The position numbers and the translations under genes were made by a program. Shown piece by piece: positions 1-64,000 of a stretch of DNA of 64,000 bases (within the stretch, counting starts at the first letter, position 1; every line of letters begins with the position of its first letter). Below the pieces are notes generated by a model. It did no database searches. It saw only the letters and a program-made list of their open reading frames with translations, and was not told where the DNA came from. This DNA is from an uncultured delta proteobacterium (GTDB lineage Bacteria; Desulfobacterota; Binatia; DP-6). The stretch is taken from assembly GCA_963815115.1 (NCBI GenBank), contig CAWFFN010000007.1:672001-736000 (forward strand), read 5' to 3'.

Positions 1-3000
1 TCCAGTGCGTCGTCACCGACGTGCTGGACCCGAACGTCTGGGACCTCGCGAGCGTCACGGCGGGCACGACGCCCGCGGGCTACGCCTTCGCGTACAACCA
101 GGGCTCGGGCACCGTCACCTACACGGCAAGCGATACCACGGCGGCCTGCCCCACGGGTACCGCCATCTTCACCGCCGCGATCCGGAGCGACGTCACCACC
201 GGCTCCAACGCGCAGAACAGCGCGTCGATCCATGTGCGCACACTGCCCTCGAATCACCCGAACGAGGCGGCAGGTGGCGACGTCACCGCCACCTCGACCA
301 AGCCCATCACCATCCTCTCCGCGACCTCGAAGGGGAAGATCATCACCGCCACGTCCGAGAGCAGCACCGATCCCGGCGACGCCTCGGTGGCCTCGACGCC
401 GCCGGTGGCCATCGGCGAGGTGGTCACCTACAGCATCTCCTTCGGCTTCCCGCAGGGGGTGACCCGGAACGTCTTCCTGTCCGACCTGCTCCCGGCCGGG
501 CCTCACCCTGGTCCCGGGAACGACCACGCTCGACCGCAGCGGAACGGACATCACGACCGCGGCGAATCCCGGGGGCATCAACGCCGGCACCCCCGGGAAC
601 CCCCGTGCCGGTCAACGCCGTCGTGGCCGGCACAGCAGCTGACGCTCGCGCTCGGCGACGTCACCAAGGCCGTCGGGGGTGGCACCGGGCAGCTCACGCT
701 CGCGCTCCAGGCCGTGGTGGCGAACGTCGCCTCCAACAACGCCGGCGCGACGCTCACCGACACGGCCAGCCTGAGCTTCACACCTCTCAGCGGTACCCGC
801 CGTGACGGTGAACACGAACGCGGTCGCCGTCCGCGTCGCAGAACCCGTGGTCCGGGTCACGAAGGAAGCCGACCCGACGCCGGCGAGCGCTGGCGACCCG
901 GTCACGTTCACGCTGGACATCACCAACGCGGCCTCGGGAGGCGCCGCGGCCTCCGCCTTCGACTGGACCTTCTCCGATCCGCTGCCCGCGCGGTACCTGT
1001 CGCCGGCCCTGGTCAGCGTGGACCCCGGCACGACCGGCGCGGTGGCCACGGCCGGCTTCACTGGCAACACGCTGAGCGGCACCATCGATCAGCTGGATCC
1101 GGGCGAGACGGTTCGCATCACCTACACCGCCTTCGTCGATCCCTCGGCAAACTTCGCCGAGACCATCACCAATACCGCCACGGCGAGGGCGACGAGCCTG
1201 CCGGGAGCCCGCGGCACCGCCAGCGCCACGCCCGGCGCGCCGGGCGCTCCGAACGGCGAGCGCGACGCCTCCGGCGGCGTCAACGACCTCACCGACGACG
1301 GCTCCGCCACCGTGACCGTCAGCCAGCCGGTGCTCGCGAAATCGCTCGAGCAACCACAAGCCTACTATGCCGTCGGCGAGATGCCGGTGTTCGGGCTCCA
1401 GATCGGCGCGCCGCGCGGCACCACGGACCGCATGGTGGTACGCGACGTCCTGCCGGCCGGGCTCACGTTCAAGGTCGGCTCGCTGCAGGCGCACCTGGCC
1501 GACCAGATCACGACGTCACGCGGCGTCCGCTTTCTCGACGAGAGCACGCCCGGCTTCGTCACGGTCTCGGGCAATACCCTGATCCTCGACTTCGGCACGG
1601 TGATCGCCACCCGGGCGGGCAACATCGACGTCACGTACACGACGACGGTCGACAACGTCATCGGCAACCAGGACGGGACGCTGCTGGCCAACGATGCGAC
1701 CCTCGCCTTCGCCGACCCGACGGATCCGGCCCGCGACATCACGGTGGCGCCCTCGCAGACGGCCGACCCCGTGCGCGTCGGGGAGCCCAACCTGTCGATG
1801 ACGAAGAAGGTCACCGCAGGCGCCACCGGCTCGCAGGCGGGCGACACGGTGTCGTTCGAGGTGACCGTCGCCAACGGCGGCAACACGACGGCGTTCCGGC
1901 TCGACTGGAGCGACACGCTGCCGGTCGGGGCGTCCGGGATCGCGAACGCGCAGCTCCGGACGCAGGGGGGAGACGTGTTCCTCAACGGCACCGGCACCTC
2001 GGTGACGTCGTCGAACCTGCACGTCAGGACGACCGCGCGCCCCGGCGACACGCTGGACCTCGCCTCCACGACCGCCGGGGATGCGGCCGACACCGTGCAG
2101 CTCGCGCCCGGAGCCTCCATCATCATCGACTTCGATTGCGTCCTCGAGAACACCGTGACGCCGGCCCAGGTGCTGAACAACGTCGCCACGGCATCGTATT
2201 CGAGCCTCGTGGACGGCGGCCGCGACGGCTCGAACGGCGGCGACGACGACACCGACGACCGGCTGAACAACTACAACGAAACGGGGGCGCGCCTCCGTCA
2301 CCGTGGCGTCGCCGGTGAACGTCCAGAAGACGGTGACGCCGACTCGCTACGCCGTGGGCGAGCTGGTGACGTTCACCCATCGGGTGGACGTCATCCAGGG
2401 GACCACGCCGAGCCTTGTCTTCACCGACGTGCTGCCGGCGGGTCTCACCTTCGTCAGCCAGGCCATTGCCGTCGGCAACCAGGGCATGACGCTCGGCAAC
2501 CCGACCTACAACACCCGCCTGGGAACCGGGCAGACGGTCAGCTTCGATCTGGGGGACGTCGGCAACCCGAGCAACGGCATCACGACGGACGACTTCGTCG
2601 AGATCGACATCACGGCCCGCGTGGACAACGTGGCGGCGAACCAGAACGGCACCGTCCTGCGCAACGGCGAGGCGGCGGACGGCTCGCAGGTCTTCGTCAC
2701 CTTCAACGGCGGGACCCGTGTCGACTTCGACGCCGATCCTGCGACACCGGGGGCGCAGGGCCGGCCGATCGACGTGGTGGAGCCCGTGCTCGGGGTCACG
2801 AAGACGGCGTCGCCCACGGACCCGGCACTCGGCAAGCTCGTCACCTACACCGTCACGGTCCGCCATCTCGCCGCGAGCCGGGCCGACGCCTTCGACCTGG
2901 TCATGACCGACACGCTGCCCGTCGGGCTGCACTACGTGGACGGCTCGGCGACGCTGCCGCCGGCCGACGTCAGCGTCGCCGGGCAGACGCTCACGTTCCG

Positions 3001-6000
3001 CGCCGGCGGCCTGCCGCTGGCGCTCGGGGCAGCGAGCTTCACCTACCAGGCGACGGTCGATCCGAGCGCCGCGGTCGGAACGCCACTCAGCAACAACGCG
3101 CAGCTCGTGTGGTCGAGCACCCCGGAGGCCACCGGCGCGGCGGACAGCGGCCGCACCGGCCAGGACGGCGCGGGCGGGCTGAACGACTACGTTGCGAGCG
3201 CTGCGGCGCCGCTGACTCCGAGCGCCGCCACGCTGGTCGAGGCGACCAAGACGGTGCTGGACACCAACGGCGGCATGCTCGAGCCGGGGGACACGCTCGA
3301 GTACACGGTCGTCCTCGCCAGCCCGATCACCAATGTCACCGGCGTCGTCTTCCAGGATCCGGTGCCGCAGAACACGACGTACGTTCCGGGCACGCTCCAG
3401 TCGACCGCCGGCACGGTGGATGACAGCGGCGCCCCGCTGCTCCGGGTGGCCGTCGGCCCGATGGCGCCAGGCGCCGCGGTCACCATCACGTTCCGTGTCA
3501 CGGTCAACTCCGGGGTGGCTGCCGGGACGGTGATCGTCAACCAGGGCGTCGTCGATTCCGACGAGACGGTGCCGGAACCCACCGACGCGGACGGCGTCGA
3601 CGCGAATGGCGACCAGCCCACGACCATCGTGGTGGGTCCGGTAGTGCAGCCACAGAACCCGCTCTACGTTCAGAAGACCGTCCAGCTCTTCGCCGACCAG
3701 GACGGCAACGGCGTGGTCACCGCCGGCGACGAGCTGCGCTACACGCTGATCTTCTCCAACACGGGCACGACGACGCTCACCAACATCGCTCTCACCGACA
3801 CCATCCCGACCGGCCTCACCAGCACGGTGCCGCCGCAGACCACCATCACGGGAGGCGGCAACCGGATCAGGGTCATCGGCCAGTCGGTCGCGGTCACGAT
3901 CCCGTCGCTCAACGTGGGCGAGTTCGTCTCGGCGACCTTCCTGGTCAGGGTCGTGTCGCCGCTCGTGAACCTGGACGGCAACCCGAGCCAGGAGACGTTC
4001 ACCAACCAGGCGACGGCAACGGCCGACGGCGTGGGTCCCACTCTGAGCGACAGCAACGGTAGCCCTGTCGACGGCAACCAGCCGACGAGCATCGTCGCGG
4101 TGGCGGATGGGACGGTCCCGACGTCGCCGCTCATGGACGTCCAGAAGCGCGCCACCCTGGCGCTCGACCGCAACGCCGACGGCGTCGTCAATCCGGACGA
4201 CATCATCTTCTACACCATCATCATGCGGAACACCGGCGCGACCAGCGCGACCGACGTCCGGCTGAACGACCCGACGCCGAACGACACAACCGTCGTCCCC
4301 GGATCCGTCGTGACCAGCCAGGGCGTCGTGCTGAGCGAGAGCCCCGTCAGCGTGAACCTGGGCACGCTCGCTCCCGGCGCCGCGGCCACCGTCTCGTATC
4401 TCGCCAGCGTGAACCCCGGCACGTCCGACGGCACCATCCTGGCGAACCAGGCCGTCGCGACTGGCAGCAACTTCCCGTCCGAGCCGAGCGACGACAACGG
4501 CAACCCGGCGGACGGCAAGAACCCGACCCTGGTGCCGGTCGGCTTCACGGAAGCGCGCACGAAAGGGGTGAGCAAGACGCTGCAGGCGACCAGCGAGCTG
4601 GAGAGCCCCGGCGCCAGCGTCGTCATCGGGGAGGTGGAGACCTTCCGCATCACCTTCGATGTCGCGCCGGCCACCTCGCGCCAGATCGCCATCCACGACG
4701 TCCTGCCGGCCGGGCTCTCGTACGTTCCCGGCACGGCCATGCTGGCGCGCCAGTTCACCATCGGGCTGACGGCCTCGCAGAATCCGGGCGGGATCAACGC
4801 GGCCGCGTCGGGTACGTTCGTGGCGCTCGCCGACGGCAGCGACGTCACGCTGAACGGTCAGGAGATTCAGGTCTTCCTGGGCGACGTGATCAGCTCGGAC
4901 CCGGCCCAGGCAGGCACCGGCTTCGCCCTGGAGCTGCAGGCGGTCGTTCTCAACACGGGCGGCAACCAGGCCGGCACGCCTCTGGTGAACCAGAGCACCG
5001 TCAGCTTCGTCGACCGACTACAGCAGGCCGTCACCACGGCGCCCGCCCTGCAGCCGAGCGTCGTCACCGAGCCCAACGTCCAGCTCGTCAAGACGGCGGA
5101 GCCCTTGAGCCTGCTGACGACGGGTGGAACGGTCACCTTCACGGTCACGGTGACGAACGTCGGCGGCCCGTTCGTCTCGGCCGGGTACGACGTCCAGATC
5201 ACCGACACCCCAGCCGTCCCCTATGGCGGATTGACGGTGGTGTCCGTCACCCCGAACGCCCAGGCCGAGGGCGTGACCGACGCGAGCACCACCCAGATGC
5301 TCGACGTCTCGGTCGATCTCCTGCGGCCGGGCGGCCAGGTCGTCATCGTCTACCGGGCGTCGGTGCCGCCGCTGGCCGCGGGCACACGGCTGCCGAACAC
5401 CGCGGTGGCGACGTGGACCAGCGAGCCCGGCCCGCAGGGCACCGCCAACGCGACCCCCGGCGCGCCGGGGTCCGACACGGGCGAGCGGACCGGTGACGTC
5501 ACCGGAGCGAACGACTACCTGACGTCCGACATCGCCTCCGTCGTCGTGGGCGCCGTGAACATGACCAAGGCGATCGTCGCCCCCCAGGCGCGCTACTCGG
5601 TCGGCGACCCGGTCACCTATCAGGTCGACCTCGCGATCCCGGCGTTCGCGACGCTCACGAATGCGAGCGTGAGCGACGCGCTCGCCGCGGGGCTTGCGTA
5701 CCTGCCCGGCTCCCTGACGGTCGGCATGCCGCCCGACGTCATTCCCACGGCACCGCTCGGCGACTTCACCGTCACGACCGACGCGGCCGGCGCACAGACC
5801 TTGACCCTCGGCTTCGGCGCCCTCACCAACACCGCCAGCGCATCGCGGACCATCACGCTCACCTACACGGCCCTCGTCGCCAACGTGCTCACGAACCAGG
5901 ATGGCCACGTCCTGATGAACCAGGCGACGTTCTTCTTCGACGATCCGGGCACGGGCCTTCCGACGTCGCAGGTCGCGGAGACCATGCTCACCGTCGGCGA

Positions 6001-9000
6001 GCCGCGGCTCGTTCTGAGCAAGGCCATCACCGGCCCTGCCGTCGGGCTGGATGCTGGTGACAGCGTCGCCTTCCGGGTCGACGTGTCGAACACCGGCACG
6101 ACGACGGCGTTCGACACGGTCATCGGAGATACCCTGCCGCCGGGTCTCGACCAGATCCAGGGGCTGGCCGTCCTGATGGTGACGGGCGGCGCCCAGTCCC
6201 CGGTGCTGACGAACGGCGGCACCAGCTGGTCGACGTCGGCGTTCGACATCCCCGCCGGCGGCGCGGTGGCCATCATCTTCACGGCCCGCCTCTCCTCCGC
6301 CGTGACGCCGGGCGAGCAGCTCCAGAACGCCGTCGCTGCCACCTACACGAGCCGCAACGGCGACGACCCGAACGAGCGCGACGGGTCCACGCCGGGCTCC
6401 GACCAGGGCGACGACACGGCGCTCGACAACTACAACACGACGGCGATGGCCCCGACCATCACCGTCTCCGACCCGATCGGGCTCGACAAGCGCCTCTTCC
6501 CCGACGCCGGCCGCACGTTCTTCACCATCGGCGACCAGGTGACCTACCGCCTCACGCTGTCCTTGATCGAGGGGACGGTGAACCAGGTGGTGGTCACCGA
6601 TACGCTCCCCGACGGCCTGGTCTTCACCGGCGCCACCGTCGGGCTGGGCAACATCGGCATCGCCACGAACTTCACGGCGGTGTCGCAGGTCGGGCAGGTG
6701 CTCACCTTCGACTTCGGCCAGGTGAGCAATCCGGCCGACGGCAGCACGAGCGACGACTTCATCGCCATCGACATCACCGCCCGCGTCGCCAACGTCGCCG
6801 GCAACCAGAACGGCACCGTCCTGGGGAACAATGCGAGCCTGAGCTTCCAGGAGACCGGCGGCTACGGTCGTGCGCGACTTCGACGCCGACACCGCCACGC
6901 CGGGCATCCAGCCACTGAACATCACGGTCGGCATCCCCGACCTGACGCTCATGAAGACGGCCGTGCCGGTCCAGGCATCGCTCGGCGACGTGGTGCAATA
7001 CACCGTCACGCTGGCACATACCCTCCAGAGCCGCGGCGAAGCCTTCGACATGGTCGTCGCCGACACGCTGCCTGCCGGACTCACCTACGTGCCAGGCTCG
7101 GCCGTCCCTCCGGGGATCGTATCCGGGCAGCAGCTCACCTGGACGGTGGCGGCGCTGACGCGGCTGCAGGGACGCACGAGCTTCACCTACCAGGCGCGGG
7201 TGGATCTCACCGCGGTGGTCGGGGTGCCGCTCACCAACACCGCCGTGGCGGGGTGGACCACGCAGCCGGGCGCGGACGCCGACGAGCGCACCGGTGCGGA
7301 CGGCCCGGGCGGCCTGAACGATCTCGTGACCCAGACCACGGCGTCTGGTCGTCCCGACCGAGAGCGCGTTCATCGATGCGGCAAAGACGGTCAGCGATCT
7401 GAACGGCGGCTCGGTCCTGCCGGGCGACACGCTCGAGTACACCGTCGTCCTGCGGAACCAGGGCGGCCCGGTGACGGGCGTCGTCTTCACCGACGCCGTG
7501 CCCGCGCTCACCACATACGTGCCCGGCTCGCTCGGCACCACGAAGGGCCGGGTCGACGACTCGCGCGCTCCGCAGCTCATCGTGGCGGTGGGCGACCTCG
7601 CCGCCGGCGAGAGCGTCTCGATCTCGTTCCGCGTCACGGTGGCCCCGGGGACCGCCTCCGGGTCGGTGATCTCGAACCAGGGCAGCGTGGACTCCGATCA
7701 GACGGTCCCCGAGCCGACCGACGCCGACGGCATCGACGCCAACGGGGATCAGCCCACCGACGTGATGGTGGGAGGCTCCGTGTCGCCCACGGGGGGCTCG
7801 CTGGACGCGCAGAAGCTGGTCGCGCTGCTGACCGACGCCGACACGAGCGGCGACGTCACGGCGGGAGACACGCTGCGCTACACCGTGATTCTCACCGCCG
7901 GTCCGACCACCCTCACCAACGTGTTCCTGAACGACACCATCCCCGCGGGCCTCACGGCGGTGGCGGACTCCGGGACCATCGTCGGCGGGACGGGAGGCAC
8001 GATCACGCTCAGCGGAAACGCGGTCAGTGCATCGCTGGCCATGCTGGCGGCCGGCGGCACGGCGGTGCTGACGTTCGATGCGACGGTCGACACGCCGCTG
8101 GCGAACCACGACGGCAATCCCGACACGGAGACGTTCACGAACCAGAGCATGATCGGCGCCGACGGCCTGCCGCCGGGGATGACCGACGCCGACGGCGACC
8201 CGTCCAACGGCAAGCAACCCACGCAGATCACCGCCGTGGCCGAGCCCGGTACGGGAACACCAGTCCTCGACGACGCCAAATCGGTCCAGCTCGTGACCGA
8301 TCTGGATGGCGACACGCTGGTCGATCCCGGCGACACGCTACGCTGGAGGATCACCGTCACCAACACCGGGTCGGCGATGGCGACGAACGTCATCCTGACC
8401 GACGAGGTGCCGGCGCACACGACCCTGGTGCCGGGATCCGTCGTCACGAGCCAGGGTGTCGTGTTCGGTACGAACCCGATCAAGGTGAACATCGGAACCC
8501 TGCCCCCCGGCGGCGTCGCCGTCGTCTCCTTCAACGTGAGCGTGAACCTCGACACCCCCGACCAGACGATCGTCGCGAACCAGGGCATCGTCAGCGGCGC
8601 CGGCATCGAGCCCGTGCCGACGGACAACGACGGCGACCCGACCAACGGCCGCCAGCCGACGACGGTGCTCGTACAGACCGATGCCGACCTGTCGATCACC
8701 AAGACGGCCAGCCCGAACCCCGCGGGGGTAGATGGGACGCTCACCTACACCCTGGCCGTCACCAACCACGGACCCGACGTCGCCCCCGCCGCCATGGTGA
8801 CGGATACGCTGCCGGCCTCGGTCGTGTTGCTCTCGGCGACCGCGTCGCCGGGTAGCTGCACCGGGACGACCGTGATCACCTGCGGGCTGGGCGACCTTCC
8901 GTCCGGTGCTTCGGCGACCATCGTCATCACCGTCCGGCCAACCGCTCCCGGCACGCTGCACAACGAGGCCACGACCACCAGCGGGAGGCCGGATCCGACG

Positions 9001-9909
9001 CCAAACGACAACCGCGCCGCCGTCGACACCACGGTCGAGGTGCTCACCGATCTCGCGATCACCAAGACCGTGTCGCCGCAGACGGCCATCGTCGGCGAGC
9101 ACGTCAGCTTCACGATCGTGGCGACCAATCACGGGCCGTCCGCGGCAACCAATGTCGTTGTCAGCGATCCGCTGCCGGCCGGCCTCACCTTCGTGTCGGC
9201 GACCCCCGATCACGGCTCGTGCGCCGCTGCCGGGAGCACCGTCACGTGCAACCTCGGCAACCTGCCGGCGGGCGCGACCGCCACCATCACCATCGAGGCC
9301 ACGCGGACCACCACGGACGCGATCGTCAATACCGCAACCCTGACCGGCGGGGAGAAGGATCCCGACGGCGGCAACAACACGTCCACCACCTCTCTCCTTC
9401 CGAGCCGCGGTGAGGACTGCGGCAACTGCGTGGACGATGACGGCAACGGGCAGGTCGACTCCGAGGACTCGGCCTGCTGCGAGCCCGAGCCCCTCACCGT
9501 CACGCAGGCGCAGTACCGCCCGGGACGGTCCACGCTGCGCGTGAAGGCGACGATGCCGGACGGGACGTTCGCGGGCGTCGATCCGCGGAAGGACACCATC
9601 CGGCTCCAGGTGCGTACCGACCAGGGCGAGACGGTCTGCTGCACGCTCCCGCCCGAGCAGTGGCAGCACCTCTTCCGCAAGTCGTACGGCTTCTTCGATC
9701 AGAAGATGACGGTCTGCCCGCCGATCCGGTGCGTGAAGCTCACGATGCCGAAGAAGGGCCCACCCCGGGCGACGATCATCGCCGGACGGGTGAAGCCCGG
9801 CAGCCAGCTCCTGTCCCCGCTCCAGATCACGATCAGCGCGGACGATCAGTGCGCGGCCGGGGCGGTGACGATCCAATCGAGCGCCCGCGGCCGACGGGCA
9901 AAGCCGTAG
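1..9909 (+). CDS. Giant surface/secreted protein of tandem DUF11 / isopeptide-forming (fimbrial D2-like) domains; 5'-partial, >3200 aa, apparently one gene split by frameshifts
   Basis: Repeated domains with TK/QK..GD.VT(Y/F)..TD.LP.GL.(Y/F)V..N.A motifs continue across frame switches near 500-630, 800, 2295, 6865 and 7345. The only natural end is the stop at 9909. Confidence 0.85.
802..2295 (+). CDS. Segment of giant DUF11/isopeptide repeat protein
   Basis: The first ~495 aa of ORF 802..3423 are repeat domains (VTKEA..SDPLP..ITNTATA); the reading turns to junk after ~2295. Confidence 0.7.
2303..6866 (+). CDS. Largest uninterrupted segment of giant DUF11/isopeptide repeat protein
   Basis: ORF 2303..7402 is coherent repeat sequence up to ...SLSFQETGG at ~6862. 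Confidence 0.8.
7345..9909 (+). CDS. C-terminal segment of giant repeat protein (DUF11 domains, Cys/Asp motif, basic C-terminal domain)
   Basis: ADLSITKTASPNP and TDLAITKTVSP are DUF11 signatures; EDCGNCVDDDGNGQVDSEDSACC lies at 9412-9480. Confidence 0.85.
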   Translation: MVVPTESAFIDAAKTVSDLNGGSVLPGDTLEYTVVLRNQGGPVTGVVFTDAVPALTTYVPGSLGTTKGRVDDSRAPQLIVAVGDLAAGESVSISFRVTVAPGTASGSVISNQGSVDSDQTVPEPTDADGIDANGDQPTDVMVGGSVSPTGGSLDAQKLVALLTDADTSGDVTAGDTLRYTVILTAGPTTLTNVFLNDTIPAGLTAVADSGTIVGGTGGTITLSGNAVSASLAMLAAGGTAVLTFDATVDTPLANHDGNPDTETFTNQSMIGADGLPPGMTDADGDPSNGKQPTQITAVAEPGTGTPVLDDAKSVQLVTDLDGDTLVDPGDTLRWRITVTNTGSAMATNVILTDEVPAHTTLVPGSVVTSQGVVFGTNPIKVNIGTLPPGGVAVVSFNVSVNLDTPDQTIVANQGIVSGAGIEPVPTDNDGDPTNGRQPTTVLVQTDADLSITKTASPNPAGVDGTLTYTLAVTNHGPDVAPAAMVTDTLPASVVLLSATASPGSCTGTTVITCGLGDLPSGASATIVITVRPTAPGTLHNEATTTSGRPDPTPNDNRAAVDTTVEVLTDLAITKTVSPQTAIVGEHVSFTIVATNHGPSAATNVVVSDPLPAGLTFVSATPDHGSCAAAGSTVTCNLGNLPAGATATITIEATRTTTDAIVNTATLTGGEKDPDGGNNTSTTSLLPSRGEDCGNCVDDDGNGQVDSEDSACCEPEPLTVTQAQYRPGRSTLRVKATMPDGTFAGVDPRKDTIRLQVRTDQGETVCCTLPPEQWQHLFRKSYGFFDQKMTVCPPIRCVKLTMPKKGPPRATIIAGRVKPGSQLLSPLQITISADDQCAAGAVTIQSSARGRRAKP

Positions 9910-9925
9910 AGGGACCGCTGATCGG

Positions 9926-11026
9926 TCAGCTCGCCTTGCGCTCGCGCCCTTCGCCGGCAGCGTGCAGCAAGCGCACGACGGCGCGTTCCACCCCGCGCCA
10001 CCCTCTGGTCGTCCGCTCGCTGCGGCGGGGCTCGGGCAGCGCCGTGCCGCGCTCGAAGGCCTCGATCACCAGCGGATGGATGTACGACCGCCGGCACACG
10101 GCACGCGTGTTTCGCAGGTCGCGTGCGACCGTCGCCACGGTCTCGAGCACGACCCGCTTGCGCTCCGCCGCGCTGGGCGGGATGGGCCGGGACGCGAGCA
10201 GCTGCGCGGCACGAACGGTTGCCGCCCACGTGCGGAAGTCCTTGGCGGAGATGTCCGCGCCGGTCACCTCGCGCAGGTACTCGTTCACATCGTCCGAGCC
10301 CACCCGCCGCACGGTGCCTTCCGGATCGAGGTACTGGAACAGCTCCTAGCCGGGAAGCTCCTGGCACGAACGCACGACCCGCGCGAGGCGACAGTCCGCG
10401 ACGTCCACCTCGTGCATGCGGCCACCCTTGCCCCGAAATCGCAGTCGGAATCCGGACGACTGGATCGTCGCATGGCGGTTGCGCAGCGTGGTCAGGCCGA
10501 AGCTGCCGTTGTGCCGCGTGTACTCGTCGTTGCCGATGCGGATCGACGTCGTTTCCAGCAGGCGCACGATGGTCGCCAGCACCTTCCGGCGGTCGAGGTC
10601 CGGACGGGCTATATCGGCGCGAACGCGCGCCCGCAGCGCCGGCAGGCCGCGCGCAAACGCGAGAAGCCGTCCGAACTTGTTCTCGTCGCGCTGGCGCCGC
10701 CACGCCTCGTGATACCGATACTGCTTCCGCCCCCGCGCATCGTAGCCGGTCGCCTGGATGTGACCGTCGGCGCGCTCGCAGATCCAGACTCGCTCCCAGG
10801 CGGGCGGGATCGCCAGCGCGCGGATGCGCTCGACGGCATGGGCATCCGCCGGGGACCCGTTGGCTCGAACGTAGCGGAACCCATTCCCCGCCCGGAGCCG
10901 GCGCATCCCCGGCGTCTCGTCCGTCACCCAGCGGAGGCCGGCGTCACGGGCGTCGGCGATTGCCGCGGACGTCGGCGATTGCCTCGCAGCCGTCAGGGCC
11001 TGAAGCGCCGCCATCCTCGAAGCCAT
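9926..11026 (-). pseudogene. Bacterial DNA topoisomerase IB interrupted by a single in-frame TAG (10348-10346)
   Basis: Motifs IPPAW, GHIQATGYDARGRKQYRYH, IRIGN, FRGK, AKDFRTW and CRRSYIHP. The frame reads ELPG*ELFQY where the family has LPGQELFQY. Confidence 0.9.
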
Positions 11027-11068
11027 CGACCATTCTCCTGGGCAGCGCGATGCGCCGCGGCGCGTTTG

Positions 11069-11084
11069 AGCAGTAAGCGTGCCA
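11069..11084 (-). promoter_or_regulatory. Putative sigma-54 (-24/-12) promoter of the TopIB gene
   Basis: Minus strand TGGCACGCTTACTGCT versus consensus TGGCACGNNNNTTGCW, ~43 nt upstream of the ATG, which has an AGGAG RBS. Confidence 0.5.
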
Positions 11085-11215
11085 CCGCGACTCGCCCCGC
11101 TGCCGCCGACGTTCGGGCGGCGTCCGTCTGCGCCCCTCGGAGCGCGGGAGATCGAGGTTTTGTAGAAACGTCGCCGCCAACCGAGGCAGGACGGGCACCA
11201 GGTGAAGCGCCGAAT

Positions 11216-12439
11216 CTAGGGCTGAGCACCGCACAGCGTACCGTTCACGTCACATTGCGGCGTGATGCCCCGGCTCCGCTGCTGCTGATCCAGATCGTAG
11301 ATCGCCGCGTTCGTCGCTCCGTTGGGCTCGCATCCGCAGAGCTGACTCGCGCAGCAGCTGCACCCGGCGGCCTCCTCGACCTCGATGATCGCCCCGAGGT
11401 CGCAGGTGGAAAGCCCGCTGCACGCGGTACTGACCAGGTCGCGGTCGTTGCACTGACCGGTGCACAGGGTCGCATCGCAGGTGAAGCCGACCTGGATGCC
11501 GGCGCCCTGCTTGCACTGCTGGTATTCGCGGCACACTGCTGCGCAGCCCCCGCCGCTGTCGGCAGGCAGCGCCGTCGTCCCGGGGACGTAGAGCGGGCAG
11601 CCGCTGGCGCCGGGAGCGTCCGGAACGCAGCTCGCGGGAGCGGGGAAAGTCTGCGCGCCGGGCGCATAGGCCGCAGACCACACCTCACCGTCCGGCGGCG
11701 TGCACTGCTGGTCGTTCTCACCCAGCTGATACGGACCGTCATAGATCGGGCACGAGCACTGGACGATTCCGGGATTGCCCGTCCGGGTGCAGGGGGCCGT
11801 CATGCACCCGGCATACGGAGCCGCCGTCGTGCAGTTCGTCTGGCCGATGCCGTCCGTCGGAACGCAGTCGAAGCTGAACGTGGAGATCGAGTCGGCCCCC
11901 GGAATCAGCCGCCGTCGATTGATGGCGCGGCACACGGGCGCGGCATTGACGCGGGTGCAGCGACTGCCGTCGGCTCCGCAACGCTTGACGGTCTTGCGAT
12001 AGACCCCGGAGTTCAAGATGGCGTTGATGTCGACGAAGTACGCCCCGTACGGGATGGCGTAGCAGTTACAGTTGGCGAACCGGCCATCCTCCGTGAGCGT
12101 GCAGCCGATGCCCTCGGCCGTCGTGCTGGGTCCCGAGTAGTAGCAGAGTGCGAACGGGCCTCCCTGGCAGGAGAGGAAGTTGGAGCCTTTCAGCAGGATG
12201 TCCGCGTACGCCGCGACGGGCGTACAGTTCGCGCCCGTGCACCCCTGTGGCAGCTCCGTGGTCGCGTGTCGTGGACTGCTCCAGAACCGATAGCTGTTCG
12301 GGACAAAGTGAACCTGCCGTCGTCCGCTTGCCTCGGCGGACCGCCCCTGGTTCGGCTCGGCTGCGCCCGCGATGGTGTAGCCGAGTACGCTCGTCGCGAC
12401 GAGCGCCAGGAGAGCCCGTCCCAGTCCGCCAGATGTCAT
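11216..12439 (-). CDS. Secreted cysteine-rich hypothetical protein
   Basis: N-terminal signal-like hydrophobic stretch; 34 Cys in 407 aa; codon pattern typical of a real gene. Confidence 0.85.
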   Translation of the reverse strand: MTSGGLGRALLALVATSVLGYTIAGAAEPNQGRSAEASGRRQVHFVPNSYRFWSSPRHATTELPQGCTGANCTPVAAYADILLKGSNFLSCQGGPFALCYYSGPSTTAEGIGCTLTEDGRFANCNCYAIPYGAYFVDINAILNSGVYRKTVKRCGADGSRCTRVNAAPVCRAINRRRLIPGADSISTFSFDCVPTDGIGQTNCTTAAPYAGCMTAPCTRTGNPGIVQCSCPIYDGPYQLGENDQQCTPPDGEVWSAAYAPGAQTFPAPASCVPDAPGASGCPLYVPGTTALPADSGGGCAAVCREYQQCKQGAGIQVGFTCDATLCTGQCNDRDLVSTACSGLSTCDLGAIIEVEEAAGCSCCASQLCGCEPNGATNAAIYDLDQQQRSRGITPQCDVNGTLCGAQP

Positions 12440-12878
12440 CAGCTGCGTCCTCCGGAGCGATGTCTCGCGACCTCACAGCACGTGAGACGAGCCATCTTCC
12501 GCTGCGCGCCTGCCCCCAGGCGTCGTTCCCGGGTCGATCGGTTCCGCTGAGGGACTTGGCGAACTGGTCGGGTGAACGGGCCGAGGCCCGTAGTCACCAG
12601 TGTGTATCGTGGGTGCGCCTCGTCCGGCAAGCCGACCGCCGTTCGCCGCGCGCGGCCCATCCATGTCGGACACACGTCGCTCGACGCTCTCTCAGGGAGG
12701 GAACGAGTCCCGCCGATCTACACTTTACACATTCGATGCGCCGTGACGTGCAAATTGCCCGCGAAATTGCTGCGGAATCGGGGCTGACGCTTCGGCACCG
12801 CTCCTGCAGCACGTCGCCGAGTCAGCACGCGCGACGACAAGACACTCACACATTGCACGCACGCTAGATCGAAGCCGG

Positions 12879-13529
12879 GTGAAGCAGCAGAAGACCAGTT
12901 CGAGTGGGCAGCGTTCGGATGCTGCATCCTCCGAGACGTCGAGAGCTGCTCGGCTCCCCGGCCCCGACGTCATGCTCGGCATCCTACGCTCGGCGCACAC
13001 GGCGCCGCACGACCCGCGCCTCGGGTCCGTGCTGGAGGCCTTCCGCAAGAGCTGGCTCGCCCTCGGACGCCGGCGCTACTCCCGATTCCAAGACGACCTT
13101 GACGACGTGGTTCAGACCGCGCTCATCAAGCTCGTCTCGCCCGACAAGCTCGCCACCGTGCGCGATGCCGCGCGGCTCGAGGCGTGGGCTCGCAGCCTCT
13201 TCATCCGTTCCGTTCTCGACTTGGTCCGTGAGACGAGGCGGCACAGCCGCAGAACATACGTCGGTGCACCCGGTGACGATCCGGAGTGGGCCCTGCGCGA
13301 GTCGATTCCTGCCGAGCAGCCCACTCCCGAAGACCTGGCCGGGTACCGCGAGCGCCTCGCCATCGTCGCACGGGTTGCTTCCCGGCTGGAGGCCGCTCGG
13401 CTCAGGTTCGGGCAGGATCTTCCCGAGAAGGAGATCGCCAAACGGCAGGGCGTCAGCCGCCACTGCGTCGCCGGTCAGCTGAAACGCACGCGGAAGGCGC
13501 TTCGGCAGGCCTTTCAGGACGCCGAGTAG
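12879..13529 (+). CDS. ECF-like sigma-70 family RNA polymerase sigma factor
   Basis: Region 2-like DDLDDVVQTALIKL..EAWARSLFIRSVLDLVR; region 4 HTH LPEKEIAKRQGVSRHCVAGQLKRTRKALR. Confidence 0.75.
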   Translation: MKQQKTSSSGQRSDAASSETSRAARLPGPDVMLGILRSAHTAPHDPRLGSVLEAFRKSWLALGRRRYSRFQDDLDDVVQTALIKLVSPDKLATVRDAARLEAWARSLFIRSVLDLVRETRRHSRRTYVGAPGDDPEWALRESIPAEQPTPEDLAGYRERLAIVARVASRLEAARLRFGQDLPEKEIAKRQGVSRHCVAGQLKRTRKALRQAFQDAE

Positions 13530-13586
13530 CACGCGATCCCCGCGCAAGCCTGGAAGTCGCGCCGGTCCTCGGGCGCGCGCGACGGC

Positions 13587-15305
13587 TCAGAACCCCAGGG
13601 TGGACAGCGCGGCGGCGCCGACCCCGCTCGCCAGGAGGAGGTCGCGGCATTCTTCGTAGTACGGTGACGCCACGAAGCACGCGCTCGGCCCACCCGACGT
13701 CGCGGAGTTCAAGATCTTCAGCTGGAGATCGGCGGGCAGTGACCGGAACCGCTCCCGAGGCCCGCGGTACGCGGTGCAGCCGAGATACTGATCGAGGAGC
13801 GCATCCGGCATCTGCAGCAGGTACGTCCTCCCGCAGGCTTCGAACGCACGTGCGGCGCTCACGCGCTGCGAAATGGAGGTGCCGTAGGTCGTCGCGTCGA
13901 CGGCCTGAATGGCTCCCACCGCGATCGAGGCGTCATCCGTACCCTGGAGTCCCTCGTAGAGGTGGAACGGGTTCGCGAGCGGTGCCTGGGCGCGACGGAT
14001 CGCGTCGAAGTAGCCCCACCAGGACGTCCCACCAAGTCCGGAGGCGAGGGCCCGCAGCGTCGCCTTGCGGCTCCGTCGATGTCTTCCGGCAACGAACAGC
14101 TCGCCGCGATCGCTCCGGTCGGCGTCCCGAAGAACCATCACCGGGTAGACGCCGGCCTCCAGCGGAGGCACGGTGAAGCGCACCCCCTTGGCACGCCAGC
14201 TCTTCGCGACGACGTCACGTCCTTCGATCAGGAGCGTGCCGCGAGCAGCGGCGAAGCCCCGGCCCTCGACCCTGACCGTCCCCCCGACCCGGGTTCCGGC
14301 GGGCGGCTGCATGACGCGGGCGATCCTGAGCGATCCGCACCAGGGGTCGCTCCCGTCGGTGAGCCCGTTGCCGTCATTGTCCCGCCCGTCGTCGCACCGT
14401 TCGAGGGTGCATGCGTCTCCGCGCCCGTCGCCGTCCGAATCGATCTGGCGGAAGTTCGGCGCGTGCAGGCAGTCGTCGCAGGCGTCGCCGACGAGATCCT
14501 CGTCGGTGTCGAGCTGCAGCGGGTCGGGCACGGCTGGACATGCGTCGCAGACGTCGGCGACACCGTCGCCATCTCCATCGGGACCCTCGCAGCGCGCGCG
14601 ATCGAGCTGCACCGACACGTCGTAGACCACGTCGTCGAAATCCCAGTCGCCGAAGGCGCTCAGATCCTCGAACGCGAACTGCGTGAGCGGCGCCGACTGG
14701 CTCGCGAAGGCCACCACGTGGTCGCCGCCATATCGGCTCTGCGGGTCCGGGTTGAGGCGGCTCAGGGAGAAGTAGGCGGTAGGCTGCCTGGCGGGATCGT
14801 TGGCGGGGTTCGATGCCAGGAGCTCCGCGAGAGTCCCGCCATGCACGATGAAGAAGACGAGCAGGTCGCCGCCGGTCGCGCCGACGGTCACATCGGGGAC
14901 CGACGCGTCCGATCCCGCCGGGAAGATGACCGAGGATTTCCCGAGAGCCGCACGCAAGTATCCCGGCTCCGCGGGGCTCAGGCCTTCGACGGCTCCCCTC
15001 GCCTCGTCGACCCGGAACACTCCGAGCTCGTTCGGAACGCTCGCTTCCGCGAACACGAAGGCGAACTGAAGTTCGACCGGTCCCTCGCCCGGAACACGGA
15101 ATATCTCGACGTCGGGAATCGGAACGAAGTCGGGACACTTGAGCTGGACGCCACCGGCACCCTGATCGCCGCATACCGGGAGCCGGACGAGCGATGGAAT
15201 CTCGGGATCGGCGCGCCCGGCGCGGGGTGCCACGATCCCGATGGCGGCTGCGATGAGGGCCAGAGAACGAACGCGCAGAGACGGACGATGAAGCATGCGA
15301 AGCAT
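13587..15305 (-). CDS. Secreted protein with DUF4114-like domain, thrombospondin type-3 Ca-binding repeats and IPT/TIG-like domain
   Basis: Signal peptide; [15 protein letters not shown]; repeats [15 protein letters not shown] and [14 protein letters not shown]; [18 protein letters not shown]. Confidence 0.8.
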
Positions 15306-15570
15306 GTGCAATCGTGGTGCCCCACAACCACGCACCCGTCACCTGTCGCGGAACCTCGCGTATTGTCGGCGAATGCGAGAGTCTGCGAGAGGCCGGGCAG
15401 GTTCGGAATCTGTGCATATCCCGGGCATAACCTTCGCGGGTTGTAGGACATACAATCGGGGCAGCGGGGGGCGCTCCAGGCACCACGAATCCTTCGACAC
15501 GGGCGCGGACCCGCTGCCGCCACGCCGTCTCCGGCGCGACAAACGCCTTGCGGCCGCGGAACCCGGGCGT

Positions 15571-16113
15571 GCCGCCACGAATCGGGACCTGGAAGCAGCC
15601 ATGGCCGGGGGCGAGTTCCGGAGCGACCTCTTCTATCGGCTGAACGTGTTCCCGATCGAGGTGCCCCCACTGCGTGAGCGCAAGGAGGACATTCCCCTGC
15701 TGGTCGCATACTTCGTCGACCGCTACGCGAGCAAGACGGGGAAGACCATCCGAACTCTCGACAGGCGAACCGTGAACGTCCTCCGGGCGTATCGCTGGCC
15801 GGGCAATGTCCGGGAGCTGCAGAACGTGATCGAGCGGTCGGTGATCGTCTGTGAAACGGACACGTTCGTCGTCGCCGACGGCTGGCTGTCTCGGGAGTCC
15901 ATCCCGGCGCCGCTGCCGGCGCAGTCTCTCGCTGAAGAGCTGGTCGCTCGCGAGAGGCACCTGATCGAGGCGGCCCTGGCCGATACCAGGGGGCGGATAT
16001 CCGGACCATCGGGGGCCGCGGCACGGCTCGGCATTCCCTCCTCGACGCTGGAATCGAAGATCAAGGCACTGGGGATCGCGAAGGGGCGGTTCAAGGTCGG
16101 TCGACCTCGCTGA
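15571..16113 (+). pseudogene. C-terminal fragment of sigma-54-dependent activator (FhlA/NtrC-like)
   Basis: [41 protein letters not shown] plus a Fis HTH. Walker A/B and GAFTGA are absent and the upstream sequence is unrelated. Confidence 0.8.
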
Positions 16114-16285
16114 TGCGGACGCCGCTCGCACCGCGGGGAGGTCCCGCTGCGATCAGGGTCCGAGCATCGCGAACCCGTTGCAAAGCGTGAGCGCGCTCAC
16201 GGTCCCGGGAGCATCGAAGGTGACCACCAGCCGCACGCTGTCGCGCCGGGTCGCGCAACGCGACGTGCGATGGCAGGATCCCGAG

Positions 16286-16996
16286 ATGCCCCGAACCATC
16301 GTCCTCGTCCACGGCGCCTGGCACGGCGCGTGGTGCTGGGCGCCGCTGCAGGCGACGCTCGATGCTGCCGGTGCGCCGAGCCTCGCACTCGACCTACCCG
16401 GCCATTCGACCTCCCCGGAGCCCTTGGGTGACCTCTACGGCGACGGAGCCGCGGTCGGTCGACTCCTGGACACCGTGGCTGGCGACGTCGTCCTCGTCGG
16501 CCACTCCTACGGTGGGGCGGTCATCTCCGAGGCGGCGAGGGACCGCACGAACGTCTCGCACCTCGTTTACGTCGCGGCCTTCTGCCTCGAGGTCGACGAA
16601 TCGGTGCTCGGGTTCTCTCGTGTCCAGCCGGACCAGGACTACGCACTCGCGAAGGCCCTCGTGTTCGCCGAGGACGGCACCACCGTCACGGTCGATCCGT
16701 CACTCGCCCGGGAGGCGTTCTACGGCGACTGTACGGACAACCAAGCTGCGGCCGCGATCCCGAGACTCGGTGCCCAGCCGCTCGCGACCTTCACCCAGTC
16801 CCAGCGGTCAGCGCCCTGGAAGGTACTGCCGTCGACCTACCTGCTGGCGGAGCGTGACAACGCCGTCCCCGGGTCGCACCAAGAAGTCATGGCCCCTCGG
16901 TGTGGCACCGTGGTGCGGCTCGACAGCGACCATTCGCCGTTCATGAGCCACACCGCACGGCTCGCCAGCCTGCTGGTGTCCCTCGCGTCGGCGTGA
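16286..16996 (+). CDS. Alpha/beta hydrolase (Abhydrolase_6-like)
   Basis: VLVHGAWHGAWCW, nucleophile GHSYGG, terminal DHSPF. Confidence 0.9.
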   Translation: MPRTIVLVHGAWHGAWCWAPLQATLDAAGAPSLALDLPGHSTSPEPLGDLYGDGAAVGRLLDTVAGDVVLVGHSYGGAVISEAARDRTNVSHLVYVAAFCLEVDESVLGFSRVQPDQDYALAKALVFAEDGTTVTVDPSLAREAFYGDCTDNQAAAAIPRLGAQPLATFTQSQRSAPWKVLPSTYLLAERDNAVPGSHQEVMAPRCGTVVRLDSDHSPFMSHTARLASLLVSLASA

Positions 16997-17432
16997 GGCA
17001 CCCCTCGACGAGGATACGAACACGTGGCTGGAGAGTCCCGACCCGAGCTGCATGCGGCGATCGCCGAGCTGGTGGAGCGTGACGTAGAACGCGCGCCAGT
17101 GGGTATCGTTGCGTCCCGCCCTGTCGCCATTCGCTCGGCCCCACCATGACCGCGCGTGGCGCTGGTGCGGCGCGCGAAGCTTCACGACGCGGCCAACGCT
17201 TCCGTCCCGCGAGTTCTCCGAGACGCGCCCGGCGGAAGGCGCGTAGCATGCCCCCGCAGATCGATGGCCTCCTGCGACGATGGAGTGCCGCAGAGGCCTC
17301 GAGACACGTAGCCGATGACGACGTGTGGGGATTCCTGACGATCAGAGATCCTGAACGCGCCGGCCACCATCAGCGCAAGTAGCACCACCCCGTCGCAGGC
17401 CGATCGCCGCGCAGTCGCCGCGGGGGTGGAGA

Positions 17433-17477
17433 TGGCGGCGGGCCGGATCGAACAGCCGACCTAGGGATTATGAGACC
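17433..17477 (-). repeat. att site: duplicated 3' half of tRNA-Met
   Basis: tggcggcgggccggatcgaac(a/g)gccgacctagggattatgagacc is shared with 31592-31636. Confidence 0.92.
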
Positions 17478-17639
17478 GTTTCGAGGCGTGGGTGGGACAA
17501 GACACTTTTAGCAAAGACGAGCACTTAGATGCGACCGAGTGAGACGGAGATGGACCGAAAACGACCCGACCGTTGCACCAGGAATGGCACTAGCGGGCTA
17601 GCATGGTGGCGCGCCGTGGGTCGCAGCCTTGTGGGGGTA

Positions 17640-17666
17640 TTGACTTGTACGGCAATCAGCCGTACA
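17640..17666 (+). promoter_or_regulatory. TA promoter -35 (TTGACT) with adjacent palindromic operator TGTACGGC-N5-GCCGTACA
   Basis: Perfect 8-bp inverted repeat at 17646-17666, directly upstream of the antitoxin start. Confidence 0.75.
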
Positions 17667-17670
17667 GGCC

Positions 17671-17952
17671 ATGCCTATGAACACGGCCGCCCGTAGTCAG
17701 CGCCTCGAGGCACGCGTTACCCCCGAGCAGAAGAAGCGCCTTCAGCAGGCAGCTGACCTGCAGGGCCAGACCGTGACCGCCTTCGTCGTCAGCAGCGCGC
17801 AGGAAGCGGCCGCCCGCACGATCCAGGAGCACACCATCATGACCCTGAGCGAGCGGGATCGGGAAGTCTTCGTGTCTGCGTTGCTCACCCCGACCGTCCC
17901 CATAGGCAGACTGGCGAAGGCGGCGCGGCGGTACAAGCGGCTTCGCGGCTGA
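17671..17952 (+). CDS. DUF1778 ribbon-helix-helix antitoxin (AtaR/TacA family)
   Basis: RLEARVTPEQKKRLQQAADLQGQTVTAFVVSSA..LSERDREVFVSAL. Confidence 0.92.
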   Translation: MPMNTAARSQRLEARVTPEQKKRLQQAADLQGQTVTAFVVSSAQEAAARTIQEHTIMTLSERDREVFVSALLTPTVPIGRLAKAARRYKRLRG

Positions 17953-18477
17953 GTGACTGCCGCTCCTGCGCCACCATACATCATCGAGCCGCTCGACTTC
18001 CGGCGGCACGATCGGAAGGCGTTCTACTGCGGCACGCCCCAACTCGACCGGTACCTCCGGGAGCAAGCGGGGCAAGACGCCCGAAGGAAGATTGCTGCCC
18101 CATTCGTCGCCATCGTTCCGGGCACGCTCGCCGTGGCCGGCTACTACACCTTGTCCGCACTCAGCGTCTTGGTCACTGACCTCCCCGCCGAGATCGCCAA
18201 GAAGCTCCCCCGACGTCAGGGCGTCCCCGTCACGTTGCTCGGGCGGCTGGCGGTGGACGCGCAGCACCAGGGAAAGGGTCTGGGTGAGTTCTTGTTGATG
18301 GATGCCCTCGCCCGGAGCCTCAAGGGAAGCGAGGACGTGGCGTCCATGGCGGTGGTCGTCGATGCGATCGACGATCGGGCGCGCGCGTTCTACGAGCACT
18401 TCGAGTTGATCGCCCTGCCCGATCAGCCGCGACGCCTGTTCCTTCCGATGCACGCCGTCGCGATGCTCCTCGGCTGA
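17953..18477 (+). CDS. GNAT acetyltransferase toxin (AtaT/TacT family)
   Basis: HDRKAFYCG..LDRYL, GYYTLSA, LLGRLAVD..QGKGLG, VVVDA..A..FYEHF; abuts the antitoxin. Confidence 0.92.
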   Translation: MTAAPAPPYIIEPLDFRRHDRKAFYCGTPQLDRYLREQAGQDARRKIAAPFVAIVPGTLAVAGYYTLSALSVLVTDLPAEIAKKLPRRQGVPVTLLGRLAVDAQHQGKGLGEFLLMDALARSLKGSEDVASMAVVVDAIDDRARAFYEHFELIALPDQPRRLFLPMHAVAMLLG

Positions 18478-18614
18478 AGGGATGACGCCCAAAAGCCGAC
18501 CGCTGGTGACCGAGCAGCGTCACAGGCGCAACGGCCAGCGCAGGCCCCCGTCCGGCCACCGCTCCGTGGACGCGCGTGGACGCAGTCGGCCGCACAGGTT
18601 TCGTGCCGCGCGCC

Positions 18615-18661
18615 ATACCCGTCGTCTAGTCCGGCCGAGGACGTCGGCCTTTCACGCCGGT
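18615..18661 (+). pseudogene. 5' half of tRNA-Glu(TTC), T-arm missing
   Basis: atacccg-tc-gtctagtccggccgaggac-g-tcggc-CTTTCAC-gccgg gives a Glu-type D arm and anticodon arm; no GTTCGA follows. Confidence 0.65.
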
Positions 18662-19387
18662 GGGGCCTGCTATCGGGGTGCAACGGATGTTGCCCTCCGA
18701 TGGCGAAGACGCAAGTGCCGCAAGGGTTTCCGCGACGGATGGCAACCGCCCTCTCGATGCTGCTGAGTGGCGGTTGCCACACGTTCGCGCACAAACCGCA
18801 CACAGTCTACGCGCGTGGCGCACTGCCCAGCGCAGGCCCCGCTGGCTACCGAGCCGTTGACGCGCGTTGACGCCGACGCCGACGGGCCCGATAGTACCTC
18901 GGGCGACAGGCGCGCCGAGTGGTGGTCCCTGAAGAGGTACTCCTGCCGCAGCCCGTCCCGACGGGACGCCGCACCACTCTGGACCGTCGGCGTCGCCTGC
19001 CGCACGGATCGGCACGAGCCTGGCGCACGATGGGTCGCCTGAAGAGCCGGTGCATGGCCGACGCCGCGTGATGCAGCAGGGGCCGTGCTCCGATGGGCCA
19101 CGAACGAAGGTGCGCGCGGCGGTGCGCACTGACCAGCACCGGCCCTCACAGTCTGCAGCTTCGTTGACGCTTGCCAACCCAGCCCGTCGGGCGCGGCGGC
19201 GGGGCACGGTACTGACATCGTCGAGAAGAGGAAGGAGTACCAAAGGGGTATTCGCCCTTCGCGCCGACCGGCCACCGGCTCGGCGCGTCTCCCAGCCCGG
19301 CGCTGTTCCGGAACGAGCGCGACCGCAGGGGCCGTTGGCAGCAGTGGGCGCCCGCCGCAGGCGGCCCGCCGGCGCCGACTCGATCCT

Positions 19388-20204
19388 CTACTTCTGCTGG
19401 ACGGTCCCGTTGCCGCCTCGGAGCGGGATCGGATTGGTCCGCGTGCCGACCTGGTGGTACAGGGCGCCACCCGGTTTGTGGATCGAGAGCGCATACATAT
19501 CGGACGAGCCGCCCGCGCCGCCGTCGAAGAAGTCCACCCGGAAGGTGAAGTTGCCGCCGCCGATGCCCGGCACGGCGCGCCCCGTCCGCGGATCGACCGC
19601 CGTGATCGTGCAGTTGCCGGCGAAGAAGGCCACCTGCGGGCTGCTGATCACCAACGCGCCGCTCACCCACGACGTGGACTTCATGACGTAGTCGTAGCCG
19701 TCGGCGCCGAGGAACGAGTACGAGGCGTGGCCTATCGGACCCGTCGACCCGGGCTGGAACCGGACGTCGAACCTGAGGTGGCCCTTCGGATTGGTCGACG
19801 AGACCGGAACGGGCATGTTCCTGTACGAGGGATCGATCACCCAACTGCGGCGTCTGATCCACGCGCCCGGGGAGGGAGCGTAGACGGTGAGCATGTCAGG
19901 GTCGCTCGCCGGTCCGCTGTAGCGGGTGTTTGCCGGATCGACCCGGACCACGACCGTGTAGGTGTCGGCGCCGAGGGAGAGCGAGGCGCCTGTGACGAGC
20001 CCCGAGGCGTCGACGGTCCCGGGGACGATCACGTCCGGAGTGCTCATCGAGAGGTTGCCGGAGCCGTAGAGCAGGAACTGGGCAGACGCCTGGGTGAGAT
20101 CGCCCGGATTGCCGTCCACCTCCTGGGCGAGCTGGCCCGTGAGCGTGACGGTCGCGGTCGTCACCGTTGCCGAGCCGGTGGAGACGTAGTTCGGTGCGAC
20201 GTAG
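19388..20204 (-). pseudogene. C-terminal part of a large secreted beta-rich protein, N-terminus removed by IS3 insertion/deletion
   Basis: Coherent Ser/Thr/Gly-rich reading ending GGNGTVQQK*; the 5' end runs directly into IS3 orfB sequence. Confidence 0.65.
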
Positions 20205-20269
20205 GCGGCGGGCATCGCGCCGTCCGTCGGCACGGTCGGTGACTCCTATGACAACGCCCTCGCCGAATC

Positions 20270-21645
20270 GGGCTAAGATCAGCAGGTGTGTAAAAGAGGA
20301 TCGGGCGACGTAACCTTCCGGCTGCCGAAGCCAGACCCGGTTGGCGCCGGGTGGAAGGAGACATCGCCCATGAGGAGACGTAGCAGAGAGGAGCGCCCGA
20401 GGACCAGGCCGACGTGGGAGACGTTGGAGGGCTGGGTCCGGGAGAAGGTCCAGGAGTTCGTGCAGGATCTCTTGGAGGTGGAGGTGACGGAGTTGCTCGG
20501 TCGCCAGCGACACGAGCGGCGGGCCGGGATCGATGCGCCGGTCGGCTACCGCAACGGCTACGGGAAGCCGCGGCGGCTGGCGATGCAGACCGGGACGCTC
20601 GTGGTGCAGCGGCCGCGGGTGCGCGGGCTCGAGGAGCACTTCGAGAGTCGGGTGCTGCCGCTGTTCGCGCGGCGCACCGAGCAAGTGGCCGATCTGTTGC
20701 CCGAGCTCTACCTGCACGGGTTGGCCCAAGGGGACTTCGAGCTGGCGTTGCGAGGCCTGCTCGGCGACGGCGCGCCGTTGAGTGCGAAGTCGATCGAGCG
20801 CCTGCGAGCGAAGTTCGTGCGCGACTACGACCTGTGGAAGACCCGCCGGTTCGACGAGCACGAACTCGTGTACGCGTGGGCCGACGGGATCTATGTGCGC
20901 GCCGGGCTCGAGCGGGAGAAGGCGGCGTTGCTCGTGATCATCGGGGCGCTGCGCGACGGGCGCAAGGAAGTGCTCGCGGTCGTGCCCGGCTACCGCGAGT
21001 CGACCGACTCGTGGCGCGGGGTGCTGCGCGACTTGCGCGACCGCGGGCTCCAGGTGCCGAAGCTGCTGGCGGCCGACGGCGCTGCGGGGATCTGGGCCGC
21101 CGTCGCCGAGATCTGGCCCGGGGCCGCCGAGCAGCGGTGCTGGAATCACAAGATCGTGAACGTGTTGACCCAGCTCCCGAAGAAAGTGCAGGCCGCGGCA
21201 CGGGAGGCCTTGGCCGCGATCCCCTACGCGCCCACGCGCGCGGACGCCGAGCGCCGGCGCGATGCGTTCGCGAAGACGTACCGACGCGTGTACCCGCGCG
21301 CGGTCGAGATTCTCGAGACGGATTGGGACCGCCTCGTGACCTTCTACGATTTCCCGGAGGGCCACTGGAAGCATCTGCGGACGACGAACGTGATCGAGTC
21401 GCCGTTCGCGGCCGTGCGCCTGCGGACCGACGCGGCGAAGCGGTTCAAGAAGGTTGACAACGCGACGGCGCTGCTGTGGCGGTTGCTCATGGTCGCCGAA
21501 CGGCGCTTCCGCCGCCTCGATGCGCCCGAGTTGCTCGCCGCGGTCTACGACGGGAGGAAGTTCGAGGACGGAAAGCTCGTCAAGGAGAAGGCGCTGAAGG
21601 CCGCCGCCTGATCCTCAGGATTTACACACCGATTGACGCGAGCCC
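20270..21645 (+). mobile_element. IS256-family element, complete
   Basis: Terminal IRs gggct..ggtgtgtaaa / tttacacacc..agccc; 8-bp target duplication GCCGAATC (20262-20269, 21646-21653). Confidence 0.93.
20370..21611 (+). CDS. IS256 family transposase
   Basis: YRNGY, WADGIY, AADGAAG, QRCWNHK and LRTTNVIESPF motifs; AAGGAG RBS. Confidence 0.95.
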   Translation: MRRRSREERPRTRPTWETLEGWVREKVQEFVQDLLEVEVTELLGRQRHERRAGIDAPVGYRNGYGKPRRLAMQTGTLVVQRPRVRGLEEHFESRVLPLFARRTEQVADLLPELYLHGLAQGDFELALRGLLGDGAPLSAKSIERLRAKFVRDYDLWKTRRFDEHELVYAWADGIYVRAGLEREKAALLVIIGALRDGRKEVLAVVPGYRESTDSWRGVLRDLRDRGLQVPKLLAADGAAGIWAAVAEIWPGAAEQRCWNHKIVNVLTQLPKKVQAAAREALAAIPYAPTRADAERRRDAFAKTYRRVYPRAVEILETDWDRLVTFYDFPEGHWKHLRTTNVIESPFAAVRLRTDAAKRFKKVDNATALLWRLLMVAERRFRRLDAPELLAAVYDGRKFEDGKLVKEKALKAAA

Positions 21646-22425
21646 GCCGAATCTGTGATCGGCCTCTATAAGACGGAGGTGATCCGACGCCAAGGTCCGT
21701 GGCGCCACGTCGAGGCCGTCGAATTCGCGACGCTCTCGTGGGTCGACTGGTTCAACACCCGGCGGCTCCTCGCGCCCCTTGGCCACGTGCCGCCGATCGA
21801 GTACGAGCGCGCCTACTACGAACGTCACGCAACTCCCGCCACGGAGGCCGGACTCAACTAATCGAGCCTCCGGCGAAGCCGGGCCGGTTCAGACAGCGTC
21901 AGCGAGTTGCTTCCACGCCGTGGGCGATGGCCATGCGAAATCGGAAGAGCGGATCCGGTGCACGTTCGGATTTGCCAACAGGGGGCGCGGGAGAATCGGT
22001 AGAAGCGCGGTCGATCCGACTGCTTTGAGAAATGTGCGCCGGTGCATTGAGACCTCCCGATTCTGCTAAGTTGTGACGTTTGCCAGTCAGGCGTGAAATG
22101 AAGCCCCATATGGTCATTCCCCGGGGGCCGGCCCCGGTCCGCCACGAAGAACGGCTTATTCCGCGCGGACCGGTTCGCCACTCTATCACAGTAGCGCATG
22201 GGGTACCTAGCTAGGGTTGGCCGGTCGTCTCCACAGTGTCGTTGGTCGCGGACTACAGAGTTTCGTCGCCGCGAGGGAACTCGCCATCAGCCACTACTCC
22301 CCCCTGCGACTCGCACGTGTCTACACCGACCACTCTGCAGTGCCAATCGAGGCCAGCTAACCCACATTTGCTCCTCGGTACCATTCTGGAATAGGAGCGA
22401 ACCTCCGCGACAACGGGAGGTGGAG

Positions 22426-22614
22426 ATGCCCCGACGCAAGAGTCTCATCACGATCATCCGCGAGTTCGTGCAGGAAGAGGTGCGACGCGCTATGACGGGT
22501 CTTCTCGGGACGTCCGCTCCAAAGAAGCGCCCCAAGAATGGCCGCCGTCGTCGTCGCCGGCGTGGCCCTGGACGTCCACCGGGCTCAAAGAACAAGCGTC
22601 AAAGGACTCTTTAA
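22426..22614 (+). CDS. 62-aa basic protein with AT-hook (RGPGRPPGSKNK); putative nucleoid-associated protein
   Basis: GGAGG RBS; amphipathic N-terminal helix, poly-Arg run and GRP core. Confidence 0.7.
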   Translation: MPRRKSLITIIREFVQEEVRRAMTGLLGTSAPKKRPKNGRRRRRRRGPGRPPGSKNKRQRTL

Positions 22615-22857
22615 CGTGCTTTCCCTGAACTGGGAGCACTAGCAGTTCGTCTCCGCGCCGTCGGCAACGCAGTAGGCCGTTGAATACGCCGCTCGACGGC
22701 GAGCGGGCGCCGGGGATGTCCATGGGCACGTCGCCCACGCCTTTCGCCACGAGCTTCGCCTAAGGGGCCCTCCTCTACCTGGGCCTTTACGGTTCGAGCG
22801 CGCAGGAGTAGGAAGGTGGTCGTCGCGGACGCGTGTCCGCGCGGGAGGGAGGCAGCC

Positions 22858-23139
22858 GTGCCGATTTACGTCACGTTGTTCAAGTGGACCGATCAGGGGC
22901 GCAAGGACGTCGGGACACTGCCCGATCGCGCCGCCGCCGTTGCGAAGCGGATCGAACAGGTCGGCGGGAAGGTGATCGGCAACTACGTCACGATGGGTCA
23001 GTACGACCAGATCGCGATAACGGAGGCACCCGACGACGAGACCGTCGCGAAGATGGCGCTCATCATCGCCGGCCGCGGAAACGCAGTTAGCGAGACTTTG
23101 CGCGGCTTCACGATGGACGAGGTGCGCAAGCTGGTCTGA
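22858..23139 (+). CDS. GYD domain-containing protein
   Basis: YVTLFKWTDQG..GGK..TMGQYD..EAPDDE..GNAVSETLRGF. Confidence 0.88.
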   Translation: MPIYVTLFKWTDQGRKDVGTLPDRAAAVAKRIEQVGGKVIGNYVTMGQYDQIAITEAPDDETVAKMALIIAGRGNAVSETLRGFTMDEVRKLV

Positions 23140-23500
23140 GAAGTGTGGGCTACGTGCGCGAAGGGCCTCCCCATCGAAGGGAAAGAACTCCGGGGGTTAT
23201 CCCGGGGCCCGGAAAGGCCCCTAAAATAAAGACACTACCGGGCTAGGTCGCGGCCGAGGTTCTCGTGCTAGCACGAGCAAAGGGGGGAACCTAATGATGT
23301 CTCCTAACAGGCTCTTGCAAGTGGCCTTGGCCGTATTTGGTGCAGTCTTTCTCCTTATTTATCCGCTGGCGATCGTGTGGCCGTCCGGCTGGGCGTGGCA
23401 CGCCGGCGCGCCCTATGAATCCCAGTACTTCATGATGATCGTCGGAGTATACGCGACGCTCGGCGTCTTTGGGCTTGCCCCGTTTCGGCGAACACCTGAG

Positions 23501-24382
23501 TTAAGCCGCCGCGCGGCGACTCCAGTATCGGTCCTCGTAGTCGACGGGGCTCATCATGTCGATGGCTGAGTGCCGGCGCTGGCGGTTGTAGACGGCTTCG
23601 ATCCAGTGGACCGTTGCCGTCCGTGTGCGAGCCCGGGTCGGCCATGACCGGGGCTCGATGAGCTCGAGCTTGTAGGTCGCGAAGAACGACTCGGCGAGCG
23701 CATTGTCCCAGCACACGCCGGTCTTGCCCATCGACTGCTTCACGCCGTGCGTCTCGCACAGTGCCCGGAACTCGGCCGAGGTATATTGGCTTCCCCTGTC
23801 CGAGTGAAAGATGACACCCTCGACGTCCCCGCCGCGCGTAGCGACGGCCATCGTCAACGCGTCGCACACGAGCGATGCGCGCATGTGACCGGCCAACGAA
23901 AATCCGATCACGCGACGCGAGAAGACGTCGATGACCGTCGCCAGGTACAGCCAGCCCTCCCACGTGCGAATGTAGGTGATGTCGCCGACCCACAGCACGT
24001 CGGGAGCTGGGGCCTCGAACTGGCCGTGAACGAGATCGGGGATCGACGGCGGCGTCGGCTCCGGTGTCGTCGTGCGGACCCAGCGCGGTGGGCGACGACC
24101 TCGCAGGCCCGCCGCCTTCATCAAGCGAGCCACGCGCTTGCGGCCAACGTCGTGGCCCTGGGCCTGCAACTCCGCCAACACGCGGGGCACGCCGTATTGG
24201 CCGTCCGACGCGGCATGGATCGCTCGAATCTTCACCAGCAGTGCTGCGTCGTCTCGTTCACGCTGCGACGGCTGCCCGTTCTGCCACTCGTAGTAGGCGG
24301 TGCGGGAGACCTGGGCCATCCGGCAAAGCTGCGTCACCGAATACCGACGACTCTCCGCCTCGACGAACCGGTACCGGCTCAT
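23501..24382 (-). CDS. IS3 transposase OrfB (DDE)
   Basis: WVGDITYI..WLYLATVID, FHSDRGSQYTS, CWDNALAESFF. Confidence 0.93.
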   Translation of the reverse strand: MSRYRFVEAESRRYSVTQLCRMAQVSRTAYYEWQNGQPSQRERDDAALLVKIRAIHAASDGQYGVPRVLAELQAQGHDVGRKRVARLMKAAGLRGRRPPRWVRTTTPEPTPPSIPDLVHGQFEAPAPDVLWVGDITYIRTWEGWLYLATVIDVFSRRVIGFSLAGHMRASLVCDALTMAVATRGGDVEGVIFHSDRGSQYTSAEFRALCETHGVKQSMGKTGVCWDNALAESFFATYKLELIEPRSWPTRARTRTATVHWIEAVYNRQRRHSAIDMMSPVDYEDRYWSRRAAA

Positions 24383-24696
24383 CGGGTCTCCATCGCGAAG
24401 AAAGCCGCCGCCCGCTTCAAGATGTCCCGCTCGTCGCGGAGCACCCGCACCTCGCGTCGCAACCGACGCAGCTCCTCGCGCTCCTCGGTCGTCAGCCCGT
24501 CCTGTTCCCCCGCGTCCACTGCCGCTTGCTCGACCCAGTGGCGTACCGCCGTCTCGCTCAGGTCCATCTCCCGACAAATCGTCGGGATCGTCCGGTCACC
24601 CTGTCGCACCAAGGCGACGACCTCGGCCTTGAACGACGTCGTGAACGATCGCCGCGGTCGGCGACTCGCTCCCTTGCCCTCCACCTTCTTCCCCAT
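24379..24696 (-). CDS. IS3 transposase OrfA (HTH)
   Basis: RRSFTTSFKAEVV..ETAVRHWV..ILKRAAAFF; ATGA overlap with orfB. Confidence 0.92.
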   Translation of the reverse strand: MGKKVEGKGASRRPRRSFTTSFKAEVVALVRQGDRTIPTICREMDLSETAVRHWVEQAAVDAGEQDGLTTEEREELRRLRREVRVLRDERDILKRAAAFFAMETR

Positions 24697-26083
24697 TCGA
24701 ACACCCTCCTCGTGGGCTCACGCCCACATCTGGGGTGTTCGCCGGTCGGGGGCAAGTCCACTTCCTATTGAATGCGTCGAGAAACCCGCAAGCGCATCGC
24801 AGCTTAATCTGGTTCACAGTGTGGTCGAGCGTCGTGCACGCCGGCATCATGGCGGTTCAATCGATGCCCGCTGCACATAGCGGTCACTTGCTTGGTGATG
24901 TGCCCGCCCTTATCCTCGTCGCGATTGTTCTCGGCGGTTTGCTTGTGCGGGCGGAACAGGGGCAAGCCAAAGCTGCTTAGCAACGCTCCGCGGGCGCGGG
25001 GCTGGGCGAGCGCACCCTGCCGCGATCCTCGTCTCGTTTCGCCACCGTCGCCGGCTCGGCTAGCTCAGCCAGGGCCGACACATCCCCCGCCGGCACTTCC
25101 ATAGACAGCGCCTTCCATAGACACCACGCCCCATCGGCTCGACGAGATGCTTCGCCGCGAGGGCATCATCACGTGAAGAGACGGGATAGTTGGCCCGCGC
25201 CAAAACCCCCGGGACAGCACACCCCGAAAGCCGCGTGTTCCCGGCCCCGGGAAGCCTCCTTCCCGCCGCGCCAAAACCGTTTGGTTTTGACTCGGAGCCC
25301 ATTTCTTCCTCGCGCACACCAGCTGCCAAGAGCGCTCGGCGGACCTGAAGGCGGCGAAGCTGTTTTCGGGCGCTGGGCGCCTCCCCGCACTCGGGGGACT
25401 ATCCCTATTCCGGTTCCATCGCGGCTTCCACCCGTCCTGAGCGCATCGCCTTTTTGAGGATTGCATGGTCGCGTTCACTCTGATCGGCGTAGGCGATGGC
25501 GAACGCCGCAATGGCTTTGGCGAAGGCGTCGCTCTTGCCGAGGTACCCGCTGATCTCGGCGGGGGCACCGGAGCGGGCGTGGGCGCGCGCCAGCGTCCAT
25601 CCACAGATCTCGGCGTACTGGGTCATCATGACTGGGCTGAACAAGTCAACGAGAGCCCCGACCTTCATGTCCTTCAGTTGGCGGATGTAGAAGTGCCGGC
25701 CGAGCTCAGCCTTCGTCCAACCGAGGAACATGTCACTCGCCGATTGCATGAGGCGGTAGCCGTTCACGACCCGCTGCCCATGGTTGCGGTAGATGCTCTT
25801 GCCGGCATACGCCTCCAGCACCGAGGAGCGCGCCTCTTTGACCTGGAGGAACAGAGGATCCCGCTCGCTCGCCATCAGGAGCATCACGGCACAGAAGGTC
25901 CCGACGCTGCCGACACCGACCACCTTGATGGCGATGTCCTTGAGCTCAAAACGGTCGATGAGCACACGGCGGTCTTCTTCTAGTGACTCCCGATAGCCGG
26001 CAAAGGCCGCTCGGGTACGCGTGAGCAAATCCCTTACACCCTGCGGAGCCTGTCAATGAGAATGAGACAGTGGGTTCCGGAAT

Positions 26084-27262
26084 TTAGTGTAGATCCTCCG
26101 TGTTGAGCGGCGCGACGGCCGCGATGTCGGGTTCGGTGCCGATCGATCCGAATCGCTCGCGGACACCGATTCGGGGGGATACCTCGGTAAGGGTCGAGTC
26201 CGCTGCGTGGCTGTGCGGGGCTCTGGACGCGAAGGTGGTGACGACCTCGGCCTCGGAATCGCGAGGGTGCTTGGCGAGCGCCGCCTTCGGCTTGTTGATC
26301 CAGACCGCGCTCGGCAACGCCGGCGGGCGCGGAAGCCCCGCGACGAAGCGCTCGGGATGGGCGGCGAACGCTGCGGCCAGCACGCGTGCACGCGCCTCGA
26401 CCCGCTGCTCGGCCAGCCCGTAGTGGACCTCGTGAGGCGTGAGCATCCCGAGGCCCGAGTGCCGGTGCTCGGTGTTGTACCAGGGGAAGAAGGCGTGACC
26501 ATGCCCGCGGGCGTGCTGGATCGACCCGAATCGATCGGGGAAATCCGGCCGATACTTCAGCGTTTTGAACTGCGCCTCGGAGAAGGGGTTGTCGTTCGAC
26601 ACGTAGGGCCGCGAATGGGTCTTGGTGACCCCGAGGTCCGAGAGCAGCAGCGCCACCGGCTTCGAGGTCATCGACGGCCCGCGGTCAGCATGGAGCGTGA
26701 GCTCGCCCGGCGTGATCCCCTGCCGCCGGCAGCTCTGCTCGATCAGCTTCCTCGCCAGCGCCGCGCGCTCCTCGTGAGCGACCATCCAGCCGACGACGTA
26801 GCGGCTGAAGAGGTCCAGGATCACGTAGAGGTAGAAGTACGTCCATTTTGCCGGCCCGAGGAGTTTCGTGATGTCCCAGCTCCAGACCTGGTTCGGCGCC
26901 ATGGCCAGGAGCTCGGGCGCCGCGTACGACGGGTGGCGGAGCTGATCCCGTCGCTCGTGCACCTCGTGATGCTCCGCCAGAATCCGATACATCGTCCGCT
27001 CCGAGCAGAGGTAGCGCTTGGCATCGAGCAGCTGGGCGTAGACCTGCGCCGGGGCGAGATCGACGAACCCGGGTTGGTGCAGCACTGCGAGCACGGCCGT
27101 GCGTTCGGCGACGGCGAGCTTACGTGGCGGACTCGGGCGAGGTGCAGCGGGCGGCGTCGGGCTGATCCGCCGGTAGTAGGTGGCCGGCGGCAGGCCGAGC
27201 GCCGCGCAGGTCGGCGCGATCCCGAGCCGCGGCCCCACCTCGCGAACCGTCTCGATCGTCAT
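26084..27262 (-). CDS. IS3 transposase OrfB
   Basis: WSWDITKL, LHADRG, SNDNPFSEAQFKTLKY. Confidence 0.93.
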   Translation of the reverse strand: MTIETVREVGPRLGIAPTCAALGLPPATYYRRISPTPPAAPRPSPPRKLAVAERTAVLAVLHQPGFVDLAPAQVYAQLLDAKRYLCSERTMYRILAEHHEVHERRDQLRHPSYAAPELLAMAPNQVWSWDITKLLGPAKWTYFYLYVILDLFSRYVVGWMVAHEERAALARKLIEQSCRRQGITPGELTLHADRGPSMTSKPVALLLSDLGVTKTHSRPYVSNDNPFSEAQFKTLKYRPDFPDRFGSIQHARGHGHAFFPWYNTEHRHSGLGMLTPHEVHYGLAEQRVEARARVLAAAFAAHPERFVAGLPRPPALPSAVWINKPKAALAKHPRDSEAEVVTTFASRAPHSHAADSTLTEVSPRIGVRERFGSIGTEPDIAAVAPLNTEDLH

Positions 27263-27759
27263 TTCTCGCTCTCGAACGGAGTCCCCAGCAGCGCCGCGAG
27301 TTTTTTTTGAACATCGACCAGCGCCTCGGCCCGCTCGGCCCGCTTCCTCCAGCGCGTGATCTCCCGCTCCTGCTCGACGATCTTCTTGTCCCGTGGATCG
27401 GGCGGCACGAGCTTCGGTCCCCGCTTCTGCGCCGACAGCCCCTCGAGCTCACCCCGGTCGCGAGCCGCGCGCCACGTCGTCAGGAGCGAGGAGTACAGCC
27501 CCTCGCGCCGAAGCAGCGCGCCGATCTCGCCCGGCTTTGTGCAGCGGTCCGCCTCGCGCACGATCCGCCGCTTGTACTCCGCCGTGAACCGCCGCCGCTC
27601 TGCCTTGGCCACGACTTCGATCTCCGGCCTCGCTTCCCTCGCGATCACTCCCGCCGGCGGCGCGCCGACCGGGAAAACTCCAGTCGCCCTACGGGCTCCT
27701 TCCGTTTCCCCGGCCTCCTCCATCCTCTCATCCCTCGCCTTCTTTCCGACCACCTTCAT
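27259..27759 (-). CDS. IS3 transposase OrfA
   Basis: RRRFTAEYKRRIV..LLRREGLYSS..WR; A8 run near the 3' end, ATGA overlap. Confidence 0.88.
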   Translation of the reverse strand: MKVVGKKARDERMEEAGETEGARRATGVFPVGAPPAGVIAREARPEIEVVAKAERRRFTAEYKRRIVREADRCTKPGEIGALLRREGLYSSLLTTWRAARDRGELEGLSAQKRGPKLVPPDPRDKKIVEQEREITRWRKRAERAEALVDVQKKLAALLGTPFESEK

Positions 27760-28155
27760 CCATCTCGGCCTCCCCGCCCTCTACAGTAAACTATCGCTAC
27801 TCCACTGTCTCACGATCATTGGCAGAGAGGGCTGTTCGCGCGGGTGGTAGATCAAGGGAGGGTTGTCCTTGATGGTCGGCGCCTGACCGGCCATGGCCGC
27901 GAGCTTGGGAAAGTCATGCTCCAACACGCTGCGGGCACGAGCCTTGGCCAGCATCTTCTGATGCCGGCGACGAGCTTCTTTGTCCTTGATCGTCGGGAGC
28001 ACTTTCTCGACGTCTATGCTCGCATACCACACGTCCAGCACCGGCATCTGACTGTACTCCGCCGTCCGTTCGCGATACGAGCGAACACATGCAAGCACTG
28101 CATCGCGAGCGCAGGCGGAGCCTGTCAATGAGAATGAGACAGTGGGTTCCGGAAT

Positions 28156-29334
28156 TTAGTGTAGATCCTCCGTGTTGAGCGGCGCGACGGCCGCGATGTC
28201 GGGTTCGGTGCCGATCGATCCGAATCGCTCGCGGACACCGATTCGGGGGGATACCTCGGTAAGGGTCGAGTCCGCTGCGTGGCTGTGCGGGGCTCTGGAC
28301 GCGAAGGTGGTGACGACCTCGGCCTCGGAATCGCGAGGGTGCTTGGCGAGCGCCGCCTTCGGCTTGTTGATCCAGACCGCGCTCGGCAACGCCGGCGGGC
28401 GCGGAAGCCCCGCGACGAAGCGCTCGGGATGGGCGGCGAACGCTGCGGCCAGCACGCGTGCACGCGCCTCGACCCGCTGCTCGGCCAGCCCGTAGTGGAC
28501 CTCGTGAGGCGTGAGCATCCCGAGGCCCGAGTGCCGGTGCTCGGTGTTGTACCAGGGGAAGAAGGCGTGACCATGCCCGCGGGCGTGCTGGATCGACCCG
28601 AATCGATCGGGGAAATCCGGCCGATACTTCAGCGTTTTGAACTGCGCCTCGGAGAAGGGGTTGTCGTTCGACACGTAGGGCCGCGAATGGGTCTTGGTGA
28701 CCCCGAGGTCCGAGAGCAGCAGCGCCACCGGCTTCGAGGTCATCGACGGCCCGCGGTCAGCATGGAGCGTGAGCTCGCCCGGCGTGATCCCCTGCCGCCG
28801 GCAGCTCTGCTCGATCAGCTTCCTCGCCAGCGCCGCGCGCTCCTCGTGAGCGACCATCCAGCCCACGACGTAGCGGCTGAAGAGGTCCAGGATCACGTAG
28901 AGGTAGAAGTACGTCCATTTTGCCGGCCCGAGGAGTTTCGTGATGTCCCAGCTCCAGACCTGGTTCGGCGCCATGGCCAGGAGCTCGGGCGCCGCGTACG
29001 ACGGGTGGCGGAGCTGATCCCGTCGCTCGTGCACCTCGTGATGCTCCGCCAGAATCCGATACATCGTCCGCTCCGAGCAGAGGTAGCGCTTGGCATCGAG
29101 CAGCTGGGCGTAGACCTGCGCCGGGGCGAGATCGACGAACCCGGGTTGGTGCAGCACTGCGAGCACGGCCGTGCGTTCGGCGACGGCGAGCTTACGTGGC
29201 GGACTCGGGCGAGGTGCAGCGGGCGGCGTCGGGCTGATCCGCCGGTAGTAGGTGGCCGGCGGCAGGCCGAGCGCCGCGCAGGTCGGCGCGATCCCGAGCC
29301 GCGGCCCCACCTCGCGAACCGTCTCGATCGTCAT
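28156..29334 (-). CDS. IS3 transposase OrfB
   Basis: Protein identical to 26084..27262. Confidence 0.93.
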   Translation of the reverse strand: MTIETVREVGPRLGIAPTCAALGLPPATYYRRISPTPPAAPRPSPPRKLAVAERTAVLAVLHQPGFVDLAPAQVYAQLLDAKRYLCSERTMYRILAEHHEVHERRDQLRHPSYAAPELLAMAPNQVWSWDITKLLGPAKWTYFYLYVILDLFSRYVVGWMVAHEERAALARKLIEQSCRRQGITPGELTLHADRGPSMTSKPVALLLSDLGVTKTHSRPYVSNDNPFSEAQFKTLKYRPDFPDRFGSIQHARGHGHAFFPWYNTEHRHSGLGMLTPHEVHYGLAEQRVEARARVLAAAFAAHPERFVAGLPRPPALPSAVWINKPKAALAKHPRDSEAEVVTTFASRAPHSHAADSTLTEVSPRIGVRERFGSIGTEPDIAAVAPLNTEDLH

Positions 29335-29831
29335 TTCTCGCTCTCGAACGGAGTCCCCAGCAGCGCCGCGAGTTTTTTTTGAACATCGACCAGCGCCTCG
29401 GCCCGCTCGGCCCGCTTCCTCCAGCGCGTGATCTCCCGCTCCTGCTCGACGATCTTCTTGTCCCGTGGATCGGGCGGCACGAGCTTCGGTCCCCGCTTCT
29501 GCGCCGACAGCCCCTCGAGCTCACCCCGGTCGCGAGCCGCGCGCCACGTCGTCAGGAGCGAGGAGTACAGCCCCTCGCGCCGAAGCAGCGCGCCGATCTC
29601 GCCCGGCTTTGTGCAGCGGTCCGCCTCGCGCACGATCCGCCGCTTGTACTCCGCCGTGAACCGCCGCCGCTCTGCCTTGGCCACGACTTCGATCTCCGGC
29701 CTCGCTTCCCTCGCGATCACTCCCGCCGGCGGCGCGCCGACCGGGAAAACTCCAGTCGCCCTACGGGCTCCTTCCGTTTCCCCGGCCTCCTCCATCCTCT
29801 CATCCCTCGCCTTCTTTCCGACCACCTTCAT
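29331..29831 (-). CDS. IS3 transposase OrfA
   Basis: Protein identical to 27259..27759. Confidence 0.88.
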   Translation of the reverse strand: MKVVGKKARDERMEEAGETEGARRATGVFPVGAPPAGVIAREARPEIEVVAKAERRRFTAEYKRRIVREADRCTKPGEIGALLRREGLYSSLLTTWRAARDRGELEGLSAQKRGPKLVPPDPRDKKIVEQEREITRWRKRAERAEALVDVQKKLAALLGTPFESEK

Positions 29832-29903
29832 CCATCTCGGCCTCCCCGCCCTCTACAGTAAACTATCGCTACTCCACTGTCTCACGATCATTGGCAGAGA
29901 GGG

Positions 29904-29996
29904 TGCGCTGGCTCGCACCTCGGTCGGAAGCTTCTCCAGCACCTTGCCGATCTGCTCAAGACGACCGGCGCGGGTCTTGAACTCCTCATCATTCAC
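29904..29996 (-). pseudogene. First 31 codons of a gene-cassette ORF truncated by IS3
   Basis: GGAAAGGGG RBS, then GTG MNDEEFKTRAGRLEQIGKVLEKLPTEVRASA, starting just after the attC R' box. Confidence 0.6.
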
Positions 29997-30017
29997 AAAG
30001 GACCCCTTTCCGGTGTT

Positions 30018-30095
30018 GACTAACGTTTGAGTTCACCCGCTCGCGGAAGGGGGGGAAGCCCGCTGTAGCGAGTCGGGTGCAACGAAGGGTTAGCC
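30018..30095 (-). other. Integron attC site (78 bp)
   Basis: Minus strand GGCTAAC-ccttcgttgcacccgactcgc..gcgagcgggtgaactcaaac-GTTAGTC; imperfect palindrome; the ORF stop TAA lies inside R''. Confidence 0.88.
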
Positions 30096-30524
30096 GTCAC
30101 GGAAGATTTCCTCTCCAGAGGTGAGTTCCCACTGCAGCGACCTACGATTGAGCTCGAAGAAGCGCCAGGATTGTCCTCGCTTCCATTCGAACAGCACCAC
30201 AGAGCGTGCCCCATACTCACGCGCTACTTCGCGTAGGCGAACGCAGTCCTCATGTGTGGGCGGACGTGCAGTGCCACCCTTGACTTGAACAAGGACGATC
30301 TCGAAGAGATCGCCGCGCTTCAGGAGAGGGCTCTTTGGTTGCTTCGTATTCTTCCGAACCGCTACGAGGTCAACGACGCCCCGCCACTCACCTTTGCCTT
30401 TGCCCCGGAACGACACGAACTGCCAACGCTGGGCTACCGGCCTACTCAGAGCGCGGAACATAGTTTCCGCCCACCGCCCGGTTGTATGGGCTTTGACATG
30501 TGCAGGGACGTTGGCGTCTGTCAT
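30090..30524 (-). CDS. Small PD-(D/E)xK-type nuclease (Hjc/restriction-endonuclease-like), integron cassette
   Basis: GRWAE..GVVDLVAVRK..IVLVQVKGG; bounded by two attC sites. Confidence 0.7.
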   Translation of the reverse strand: MTDANVPAHVKAHTTGRWAETMFRALSRPVAQRWQFVSFRGKGKGEWRGVVDLVAVRKNTKQPKSPLLKRGDLFEIVLVQVKGGTARPPTHEDCVRLREVAREYGARSVVLFEWKRGQSWRFFELNRRSLQWELTSGEEIFRDG

Positions 30525-30538
30525 CGCCTGCGGGTGAC

Positions 30539-30597
30539 GGCTAACGTCCTGCCGATCAGCGGCGGACGAAGTCCGGCCGCTGCATCGCTTGTTAGCC
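30539..30597 (-). other. Integron attC site (59 bp)
   Basis: Minus strand GGCTAAC-aagcgatgcagcggccggac-ttc-gtccgccgctgatcggcaggac-GTTAGCC. Confidence 0.9.
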
Positions 30598-30606
30598 TGT
30601 GTTGTC

Positions 30607-31491
30607 CTAGTCGTCGGGTGCCAAGTAGTACACCGGGCGCAAAGGGAGCAGGCGCCTCTGGGGTTCGGGAATCCGGTCGTAGTGCTCCGTCCAGAGATCG
30701 AACAGCCGTTTCAGATCCACGAGCATGATGCGCCTCTTCTCCTGCCGCCGAGCTTCGTCCTCGGCATCGCGCGTAAACCCACCCGTGGATACGAACAGGC
30801 CTACGTCTGAGTCCCCGAGGAGGGCCATGAAGCCACGGACGCCGTCCACCGCTATTCTGTCTGCCCTTCGCTTCACCTGTGCCTTGATCCGGGGACCTTT
30901 CACACCAAGCGGATCCATATGCGCCACAATGTCGATTCCTTTGTCAGGCCCTGGGGGCGAGACCCACTCCACGAAGTAGCCCATTCCGCGCAGCAGCCCG
31001 GCGACTAGTTCCTGAAAGTCGTAGGGACTCATCTTTTCGAGGAACGTCTCGATTTCCGACCATGCCGATTCCTCGGCCTCCTCGAGCGTCGTGGCTGCTT
31101 CGCCGGATTCCTCTTCCTCTTCGGCTTCCGGGTCCGTCGGCTGGTCGGCCTTCCACGCTCGGTACAGTCGGCCGGCCTCGCGATAGAAGGCCTCCGGGTC
31201 CTTGAACCTGCCGAAGGCCGCACGCCCATCATCGGTGAGCGACCATGCCCCCTTGTTCTTGATTAGCCACCCAGCCTTCACCGCCCCGATAGTGGAGAAC
31301 CGCACGATCTTTTCGTACCGCCGTACCGTTGGTCGATTCGGATAGGTGCTTGCCTCAAACTCCGAAGGTGGCACCAGTTCCTCAAGTCGCCTGAGCACCT
31401 CCTTGGCAGGAACGGCGTCGACTTGCTGCGAGAGGATCTGAAACACGCCGCGGACAAGTTCGCCAGAGCGCCTTCGTGTGATCTCCGCCAT
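30607..31491 (-). CDS. mrr: Mrr-family type IV restriction endonuclease (Mrr_N + Mrr_cat)
   Basis: N-terminal wHTH (KAGWL..GAWSLTDDG); MSPYDFQELVAGLLRGMGY..PDKGIDI..AQVKR..GLFVSTGGFT. Confidence 0.9.
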   Translation of the reverse strand: MAEITRRRSGELVRGVFQILSQQVDAVPAKEVLRRLEELVPPSEFEASTYPNRPTVRRYEKIVRFSTIGAVKAGWLIKNKGAWSLTDDGRAAFGRFKDPEAFYREAGRLYRAWKADQPTDPEAEEEEESGEAATTLEEAEESAWSEIETFLEKMSPYDFQELVAGLLRGMGYFVEWVSPPGPDKGIDIVAHMDPLGVKGPRIKAQVKRRADRIAVDGVRGFMALLGDSDVGLFVSTGGFTRDAEDEARRQEKRRIMLVDLKRLFDLWTEHYDRIPEPQRRLLPLRPVYYLAPDD

Positions 31492-31591
31492 TCTCAGGGT
31501 CCTGTTCTTGCCCGCCCCATTCCCGCCCCATGGCGGGCTGCGGTTGTGATGATCTTGTAGATGAACTGAGCAAACCTAAGGGCTTACGAAG

Positions 31592-31665
31592 TGGCGGCGG
31601 GCCGGATCGAACGGCCGACCTAGGGATTATGAGACCCTCGCTCTAGCCAACTGAGCTACGCCGCC
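31592..31665 (-). tRNA. tRNA-Met (CAT), probably elongator; CCA not encoded
   Basis: GGCGGCGTAGCTCAGTTGGCTAGAGCGAGGGT-CTCATAA-TCCCTAGGTCGGCCGTTCGATCCGGCCCGCCGCCA folds as a cloverleaf. Ile2 cannot be fully excluded. Confidence 0.93.
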
Positions 31666-31742
31666 GAGAGAGCGAAGCCGGGCACTTAGCAGTGGCGCCC
31701 TACCCCTGCAACCGCTCTGGGTGTCCATGGTGGTGTCCACGT

Positions 31743-31912
31743 TCAGCCCTTCGCCGCCTCCACTGCCTCGGTCATGGCGAGTGCTGCCACCTTGGCGGTG
31801 CCTGCGTGATGACGTACCTCCGGTGTGCGGAGTCGGTCTTGTGCCCGGAGATGACACGCGCCGTCGAATCCGGAACACCAGCTTCGGGAGATTGGTCAGC
31901 GAAGCCGATGGA
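31743..31912 (-). pseudogene. Frameshifted C-terminal relic of a tyrosine integrase
   Basis: SASLTNL/EAGVPDSTARVISGHKTDSAHRRYVIT matches the box II H and catalytic Y pattern; followed by a tggacacc direct repeat. Confidence 0.7.
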
Positions 31913-32129
31913 CGAGCGCGACCACCAGCCAACGCTCGCTCCGCGTAGAGCACGAGAGCATCCGCCGTCGTGAGCTTCTGTCGATCATTGAAATGGCTAG
32001 TTCCCACCCAAGACCGCATCCACGCAACGCCATTTGACGGGGAACCAAGCTCGGGGCATTGAGGCGCCGGGGACGAGGATCGTCGTGGGTGGTCTGCCGA
32101 CTTCGATGACCGATTCAAAGGAGGCGAGC

Positions 32130-32498
32130 ATGGGACTCGAAAGGATGCTGACGACGTTCGGACTGGTTGCGGCTCTGTTCAGCGCGGCTCTGCCCACCCG
32201 GTGCGTATGGGCCGAGATGGCGGGGCACGACATGGCCGACATGGTGAAGAACGCCAAGACGGCCGCGGATCACGAGGCACTTGCCGCCATGTACGACAAG
32301 GAGGCGGCGGACGCCAAGGCGCGCGCCGCAGATCACCGGCAAATGGCGGAGAGTTACAAGTCCAACACGGGCAGGGGGACGGGAGCCAGTTCCATGCCCC
32401 AGCACTGCGCGAGTCTCATCAAATCCTTCGAGCAGCAGGCCACCATGTACGAGAAGATGGCGGCAACCGAGCGCGCAGAAGCCAAGAGAGCAAAGTAG
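32130..32498 (+). CDS. Small secreted helical His/Met-rich protein
   Basis: AAGGAGG RBS, signal peptide, AKTAADHEALAAMY..ADHRQMA..QHC. Confidence 0.82.
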   Translation: MGLERMLTTFGLVAALFSAALPTRCVWAEMAGHDMADMVKNAKTAADHEALAAMYDKEAADAKARAADHRQMAESYKSNTGRGTGASSMPQHCASLIKSFEQQATMYEKMAATERAEAKRAK

Positions 32499-32557
32499 TC
32501 CGGTCGGTCTGGTCAGGCGGGTTGCCCCGGCAGACGGCAGGCGCTCCTCGCCCTTAC

Positions 32558-32665
32558 CTAGGGCGACCCGAGACTCCGTCTCGGGTCGAAAGCGGAGGGG
32601 AGCGTGTGGCGTTCGGCGAATCGAGCGGACGCCGTGCCGCGGCCGGCAAAGCCGGCGCGGCAAAC
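32558..32665 (+). repeat. Bipartite double-hairpin dispersed repeat, copy 1
   Basis: cgacccgagac-tcc-gtctcgggtcg, a ~45-nt spacer, then tgccgcggccggc-aaa-gccggcgcggcaaac. Confidence 0.8.
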
Positions 32666-32837
32666 CGCGGCATGCCCAAGGCTCCGTCCCACTCCGTCCT
32701 GCGCCGAGTTGGGTGCCGGCTGAACGGGAGCTCTCGCCGACGAAGAAGCGGCACTGGGAGGCGTCACGGCGACGAGCGGACTACCCACAGTCTGACTCTG
32801 CGCGGAAGCCGATCGCGCACCGAGTAGCGCGAGGAGT

Positions 32838-33245
32838 CTACTCCATGCCCCAGGAGAAGACGTTCGTCGGCGACACCTCCACGATGACGGATTCGCCCTC
32901 CTCCAGGGCAGCCTTGTCGGGATACTGGGGATATTTCGAGTAGAGGAGCTTCCGGAACTTCTTGAACCGTGAACCCTTCTCGATGAAGGCGGCCGTTCCC
33001 TGGATCATGACACCCTTCAGCTGCGTCCAATCGTCGGAGTACAGGTCGATGGTCACGGCGACCTTGGGAGTCGCGCGCAGGTTCCGTACCTTGCGGGCGT
33101 TCTTCTGCGACGCGAAGTACAGCTTCCCGTCGGTGAGCAGGTGACAGACGGGAACCGTGTGGGGAGTGCGTCGCGCGTCCACGGTCGCAACGCGACAGAC
33201 ACGCTGCCACTCGACTAGCTGGGCGACGGACTTCTTGAGGCGCAT
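32838..33245 (-). CDS. Pyridoxamine 5'-phosphate oxidase-like (PPOX class, possibly F420-dependent) protein
   Basis: CRVATVDA..PHTVPV..KVRNLRATPKVAVTID..GVMIQGTA. Confidence 0.88.
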   Translation of the reverse strand: MRLKKSVAQLVEWQRVCRVATVDARRTPHTVPVCHLLTDGKLYFASQKNARKVRNLRATPKVAVTIDLYSDDWTQLKGVMIQGTAAFIEKGSRFKKFRKLLYSKYPQYPDKAALEEGESVIVEVSPTNVFSWGME

Positions 33246-33420
33246 GCTGTTCCCTCCTCGGGCCGAGTCTACACGCGCGGCACCGTACGACTACCGGGAA
33301 TTCGTCTGCGCCGCTGACTCTGCGCCGCTGACCATGTCCGCGCACCGAGGCGAGAGACTCCCTCCGTATCTTGCACTGACGCAGCCCGCATGGTGAGTGG
33401 AAGCGGGAAAGGAGGCGTAC

Positions 33421-34386
33421 ATGTCATTGACGCCATCCGAATCGCTGCAGCATCTGCGCCTCGCGCTCGAGCTGTCCGGGGTCGACGCGGAGGTGGTTCT
33501 TCCCGAGGCGCGGCACGTCGTCGTCCACGACACGCGCTTGCACTACCTCGACCGGGGAACCCCGGGCCGGCCACCGATCCTCTTCCTGCACGGCGGTGCC
33601 CTCACGGCGCATACCTGGGATGTCGTGTGCCTCGGACTGCGCGGTGACTACCATTGCGTTGCCCTCGATCAGCGCGGCCACGGCGACAGCGAGTGGTCGC
33701 CGATCGTGGACTACTTTCCCGACGCGCACGCGCGAGACATCCACGGGGTGCTCGATGCGCTGGGATTCACCTCCGTCGTGCTCGTGGGTCAGTCCATGGG
33801 AGGCATGAACGCCTTCGTCTACACGACCCAGCATCCCGAGCGCGTCGCCGGCCTGGTTCTGGTCGACGTGGGACCGGAGGTTCGCCTGGCGGGCGCGAAG
33901 CGCATCGGCGAGTTCGTCGCCAGCACCGCGGAGATCGACTCGATCGATGCCTTCGTCGAGCAGGCGATGACGTTCAACCCGATGCGCGATCGCCGCCTGC
34001 TGGCCGCGAGCGTACGCAACAACGTGCGACAGCTGCCGAATGGCCGCTGGACGCGCAAGAACGACACCCGCTTCTTCGGCCAGATCGGCGCGGAGGAGAT
34101 CGCGCGGCGCATCGAGCCCCATTGGAAGAACACGGCCAGGGTCACCTGCCCGGTGCTGGTGGTCCGCGGGGCCTTGAGCGACGTCCTGCTCGACGACGCC
34201 GCGGAGCGCTTCGCGCGGTCGCTCCCGTGCGGGCGCTGGACGAGGATCGAAGGCGCCGGGCACACCGTGCAGGGCGACAACCCCGTCGGCTTGATCACCG
34301 CGCTGCGCGAGTTCCTCGACGCCGTGGATTCCGGCGGTACCGCGCCCGGATGGTCTGCTGCCGGCGGCCCGCGGTCCAGCGGGTAG
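33421..34386 (+). CDS. Alpha/beta hydrolase
   Basis: LFLHGG, DQRGHGDS, GQSMGG, GAGHTVQGDNP. Confidence 0.92.
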   Translation: MSLTPSESLQHLRLALELSGVDAEVVLPEARHVVVHDTRLHYLDRGTPGRPPILFLHGGALTAHTWDVVCLGLRGDYHCVALDQRGHGDSEWSPIVDYFPDAHARDIHGVLDALGFTSVVLVGQSMGGMNAFVYTTQHPERVAGLVLVDVGPEVRLAGAKRIGEFVASTAEIDSIDAFVEQAMTFNPMRDRRLLAASVRNNVRQLPNGRWTRKNDTRFFGQIGAEEIARRIEPHWKNTARVTCPVLVVRGALSDVLLDDAAERFARSLPCGRWTRIEGAGHTVQGDNPVGLITALREFLDAVDSGGTAPGWSAAGGPRSSG

Positions 34387-34482
34387 GTCTCCACGGGCGA
34401 GCGACCAGCGGTCATCCTGCAACCGGGGAGTTGCATTGCATTTCCCCCGGCGGTCCGCTTTCCATCGTACGCCGGAGCGAAG

Positions 34483-34638
34483 GAGATCGACCGCCGCCGC
34501 CTCGAGGATGCGCGCCGGTTCCTCGACGGCGTCTCGCAGCAGTGGGACCAGGCGCTCGCTCGCCTCAGAGCACTGGTGGAAGCGCCGTCGCCGGCCGTCT
34601 CGCGTGGACGAGCCGGCCCCGGCCGGCGGCGCCGATGA
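34483..34638 (+). pseudogene. C-terminal remnant of an ArsR-family regulator
   Basis: EIDRRRLEDARRFLDGVSQQWDQALARLRALVE; no in-frame start or HTH upstream. Confidence 0.55.
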
Positions 34639-34662
34639 CCTGCGCCGGAAGCCGACCCGCCC

Positions 34663-35373
34663 TCAGCGCGACCGCCCGGCCGGAAGGGCGCTGCGCCGCG
34701 CCTGACGCTCGCCCGCTGCCACCTGGTGGAGCACGCGATCGGGCAGCTCCAGAGCGGTCAGTGCGCCCCCGTAGACCAGACCGGTGTCGATGCCGATCTT
34801 GTACGGCAGATCGACCAGCACCTCCCGCCCGGGCGTGTGGCCGAAGACGATGGTCTCCGGCATGCCGTGGGGGCGCCTGAGGAACTCTTCGCGGATCCAG
34901 AACAGGTCCTCGTCGCTCTGCTGCTCCCAGGGAACATCCGGCCGGATGCCAGCGTGGACGAAGAGGTAACCGCCCCACCGGTAGGCGCGTTCGAGACCCT
35001 CGAGGAACGTGAGGTGCGCTTCGGGAATCGCGGCCTCCACCACCGCGGGCTCCGCGCGCGCGTCGACGCCGTAGCTCCGCACGGCGGCCGAGCCTCCGTT
35101 GGCCAGCCACGAATCGCCCCAGTTCCCCGCCCGTCCGAGGAACGACAGGCACATGTCCTCGTGGTTTCCTTTGAGGAACATCCAGTCGACATCGGTGCGC
35201 TTGCGCGCGTCGAGCAGCAGGTCGATGACGCCCTTCGAGTCCGGCCCGCGGTCGATGTAGTCGCCGACGAAGCAGACGGCGTCGCCGGCGGCCAGCGGGA
35301 GGCCGTCGAGGAGCGCGCCGAGCTCGGCGGGGTTGCCGTGCACGTCACCGATCGCGAACAGCCGCTTGCTCAT
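34663..35373 (-). CDS. Metallophosphoesterase (PPP/ApaH-like Ser/Thr phosphatase)
   Basis: GDVHG, GDYIDRG, GNHE, VHAG, FGHT, IDTG. Confidence 0.92.
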   Translation of the reverse strand: MSKRLFAIGDVHGNPAELGALLDGLPLAAGDAVCFVGDYIDRGPDSKGVIDLLLDARKRTDVDWMFLKGNHEDMCLSFLGRAGNWGDSWLANGGSAAVRSYGVDARAEPAVVEAAIPEAHLTFLEGLERAYRWGGYLFVHAGIRPDVPWEQQSDEDLFWIREEFLRRPHGMPETIVFGHTPGREVLVDLPYKIGIDTGLVYGGALTALELPDRVLHQVAAGERQARRSALPAGRSR

Positions 35374-36356
35374 GACGGACGATCGCGGATCAGCGCGGCC
35401 AGCGCCGCGTCGTCGCCCAGGATGCGGAGCGCCGCGCTGTAGGGATCGACCGACCCGCGACGCACCGACTCGACCAGGGCGCCGAGGCCGTTGGGATCGG
35501 CGATCAGGCCCGCCTCGAGCCGGCGGCGCATCTCCTCGTCGAGGATGTCGATGACCTCGCCGGCACGCCGTGCGGCGGCACGTCCCGCCCGATCGGGGTC
35601 GTCGTTCGCGAACGTCCGGTGGCGGGCGAGGGCGTCGACGACCGCCTCCACGCCGGCGCCACGGGTCGCTTCCGTGGCCAGCACGGGGATGGACCATGGC
35701 GACGGCGGGCGCAGATGCAGCATCTGCTCGAGCTCCGCGATCATGCGCAGGGCGCCGTCGCGATCGGCCTTGTTGACCACGAAGACGTCGGCGATCTCGA
35801 GCAGTCCCGCCTTCATCACCTGCACTGCGTCCCCGGCCTCGGGCACCAGGACGACGACGATCGAGTCGGCCACGCGCATGACGTCGAGCTCGGTCTGCCC
35901 CACCCCGACGGTCTCGACCAGCACGACGTCGCAGCCGAAGGCGTCGAGGAGACGGACCACGTCGCGCGCTGCACGCGGCAGGCCGCCATGGCTGCCGCGC
36001 GTGGCGAGGCTGCGGATGAACACGCCCGGGTCCAGGAAGTGCGCCTGCATCCGGATGCGGTCGCCGAGCACGGCCCCGCCCGAGAACGGGCTCGACGGGT
36101 CGACGGCGACCACCCCGACCCGGCGGCCCTCGGCACGGACGCGCGCGATCAGGGCGTCGACCAGCGTCGACTTCCCGGCGCCTGGCGGCCCGGTCACCCC
36201 GATCACGTGTGCCCGCCCGGTGTGGGCATAGAGCCGGCTCATCGCTTCCGGTAGCTCCGGCGCGCGGTTCTCGACCAGGGTCATGAGACGCGCCAGCGCC
36301 AGCCGGTCGCCGGCGAGAACACGGTCGACCAGGCTCTCTGCTGCTTCTCCGGTCAC
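35370..36356 (-). CDS. meaB: Methylmalonyl-CoA mutase-associated GTPase MeaB/ArgK
   Basis: GPPGAGKST, AVDPSSPFSGGAVLGDRIRM, ETVGVGQ, NKAD. Confidence 0.95.
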   Translation of the reverse strand: MTGEAAESLVDRVLAGDRLALARLMTLVENRAPELPEAMSRLYAHTGRAHVIGVTGPPGAGKSTLVDALIARVRAEGRRVGVVAVDPSSPFSGGAVLGDRIRMQAHFLDPGVFIRSLATRGSHGGLPRAARDVVRLLDAFGCDVVLVETVGVGQTELDVMRVADSIVVVLVPEAGDAVQVMKAGLLEIADVFVVNKADRDGALRMIAELEQMLHLRPPSPWSIPVLATEATRGAGVEAVVDALARHRTFANDDPDRAGRAAARRAGEVIDILDEEMRRRLEAGLIADPNGLGALVESVRRGSVDPYSAALRILGDDAALAALIRDRPS

Positions 36357-36444
36357 AGCTCAGCCGATAGAGAGCCTCCCCCTGTGCGTCAAGCCACGCA
36401 AGGCGTCGCTTGACGCCCCGGGAGGGACACGTCAGATCCGATCG

Positions 36445-36822
36445 ATGCCCTGGCGGGTGGAATCGTCGTTCCTGTACCAGGCGGCACGCAGCGGCTTCGT
36501 GGTCGCCGGCGTCCTGCTGTTCGCGGTCGGTGTCGGCGACATGCTGGCCGGCCGCTCGAAGATCCAGGAATACCGCAGCGTCGTCCGCGAGGTGCCGGCC
36601 CCCGAGCCGCACGATCCGACCGCGCTGTTCCCCAAAGCGAGCGAGGCGCAGGAGCGACACGCGCTTGCGGAGGCGAAGCTCGCCTTCTACCAGCTGCTCT
36701 TCCTCGTCGGGCAGCTCCTCGCGGCGGGTGGCGTGGTGCTGCTCGCGATCGGCGCGTTCCAGCTCAGGCAGCGTACCCTGCGCGTTCCATCCGCCGGCTC
36801 TCTCCCCGGCTCTTTCCATTGA
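36445..36822 (+). CDS. Hypothetical membrane protein (2 TM)
   Basis: Two hydrophobic segments; first gene of the kinase cluster. Confidence 0.65.
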   Translation: MPWRVESSFLYQAARSGFVVAGVLLFAVGVGDMLAGRSKIQEYRSVVREVPAPEPHDPTALFPKASEAQERHALAEAKLAFYQLLFLVGQLLAAGGVVLLAIGAFQLRQRTLRVPSAGSLPGSFH

Positions 36823-36868
36823 CTTCCACTCCTCGCGCGTCTACAAGCGAACAAATCTGCACGCCGGG

Positions 36869-38041
36869 ATGACGTTGTCGGACGTGCAGCGAGGATGGTG
36901 GCGGCGGTTGGGTGTGGCAGAGAGCGAGGCCACCGGCACGTGGCGTGCGGAGCGGCCGGGCGGCGCCGAGTCGACGACGGCCAGCGCGCTCCTCGAGCTG
37001 CTCGCCCGCGCGCTCGGGCTCGAGCGGGCTGCGCTGCTCCTCGAGCAGACCCGAGGCGGGCCCCAGGTTCCCGTCGCCATGTGGGGCGCGGTTCGCCCGA
37101 CGACCGTCGAGCCCGCCGACGACGCCTGGAGCATCGTCCTACCGATGGATGCGGGAGGACGCACCATCGGCCGCGCGCTGCTCGCCGCGCCTGGCGGCCG
37201 CCCGCTGACGGCGGCCGCGCGCGCCCTCGCCCGGCGGCTCGTCGACGGCGCGACGGCGTTGCTCGCGCACACCCAGCTCGAGCACGACCTGCTGCGCGCC
37301 CGCGAGCTGCTCGCTCGCGCCGATCGCCTCGCCGCTCTCGGTACGCTCGCGGCCGGCATCGCCCACGAGATCCGCAACCCGCTCGTGTCCGTCCGCACCT
37401 TCATCGAGCTTCTCCCCGAGCGCCTCCACGACGAGGAGTTTCGCACCGCCTTTCGCGATCTCACGCTGGCGGAGATCGAGCGCATCTGCGGCCTGCTGAA
37501 CGACCTGCTCGCCTTCACGCGCCCGGCGGCTGCCCAGCCCGAGCCGAGCGACCTGAACGCGCTCGTGCTCCAGACCGTGCGGCTGCTCGAGCCCGAGGGA
37601 CGCAAGTGCGGCGTCGCGGTGCGGACGCGCTGCACGGCCATGCCGCCGCTCGTGGCCGTCGACGAGGGCCGTCTCAAGCAGGTCCTGATGAACGTGATCC
37701 TGAATGCCATCCAGGCGTGCTCGGAACGCGGCACCGTCGACGTCAGCACCCACCGTACCCCGGGGACCGACGGGGCCTGGAGCATCGTGGAGGTCGCCGA
37801 CTCCGGGCCGGGCATCCCTCCGGAGGTGGCGCCGCACATCTTCGATCCTTTCGTCACCACCAAGGACACCGGGAGCGGTCTCGGCTTGCACGTCGCCCAT
37901 CGCATCACCAGCGACCACGGCGGAGCCATCCACGCCCGCCGCCGGCCAGGCGGCGGAACGATCTTCGCGATCCATCTCCCCACCGTCGCCCCCACCGTCG
38001 CGCCGAGTATCGCGAGGGAGCGCGATGTCGGCACCGGCTGA
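36869..38041 (+). CDS. Sensor histidine kinase (degenerate GAF, HisKA, HATPase_c)
   Basis: AHEIRNPL, QVLMNVILNA, DSGPGI, GSGLGL. Confidence 0.9.
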   Translation: MTLSDVQRGWWRRLGVAESEATGTWRAERPGGAESTTASALLELLARALGLERAALLLEQTRGGPQVPVAMWGAVRPTTVEPADDAWSIVLPMDAGGRTIGRALLAAPGGRPLTAAARALARRLVDGATALLAHTQLEHDLLRARELLARADRLAALGTLAAGIAHEIRNPLVSVRTFIELLPERLHDEEFRTAFRDLTLAEIERICGLLNDLLAFTRPAAAQPEPSDLNALVLQTVRLLEPEGRKCGVAVRTRCTAMPPLVAVDEGRLKQVLMNVILNAIQACSERGTVDVSTHRTPGTDGAWSIVEVADSGPGIPPEVAPHIFDPFVTTKDTGSGLGLHVAHRITSDHGGAIHARRRPGGGTIFAIHLPTVAPTVAPSIARERDVGTG

Positions 38042-39404
38042 ACCGCGCCGGCGCGGCGTCCTCCCCCCGCTCTCGCCGGAGGCGGCGCGCGCCGTCCTGG
38101 CCCGGCCACGCCTGCCCCCGGCTGCCGTGCAGGCAGCCGCCGTCGCACGCGAGGCGGCAGCGCTCGCCCTGCCGGTCCGTCTCGAGACCCCGACCGCCGC
38201 CGGGCGCACGCTCCTCGCTCGCGCGCTGCATGCGCTCGGCGGGCGCCCGGGGCCGCTCGTGGCGGCCGAGGGGCGTTGCCGCGCCCTGCACGACCTTCCG
38301 CCCGGCGCCTCCGTGCTCGTCGACCTGGAAACGGTCACGGTGCCGGCTGCGTCGATCCTCGAGGCGTTGCTCGACGACGGATCGGTCTGGCTGCTCGTCG
38401 GGACGGTTCCCGGGCACGCGGTGCCACCGGTGCTCGCCGCGCGCCTCGACGCCGTCGTCCTTCACGTCCCGCCCCTCGCTCAGCGCACCGGCGAGCTGCC
38501 GGCGATCGCGGCGCACGTCTCCGCCGCCCTCGGCGCGCGGCGGGGCAGCTCCCCTCCGCCGTTCTCGCACGATGCGCTCGCCTGGATCGCGGCGCAGCCG
38601 TGGCCCGGCGACCTTCCCGAGCTCGAGGCGGTCGTCGCGCGGGCGCTCCTGCGTGCCGGCGACGGGCCGATCACGGCCTCCCATCTGAGCGGCGAGGAGC
38701 CCGCCACCCGGGAACCCGCGGCGACCACCGGTGCCGGCGACCGCGCGCGCCTCGAGTACCTCGCCGCCGAGATGGCGCACGAGCTGAAGAACCCGCTCGT
38801 CACCATCAAGACCTTCGCCGACCATCTGCCCGCCCTGGTCGACGACGCCGAGCTGCGCGCGCGCTTCGGCGGGCTGGCCAACGAGTCGATCGCGCGCATG
38901 GACGAGCTGCTCGAGAACGTGCTCGCGTTCGCCCGCATGGGGGCGCCGCGGCCTGCGCCGGTGGAGATCGGCCCCCTCCTCGATGGTCTCGTGGCCGAGA
39001 TCGAGCCCGCGCTCGCGGGGCACGCCGTCAGGCTCGACTACGCTCGCGCGAACGGCGCCCGGTGCAGCACCGACGGCGATCAGCTCGCCTACGCGTTGCG
39101 CAACCTGCTGGTCGGGATGCTGCGCGAGCTGCCGCCCGGCGAGGTCCTGCGGGTCGACGGCAGCTCCGCCGGGGTGGTGCGCTTCGGCTTCACCGGTCGC
39201 AATGGAGCCGCGGTCCGCCTGCGTCGGCTGGTGGTGGCCGATGGCGCGCTCGATCCGCATGACCCGACGCTGCTCCCCCTGCCCTTCACCCTCGCGCGCA
39301 GCGTGCTCGAGCGCAACGGCGGCACGCTCGCCGTGCGGGCAGACGCGGACGGGACGACGACGCTCGAAGTGCACTTGCCAGGCGGTGGGACGAACGGAGG
39401 TTGA
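38025..39404 (+). CDS. Fusion of degenerate sigma-54 activator AAA+ domain, HisKA and degenerate HATPase domain
   Basis: LPVRLETPTAAGRTLLARALH, VPPLAQR, WPGDLPELE; AHELKNPL; N, G1 and G2 boxes lost. Confidence 0.8.
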   Translation: MSAPAEPRRRGVLPPLSPEAARAVLARPRLPPAAVQAAAVAREAAALALPVRLETPTAAGRTLLARALHALGGRPGPLVAAEGRCRALHDLPPGASVLVDLETVTVPAASILEALLDDGSVWLLVGTVPGHAVPPVLAARLDAVVLHVPPLAQRTGELPAIAAHVSAALGARRGSSPPPFSHDALAWIAAQPWPGDLPELEAVVARALLRAGDGPITASHLSGEEPATREPAATTGAGDRARLEYLAAEMAHELKNPLVTIKTFADHLPALVDDAELRARFGGLANESIARMDELLENVLAFARMGAPRPAPVEIGPLLDGLVAEIEPALAGHAVRLDYARANGARCSTDGDQLAYALRNLLVGMLRELPPGEVLRVDGSSAGVVRFGFTGRNGAAVRLRRLVVADGALDPHDPTLLPLPFTLARSVLERNGGTLAVRADADGTTTLEVHLPGGGTNGG

Positions 39405-39405
39405 C

Positions 39406-40839
39406 GTGGAGCTCGTACAGACACCCCAGCGGCGCGTACTGATCGTGGACGACGAAGCCGGAGTGCGCGAGTCGCTCCGCATGGTGCTGAAGAACGCCTA
39501 CGAGGCGGTGGCGGTCAGCTCGGCACCCGAGGCGCTCAGCCAGCTCGCGGCGGCATCGGTGGACGTCGTGCTGCTCGACATCGTCATGCCCGGCATCGAC
39601 GGCCTCGAGCTTCTGGAGGAGATCCGGGGCCGCCACCCCACCCTGCCGGTCGTGATGCTCACCGCCACCAGGACGGTGAAGACGGCGGTCACCGCCATGA
39701 AGCTCGGCGCGTTCGACTACCTCACCAAGCCTTTCGACGTCGACCAGCTGCGCGTCGTCCTCGACAAGGCGACCGAGAACGCCGCCCTCGTGCGCGAGGT
39801 GGAGGCGCTGCGCACCGAGGTCGGGCGGCGCTATCACATCGACAACATCGTCGGGCGCTCACCCGGCATGCAGGACGCCTTCAAGACCGTCCTGACGGTC
39901 GCTCCGCTGAAGACCACCGTCCTGATCACCGGAGAGAGCGGCACCGGCAAGGAGCTCATCGCCAAGGCCATCCACTACGGCAGCCCGCGGGCGCGCAAGC
40001 CGCTGGTCACGCTCAACTGCGCCGCGATCCCGGAGACGCTGCTCGAGAGCGAGCTCTTCGGGCACGAGCGCGGCTCCTTCACCGACGCCCACGCGAAGAA
40101 GCTCGGGCAGTTCGAGCTCGCCCACGAGAGCACCCTCTTCCTCGACGAGGTCGGCGAGATGGGTGCCGCGACCCAGGCGAAGCTGCTGCGCGTGCTCGAG
40201 CAGGGCGAGTTCCTGCGCGTGGGCGGCCAGCGGCCCGTGCGGGTCGACGTCCGCATCATCGCCGCCACCAACCGCGACCTGACGGTCGCGATGCGTGACG
40301 GCTGCTTCCGGCCGGACCTCTACTACCGCCTGAACGTCGTGTCGGTGCACCTGCCGCCGCTGCGCGAGCGGCGCGACGACCTCATCCCCCTCCTGCGGCA
40401 TTTCGTCGAGGGCAAGACCCGGGAGATGGGCATTCCCGAGAAGGTCATCCGTCCCGAGGCAGTCGACGCGCTCCTGCGCTACGCCTGGCCAGGCAACGTC
40501 CGCGAGCTCGAGAACCTGATCGAGCGCGTTCTCGTGCTGTCCGAGGGTCCCGCGGTGACGCTCGACGACCTGCCGGAGGCGCTGCGCGACGACGACGACC
40601 GCTCGCCCGCGGCGCTCCGGGACCAGGTGCTCGGGGGACGGAAGTCCCTCGGCGTCGCCGTCGACGAGTTCGAGCGCGACCTCATCCTCGAGACGCTCTA
40701 CCACACCGACTTCAACCAGACCCGGGCGGCGGCGAAGCTCGGCACCACCCGGCGCATCCTCAAGTACCGCATGGACCAGCTCGGCATCCACGCACCGGAG
40801 CGCGATGCCGCGCTACGTCCGGGGGCGCCCGCAGCTTGA
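39406..40839 (+). CDS. Sigma-54-dependent response regulator (NtrC/AtoC family)
   Basis: REC (IVDDE, LLDIVMP), [32 protein letters not shown], Fis HTH. Confidence 0.95.
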
Positions 40840-40878
40840 CAGGTCCGGACCCCTCCGATAGCTGCGAAACCGGTCCCC

Positions 40879-42096
40879 ATGCGGCGCTCCGTGACCGGCA
40901 GCCACGCGGCTGTGCGTCCCGCTCTCGTGGTCGCGCTCGCACGCGCGGCCGCCGGAGAGGCGCTCTCCCGCGACCAGGCGATCGCCCTGCTCGACGATCC
41001 GGCCTGCACCGACCCGCTGCTCGACGTCGCCGGCGCGCGGCGCGACGCGCAGTGGGGCAGCACGGTCACCTACTCCCCGAAGGTCTTCCTGCCCGTCACC
41101 AACCTCTGTCGCGACCGCTGCACCTACTGCACGTTCCGCAAGGACCCCGACGACCCCGACGCCTGGACCATGCTGCCGGCGGACATCGAGGCCTGGTCCG
41201 CGCGCGGCCGCACGCTCGGCTGCAAGGAGGCACTCCTCTGCCTCGGTGACAAGCCCGAGCTGGCCTTCCGGGGCTACCGGGCCACCCTCGCGACGCTCGG
41301 GCACCGCACCACCGCCGAGTACGTCGAGCGAGCCTCCGCCATCGCCCTCGCATGCGGGCTCCTGCCCCACACCAATGCCGGGCTCCTCACCCACGACGAG
41401 ATGGCCCGCCTGCGCGACGTCAACGTCAGCCTCGGGCTCATGCTCGAGAACGTGTCGCCGCGGCTCCGCGGGCGCGGTCAGGTGCACCAGTGGGCCCCGG
41501 ACAAGGAGCCCGCCCTTCGCCTTCGCATGCTGCGCGAGGCGGGCGAGCTGCGCATCCCGTTCACCACCGGGCTCCTGATCGGCATCGGCGAGACCACGGC
41601 GGAGCGCGTCGACACGCTGCTCGCCATTCGCGACCTGCAGCGGGCGCACGGGCACATCCAGGAGGTCATCGTCCAGAACTTCCGCGCCAAGCCCACCATC
41701 CCGCTGGCCGATGCGCCGGAGCCGAGCGCGGTGGATCTCGCCCGCACCATCGCCGTGGCGCGACTCCTCCTCGACCCGGAGGTGAGCGTGCAGGCGCCGC
41801 CCAACCTGTCGCCCGACGATCACGCGCTCCTGCTGCGCGCCGGCCTGAACGACTGGGGCGGCATCTCGCCGCTCACGCCCGACTACGTCAACCCCGAGGC
41901 GCCGTGGCCGCACGTCGCTGCGCTGGCCGCCACGTGCCGCAGCGCCGGCTACACGCTCGCCGAGCGACTCGCCATCTATCCCCGTTACATCGAGCAGCCG
42001 GGCTGGCTCGCGCCCGCGCTGCGACCGCACGTCGAGGCGCTGGCCGCCGAGGCGCGCCGCACCGCGCCGGTAGCGCTGGAGGCATCATCCGCATGA
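40879..42096 (+). CDS. cofG: FO synthase subunit CofG
   Basis: TYSPKVFLPVTNLCRDRCTYC, LLPHTNAG, PDKEP, PFTTGLLIGIGE, NDWGGISP..DYVNPE. Confidence 0.93.
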   Translation: MRRSVTGSHAAVRPALVVALARAAAGEALSRDQAIALLDDPACTDPLLDVAGARRDAQWGSTVTYSPKVFLPVTNLCRDRCTYCTFRKDPDDPDAWTMLPADIEAWSARGRTLGCKEALLCLGDKPELAFRGYRATLATLGHRTTAEYVERASAIALACGLLPHTNAGLLTHDEMARLRDVNVSLGLMLENVSPRLRGRGQVHQWAPDKEPALRLRMLREAGELRIPFTTGLLIGIGETTAERVDTLLAIRDLQRAHGHIQEVIVQNFRAKPTIPLADAPEPSAVDLARTIAVARLLLDPEVSVQAPPNLSPDDHALLLRAGLNDWGGISPLTPDYVNPEAPWPHVAALAATCRSAGYTLAERLAIYPRYIEQPGWLAPALRPHVEALAAEARRTAPVALEASSA

Positions 42097-43349
42097 GCTG
42101 GTTCGACCCCTGGGACGCCATCGAGGCCGTTGCGCTGAACGACGACCCCGTCGAGCGGGCGATCGCCCGCGCCACCCCGGCCATCCGCCCGATCCTCGAC
42201 GGCGCGCTCACCCGCCGCGAGCCCAGCGTGGCCGACTGCGAGACGCTCCTCGGCGCCGAGGGCGACGACCTGGTCGCCCTGGTGCGCACGGCGGACACGA
42301 TCCGCGCCCAGGACGTCGGCGACGAGGTCACCTACGTCGTCAACCGCAACATCAACTTCACCAACGTCTGCTTCGTGAACTGTCAGTTCTGCGCCTTCAA
42401 GCGCCAGCGCTGGGAGTCGGACGCCTACACCCACGGCCTCGACGTCGTCCTCGGCAAGGTCGACGAGGCGATCGCGCGCGGGGCCACCGAGGTGTGCATG
42501 CAGGGTGGCATCAATCCCGACATGGAGGCGTTCACGTACCGGGACATCCTCGTCGCCATCAAGGCGCGCCACCCGCAGCTCCACGTCCACGCCTTCTCCC
42601 CGATGGAGATCATGTACGGGTCGCGACGGACGGGGCTCGCCTTCCCCGAGTACATCGCCATGCTGCGCGACGGCGGCCTCGGGTCGATTCCGGGCACGGC
42701 GGCCGAGATCCTCGACGACGAGGTGCGCGAGGTGCTGTCGCACAAGAAGGTGGACGTCCGCACCTGGGTCGAGATCATCACCACCGCGCACCGCCTCGGC
42801 GTGCCGACCACGTCGACGGTGATGTACGGCCACGTCGAGACCCCCGGCCACATCGCCCGGCACATCGACCTGCTCCGCTCGCTCCAGAAGGAGACCGGCG
42901 GCTTCACGGAGTTCGTTCCCCTCGGCTTCATCTGGGAGAACACCCAGCTCTACCGCGACGGCCGCGTCACGCCCCAGCCGAAGGGCCTGCGCGACCTTCG
43001 CATCTACGCGGCGAGCCGGCTGATGCTGCGGGGCTGGATCGACAACCTGCAGACGTCGTGGGTGAAGCTCGGCCACCGCCTGTCGCAGCTCACGCTCCGC
43101 GCGGGCTGCAACGACTTCGGCGGCACGTTGATGGAGGAGAGCATCTCGCGCGAGGCGGGTGCCGACGCGGGAGAGTACACCTCGGCGGAGGAGATCGAGG
43201 CGCTGGTGCGCGCCATGGGGCGCGCTCCCGTGCAGCGCACGACGCTCTACGGGCGGATCGGGGAGGACGGTGCCGCGCACGACCATCACGGTGCTGGCGG
43301 GTGGCGTGGGAGGAGCCCGCTTCCTGCGGGGCCTCTCGCGGCGCACTGA
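42093..43349 (+). CDS. cofH: FO synthase subunit CofH
   Basis: VTYVVNRNINFTNVCFVNCQFC, PGTAAEILDD, TMYGHVE-like motif, QTSWVKLG, NDFGGTLMEESISR. Confidence 0.93.
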   Translation: MSWFDPWDAIEAVALNDDPVERAIARATPAIRPILDGALTRREPSVADCETLLGAEGDDLVALVRTADTIRAQDVGDEVTYVVNRNINFTNVCFVNCQFCAFKRQRWESDAYTHGLDVVLGKVDEAIARGATEVCMQGGINPDMEAFTYRDILVAIKARHPQLHVHAFSPMEIMYGSRRTGLAFPEYIAMLRDGGLGSIPGTAAEILDDEVREVLSHKKVDVRTWVEIITTAHRLGVPTTSTVMYGHVETPGHIARHIDLLRSLQKETGGFTEFVPLGFIWENTQLYRDGRVTPQPKGLRDLRIYAASRLMLRGWIDNLQTSWVKLGHRLSQLTLRAGCNDFGGTLMEESISREAGADAGEYTSAEEIEALVRAMGRAPVQRTTLYGRIGEDGAAHDHHGAGGWRGRSPLPAGPLAAH

Positions 43350-44217
43350 TCCCCGGCGGCTCGCCATCATCGGCAACACCGGCGACGACGAGGAGTTCTT
43401 CGGGCTCCACGTCGCGCCCGACCTCGACACGGTGCTCTACACGCTCACCGGCCGGGCCGATCCGGATCGGGGCTGGGGCCTCGGCGGCGAGACCTTCGCG
43501 TGCCTGGGCGCCCTCGGCCGGCTCGGGGAGCCCACCTGGTTCCAGCTCGGCGACCGTGATCTGGCGACGCACCTGTGGCGGACCATGCACCTGCGGGCGG
43601 GGTGGCCGCTGTCCCGCGTCACCCGCGAGCTCGCGCGCCGCCACGGCTTGCGCGCCACGCTGCTCCCGATGAGCGACGATCGCGTGCGCACCTTCGTCCA
43701 CACCGAGTCGGGCCGCCTGCCCTTCCAGGCCTACCTGGTGCGCGGGCGTGGACGCGGCCGCGTGCGCCGCATCGAGATCGCCGGCGCGGCCCGCGCGCGT
43801 CCCGCCCCCGGGGTGCTCGCCGCGCTCGCTCACAGCCGAGCCATCCTGATCGCGCCCTCGAACCCGCTGGTCTCGGTCGGGCCGATCCTCGCCGTTCCGC
43901 CGATCCGTCGCGCCCTCACCCGCCGCCGCGCGCCGGCGGCGGCGATCTGCCCGCTGGTCGGTGGCCGACCCGTTCGCGGTCCGCTCCATCGGATGCTGCG
44001 CGGGCTCGGGATGGAGGTGTCCCCGCCGGGCATCGCTCGCCTCTATCGCGGGCTGATCGACTGCTTCGTGCTCGACGGGGCCGACGCACGCTGGACGACG
44101 GCGGTGCGCGCCCTCGGCATGCGGGTGCTGCTCACCGACACCCTGATGCACACGCCCGCCGACGCCGCCCGGCTTGCAGCCACCGTGCTGCGCGCGCTAG
44201 GCGTGGAGGCCACGTGA
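43270..44217 (+). CDS. cofD: 2-phospho-L-lactate transferase CofD
   Basis: LAGGVGGARFL, NTGDD, APDLDTVLY, GDRDLATH, PSNPLVSVGPIL; GGAGG RBS before GTG. Confidence 0.93.
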   Translation: MPRTTITVLAGGVGGARFLRGLSRRTDPRRLAIIGNTGDDEEFFGLHVAPDLDTVLYTLTGRADPDRGWGLGGETFACLGALGRLGEPTWFQLGDRDLATHLWRTMHLRAGWPLSRVTRELARRHGLRATLLPMSDDRVRTFVHTESGRLPFQAYLVRGRGRGRVRRIEIAGAARARPAPGVLAALAHSRAILIAPSNPLVSVGPILAVPPIRRALTRRRAPAAAICPLVGGRPVRGPLHRMLRGLGMEVSPPGIARLYRGLIDCFVLDGADARWTTAVRALGMRVLLTDTLMHTPADAARLAATVLRALGVEAT

Positions 44218-44257
44218 GTGGCCGACTTTCGATAGATTTGCGCGCCGGAGGCGCCGC

Positions 44258-45015
44258 GTGACAGTCGCCGTGATCCCGGTTCCGGGGCTGCCGATGATCC
44301 AGCCCGGCGACGATCTTGCCGCCCTCGTCGGCGACGCGATCGATGCGGCGCGCGTGGGGCTGAAGGCGCTCGACGTGGTCGTCGTGTGCCAGAAGGTCGT
44401 GTCCAAGGCCGAGGGGGCGATCGTCGACCTCGACGACGTCGAGCCCTCGGCCTTCGCGATCCATCTGACGTCGCGCACCGAGAGCGGGAAGGATCCCGTG
44501 CCTTCGAGGTCGTGCTGCGCGAGGCGGCGCGCATCGTCCGCATGGATCGCGGCCACGTGATCGTCGAGACCCGGCACGGCTGGGTGTGCGCCAACGCCGG
44601 GGTCGACGAGTCGAACGGGCTCGGGCCTGGCGTGCTCACCCTCCTGCCGCGCGATGCCGACGCGTCCGCGACGACGCTGCGCGAGCGCCTGGTGGAGCGC
44701 TTCGCGGTCGATCTCGCCGTCGTCGTCACCGACACGTTCGGGCGGCCGTGGCGCGAGGGCCTGGTCGAGGTGGCGCTCGGATGCGCCGGGATGGACCCGC
44801 TGCTCGACTTCCGCGGCCGCGGCGACCTGCACGGCAAGGAGCTCCATCACACCGTGGTGGCGCTGGCCGACGAGGTGGCCGCGGCCGCCGGGCTGGTGAT
44901 GGAGAAGGACAGCGGCGTCGCCGTGGCGATCGTGCGCGGGGTGCACTATTCACCGGGGCCGGGCGGGGCGGCGGCGCGGCTGGTGCGGAAAGCGGAGTTC
45001 GATCTGTTCCGCTAG
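44258..45015 (+). CDS. cofE: F420-0:gamma-glutamyl ligase CofE, with one frameshift near 44497
   Basis: GLPMIQPGDDL, QKVVSKAEG, then in the next frame CANAGVDESN and TDTFGRPWREG; gatccc-gtgcc lacks one C of KDPRA. Confidence 0.88.
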
Positions 45016-45033
45016 TGGTCGCCGGGTGCGCTC

Positions 45034-45435
45034 CTACGCCACCATTCCTCGCGCACTCGGCACGTCGTGTGCGGCCAGGGGCATCGGCTCCTGGACCCGC
45101 TGCTTCCGGATCGCGCGCCGCAGCCGCCGAGGATCCAGATCGAGTCCCTCACACAGGTTCTCGAAGCTGAACGGCCACCGGCGATCCCTGCTGGCCACGT
45201 AGGCGACCGCAGCGCGGAGCTGGCGGGTCGTGGGCGACCCGTGGCCGGCGGCGCGCCGGTAGGCCGAGCCCCGAACGTCGTCCACCACCCCCTGCAACAC
45301 GGCCGCCATCAGCCGCCGCTCCGGCTCGGCCGTCAGGTCAGTCCTCGTCGCGTTTCGAGCAACGCTCTTCAGCTTCACGCCGGCCCTCACGCAACTCGGC
45401 CCAGAATCGGGCGCGCTTCTGCACGGAGTCTTCAT
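45034..45435 (-). CDS. Conserved hypothetical helical protein (EPERRLMAAVL..WPFSFENLCE.L.LDP)
   Basis: Coherent helical motif pattern with possible HTH-like end; start uncertain. Confidence 0.7.
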   Translation of the reverse strand: MKTPCRSAPDSGPSCVRAGVKLKSVARNATRTDLTAEPERRLMAAVLQGVVDDVRGSAYRRAAGHGSPTTRQLRAAVAYVASRDRRWPFSFENLCEGLDLDPRRLRRAIRKQRVQEPMPLAAHDVPSARGMVA

Positions 45436-45833
45436 GGGCGCGTGGGTCTGGCGTTCCGATCTCGGCACGACCGAGCCGCAGCGACCCGACCGTCCGCCGC
45501 AACGCCACTCTCTGCTCCGGGGCAGGCCCCGCGTTGCCAGCGCGTTGCCACACCCGCTCCCAGTGGCGCGCGGCCAGCGCACACCCAAGCCATATCCACA
45601 TCGGACGTCACCTCCTCGCAGCCTGGATCAGGCGCCGACGACGCGGAGGCCATTACCGCGGGGCGGTGGGATCATCTCTCGTACCCTGCCCGTGTTTCCG
45701 ACCAGGGCGAAGGTCACTGAGACGACTCGTTCATGACGCTACGCCCCGGCACCGCCGGCGTCAAACGACGCCGAAACGCCCGCGCCGCCGCGCCCGAACA
45801 AAACATGTGAGCACGCCCCGAGGCGATCGAGCA

Positions 45834-46460
45834 TCAGGAGGTGTGCGGTCCGGGCCACGCGCCGTTCGGATACCCGCCGGCGGCCGCGACCCGATGCCGC
45901 TCGGCCACGCGATCGGCGACGGACAGTACGGGCGTCGCCGTGGCTCCGCTGCCGTCCCGGATGCTGACCCGGATGCCCTGCCGGCCGAGGCGGGCAAACC
46001 GGTCCCGAACCCCGGCGAGGCCACCCGCGACGCTCCCCGCCACGGTGAGCTCCAGCCGCGATCCGCGGCCGGCGCGCACCGCGTCCTCCGTGATGGTCTC
46101 GGCAACGTACGGAGTGAGCCACGCCGTGCGCTCGACCGTGCCGCCCGGCCTGCCGACGCCGGGCACGATGCGGGCCCAGATGCGAGTCGGGGACTCGGCG
46201 CCGCGCGATTCCTCGCAGCGAGCTCCGATGAGGAGGTCGGTTGCACGGACGAGATCGCCAAAGCTGCGCACGCCGTCCAGGATGGGCTCCGGCACCTCGA
46301 TCGCGAACGCCGCCTCGAGCGCCATCGCCAGCTCGACGAGATCGAGCGAGTCGGCCGCCAGATCGTCACGCAGAGAAACCTCGGACGCCAGCTCATCCAC
46401 CCCGACGCCGAGATGGTCGGCGACCAGGCGACGCACGGTCAGTTCCATCGGCGCGCGCAT
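45834..46460 (-). CDS. Acyl carrier protein domain fused to an unknown C-terminal alpha/beta domain
   Basis: VRRLVADHLGV..LRDDLAADSLDLVELAMALE..F carries the phosphopantetheine Ser motif. Confidence 0.82.
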   Translation of the reverse strand: MRAPMELTVRRLVADHLGVGVDELASEVSLRDDLAADSLDLVELAMALEAAFAIEVPEPILDGVRSFGDLVRATDLLIGARCEESRGAESPTRIWARIVPGVGRPGGTVERTAWLTPYVAETITEDAVRAGRGSRLELTVAGSVAGGLAGVRDRFARLGRQGIRVSIRDGSGATATPVLSVADRVAERHRVAAAGGYPNGAWPGPHTS

Positions 46461-46856
46461 CTAGCGCTGGCCGAACCGGCGCCCCGTGTCTACCTGCTTT
46501 GCGCTCACCGCGACGGGGATGGCGTCGCCGAGGGAGCCGAGGCCGATCTTCGCTGCCGGGGCGACGCCGTTCGGACCACGGAGGCTCGCGACCGCCAGCC
46601 AGCCCTCAACGCCGCCGGACGTCGCGCGAACGCGGTAGCGGGCCCCCCGGAACCCGTTCGGCCGCCAGGCGATGATCTCCACCTCGGTGCCGTCGACGAG
46701 GTTCCCCAGCGCCTTGCTGCCGGCGTCGTCCGTCAGTGCCACGCGGGTCGGCTGGCCGCCCGAGCACGTCACAGAGACTCGCTGGCCGACTGCGAAGACG
46801 GGACCGCGGGGACGGACCGGAGCGGGTCCGCGGCGCGGGCCCCAGCTGAATGGCAT
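46461..46856 (-). CDS. Small SH3-like beta-barrel protein
   Basis: AAGGAG RBS; LVDGTEVEII..YRVRA..GVEGWL; stop abuts the ACP start (TAGATG). Confidence 0.7.
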   Translation of the reverse strand: MPFSWGPRRGPAPVRPRGPVFAVGQRVSVTCSGGQPTRVALTDDAGSKALGNLVDGTEVEIIAWRPNGFRGARYRVRATSGGVEGWLAVASLRGPNGVAPAAKIGLGSLGDAIPVAVSAKQVDTGRRFGQR

Positions 46857-47220
46857 GGGTATCTCCTTGAGCGCGGCCTGAGTTGCATGCGAGCCGCGCG
46901 GAGGCCATCGGGCGCGGAGCGGGGCGAGGAGCCCAGGGTAGTCTCGTGCGTGCCGGCTGTCAACTTCGTCGACAGCCAGCGGCTCAGTTTGCCTCTCGTA
47001 CTGCTTGATTTCTGGCAGGCAGCTCGCGGGCGCCGGCCTCGAGCGCCGCCGCCAGTGGCCGGCGAGGGACGACGCGGGGCGGTTGCCACCGTGCCCCGGC
47101 GACATCCGCCGGTGCGACATGCGCGTCACCGGGGGGCACGCGCCGCATCGGGTGCACCGCGGCGCCGCAGACCCTCCGCTTTCGCCCCATCCTGGCCTCG
47201 CGTAGAGTCTACAGGCCTGG

Positions 47221-48795
47221 ATGTACGAGGCCTTCTACGGATTCCGGGAGTCCCCGTTCCGGATCACCCCGGACCCGCGGTTCCTCTATCGCAATGGCGC
47301 GATCGACGAGGCGGTCGCCGCCCTCACCTATGGCGTCGAGCAACGCAAGGGCTTCCTGAGCCTCGTCGGCGAGGTGGGCACCGGGAAGACCACGCTCCTG
47401 CGCCACCTCCTCGACTCGGTCGCGCCGAGCACCCGCACCGTCCTCCTGCTCTACCCGACCGTCCAGTTCGAGGAGATGCTGGAGTACATCCTCCACGAGC
47501 TCGGCATCCCCACCGAGGGAGCCGGCAAGCTCGTGATGCTCCAGCGCCTGCACGAGTTCCTCCTCGAGCACACCGCGGCGGGTGGCAACGCCGCGCTGCT
47601 GATCGACGAGGCGCAGGACCTCGATGCCCGCGTCCTCGAGGAGCTCCGCCTGCTGTCCAATCTCGAGACCGGGACACAGAAGATCCTCCAGATCGTGCTC
47701 GCCGGCCAGCCGGAGCTCGAACGCAAGCTCGCCCAGCCCGACCTGCGACAGCTCCGCCAGCGCATCACGCTCCACGTGCGGCTGCGAACCTTCTCGCCGC
47801 GCGAGGTGGCCGCGTACGTCCGCGCCCGGCTGGAGCTGGCCGGCGCCAGCGACCTCTCCATCTTCGCACCCGACGCGCTGGAGCGGGTCGCGGAGGTGAC
47901 CCAGGGCATTCCCCGGCTCGTGAACGTGCTGTGCGACGCGTGTCTGGTGACCGGCTTTGCGACCGGCAGCCGCAGCATCACCCGCGCGCTGGTCGACGAG
48001 ACCTGGGCCGACTACGCAGCCCTCTCGGCACCTGCCGAGTCCGAGGCCGCATCGGCGCCCGCCTTTCCCGCCCCACCCGTGCCGCCCGAGCCCGCCGCCG
48101 CCGTGGTCCGCGACGACGCTGCACCGCTGGCACGCATCCCCCAGCCCGAGCCAGCTCGGAGTGCGGACGCCGTCCCACCGGCGGGCGCCGCCTCGGCACC
48201 CGAGCGGGCGCCGGCGCCGGCGGAGCCCGTCGACGCGGAGCCCGCTCCTTCGGGTCGGCCCCGCCGGCGGAGTCGCGGGCGGCGGGTCGCGATCTGGCTG
48301 GTGGCGATCGCGGCCTCGAGTGCCGCGCTCGCACTGTGGGCGATCCGCTCGGAGCGCTTGCCGCCGCTGTCCGCGCTCGCCGCGGCGCTGGCGCCGGCGA
48401 GGGCGCCGAGCCCCGAGGAGACGCGCACCGTGATCGAGGGCTTCCGTCAGGCCCACGAGCAGCGCGACGCGGCCCGCCTGGCGGCCCTCTTCGCGGCCGA
48501 TGCCACCAGCAACGGCCGGCAAGGCGCCGACGCGATCGCCGCCTCCTACCGCGCGCTGTTCGCCCGCCTGAGCCAGATATCGTACGCCCTCCCGGACGTC
48601 ACCGTCACGCCGGACGGCACCCGTACGATCGCGTCGGGTCCGTTCCGCATGAACTTCCACAGCGCCGACGGTGACGGCGACCTGCATGGCACCGTGCTCT
48701 GGACGCTCGAGCGTCGCCGTGGCGTGCCGCGCATCGTCTCCATGCGCTACACGTTCGACCCGGACAGCGGCGGCGATACCACCGCCGCCCGATAG
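47221..48795 (+). CDS. ExeA/GspA-like AAA ATPase with Pro/Ala linker, TM helix and NTF2/SnoaL-like C-terminus
   Basis: MYEAFYGFRESPFRITPDPRF, GEVGTGKT, LIDEAQ, LAGQPEL, GIPRLVN. Confidence 0.9.
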   Translation: MYEAFYGFRESPFRITPDPRFLYRNGAIDEAVAALTYGVEQRKGFLSLVGEVGTGKTTLLRHLLDSVAPSTRTVLLLYPTVQFEEMLEYILHELGIPTEGAGKLVMLQRLHEFLLEHTAAGGNAALLIDEAQDLDARVLEELRLLSNLETGTQKILQIVLAGQPELERKLAQPDLRQLRQRITLHVRLRTFSPREVAAYVRARLELAGASDLSIFAPDALERVAEVTQGIPRLVNVLCDACLVTGFATGSRSITRALVDETWADYAALSAPAESEAASAPAFPAPPVPPEPAAAVVRDDAAPLARIPQPEPARSADAVPPAGAASAPERAPAPAEPVDAEPAPSGRPRRRSRGRRVAIWLVAIAASSAALALWAIRSERLPPLSALAAALAPARAPSPEETRTVIEGFRQAHEQRDAARLAALFAADATSNGRQGADAIAASYRALFARLSQISYALPDVTVTPDGTRTIASGPFRMNFHSADGDGDLHGTVLWTLERRRGVPRIVSMRYTFDPDSGGDTTAAR

Positions 48796-48894
48796 GATCC
48801 GCCTCGCCGGCGCGATGCGCGCCGCCACGGCCGCACGCCGCGGAGGGCGCTCGCGGTTGAACTGCAAGGACAAACGTGGTCGATTTGTCGGTGC

Positions 48895-50064
48895 ATGTCG
48901 GCGCACCCCGCTCCGTCCGAGCAGTCCGCGCTCACCGATCAGCTCGTCGAGACCGTGCGGCGCTTCGTCGAGCGCGAGGTGATGCCCGTCGCGAGCAAGC
49001 TCGAGCACGCCAACGAGTATCCGCACGCCCTGGTCGAGCGCATGAAGGAGCTCGGTCTCTTCGGCGCCACCATCGCTCCCGAGTGGGGCGGCCTCGGACT
49101 CGACTTCTCGACCTATGCCCGCATCGTCGAAGAGGTCTGCCGCGGCTGGATGAGCCTCTCCGGGGTGCTCAACACCCACCTCATGTTCGCCTACGTGCTG
49201 CAGCGCTTCGGCACCCCGGCCCAGCAGGAGCGCTGGCTCCCGGCCATGGCGCGCGGCGAGCACCGGGCGGCGCTCTGCCTCACCGAGCCGCACGCCGGCA
49301 GCGACACGCAGCAGATCAGGACCACCGCGCGGCGCGACGGCGATGACTACGTGGTGAACGGCTCCAAGATGTTCATCACCAACGCGCGCACCGCGACCAT
49401 CTACTCGCTGCTCACCAAGACCGATCCCAGGGCCGACCCGCCCCACAAGGGGATGACCCTGTTCGCCGCCGAGCGCGGTCCCGGCCTCACCGTCGGCCGC
49501 GACATCGAGAAGATCGGCTACAAGGGCATCGAGACCTGCGAGGTCAGCTTCGAGGACTACCGCGTGCCCGCCGGCAACCTGATCGGCGGCGAGGAGGGTC
49601 GCGGGCTCCAGCAGGTGCTCTCCGGCCTGGAGGTCGGCCGCATCAACATCGCCGCGCGCGCGGTGGGCGTCGCGCAGGCGGCGTTCGAGTCCGCGATCCG
49701 CTACGCCCAGCAGCGCTCGACGTTCGGCAAGCCGATCTGCGAGCACCAGGCGATCCAGCTGAAGCTCGCCGACATGGCGACCAAGATCGAGGCGGCCCGG
49801 CTGCTCGTGCGCCAGGCAGCGGCCAAGAAGGACCGCGGCGAGCGCTGCGACCTCGAGGCCGGCATGGCGAAGCTGTTCGCGTCCGAGACCTGCCAGGAGG
49901 TCTCGCTCGAGGCGATGCGCATGCTCGGCGGATACGGCTACACGAAGGAGTTCCCCGTCGAGCGCTACTACCGCGACGCCCCGCTGATGATCATCGGCGA
50001 GGGCACGAACGAGATCCAGCGGCTGGTGATCGCCCGGGGGCTGGTGCAGCGCTACAAGATCTGA
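48895..50064 (+). CDS. Acyl-CoA dehydrogenase
   Basis: LTEPHAGSD, NGSKMFITN, GGYGY..ERYYRDA..IGEGTNEIQR. Confidence 0.96.
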   Translation: MSAHPAPSEQSALTDQLVETVRRFVEREVMPVASKLEHANEYPHALVERMKELGLFGATIAPEWGGLGLDFSTYARIVEEVCRGWMSLSGVLNTHLMFAYVLQRFGTPAQQERWLPAMARGEHRAALCLTEPHAGSDTQQIRTTARRDGDDYVVNGSKMFITNARTATIYSLLTKTDPRADPPHKGMTLFAAERGPGLTVGRDIEKIGYKGIETCEVSFEDYRVPAGNLIGGEEGRGLQQVLSGLEVGRINIAARAVGVAQAAFESAIRYAQQRSTFGKPICEHQAIQLKLADMATKIEAARLLVRQAAAKKDRGERCDLEAGMAKLFASETCQEVSLEAMRMLGGYGYTKEFPVERYYRDAPLMIIGEGTNEIQRLVIARGLVQRYKI

Positions 50065-50111
50065 ATCCGAGCAGTTCACACGACCGCGGCGCGCGACACA
50101 GGGGGGAAGCG

Positions 50112-51062
50112 GTGAGGATGATTGCGGGCGCGTTGCTCGCGGCTGCGGCCGCGTGCGCCGCCCCGGGTGCGCACGCTGCGGAGCCGGAGGCCGCGGTCCA
50201 GCCGCTGCACCTGCCGGAGCGCCCGCGGGTCATCGTCTTCGCACCCCACCCGGACGACGAGACCATCGCGGCCGGAGGCCTGATCCACCAGCTCACGCAC
50301 GCCCGGGCCGACGTGCACGTGGTCTTCATCACCAACGGCGACGGCTATCCCGATGCCGTCCGCAAGGAGCTCCGCATTCCGAGCCCCACGGGGGCCGACT
50401 ACGTCGCCTTCGGGCGGCGGCGGCAGCACGAGGCGCTGGAGGCCACCCACCGCCTCGGAGTGCATCGCAGCGCCGTCCATTTCCTCGGCTTCCCCGACGG
50501 CGGCCTCGACCAGCTCTGGCAGGCGCACTGGTCGCGCGCCAGCCCCTACATCTCGCCCTACACGGACGAGGACAGCCCGCCCTACTCGGACGCGTTCGAC
50601 CCCGATCTCGACTACGACGGCCAGGATCTCACGGCCGCCATCATGCGCCTGCTGCGCGACGTGCGACCGACCGTGATCATCATGCCGCATCCCGAGGACG
50701 TGCATCACGACCACGCGGCGACCGCGTACTTCGTCACGGAGGCGGCCGACCGCCTCCGCACCCACAACGTCATCCCGCACGACGTCGAGATCCTGGCGTA
50801 TCTGGTCCACGATCCGCTCTGGCCGCCGACCAGGGCGGAGACGCCGACGCTGCCGCCGCCGGCGGCGAACCGGTTCACCGACACCCGCTGGTTCGAGCTG
50901 CCCCTCACGACCGAGCAGCAGGGAGTGAAGGCCGCGGCGCTGCGCGCGTACACGAGCCAGCTCGACATCATGCCCGACCTGCTGATGCGCTTCCTGCGCC
51001 CGAACGAGCTCTTCGGGCAGGTCGAGCCGGCCGTCCTGGCGCGGATCGCGTCGCGGCACTGA
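50112..51062 (+). CDS. PIG-L/LmbE family deacetylase with signal peptide
   Basis: APHPDDE, ITNGD, FLGFPDG, DVHHDH, YTSQ. Confidence 0.92.
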   Translation: MRMIAGALLAAAAACAAPGAHAAEPEAAVQPLHLPERPRVIVFAPHPDDETIAAGGLIHQLTHARADVHVVFITNGDGYPDAVRKELRIPSPTGADYVAFGRRRQHEALEATHRLGVHRSAVHFLGFPDGGLDQLWQAHWSRASPYISPYTDEDSPPYSDAFDPDLDYDGQDLTAAIMRLLRDVRPTVIIMPHPEDVHHDHAATAYFVTEAADRLRTHNVIPHDVEILAYLVHDPLWPPTRAETPTLPPPAANRFTDTRWFELPLTTEQQGVKAAALRAYTSQLDIMPDLLMRFLRPNELFGQVEPAVLARIASRH

Positions 51063-51066
51063 GGCC

Positions 51067-51936
51067 ATGATCTCGGTCGTCGTCCCGAGCTTCAACGCCG
51101 GACCCTGGATCGCCGCCAGCCTGGACAGCATCCTCGGCCAGACCCTGCCGCCCGGCGAGGTGGTGGTGGTCGACGACGGCTCGACCGACGACACCCCCCG
51201 CATCCTGGCGGCTTACGGCGATCGCATCCGCATGGTGCGCGCGGCCCATGGCGGCCTCGCGGCGGCACGCAACCTCGGCCTCGCGGTCGCCACCGGCGAC
51301 TGGATCGCCTTCCAGGACGCGGACGACGTCGCGCGGCCCGACCGCCTCGCCCTCCTGCAGGAATATCTGGACGGGACTCCCGCGAGCGACGGCGTGTTCG
51401 CCGATGGCGCACGCCTCGACGATGGCGAGCACCTCGTCCCCCGCGCGCGCGCGGCCGGCATCGCCGGGCGGCACCTGACCGCCGCCGATCTCTTCGCCGG
51501 GTTTCCCGCCTACTACCAGTCGGCGCTGGTCGCGCGCGACGCGCTCGCCGCCGCCGGACCGTTCGACCCGAGCTACCGCATCCACCCCGACCACGATCAC
51601 GCCTTCCGGCTCTTCGCCCGGGCGCGGGTCGGCTACCTCGATCGTGTCGTCTTCGGCTACCGCCGTCACGGCGACAGCATCACGGCCGATCACCTCGGCG
51701 CGCGCCGCGAGCTGGTGCACACGCTCGAGCGCCTGCTGCGCGAAGACACCGCCGCCGTCGAGACCATCGGCCGGCGCCGGCTGGAGGGCGCCCTCGCCCG
51801 CCACCACGCCCGCATCGGCCGCACGTTGCTACGGCGGGGCGAGCCCGACGGCGCCCGCGAGGCCCTGGATCGGGCGCTGTGCCTTCGCCCGCTCCACCCG
51901 GGCCACCGCTGGCGGCGCTGGCGAGCCGGGCACTAG
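51067..51936 (+). CDS. Glycosyltransferase family 2
   Basis: ISVVVPSFN, VVDDGSTD, ARNLG, FQDADD. Confidence 0.92.
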   Translation: MISVVVPSFNAGPWIAASLDSILGQTLPPGEVVVVDDGSTDDTPRILAAYGDRIRMVRAAHGGLAAARNLGLAVATGDWIAFQDADDVARPDRLALLQEYLDGTPASDGVFADGARLDDGEHLVPRARAAGIAGRHLTAADLFAGFPAYYQSALVARDALAAAGPFDPSYRIHPDHDHAFRLFARARVGYLDRVVFGYRRHGDSITADHLGARRELVHTLERLLREDTAAVETIGRRRLEGALARHHARIGRTLLRRGEPDGAREALDRALCLRPLHPGHRWRRWRAGH

Positions 51937-52041
51937 AGAGCGACCCGAGACTCCGTCTCGGGTCGGGACGGAAGCCGAGCGTGGGGCTCGACGAGATGTG
52001 CCGAACGTCCTGCCGCGGGCGGCCCAGCCGCCGCGGCAAAC
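51933..52041 (+). repeat. Bipartite double-hairpin dispersed repeat, copy 2
   Basis: cgacccgagactccgtctcgggtcg identical to copy 1; second hairpin tgccgcgggcggc-cca-gccgccgcggcaaac. Confidence 0.8.
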
Positions 52042-52104
52042 ATGCCGGAGAACAGACCCTACGGGCTGCGCCAGGCGGGGTCAGCAGGACGCGGGGCGTG
52101 TCAA

Positions 52105-52204
52105 GTTTGCCGCGCCGGCTCTGCCGGCCGCGGCACGGCGTCCGCCGTCACCACCGGCCGCCCACACTAGGTCCCCTCTCGGCCCGAGACGAAGTCTCGG
52201 GTCG
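52105..52204 (-). repeat. Bipartite double-hairpin dispersed repeat, copy 3 (inverted)
   Basis: Minus strand cgacccgagac-ttc-gtctcgggcc..gcggacgccgtgccgcggccggc-aga-gccggcgcggcaaac. Confidence 0.8.
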
Positions 52205-52970
52205 ACGCCAGGAACTCGTCGAGCAGCCGATTGAAGGTCGCCGCGCGCTCGAAGTAGACCGAGTGGCCCGCCGCCGGAACCCGTGCCAGGCGCGCCCCGG
52301 GAATCCGGGACGCGAGCACGGCGACGGACCCCGGAGGGATGACCGCGTCCTCGTCGCCGACCACGCACAGGACCGGCATCGCGAGAGCGGCGAGCGCCGA
52401 CGGCGCAGCCGTGCGCAGGGCGATGAGCTGGCTCAGCAGGATCGCCCGGTCGAGGTCGCCGTTCAGAGCGCCGATGTGGTGGTAGAGGTAGCGCAGCGCC
52501 GGCTGCTCCCGCTCCATGCGGGAGCCGACCGCCGGATCGAGGCCGGCCGCGATCAGATCGGCCACCCGGTGGCCGACCAGGAGCGCGTCGATCTCGGGGT
52601 CGGCCAGCGAGCCGAAGGTCGACGCCATGACGAGCGCCCGGACCCGTGACGGCGCTTGCAGCGCGTAGCCGAGACAGGTCCAGCCGCCCATCGACTGTGC
52701 CACGAGGCACACCTCGCCGAGCCCGAGGTGGTCGATGAGGGCCGCCAGATCCTCGACGAAGGCCGCCGCTCCCGGGCCTGCGCGCTCGTCGCGCGACTGT
52801 CCGAAGCCCCGGTGCGAGAAGGTGACGCAGGTGTAGCACGGCGCGAAGTGGGGCACCTGCTGCCACCATGAGAGGTAGTTGCCTCCCATGCCGTGGGCGA
52901 AGACGAGCGCGGGGCCCGCGCCGGTCACCTCGTAGTGCAGGTCGCAGCCAGGTCGTCGGAGGAAGGGCAT
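52167..52970 (-). CDS. Alpha/beta hydrolase
   Basis: FAHGMGG, HRGFGQS, AQSMGG, AGHSVYFE. Confidence 0.9.
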   Translation of the reverse strand: MPFLRRPGCDLHYEVTGAGPALVFAHGMGGNYLSWWQQVPHFAPCYTCVTFSHRGFGQSRDERAGPGAAAFVEDLAALIDHLGLGEVCLVAQSMGGWTCLGYALQAPSRVRALVMASTFGSLADPEIDALLVGHRVADLIAAGLDPAVGSRMEREQPALRYLYHHIGALNGDLDRAILLSQLIALRTAAPSALAALAMPVLCVVGDEDAVIPPGSVAVLASRIPGARLARVPAAGHSVYFERAATFNRLLDEFLASTRDFVSGREGT

Positions 52971-53202
52971 GGCGCGCCATACCACGGCCGACTCCGGCGG
53001 TCGCGTCGATGTCGCAAAGCGCAAGTCGTCCGGGACGCCACCCAATTTTCCTGGGCATGCTGTGATGAAAGGAATACGATCCGCTCCGTCGTCGGCTCCG
53101 TCGACGGCATACGCGAGCGCTCCGGCAGATCGTGAGCACGCAAGCGGTCCCGCAGATCGAGCGGTGAGGTCACTCAACGTTCAACCGCTGGAGGGTATCG
53201 CG

Positions 53203-54465
53203 ATGCGTACGACGATCGTGAGGAGGATGGTGGCGCTCGGCGCCACCGGTCTGCTGTCCTCGGCGCTCTTGCCCGGGCAAGCGCGCGCCGTGGACACCTG
53301 CAACGGCTTCATCAACATCGACTACGTCGGCAATCCGCCGGTGACCAACATCGGCGAGACGGTCGATCTGAACGTCAGCTTCGGCACGGGCAGCATCACG
53401 GGCGGCACCAAGCTCACCATCAACAGCTTCCAGGCCGACCTCGACTGCAACTCCAACTTCCCCCTGACGCCGCCATGCACCGACGAGGGAGCGATCGTCG
53501 AGTACGAGGGAGACGGCTTCCTCTCGACCACCTGTCCCGTGACCTTCACCAGCAACGTCCCCGGCGGCGGCGCCGCGATGAACCAGGTCATCTTCACCGC
53601 CAGCCCGGACCTCGACATCCCCGCCATGGTCCCCACCCTGCCCGGCTTCTGCTCGGTCCGGTTCCGGGTGAAGGTGCTGGGATCGAGCATCGACAGTACG
53701 CCCGACAAGATCGAGCAGCTGGTCGGCTACAACATCGCCACGTGCGACAACGGCGTCCTCCTGTCGGGCGGATTCCAGACGTCCGCCATCAGCACGCCGC
53801 CACCGTTGCACTTCAACTGCTACGAGATCGCGCGCGGCAAGCTGGCGCCGGTCACCGGCGTCACGGTCGAGGACCGCTTCGGCTCCGCCACCGTCACGGT
53901 GACCGAGGCCAAGCGCCTGTGTGCGCCGACCGACAAGAACGGCGAGAGCCCGGGGGCCGACCAGGCGCCCGACCACATCGTCTCCTACGCCATCACCTCG
54001 ACGTCGGGCCCCAAGAAGACCAGGGCGAACGTCACGACCCAGTTCGGGACGCTCAGCGCCGACGTCGGGGCGCCCGTCTTCCTCTTCGTGCCGTCCTCCA
54101 AGAGCCTGACGCCGCAGCCGCTGCCGCCCCTGATGGGCTCTCTCGTGCCGCACTTCCAGTGCTACAAGCTGAGCAACGTGAGCGGCGAGAAGCCATCGGT
54201 CGCCGTGAGCCTCCTCGATCAGTTCGGCAGCCTGAACCCGAGCCTCGACAAGCGCGGGCCGTTCCGCCTGTGCGTGCCGGTGAACAAGAAGGGCGAGGAC
54301 CCGGCGGCGCCGGCGAGTCCCAACGTGCTCCTCTGCTACACGACGAGGAACGACCGGCTGCCGTTCGCCGACAAGACCGTCGTCGTCAACAACCAGTTCG
54401 GGCCCATGTCCGTGAAGCTCACGCAGTACGACGAGTTCTGCGTGCCGGGCACGATCGCGCCCTGA
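53203..54465 (+). CDS. Secreted protein with C-terminal Cys-linked repeats (HFxCY..DQFG..LCxP)
   Basis: GGAGG RBS, signal peptide ending ARA, four repeat units. Confidence 0.85.
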   Translation: MRTTIVRRMVALGATGLLSSALLPGQARAVDTCNGFINIDYVGNPPVTNIGETVDLNVSFGTGSITGGTKLTINSFQADLDCNSNFPLTPPCTDEGAIVEYEGDGFLSTTCPVTFTSNVPGGGAAMNQVIFTASPDLDIPAMVPTLPGFCSVRFRVKVLGSSIDSTPDKIEQLVGYNIATCDNGVLLSGGFQTSAISTPPPLHFNCYEIARGKLAPVTGVTVEDRFGSATVTVTEAKRLCAPTDKNGESPGADQAPDHIVSYAITSTSGPKKTRANVTTQFGTLSADVGAPVFLFVPSSKSLTPQPLPPLMGSLVPHFQCYKLSNVSGEKPSVAVSLLDQFGSLNPSLDKRGPFRLCVPVNKKGEDPAAPASPNVLLCYTTRNDRLPFADKTVVVNNQFGPMSVKLTQYDEFCVPGTIAP

Positions 54466-54502
54466 CCTGGCGGCGGGCGGCGGAGCCGGACTCCGCCGCC
54501 CG

Positions 54503-55663
54503 CTACAATCCGGCTGCCGCGAGGAGTGCTGCCAGCACCCGGTCCGCGGCGAAGTACTCCCGCGCCACGGCGGTTGCGTGGGCGCTCGCCCGGCCGTAGT
54601 CCGACTCGATCGCCCGGATCGCGGCCGCCGCCTCCTCCACGGTGCGGAAGGCATGCAGCCCGGGGCCGAGCGGCAGGACGTCGCCGAAGCCGGTGTCCTG
54701 CTCGACCACGGGGCGACCCGCGGCGAGGTAGCAGGCCGCGCGGTCGCTGAACCAGCCGCTGCGCAGGCGCACGTTCATGTCCTTGGCCACCGTGAACTCC
54801 CCGCGCGAGGCGCGCAGGTACTCCCGGTAGCGGAACGGGTCGGCCGAGACGGCGCGCGGGTCGGTGACCGCCCAGCCGTGCGCCGCGAGCACCGCCACGT
54901 CGCCGGGCACGCTCTCGACGTCCATCGCGACCTCGAACGCCTGGCCCGTACGCGCCGGCAGGTCGAGGCAGCGCAGCCACTCGGTACGCTTGCGCCAGCG
55001 GTAGGTCTCGCCCTGGTAGGTGAGGTCCCGCGTGCCTTCGTTCCAGCGCCCGACCGTGGTGTACGCCCGCCCCGGCCCGGCGGCGCCCGCCCAGTGCTCG
55101 ATCGCCACCGGCGCACGCGTCGCGTGCCAGGCGTAGCCCCCGGTCGGGATCGGTGACCGCGCCGTCCCGATGTTCTCGCCGACGGTGCAGTGGGTGTCGT
55201 GCTCGTCGAGGATGGCACGCAGGAGGACGTCGCCGGCGGCGGCCTTCACCTGCGTGAACGCCGGGTCGATGTCGACGAACACGGCTGGCCGGCCGCCGCG
55301 GCGCTCCGGCGGGATGCGGTTGATCCCCGCCACGTTCACCAGGAGATCGGCCTCGCGCAGCAGCGCCGCCGCGCGTCCCGCCCCGGGTCCGTGCTCCACG
55401 CCACGCTCGACATCGGCGAACACCCAGCGCTCGCCCAGACCGAGATGGCCGAGAAACGCGCCGGCCGCCCGGACGCCGTGGGCGTAGTCGGGCCCGAACG
55501 TGTTGGCGACGGGGTCGTACGCCAGGGCGTAGTGCCCGCTGTCCTCGTAGAACCACGCTTCGTGCCCGAGCGCGCGCAGCCCGGCGAGGTAGTGCGCCAC
55601 CTGCCAGGCGTAGCCGCCGAGCGGGTTGCGGATCAGGTATCCTGCGACGACGACGCGGGCCAC
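54503..55663 (-). CDS. GT-B fold glycosyltransferase-like protein, paralogue 3
   Basis: PLGGYAW..YL.GL..LG..FYED; SRGEFTVAK..RSGWFSDR..YLAAGRPVVEQDTGF. Confidence 0.85.
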   Translation of the reverse strand: MARVVVAGYLIRNPLGGYAWQVAHYLAGLRALGHEAWFYEDSGHYALAYDPVANTFGPDYAHGVRAAGAFLGHLGLGERWVFADVERGVEHGPGAGRAAALLREADLLVNVAGINRIPPERRGGRPAVFVDIDPAFTQVKAAAGDVLLRAILDEHDTHCTVGENIGTARSPIPTGGYAWHATRAPVAIEHWAGAAGPGRAYTTVGRWNEGTRDLTYQGETYRWRKRTEWLRCLDLPARTGQAFEVAMDVESVPGDVAVLAAHGWAVTDPRAVSADPFRYREYLRASRGEFTVAKDMNVRLRSGWFSDRAACYLAAGRPVVEQDTGFGDVLPLGPGLHAFRTVEEAAAAIRAIESDYGRASAHATAVAREYFAADRVLAALLAAAGL

Positions 55664-55664
55664 G

Positions 55665-56831
55665 TCACACCCTGGCGTCGGCGAGCAGGCGCGCGCACAC
55701 ATCCTCGGCGCGGAAGCACCGCTCGGCGACCTCGCGCGCGTGCACGCAGGCGCCGGCGTAGTCCGCCCGCACCGCCGCCAGCGCGGCCACCGCCTCCTCG
55801 CCGGTGGTGAACGCGTGCAATCCCGGCCCCGCCGGGAGGTGGGCGGAGAAGCCGGTGTCCTGGAGCACCGCCGGCCGCCCGCACGCCAGGTACATGGCGC
55901 TGCGCGTGCTGAACCAGCCGCTGCGCGTGGCGACGTAGGCGTTCTTCGCCACCGACAGCTCGCCGCGGGATCCCTGCAGGTAGCGCCGGTAGTCGTCCAG
56001 GGTCGCCGAGACGAGGCGCGCGTCGACGATCTCCCAGCCCGCGGCGGCGAGCCGCTCGCGGGGGGCCGCGCCGGAGATCGCCGCCTCGAGGCGCTCCGGC
56101 GTGCGGCGCGGCAGATCGAGGAAGCGCTCGAACTCGACGTCCTTGCCGCCGTAGATCTGTCCTCCGACGTCCGGGGGGGTCGGGTTGATGCTCCAGGAGA
56201 GCACGGTCGTGAAACGCTCCGCGGGTCCGGCAATGACCGGCCAGTTGGCCAGAACCACGGGCTGTCGGGTCGGGAGCCAGCTGAGTCCGGCGGTCGGCAC
56301 CAGGCAGTCCGGCTGGCCGACGTGCTCGCCGAGCGTGAAGAAGATGTCGTGCCGGCGGATCAGCGCGGCCGATTCGCGCACCGACTCGTCCGCCACGCCA
56401 CCATCGGCGGCGGTGAGCTTCGCCTGGCTGTAGCAGGGATCCGTGTCGACGTAGGCGGCGACCCGGGCCCGACGATAGGCGTCGCGCAGCCAGCACGAGC
56501 CGGAGACGTTCAGGAAGAGGTCCGCCCCGGCGCAGGCGGCGTGGACCGCGTCCTCGTCCATGCCGAGGAACCTGCCGTCGGGCGCGCGCACCGCCCAGCG
56601 CTGCCCGGCGCCGGGCATGAGCCGGGCAAGCGCTCCGGCAACGTACGCGGCGCCCGTACGCGGGTCGGGCGTGAACGTCGCGCCGGCGGGATCGTAGAAC
56701 CACTGGCCGGTGTCCTCGAGATAGAGGACGTCGCAGCCGAGCGCAGCGAAGCCCTGGACGTACTGCAGGTAGTCCCACGCCACCCCCCCGACGGGATAGG
56801 TCGCGGCCAGCCCGGTGACGACGACCCGCAC
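55665..56831 (-). CDS. GT-B fold glycosyltransferase-like protein, paralogue 2
   Basis: YPVGGVAWDYLQY; SRGELSVAKNAYV..SGWFSTRS.MYLACGRPAVLQDTGF. Confidence 0.85.
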   Translation of the reverse strand: MRVVVTGLAATYPVGGVAWDYLQYVQGFAALGCDVLYLEDTGQWFYDPAGATFTPDPRTGAAYVAGALARLMPGAGQRWAVRAPDGRFLGMDEDAVHAACAGADLFLNVSGSCWLRDAYRRARVAAYVDTDPCYSQAKLTAADGGVADESVRESAALIRRHDIFFTLGEHVGQPDCLVPTAGLSWLPTRQPVVLANWPVIAGPAERFTTVLSWSINPTPPDVGGQIYGGKDVEFERFLDLPRRTPERLEAAISGAAPRERLAAAGWEIVDARLVSATLDDYRRYLQGSRGELSVAKNAYVATRSGWFSTRSAMYLACGRPAVLQDTGFSAHLPAGPGLHAFTTGEEAVAALAAVRADYAGACVHAREVAERCFRAEDVCARLLADARV

Positions 56832-56839
56832 GGGTCCCG

Positions 56840-58009
56840 TCAGGCGAGGCCGGCGTCGGCGAGGAAGCGGCGCAGGACCGGGCCGGCGCCGAACGCCTCG
56901 GCCGCGATGCGACGCGCGGCCGCGCTGTGCGTCGCGTAGTCGGCGTTGATGCGAGCGAGGGCGTCGACCGCCTCGTCCATGGTGGAGAAGGCGAAGAGCC
57001 CCTCGCCGGTCGGGACGAACTTGTCGAACGCGGTGTCCTGCGTGACCACCGGCCTGCCGGCCGCGAGGTAGCAGACGCTGCGGTCGCTGAACCAGCCGCT
57101 CCGCGGCCGTACGTAGATGTCCTTGGCCACCGTGAACTCGCCGCGCGACTGCTGGATGAACGTCCGGTAGCCGTCGAGGTCGCGCGACGTCGGTCCGGGG
57201 TCGACGAGCTGCCAGCCGGCCGCGAGCACGCGCGCCTCGGTCTCGGCGCTCTCCGGCTTCATGGCCAGCCGGAAGGGCTGCGGCGTGTGGCGCGGCAGGT
57301 CCAGGAAGCGGAGGAAGTTGGTGTGCTTGGACCACTGATAGGTCTCGCCCTGCCAGGTGATGTCCTTCCCCTTGTTGGAGAACGAGGCCACGGTGGTGAA
57401 GAACTGCGCCGCAGCGCCCCCCTCGGGCTTCCAGCACTCCACCACCACGGGCGGTCTCGTCTTCTTCCAGTCGTAGCTCCCGAGCGGCACCGGACAGTCG
57501 GGGTTGCCGATGTTCTCGCCATAGGTGAAGAGCACGTCGTGGGCGGCGAGGAAGCCGAGCGACGATCGCTCGCCCAGCGCGATGCGGAGCTGCTCGTAGA
57601 CCGGATCGGTCTCGACGTAGATCAGGCGCGCGCCCTGCCGGTGCTCGTCGCGCGGCGCCGTCGCGCCGCACAGGTTCACGATCGCGGCCGCGTCGCCGTA
57701 GAGCTCGTCGAGCCGGGCCCGCGTGAGGCCGTGGGTCTCGTTCCGCATCATGTCGAGATAGACCCAGCGGTCGCCGAGCCCTACCCGCTGCATGACGGCG
57801 GACACGTACGACACCGCGTAGCCGCACTCGCCGGTCACGCCGCCGGCCCGCGGATCGTAGGGCGGCGCTCCCGAATCCTCGACGTAGAAGACGTCCCACC
57901 CGAGCGCCTTGAAGCCGAGGAGATAGTGCACCGCCTGCCACGCCACCCCGGCCATCGGATACTGCCCGACGATGCCGAGCACCAGGAGCACGTCACGACG
58001 AGGCGGCAC
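56840..58009 (-). CDS. GT-B fold glycosyltransferase-like protein, paralogue 1
   Basis: YPMAGVAWQAVHY; SRGEFTVAKDIYV..SGWFSDRSVCYLAAGRPVVTQDT. Confidence 0.85.
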   Translation of the reverse strand: MPPRRDVLLVLGIVGQYPMAGVAWQAVHYLLGFKALGWDVFYVEDSGAPPYDPRAGGVTGECGYAVSYVSAVMQRVGLGDRWVYLDMMRNETHGLTRARLDELYGDAAAIVNLCGATAPRDEHRQGARLIYVETDPVYEQLRIALGERSSLGFLAAHDVLFTYGENIGNPDCPVPLGSYDWKKTRPPVVVECWKPEGGAAAQFFTTVASFSNKGKDITWQGETYQWSKHTNFLRFLDLPRHTPQPFRLAMKPESAETEARVLAAGWQLVDPGPTSRDLDGYRTFIQQSRGEFTVAKDIYVRPRSGWFSDRSVCYLAAGRPVVTQDTAFDKFVPTGEGLFAFSTMDEAVDALARINADYATHSAAARRIAAEAFGAGPVLRRFLADAGLA

Positions 58010-59783
58010 GGTCGCCCTCCAATCCGAACTGGCTCCGGTGCAGCCGGGCGAACAGCCCGCCGCGCGCGACCAGCTCGCGGAACGCCCCCTGCTCGGCGAT
58101 GCGGCCGTTCTCGAGCACGAGGATGACGTCCGCGCGCCGCACCGTCGAGAGCCGGTGCGCGATGACGAACGTGGTCCGGCCCTCCATCAGGCGCTCGAGA
58201 CCCTGCATGACGCGCGCCTCGGTCTCGGCGTCGAGGGCCGCGGTCGGCTCGTCCAGGATGAGCAGCGGCGCGTCGCGCAGGATCGCGCGCGCGATCGTGA
58301 TGCGGAGCTGCTCCCCGCCCGACAGCGTCGCCCCCGACTCGCCGACGATGGTGTCCAGACCCGCGGGCAGGCGGGAAAGGAAGTCGTCGAGCTGCGCCAG
58401 CCGCACGGCGTCGGCGATCTGCGCCGCCGTCGCGTCGGGCCTGCCGTAGGCGACGTTCTCGCGCACGCTGGTCGGAAAGACCAGGGGCTGCTGCAGCACC
58501 ATCGCCACCTGCTGCCGGAGCCCGCGGAGCTGGAAGTCCCGCACGTCGATGCCGTCCAGGAGCACGCGCCCGGCCGTCGGATCGTAGAAGCGCGGGATCA
58601 GGCTCACCAGCGTCGTCTTGCCGGCCCCCGTGGCGCCGACGAGGGCGATCAGGTCGCCGGCCCGGGCGTGGAAGCTCACTCCCTTCAGCACCCTGCGGCT
58701 CTCGTCGTAGCCGAAGTGTACGTCCTCGAAGGTGACGGCGCCGTGCACCTCCCCGCGCGCGAGCGAGCGAGGGCCGTCCGGGAGGTCGGGTTGCGTCTCG
58801 AGGATCTCGAATACCCGCTCCGCGCCGACCTTCGCCCCCTGGATGAGCCCCCAGGTCTGCGTCAAGCTGTTGATCGGCGCGTAGAGCGACGCCAGGTAGG
58901 TGGTGAAGACGAGCACGTCGCCCACGGTGAGCGTGCCGTCGAGCACGTGGCTCGCACCCAGCCAGAGCACCACCGCCGTGCCGACCGCGATCAGCACGTT
59001 GACGAAAGCGGAGTACACCGACTGAAAGGTGTAGAGCCGGAGGTTCGCCGCCAGGCTCGCGCTGCTCCGCTCGACGAAGCGGCCATGCTCCTCCTCCTCG
59101 GTGGTGAACGCCTGGATCACCCGGATGGCGCCCATCGTGCGCTGCGCCATCGACCAGAACGCGCTCTCCTTCATCCGGGCGTCGGTCGAGAGCGCGGTGA
59201 TGCGCGAGGAGAGCCGGGTGATGGCGAGAAAGAGGAACGGCACCTCGACCAGCGCCGCAAGGGTGAGCAGCGGGTCGATCCGGACCATCACCACCACCAT
59301 GCCACCGAGCAGCACCATCGACGTGAGGATGGGAAAGAACCCGTTCATGGTGAGGGTCTGGATGGCGAAGGTGTCGGAGGTGAGGCGATAGAGCAGATCG
59401 CCGACCTCCCGGCGGCTGTGGAAGGCGAGCGACAGCCGGGCGAGATGCGCGTACAGCTCGCTGCGGAAGTCGTTGACCATCCGCTGCCCGACGCTGATGC
59501 TGGCGTAGTTGCTGCTCACGCTGAGGGCGCCGAGCAGCGCATAGACGCCGACCAGCGCTCCGCAGGCGACGAGGAGAAGCTCGCGCGGTGACAGGCTCCC
59601 CAGCGCGGGCACCCCGATGGGGCGATGGCCGAGCACGTTGTCGACGACGACCTTGAGCGGCCAGGGCTTGGCGAGCTCGAGCACGCCGATGAGGAGCACC
59701 TGCAGCACGGCGACCGTGAACGCGAGGCGGTACGGTTGCAGGCGGCGCAGGACCTTCCCGACCACGCGGAACGTGCTGCTCAA
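57993..59783 (-). CDS. ABC exporter, fused permease/ATPase (MsbA/NdvA-like type IV)
   Basis: Six TM segments, [25 protein letters not shown]; TTG start inferred. Confidence 0.93.
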
Positions 59784-59793
59784 GCCCGTTCCC

Positions 59794-62400
59794 TCACGCA
59801 GCCCGCGCCGGCGCCTTGGCGCCACCGCCGTTCACGGCACGCAGCCCGAGCCCGGCGGCGACGATGTCGTAGGTGTCGTTCAGGATGCGTCCCAGCCGCA
59901 CGGTCTCCGAGACGATCACGCCGAGGTTGACGAGGCCGAGGGCCGTGCCGACGCCCGTGACCTCGGGAATTCCGAAGATCAGTCCGAGGCTGACGAAGAT
60001 CGCGAAGAAGCCGAGCGAGAGCTGCGACACCCGTGTCAGGCGCAGCTCGGAGCGGACGTTGAGGAGCCGCTTGCTACCGCCGTGATTCTCGGTGGCGACG
60101 GCGACGCGCGCCTTCGCCCAGACGCCGCGGAAGATCTCCAGATCCCAGCGATTCCATCCCGGGTCGACCGTGATCAGGTACTTGCGCGGGATCAGGAACT
60201 CCATCACGCCCCCGAGCAGCGCTTCCTTCTCGTGGCTCTCCTCGCTCCAGTAGCGCAGCACGAACGCGCGCTCGAGCAGATCCAGCTCGGGCGGCTGCCG
60301 CGGTCCGTCGGACGGCACCTGCTCCTCCAGCACCGCGAAGCCCCGCAGCCGCCAGAGGTAGCGCTGGATCCCCCGCATGAGCGGCCCCAGGTAGGTGAGG
60401 AGCGCGATCAGGGCGCGGGCGCGCACGCCGCGGAAACGCGGATCGATGCGCGCGCTCCACGCCGTCCCGATCGACCACGCAATCGAGATGGCGAGCGGGA
60501 TGACGGCGACCGGCAGCAGGCGCGGCGACACGAGGCCGGCGAGCAGGAGCAGGATACCGATGGCATTCCACTCCAGCGTGAACGGCAGGTAGCTCAGCAG
60601 CGAGGACGGCGCTTCGTAGAGCGACTGGAAGAGCCCCCGCCCGAATGCGCCGAAGTAGATCACCGGCCGGCGGGACAGCACGGCGCTGGTCAGCTCGCCG
60701 TAGATCCGCCCCAGCCAGCGCGACTGGCCGAGGAGATTGAAGCGATAGGGATGCTTGAAGTACAGCAGCGCCTCCGCCTTCCCGTAGCCCATCTGCTGCT
60801 TCAAGTAGGCCTTCACGGTGTTGCGGCGATAGTGCCAGACGGTGGCAGCGGCGCTGAACCCGATCGGATGACCGCGGTTCTGCAGGCGCCAGCAGAAGTC
60901 GACGTCGTCGCCCGCGGCCGAGAAGATCGGCTCGAAGCCGTGGATCTCGAGCAGGGCCTCCTTGGTGAAGGCCATGTTGCAGCCCGGGATGTGCTCGGCC
61001 ACCTCGTCGTTCAGCAGCACGTGCATCGGGCCACCGGGCGCCACCGCCACGGCCGCCGGCACCAGGCTCGGCTCGGGCGGCGGGAAGTTCGGCCCGCCGA
61101 CGGCGACGAATCCGCTGCGCACGAACGGATAGATCAGGAAGGCGAGCCAGTCGGGATCGGGCACGCAGTCCGAGTCGGTGTAGGCGATGATCTCGCCGGT
61201 CCCGGCCTCCGCTCCGACGTTGCGCGCCACGCTGAGGCCCTTGTTCGGCTGGTCGACGAGGAGAAAGCGCGGTGCCTGCGGGTCCGCCTCGTAGCGCTTC
61301 TGGTGCTCCTGGCTGATCGCGAGCGTGCCGTCGGTCGAGCCGTCGTTCACCACGACCACCTCGTAGTTCGGGTAGTTGAGGGTACGCATCGACTCGAGGC
61401 ACGCGTCCATCGTGCGCTCGGCGTTGTAGGCGCACACGACCACCGACACGCGCGGCGGATGCTCCAGGCGCGGCGGCAGAGGTGCGGTGTACTGCGTCCG
61501 CACGGCACGGTAGGCCGGCTTCACCCCGCGCTGCGCGTCGACCACGCCGAACGCCCAGTCGGCGATCTGCGAGCCGCCGGTGAACCAGTCGTCGGTCCAG
61601 GAGAAGACGAAGCACCCGGCGGCGCCCGATTCGAAGCCGGCACGGACCATCATCGCCAGCAACTCCCCCTGGTGCTCCTCGCCCTCCCGGATCGAGTCGA
61701 CGCCGAACTCGGTCAGCACGAGCGGCTTGTCCTCCGCGATGTTCTGCAGGCGGCTCAGGTAGCGTCGCAGCGCCTCCTCGCGGTGCAGGTAGACGTTGAA
61801 GGAGACGAAGTCGAGGAACTCCGTCAGGTCGAGATACTCGGTGGAAGGAAAGTTGGCGTAGCTCACCAGCGTGCCGGGCGCCTGCTGCTTGATCTCGTCG
61901 ACCAGCGTGCGCAGGAACTCCTTCACCCGCTCGGGTCCGTACCAGCGGACGATGTCGGGCGGGATCTCGTTGCCCACGAGCAAGCCGAGGAGCGCCGGGT
62001 GCCCCCCCAGGTTTGCCGCGGCGGCGCGGACGGTGCCGCGGATCTCCGCGACCAGATCCTTGCGGTCGAGGAAGCAGACGTGCTCGGCCCAGGGGATGGT
62101 GACGAGCACGCGGAGCCCGTGCTGCGCGGCGCGATCCAGGAGCCAGCGTGGAGGGACCGTGAAGGTCCGCAGCGTGTTGGCCCCCAGCCCGACCATCAGA
62201 CCGAAGTCCGTCTCGAGCAGGTCCTCCCTGGGGAACGGGAACCCATGATCCGAGGGCCCGAACGGACCGTAGGAAACCCCGCGCACGTAGATCTTGTGAT
62301 CGCCGACGAAGAAGAACTTGCCGCCGACGGCGACCGGCACGCTGTCGAGCGCCGGAGCGGGAGCCCGCTCCGGCAGCGGGCGCAGCATCGCCTGAGTCAT
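59794..62400 (-). CDS. Fusion: clan GH-A (GH2-like) TIM barrel + GT2 glycosyltransferase + membrane C-terminus
   Basis: VGNEIP (acid/base), LTEFG (nucleophile); VVCAYNA, NDGSTD, YTDSD, GDDVD; TM helices; no signal peptide. Confidence 0.88.
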   Translation of the reverse strand: MTQAMLRPLPERAPAPALDSVPVAVGGKFFFVGDHKIYVRGVSYGPFGPSDHGFPFPREDLLETDFGLMVGLGANTLRTFTVPPRWLLDRAAQHGLRVLVTIPWAEHVCFLDRKDLVAEIRGTVRAAAANLGGHPALLGLLVGNEIPPDIVRWYGPERVKEFLRTLVDEIKQQAPGTLVSYANFPSTEYLDLTEFLDFVSFNVYLHREEALRRYLSRLQNIAEDKPLVLTEFGVDSIREGEEHQGELLAMMVRAGFESGAAGCFVFSWTDDWFTGGSQIADWAFGVVDAQRGVKPAYRAVRTQYTAPLPPRLEHPPRVSVVVCAYNAERTMDACLESMRTLNYPNYEVVVVNDGSTDGTLAISQEHQKRYEADPQAPRFLLVDQPNKGLSVARNVGAEAGTGEIIAYTDSDCVPDPDWLAFLIYPFVRSGFVAVGGPNFPPPEPSLVPAAVAVAPGGPMHVLLNDEVAEHIPGCNMAFTKEALLEIHGFEPIFSAAGDDVDFCWRLQNRGHPIGFSAAATVWHYRRNTVKAYLKQQMGYGKAEALLYFKHPYRFNLLGQSRWLGRIYGELTSAVLSRRPVIYFGAFGRGLFQSLYEAPSSLLSYLPFTLEWNAIGILLLLAGLVSPRLLPVAVIPLAISIAWSIGTAWSARIDPRFRGVRARALIALLTYLGPLMRGIQRYLWRLRGFAVLEEQVPSDGPRQPPELDLLERAFVLRYWSEESHEKEALLGGVMEFLIPRKYLITVDPGWNRWDLEIFRGVWAKARVAVATENHGGSKRLLNVRSELRLTRVSQLSLGFFAIFVSLGLIFGIPEVTGVGTALGLVNLGVIVSETVRLGRILNDTYDIVAAGLGLRAVNGGGAKAPARAA

Positions 62401-62618
62401 GGGGGAGGACGCGATGCCGGAAGATAGACGACTGCCGGGAGGGCAACAACCAAGTATCGGCGCGATGGTTCGCCGGGACCTGCGTCCGCCCGGACCGTCG
62501 TGGTCGCGCTCCGCACGGGTCGGAGCGATCATGCGTTCCGTCGCTCCGCTTCGGGGATTGCACGGTCCGCCCGCAGCGGTATCCTCCCGTGCGACCGACC
62601 GCCACCGAGCGAGGGCAC

Positions 62619-62846
62619 ATGGAGCTCGACGAAATCATCGCGGGTATCGGCAAGCTCGAGACCGAGCGCGAGGCGATCTACCTGGACGAGCGCGTCGACG
62701 ACACGGAGCGTCCCCGGCTCCGGGAGATCGAGGCCGAGCTCGACCGGCTCTGGGATCTCCGGCGCCGGCTGGAAGCCGCCAGGAGCGCCGGGCTCGACCA
62801 CATCCCGGTGCCCCCGCCGCCCGACCCGAGCAAGCTGACTGGCTGA
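62619..62846 (+). CDS. DUF2630-like small protein
   Basis: RLREIEAELDRLWDLRRRLEAARSAG. Confidence 0.75.
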   Translation: MELDEIIAGIGKLETEREAIYLDERVDDTERPRLREIEAELDRLWDLRRRLEAARSAGLDHIPVPPPPDPSKLTG

Positions 62847-63077
62847 GACGGCGCACGGATCGGTCCGGCCGGCGAGCGCCGCCGCGTCTCCGCTCGACAG
62901 GCCGCTCGTCGAACGGAGCGACCGTGATCGATCAGAGAGAAGCCGCTGGCGTCCACGCGACGGCAGGTGTACGACATAGTTCGTCTCCCGGTACGCCCGC
63001 GCACGGCTCTCACGAGCGTGCCCCGGAACGGCGCACACCACGCCCTCGAAGCAATCGCGAGCCCCTGAGGCCCCCAC

Positions 63078-63572
63078 ATGGTTCTCCGCAAGCGGATCGT
63101 CGCGCGGCTCGGCACACGCCGCCCGCTTGCCAAACCGCTCGTCGCACGCGCCACCTGCCACGGGTCTCGCGCGGCCGGCGCGTGCCTGCTGGCTGTTCTC
63201 CTGCTGTCTCCGGGGAGGAGCATCAGCGATCCCGGCGCCGCTCCGGCCGCCCGCGGCCCGGGCCCCTCGGCCGCCGCGCTCGCCGTCTCGGTGAGCGAGA
63301 CCCCGGACGTGGTGCGCCTGCGCATCCAGGCTTCGGGAGAGATCGAGCCCGGGTCCGTCGAGGTCCGGTTCGCGGGCCGCAAGGCGGTCGTGATGGGGCG
63401 CGACGCGAAGGGCCGGGCAATCCGTTCGCACCCTGTCCGTCTCCCTGCCGCCGTGGTCGAGGAGGGGGCGAGCGCCGACTACGACACCGCGGACGCGCTG
63501 GTGCTGACGCTCCCCAAGCAGGCCGCCCAGGCTACGGCGCCTCCGGGCGACCCGGAAGCGGCGGCGCGCTGA
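63078..63572 (+). CDS. Hsp20/alpha-crystallin-like domain protein with N-terminal hydrophobic segment
   Basis: VSETPDVVRL..SVEVRF..VRLPAAV..ASADY..LVLTLPK. Confidence 0.6.
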   Translation: MVLRKRIVARLGTRRPLAKPLVARATCHGSRAAGACLLAVLLLSPGRSISDPGAAPAARGPGPSAAALAVSVSETPDVVRLRIQASGEIEPGSVEVRFAGRKAVVMGRDAKGRAIRSHPVRLPAAVVEEGASADYDTADALVLTLPKQAAQATAPPGDPEAAAR

Positions 63573-63869
63573 CGGCGTCGCGTCCAGGTCTGCCGCGAGG
63601 TCGTTCGCCAGCAACCCGGCGCACTGCGCTCCGGGGAATCGTCCGGCAGCGCACTCAGGAGCGTGGAACCTCGCAGGCTTGCATCTCCCGGGGTGGTAGC
63701 GGCGCGAGCCGTCGACGACGAGGACGTCACCAATCGCCCGCCAGGACCATGCCGCGGAGCAACTACGTACGTAGTTGGGCGCGCGTAGTACCTCCAGCTT
63801 TCTCGGCTTCCTGCGAAGCGGCTATAAGGGTTCGAGGCGGCCAGGTGGCGACCTGCGCCGGCAGACGTC

Positions 63870-64000
63870 ATGGGAGCTCATCGAGCGGCGATCTTTCGAA
63901 GTGTCGACGTCATCCGCGATTCCGGCACCGCCCTTCTCTGCTTGGTCAGGAGCAAGGAGGTATGGGTCCCGCTCACCGAGATCCGCCACGGCACCGACCT
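63870..64000 (+). CDS. Hypothetical protein, 3'-partial
   Basis: ATG open to the window end: MGAHRAAIFRSVDVIRDSGTALLCLVRSKEVWVPLTEI. Confidence 0.5.
   Translation, partial: MGAHRAAIFRSVDVIRDSGTALLCLVRSKEVWVPLTEIRHGTD

Follow-up and report, generated by a model that had tools for sequence, protein, structure and literature searches.

The locus at 29904-31591 of the 64,000-nt stretch of DNA analysed here (C7:672001-736000, hereafter the window) raises the question of whether a short array of nuclease-type genes and attC sites, standing behind a tRNA gene and lacking an integron integrase, represents a new kind of defence platform. The elements are all on the minus strand and follow in the order tRNA-Met, 100 nt, mrr, the 59-nt attC1, an ORF of 144 aa, the 78-nt attC2 and a truncated ORF (Table 1), and every element listed in a preliminary description of this DNA was found at its position. 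The sequence-level observations of that description also hold: the middle cassette obeys the circle rule, beginning with TTAGCC and having GGCTAAC as its R''; its TAA stop codon lies inside the R'' of attC2; direct reading of the sequence before mrr reveals no GTTRRRY entry site; and none of the 18 matches to the integron-integrase profile TIGR02249 in the genome falls within the window. The two attC sites without a local intI or attI, reported in the same description, form a real integron-type cassette cluster, as indicated by searches with a covariance model (R1) and with TIGR02249. The locus is an ordinary CALIN, i.e., a cluster of attC sites lacking integron-integrase as outlined by Cury et al. 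2016 (PMC4889954), and not a new kind of defence platform. The cluster is probably a fragment of an integron-type array, with two complete cassettes and the start of a third, situated where a decayed 14.2-kb tRNA-Met island borders the tRNA.

Table 1. Features of the cassette cluster and of the surrounding island, in window positions.
Feature	Position	Strand	Details
tRNA-Met (CAT)	31591-31665	-	ARAGORN; Rfam RF00005, 63.6 bits
Left direct repeat (attL core)	31592-31636	-	3' 45 nt of tRNA-Met
Island arm	31511-31590	-	80 nt between tRNA and cluster; common to the tRNA-Met island of same-genus genome G001
mrr	30607-31491	-	294 aa; Mrr-type (type IV-like) restriction endonuclease; Pfam Mrr_cat, E 1.3e-21
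attC1	30539-30597	-	59 nt; R'' GGCTAAC, R' GTTAGCC; R1 39.5 bits, E 2.5e-9
Cassette 2 gene	30090-30524	-	144 aa; no Pfam family; predicted PD-(D/E)XK-like fold; TAA inside attC2 R''
attC2	30018-30095	-	78 nt; R'' GGCTAAC, R' GTTAGTC; R1 35.6 bits, E 4e-8
Cassette 3 ORF start	29904-29996	-	GTG at 29996; first 31 codons, cut at 29904 by IS
IS3-family element, copy 2	28115-29903	-	orfA 166 aa, orfB 392 aa; Pfam rve, rve_3, HTH_Tnp_1
DUF2252 remnants	27832-28114 and 25405-26042	-	split by IS copy 1 (26043-27831)
Right direct repeat	17433-17477	-	45-nt copy of tRNA 3' end; 1 mismatch, blastn 97.8%
Island	17433-31636		14.2 kb between the 45-nt tRNA 3'-end repeats; cluster at tRNA-proximal edge

R1 was built from three attC sites located elsewhere in the genome, and the window sites were left out of it. 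The seed sites were taken from a scan for TAAC...GTTA palindromes, stricter than the crude NNNNAAC...GTTNNNN palindrome and folding scans, whose noise was too high at 70% G+C, with hundreds of hairpins genome-wide. Three short sites with a hand-set structure were used because six attC sites that differ in length, aligned with MAFFT, gave an out-of-register structure in RNAalifold; since the seed consists of three sequences, R1 is narrow and its E-values are rough. The genome-wide R1 search scored 150 of the 3114 first-look candidates, missed both window sites and is not a census of attC sites. In the search of the window, both sites were matched, about 19 bits or more above every other match there; the third-best of the 47 matches listed at E<=10 had 16.9 bits (E 0.026), and R1 found no further attC in the 64 kb. 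The matches are strand-specific, with attC1 giving only 10.4 bits on the plus strand. Rfam, which has no attC family, returned the tRNA and a sub-threshold YrlA match.

Both window sites have inverted R''/R' core sites at their two ends and, as the covariance detection with R1 indicates, an imperfect hairpin with L''/L' pairing, an unpaired spacer and extrahelical bases; each is placed at the 3' end of an ORF of the same orientation, and the start of cassette 2 matches its own R''. The geometry, common to the window and resident attC sites, consists of a 7-bp R pair, 4-5 nt, 3 bp, one unpaired base, 6 bp, one more unpaired base and a stem. attC1 shares 89% identity with one of the resident attC sites (C9:618101-618155), and attC2-like sites with unlike flanks on both sides occur in contigs from other public runs. 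In an alignment of 23 attC sites, which was fitted to the model, 91.2% of cells pair, compared with 78.1 +/- 1.3 after shuffling and 16-40% with the partner slid, and compensatory changes are seen in 11 of the 18 pairs. Compared with RYYYAAC/GTTRRRY, the AAC and GTT of the core boxes are exact and one degenerate position is off in each box, GGCTAAC deviating once from RYYYAAC, and GTTAGCC and GTTAGTC once each from GTTRRRY. Some of the resident attC sites are likewise off by one degenerate core-box position. In the attC sites of this genome, read on the strand as written, G is the first extrahelical base; classical attC sites have a different base at this position.

The abundance of hairpins in the crude scans speaks for reading attC1 and attC2 as chance G+C-rich palindromes, or as terminator- or REP-like hairpins, of a 70% G+C genome. 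Such hairpins would be expected neither to stand so far above all other window matches in R1 score nor to share the geometry of the resident sites, and this reading is also opposed by the conservation of attC1 alongside mrr at loci labelled with other phyla and by the compensatory changes in the alignment. It was rejected on the R1 scores, the mrr-attC1 conservation and the covariation, and we regard it as extremely improbable. Both attC sites are real and match a model derived from attC sites beside the two intI genes of the genome.

These intI genes, which the preliminary description had proposed to look for outside the locus, lie on contigs C9 and C5 and exceed the 265-bit cut-off of TIGR02249, the two scores being 431.7 and 389.3 bits, and each is followed by four R1 matches on the same strand. 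In the C5 gene, the first 38 profile positions are in another frame; the C9 IntI is intact. The arrangement of a complete integron, with intI, an adjacent attI and Pc, was not found at the locus, the intI genes being present only on C9 and C5. Given these genes on other contigs, action in trans is plausible, and the intact C9 IntI is probably still able to excise the cassettes and insert them again, via folded bottom strands of attC.

The first cassette encodes a putative Mrr-type (type IV) endonuclease, judging by its domains: Mrr_cat was matched with 77.3 bits (cut-off 21) and Mrr_N with 23.1 bits, under the Pfam cut-off of 29.5. PADLOC searches with the same product gave PDC-S02 (E 2.3e-43) and mREase_IV (E 6e-9). 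attC1 starts 10 nt past the mrr stop codon, and a DNA alignment with three cassette copies places the beginning of the cassette-family homology ~19 nt before the mrr ATG (~31510). Homologues of the mrr product, 64-89% identical, are found in MAGs labelled with many phyla. At three of these loci, L021 (Eisenbacteria label, 89% aa identity to Mrr), L027 (Acidobacteria, 82%) and L028 (Planctomycetota, 83%), the mrr gene together with attC1 is ~81% conserved in DNA, the attC included; an R1 match starts 10-14 nt after the Mrr match, and further attC sites are on the same strand. In L027 the junction upstream of the cassette is intact, with GTTAGCC at 22 nt from the mrr ATG. The genome of L021 (G301) contains an intI of 462.9 bits with one in-frame TGA (C3:15024-15962), which would lie 5-9 kb from the mrr cassette if C3 is the contig of L021. 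Thus mrr with attC1 is a cassette unit, one that arrays of MAGs with the labels of three other phyla also contain. The mrr gene also occurs outside cassettes; an R1 match adjoins it at only 3 of the 26 mrr-homologue loci.

The second cassette gene belongs to a family without a match in Pfam or PADLOC, and none of the 341 homologues of its 144-aa product has a Pfam domain. Four residues (E20, D52, Q80 and K82) are invariant across 25 sequences of the family; the position two residues before K82 is held by the invariant Q and not by the D/E of the PD-(D/E)XK motif. The AlphaFold 2 model of the protein has a pLDDT of 80.4, and a Foldseek search with this model found chains of the SPARDA complex and archaeal Hjc (E 1.6e-4 to 2e-3, TM 0.39-0.57). 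Of the two genes described as nucleases in the preliminary description, mrr retains this assignment through its Mrr_cat match, whereas the 144-aa ORF is nuclease-like only at the level of the fold. A homologue with 77% aa identity on the metagenome contig L053 has an attC of 33.2 bits upstream and a weak attC-like site just downstream (12.9 bits, E 0.087), and so is placed between predicted attC sites, the downstream one being weak. Counting all homologue loci, R1 found attC at only 1 of 6 from metagenomes, that of L053, and at 0 of 4 in genomes of the class. Among 300 other genomes of the class, 4 encode the protein, compared with 0 of 24 within the family, and no DNA match to mrr or to the 144-aa gene was found in 40 relatives. 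Both genes most likely encode single-gene anti-phage nucleases, of which Mrr would cut modified DNA, and the 144-aa family is a reasonable candidate for a defence screen.

The tRNA-Met gene in front of the cluster is one of three CAT tRNAs among the 60 tRNAs of the genome. Direct repeats of the tRNA 3' end bound the island, and the site is empty in the same-genus genome G003, where the flank adjoining the tRNA matches window positions 17350-17432, the ~80 nt past the right repeat. The G+C content is 0.60-0.66 over 21.3-33.9 kb, compared with about 0.70-0.75 around it. A Pfam scan of the larger ORFs of the island found transposases, GNAT, GYD, DUF2252 and Mrr and no tyrosine or serine recombinase, i.e., no integrase gene of the island's own. 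A tyrosine-recombinase-like C-terminus read by eye upstream of the tRNA, at ~31780-31900, found no confirmation in Pfam, which gave no match there at E<=1. The array had been described as fused directly to the tRNA gene; the island arm of Table 1 lies in between, and the island of the same-genus genome G001, with its different load, has this arm too. Pairwise alignment of G001 with the window shows near-identity up to 31511 and divergence after it; in G001 the same tRNA and 80-nt arm are followed by other cargo without an R1 match. A blastn comparison of 31511-31779 with locus L018 gave 84%. The genomes of the same genus thus differ in gene content at this tRNA, a point on which the preliminary description had called for comparison.

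Neither end of the cluster appears to be a junction made by IntI. At the left end, the cassette homology begins at GGGCGGG/CAAGAAC (the slash marks the junction), without G/TTRRRY. At the right end, the boundary at 29903/29904 is that of an IS element with only two copies in the genome; copy 2 lacks a target-site duplication and connects cassette 3 with the interior of a DUF2252 gene, the remnants of which cover Pfam profile positions 102-193 and 197-392, the N-terminal ~100 positions being absent. The remainder of the third cassette was not found: the IS is present in these two copies only, and R1 gives no further attC in the window. Both ends probably arose by processes other than IntI: the left one by a deletion or an illegitimate junction a few nt inside the mrr cassette, the right one by an IS-mediated adjacent deletion, which would have taken away the rest of the array.

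The left end also bears on the possibility that the cluster was built in place, a resident IntI having put a circular mrr cassette into an attG-type (GWT) site in the island arm, with attC x attC additions following and the left junction eroding later. The genome has two intI genes whose attC sites are detected by R1; the work outlined in 10.1101/2022.09.11.507474 demonstrated experimentally that IntI1 can insert cassettes at GWT sites of a genome and that a nearby promoter leads to their expression, and secondary-site insertion stands beside rearrangement among the CALIN origins proposed in PMC4889954. The cassettes also face away from the tRNA, so that a promoter outside the array could drive them. 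However, the start of the cassette homology lacks G/TT(RRRY); the window retains only ~19 cassette-like nt before the ATG, compared with 28 nt from crossover to ATG in L027; and the two GTT triplets further upstream are inside the arm common to the cassette-free G001. Such capture at a secondary site is considered unlikely. A different course, which develops the one suggested in the preliminary description, makes mrr a native island gene with an attC serving as a landing pad that seeds capture in trans, and lets the tRNA promoter replace Pc in a purpose-built hybrid defence platform. The cluster does start 100 nt after a tRNA gene of the same orientation, no terminator-like minus-strand site separates the two, intI genes are available on other contigs, and the products of both complete cassettes are of nuclease type. 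This model is contradicted by the travel of mrr with attC1 as one cassette (~81% DNA) between the attC sites of arrays in three MAGs labelled with other phyla, so that mrr is not an island gene that seeds capture; by the decay rather than growth of the array, cassette 3 being cut by an IS, with both IS copies and the interrupted DUF2252 gene beyond it; and by the sister island of G001, with the same arm and no attC. It appears very improbable, and the hybrid platform contains nothing beyond the CALIN category as far as this is outlined in PMC4889954. An array fragment that lost both ends remains the preferred explanation.

A scan of the minus strand between the tRNA gene and mrr found neither a sigma-70-like promoter nor a terminator-like site. 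As the array lacks Pc, expression of the cassettes would have to come from outside it, the nearest candidate source being read-through from the tRNA gene. Were the tRNA promoter to drive the cassettes and the resident IntI to shuffle them in trans, the island edge would be a second, integrase-free site of cassette expression, which is quite unlikely; if true, it would connect tRNA islands with integrons in a way not described as such before. Among public sequencing runs, the largest share of sampled words found in any run was 0.13, and four runs gave short contigs only, without joints.

The locus fits the published CALIN category carrying defence-type cassettes. As in the CALINs outlined in PMC4889954, where at least two attC sites lie within 4 kb with no integron integrase nearby, the cluster is small, with two same-strand attC sites 443 nt apart, ORFs of the same orientation and intI only elsewhere in the genome, and the adjoining IS elements match the rearrangement origins proposed there. 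Unlike the clusters of that outline, it stands at the edge of a tRNA island and is separated from the tRNA gene by 100 nt, each end is readable as a non-IntI junction, and its host belongs to an uncultured lineage of high G+C content. Cassettes commonly encode type II and IV restriction systems, among other defences, as summarised in 10.1101/2024.07.02.601686; the window cassettes resemble the anti-phage cassettes outlined there and in 10.1101/2024.07.02.601719 in being short, single-gene and nuclease-type, one having Mrr_cat and matching a PADLOC candidate. They differ in belonging to a CALIN and not standing under Pc, and in that the 144-aa family is outside Pfam and PADLOC. Like the attG insertions outlined in 10.1101/2022.09.11.507474, the cassettes lie outside an integron, in an IntI-encoding genome and near a likely strong promoter, but the left end lacks the G/TT junction expected of a GWT site.

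The locus leaves the knowledge of integrons as it is and adds a well-documented example of the form and decay of an integrase-less cluster in a genome keeping integron integrases. One Mrr cassette, gene and attC, is common at ~81% identity in DNA to arrays in MAGs labelled with four phyla, and this sharing fits the recent view of cassettes as a common pool of small anti-phage genes. With tRNA-integrated (defence) islands the locus has in common the 45-nt repeat, the empty site in a relative, the low G+C content, the many IS elements and the variable cargo in a sister genome; unlike them, it has no integrase among the ORFs scanned between the repeats, and part of its cargo is an integron-type cluster. 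The tRNA-Met islands of this lineage share the 80-nt arm and have their cargo swapped beyond it; here, the first cargo is the cassette cluster.

The cluster beside the tRNA-Met gene consists of an mrr gene, a first palindrome (attC1), a gene for a 144-aa protein, a second palindrome (attC2) and the start of a third ORF; the order and positions of these elements agree throughout with the preliminary description. For the mrr product, PADLOC gives matches to the candidate system PDC-S02 (E = 2.3e-43) and to mREase_IV.

Elements of the cluster in minus-strand order (positions in the window)
Feature	Position	Length	Strand	Remarks
tRNA-Met (CAT)	31665-31591		minus	First element
Gap, tRNA-Met to mrr		100 nt	minus	
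mrr ORF	31491-30607	294 aa	minus	Pfam Mrr_cat, E = 1.3e-21; Mrr_N sub-threshold
attC1	30597-30539	59 nt	minus	Imperfect palindrome, GGCTAAC to GTTAGCC
144-aa ORF	30524-30090	144 aa	minus	TAA stop within GGCTAAC of attC2
attC2	30095-30018	78 nt	minus	Palindrome, GGCTAAC to GTTAGTC
Third ORF	29996-29904	31 codons	minus	GTG start at 29996; cut at 29904

The search for intI elsewhere in the genome, suggested in the preliminary description, revealed two genes above the curated TIGR02249 cut-off for integron integrases (265 bits), C9:616301-617218 (431.7 bits) and C5:519851-520699 (389.3 bits); all 18 TIGR02249 matches of the genome fall outside the window. Candidate attC sites, identified by a strict scan for TAAC...GTTA hairpins, lie just 3′ of both genes, and one more stands alone at C9:1784547. 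Because Rfam has no attC family, a covariance model (R1) was built from three short sites (C5:521927, C9:621787 and C9:1784547), leaving out the window sites and using the canonical geometry (7-bp R pair, spacer, 3 bp, unpaired base, 6 bp, unpaired base, stem). Run over the whole window with filters off, R1 detected both of the attC sites claimed earlier, attC1 with 39.5 bits (E = 2.5e-9) and attC2 with 35.6 bits (E = 4e-8); the third-best of the 47 matches listed at E ≤ 10 scored 16.9 bits, and the opposite strand of attC1 only 10.4 bits. Among 23 R1-aligned sites, 91.2% of the cells form pairs, versus 78.1 ± 1.3% in shuffled alignments and 16–40% with slid partners, and 11 of the 18 pairs show compensatory changes, in an alignment that was fitted to R1 and so favours its pairing figures. 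Both palindromes are attC sites. A reading of both as chance hairpins was rejected on the R1 scores, strand specificity and compensatory changes. Since the 5′ half on the minus strand holds the unpaired bases and the ORFs lie on this strand, the cassettes have the normal orientation.

The genome carries two resident integrons, C9:616301-621852 (locus L010) and C5:519757-522675 (L009), in each of which R1 detects four attC sites 3′ of intI; all lie on the intI strand, so that intI and its cassettes share one direction rather than diverging. In the C5 intI, profile positions 1–38 lie in a different frame, pointing to a frameshift or an assembly error. The attC1 site is 89% identical to the resident site C9:618101-618155, and the apparently intact C9 IntI could plausibly excise or exchange the cassettes of the cluster; exchange between integrons and attC clusters lacking an integron integrase (CALIN) has been proposed by Cury et al. 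(PMC4889954). A lone, very well-formed attC at C9:1784547-1784606 (8547-8606 of the 18-kb locus L011) is far from either intI, and the sole further R1 match in that locus is weak (14.3 bits).

Homologues of Mrr with 64–89% identity occur in MAGs labelled Eisenbacteria, Gammaproteobacteria, Syntrophales, Bryobacteraceae, Acidobacteria, Planctomycetota, Aminicenantes, Bacillota and others. Scanning 26 loci with R1 placed the start of an attC 10–14 nt past the Mrr match in three of them, with further attC sites on the same strand; the three are L021 (Eisenbacteria label, 89% amino acid identity), L027 (Acidobacteria, 82%) and L028 (Planctomycetota, 83%). A cruder scan of 25 loci agrees with R1 on the mrr-adjoining attC, and the gene plus attC of the window and the three loci align as DNA with a mean column identity of 81%. 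In L027, the preceding attC ends with GTTAGCC, 22 nt 5′ of the mrr ATG; this sequence complements the mrr cassette's own R″ GGCTAAC, as expected of the crossover junction. The genome of L021 contains an intI (C3:15024-15962, 462.9 bits, one in-frame TGA), which would lie 5–9 kb from the mrr cassette if C3, as we infer, is the contig of L021. Inspected by eye, L021 has what resembles a transposase C-terminus and the end of an IS (3700-3990) about 27 nt before the mrr ATG, so the 5′ cassette boundary is disrupted there as well. Judging from these sequences, mrr and attC1 came together as one cassette. The pairing of mrr with attC in L021, L027 and L028, where the unit lies between attC sites of arrays, thus contradicts the earlier picture of an island-borne mrr whose attC seeded cassette capture.

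Both ends of the cluster bear on its origin. At the left end, homology to the island arm of the same-genus genome G001 stops at 31511 and that to the mrr cassette family begins at about 31510, which leaves 19 nt to the ATG; the junction, GGGCGGG/CAAGAAC, contains neither the G/TT crossover nor TTAGCC. As the intact L027 cassette has 28 nt between crossover and ATG, the window copy appears to be shortened by its first few nucleotides. Insertion of cassettes at genomic GWT secondary sites has been described (10.1101/2022.09.11.507474), and capture at such a site followed by erosion of the left junction is conceivable, yet improbable, since a GWT junction, like one made by IntI at attI or attC, would have kept the first nucleotides that appear to be missing in the window. 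At the right end, IS copy 2 (28115-29903) truncates the third cassette without target duplication, and the other side of this copy abuts profile position ~102 of a DUF2252 gene; IS copy 1, a simple insertion, splits the same gene between profile positions 193 and 197. The two IS3-family copies (26043-27831 and 28115-29903), the only two in the genome, differ at one base; their identity reaches 7 nt and 6 nt past the 24-nt inverted repeats, and a clear target duplication was seen at neither. On the simplest reading, an IS-mediated adjacent deletion would have taken the remainder of the array along with the beginning of the DUF2252 gene. Both ends are best read as products of ordinary rearrangement, not of IntI, and the cluster, therefore, as a stranded array fragment rather than a site under construction, which would correspond to CALIN origin (iv) or (iii) of Cury et al. 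(PMC4889954).

Every defining feature of CALIN that can be tested here is present in the cluster, whereas those of a complete integron are absent. Its contents fit reports that small restriction genes and other defence genes are abundant in cassettes (10.1101/2024.07.02.601686; 10.1101/2024.07.02.601719). The features beyond a textbook CALIN are modest: the location at the edge next to the tRNA in an island that has its arm in common with a differently loaded sister island, one mrr-plus-attC unit widespread across phylum labels, and an uncharacterised 144-aa nuclease-like family. A literature search, not designed to exclude one, found no description of a CALIN at the edge of a tRNA island.

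The last 45 nt of tRNA-Met are repeated at 17433-17477 in the same orientation, with one mismatch. In the same-genus genome G003, about 80 nt adjoining the tRNA correspond to window 17350-17432, which flanks the distant repeat on its outer side, so the 14.2 kb between the repeats is an insertion. The G+C content of this island is 0.60–0.66 versus ~0.70–0.75 around it, and the low stretch runs past the tRNA to ~33.9 kb. Other island contents are the two IS3-family copies, the DUF2252 gene that one of them interrupts, another IS3-family element, a transposase of the Mutator family, a gene with a GYD domain and a GNAT acetyltransferase ORF (174 aa, 17953-18477, plus strand) near the distal repeat; no integrase was found among the island ORFs scanned with Pfam.

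Up to window 31511, genome G001 has the same tRNA and the 80-nt arm after it (~95% identity), followed by unrelated cargo in which R1 found no match. DNA searches of 40 relatives gave matches limited to the tRNA and short attC-like pieces, and the 144-aa protein occurs in four of 300 other genomes of the class and none of 24 of the family. The content at tRNA-Met is therefore variable, in line with the check set by the preliminary description: different in G001, empty in G003 and without the cassettes in the 40 relatives. The G001 island (L018; G001:C17, 12750-15030; contig ending 2.3 kb past the tRNA) contains, by eye, a very-short-patch-repair-endonuclease-like ORF and an ORF of 271 aa bearing an ...IEVKSS motif. 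In the same-genus genome G002, the tRNA is ~70 nt from a homologue of the gene at window 34668, so the 3 kb 5′ of the tRNA are variable too; this low-G+C stretch (31677-34668) contains an ORF of 154 aa together with genes for a PNPOx-like protein and an alpha/beta hydrolase. Immediately 5′ of the tRNA, 31780-32010 (minus strand) by eye translates as ...ISGHKTDSAHRRYVITQ..., resembling a tyrosine recombinase C-terminus broken by frameshifts; Pfam gave nothing there at E ≤ 1, and such a remnant is only a lead.

The 144-aa protein has 341 homologues (E ≤ 0.001), mostly of ~141 aa and none with a Pfam domain, and itself has no match in Pfam or PADLOC. Its AlphaFold2 model (pLDDT 80.4, pTM 0.75) resembles chains of the SPARDA complex, in a part that we take to be the SPARDA nuclease domain, and the archaeal Holliday-junction resolvase Hjc (E 1.6e-4 to 2e-3, TM 0.39–0.57), and a nuclease-like predicted fold is a fair reading. 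Residues E20, D52, Q80 and K82 are invariant across 25 aligned sequences; the glutamine, two places before the lysine, replaces the usual acidic residue, so the protein can be called only a putative nuclease, the earlier assignment standing for the fold and not for the motif or a known family. A homologue with 77% identity on metagenome contig L053 has an attC upstream (33.2 bits) and, just downstream, a weak attC-like site (12.9 bits, E = 0.087) closely resembling attC2; R1 found no attC near the homologues in the other five of six metagenome loci or in the four class-genome loci. Several contigs from public metagenome runs match the attC2 span alone (~30020-30096, 88% likeness) with unlike sequence on both sides, which weakly hints at an attC type common to different cassettes; the share of sampled words did not exceed 0.13 in any public run, and the four runs used gave short contigs only.

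Integron cassettes are normally promoterless, and Pc is absent at the cluster. A crude scan of the minus strand from the tRNA to mrr, which may not suit this organism, found neither a sigma-70-like promoter nor a terminator-like hairpin; read-through from the tRNA gene is therefore the nearest candidate, though putative, source of cassette expression. An AGGA motif nine nt before the mrr ATG is conserved in L021.
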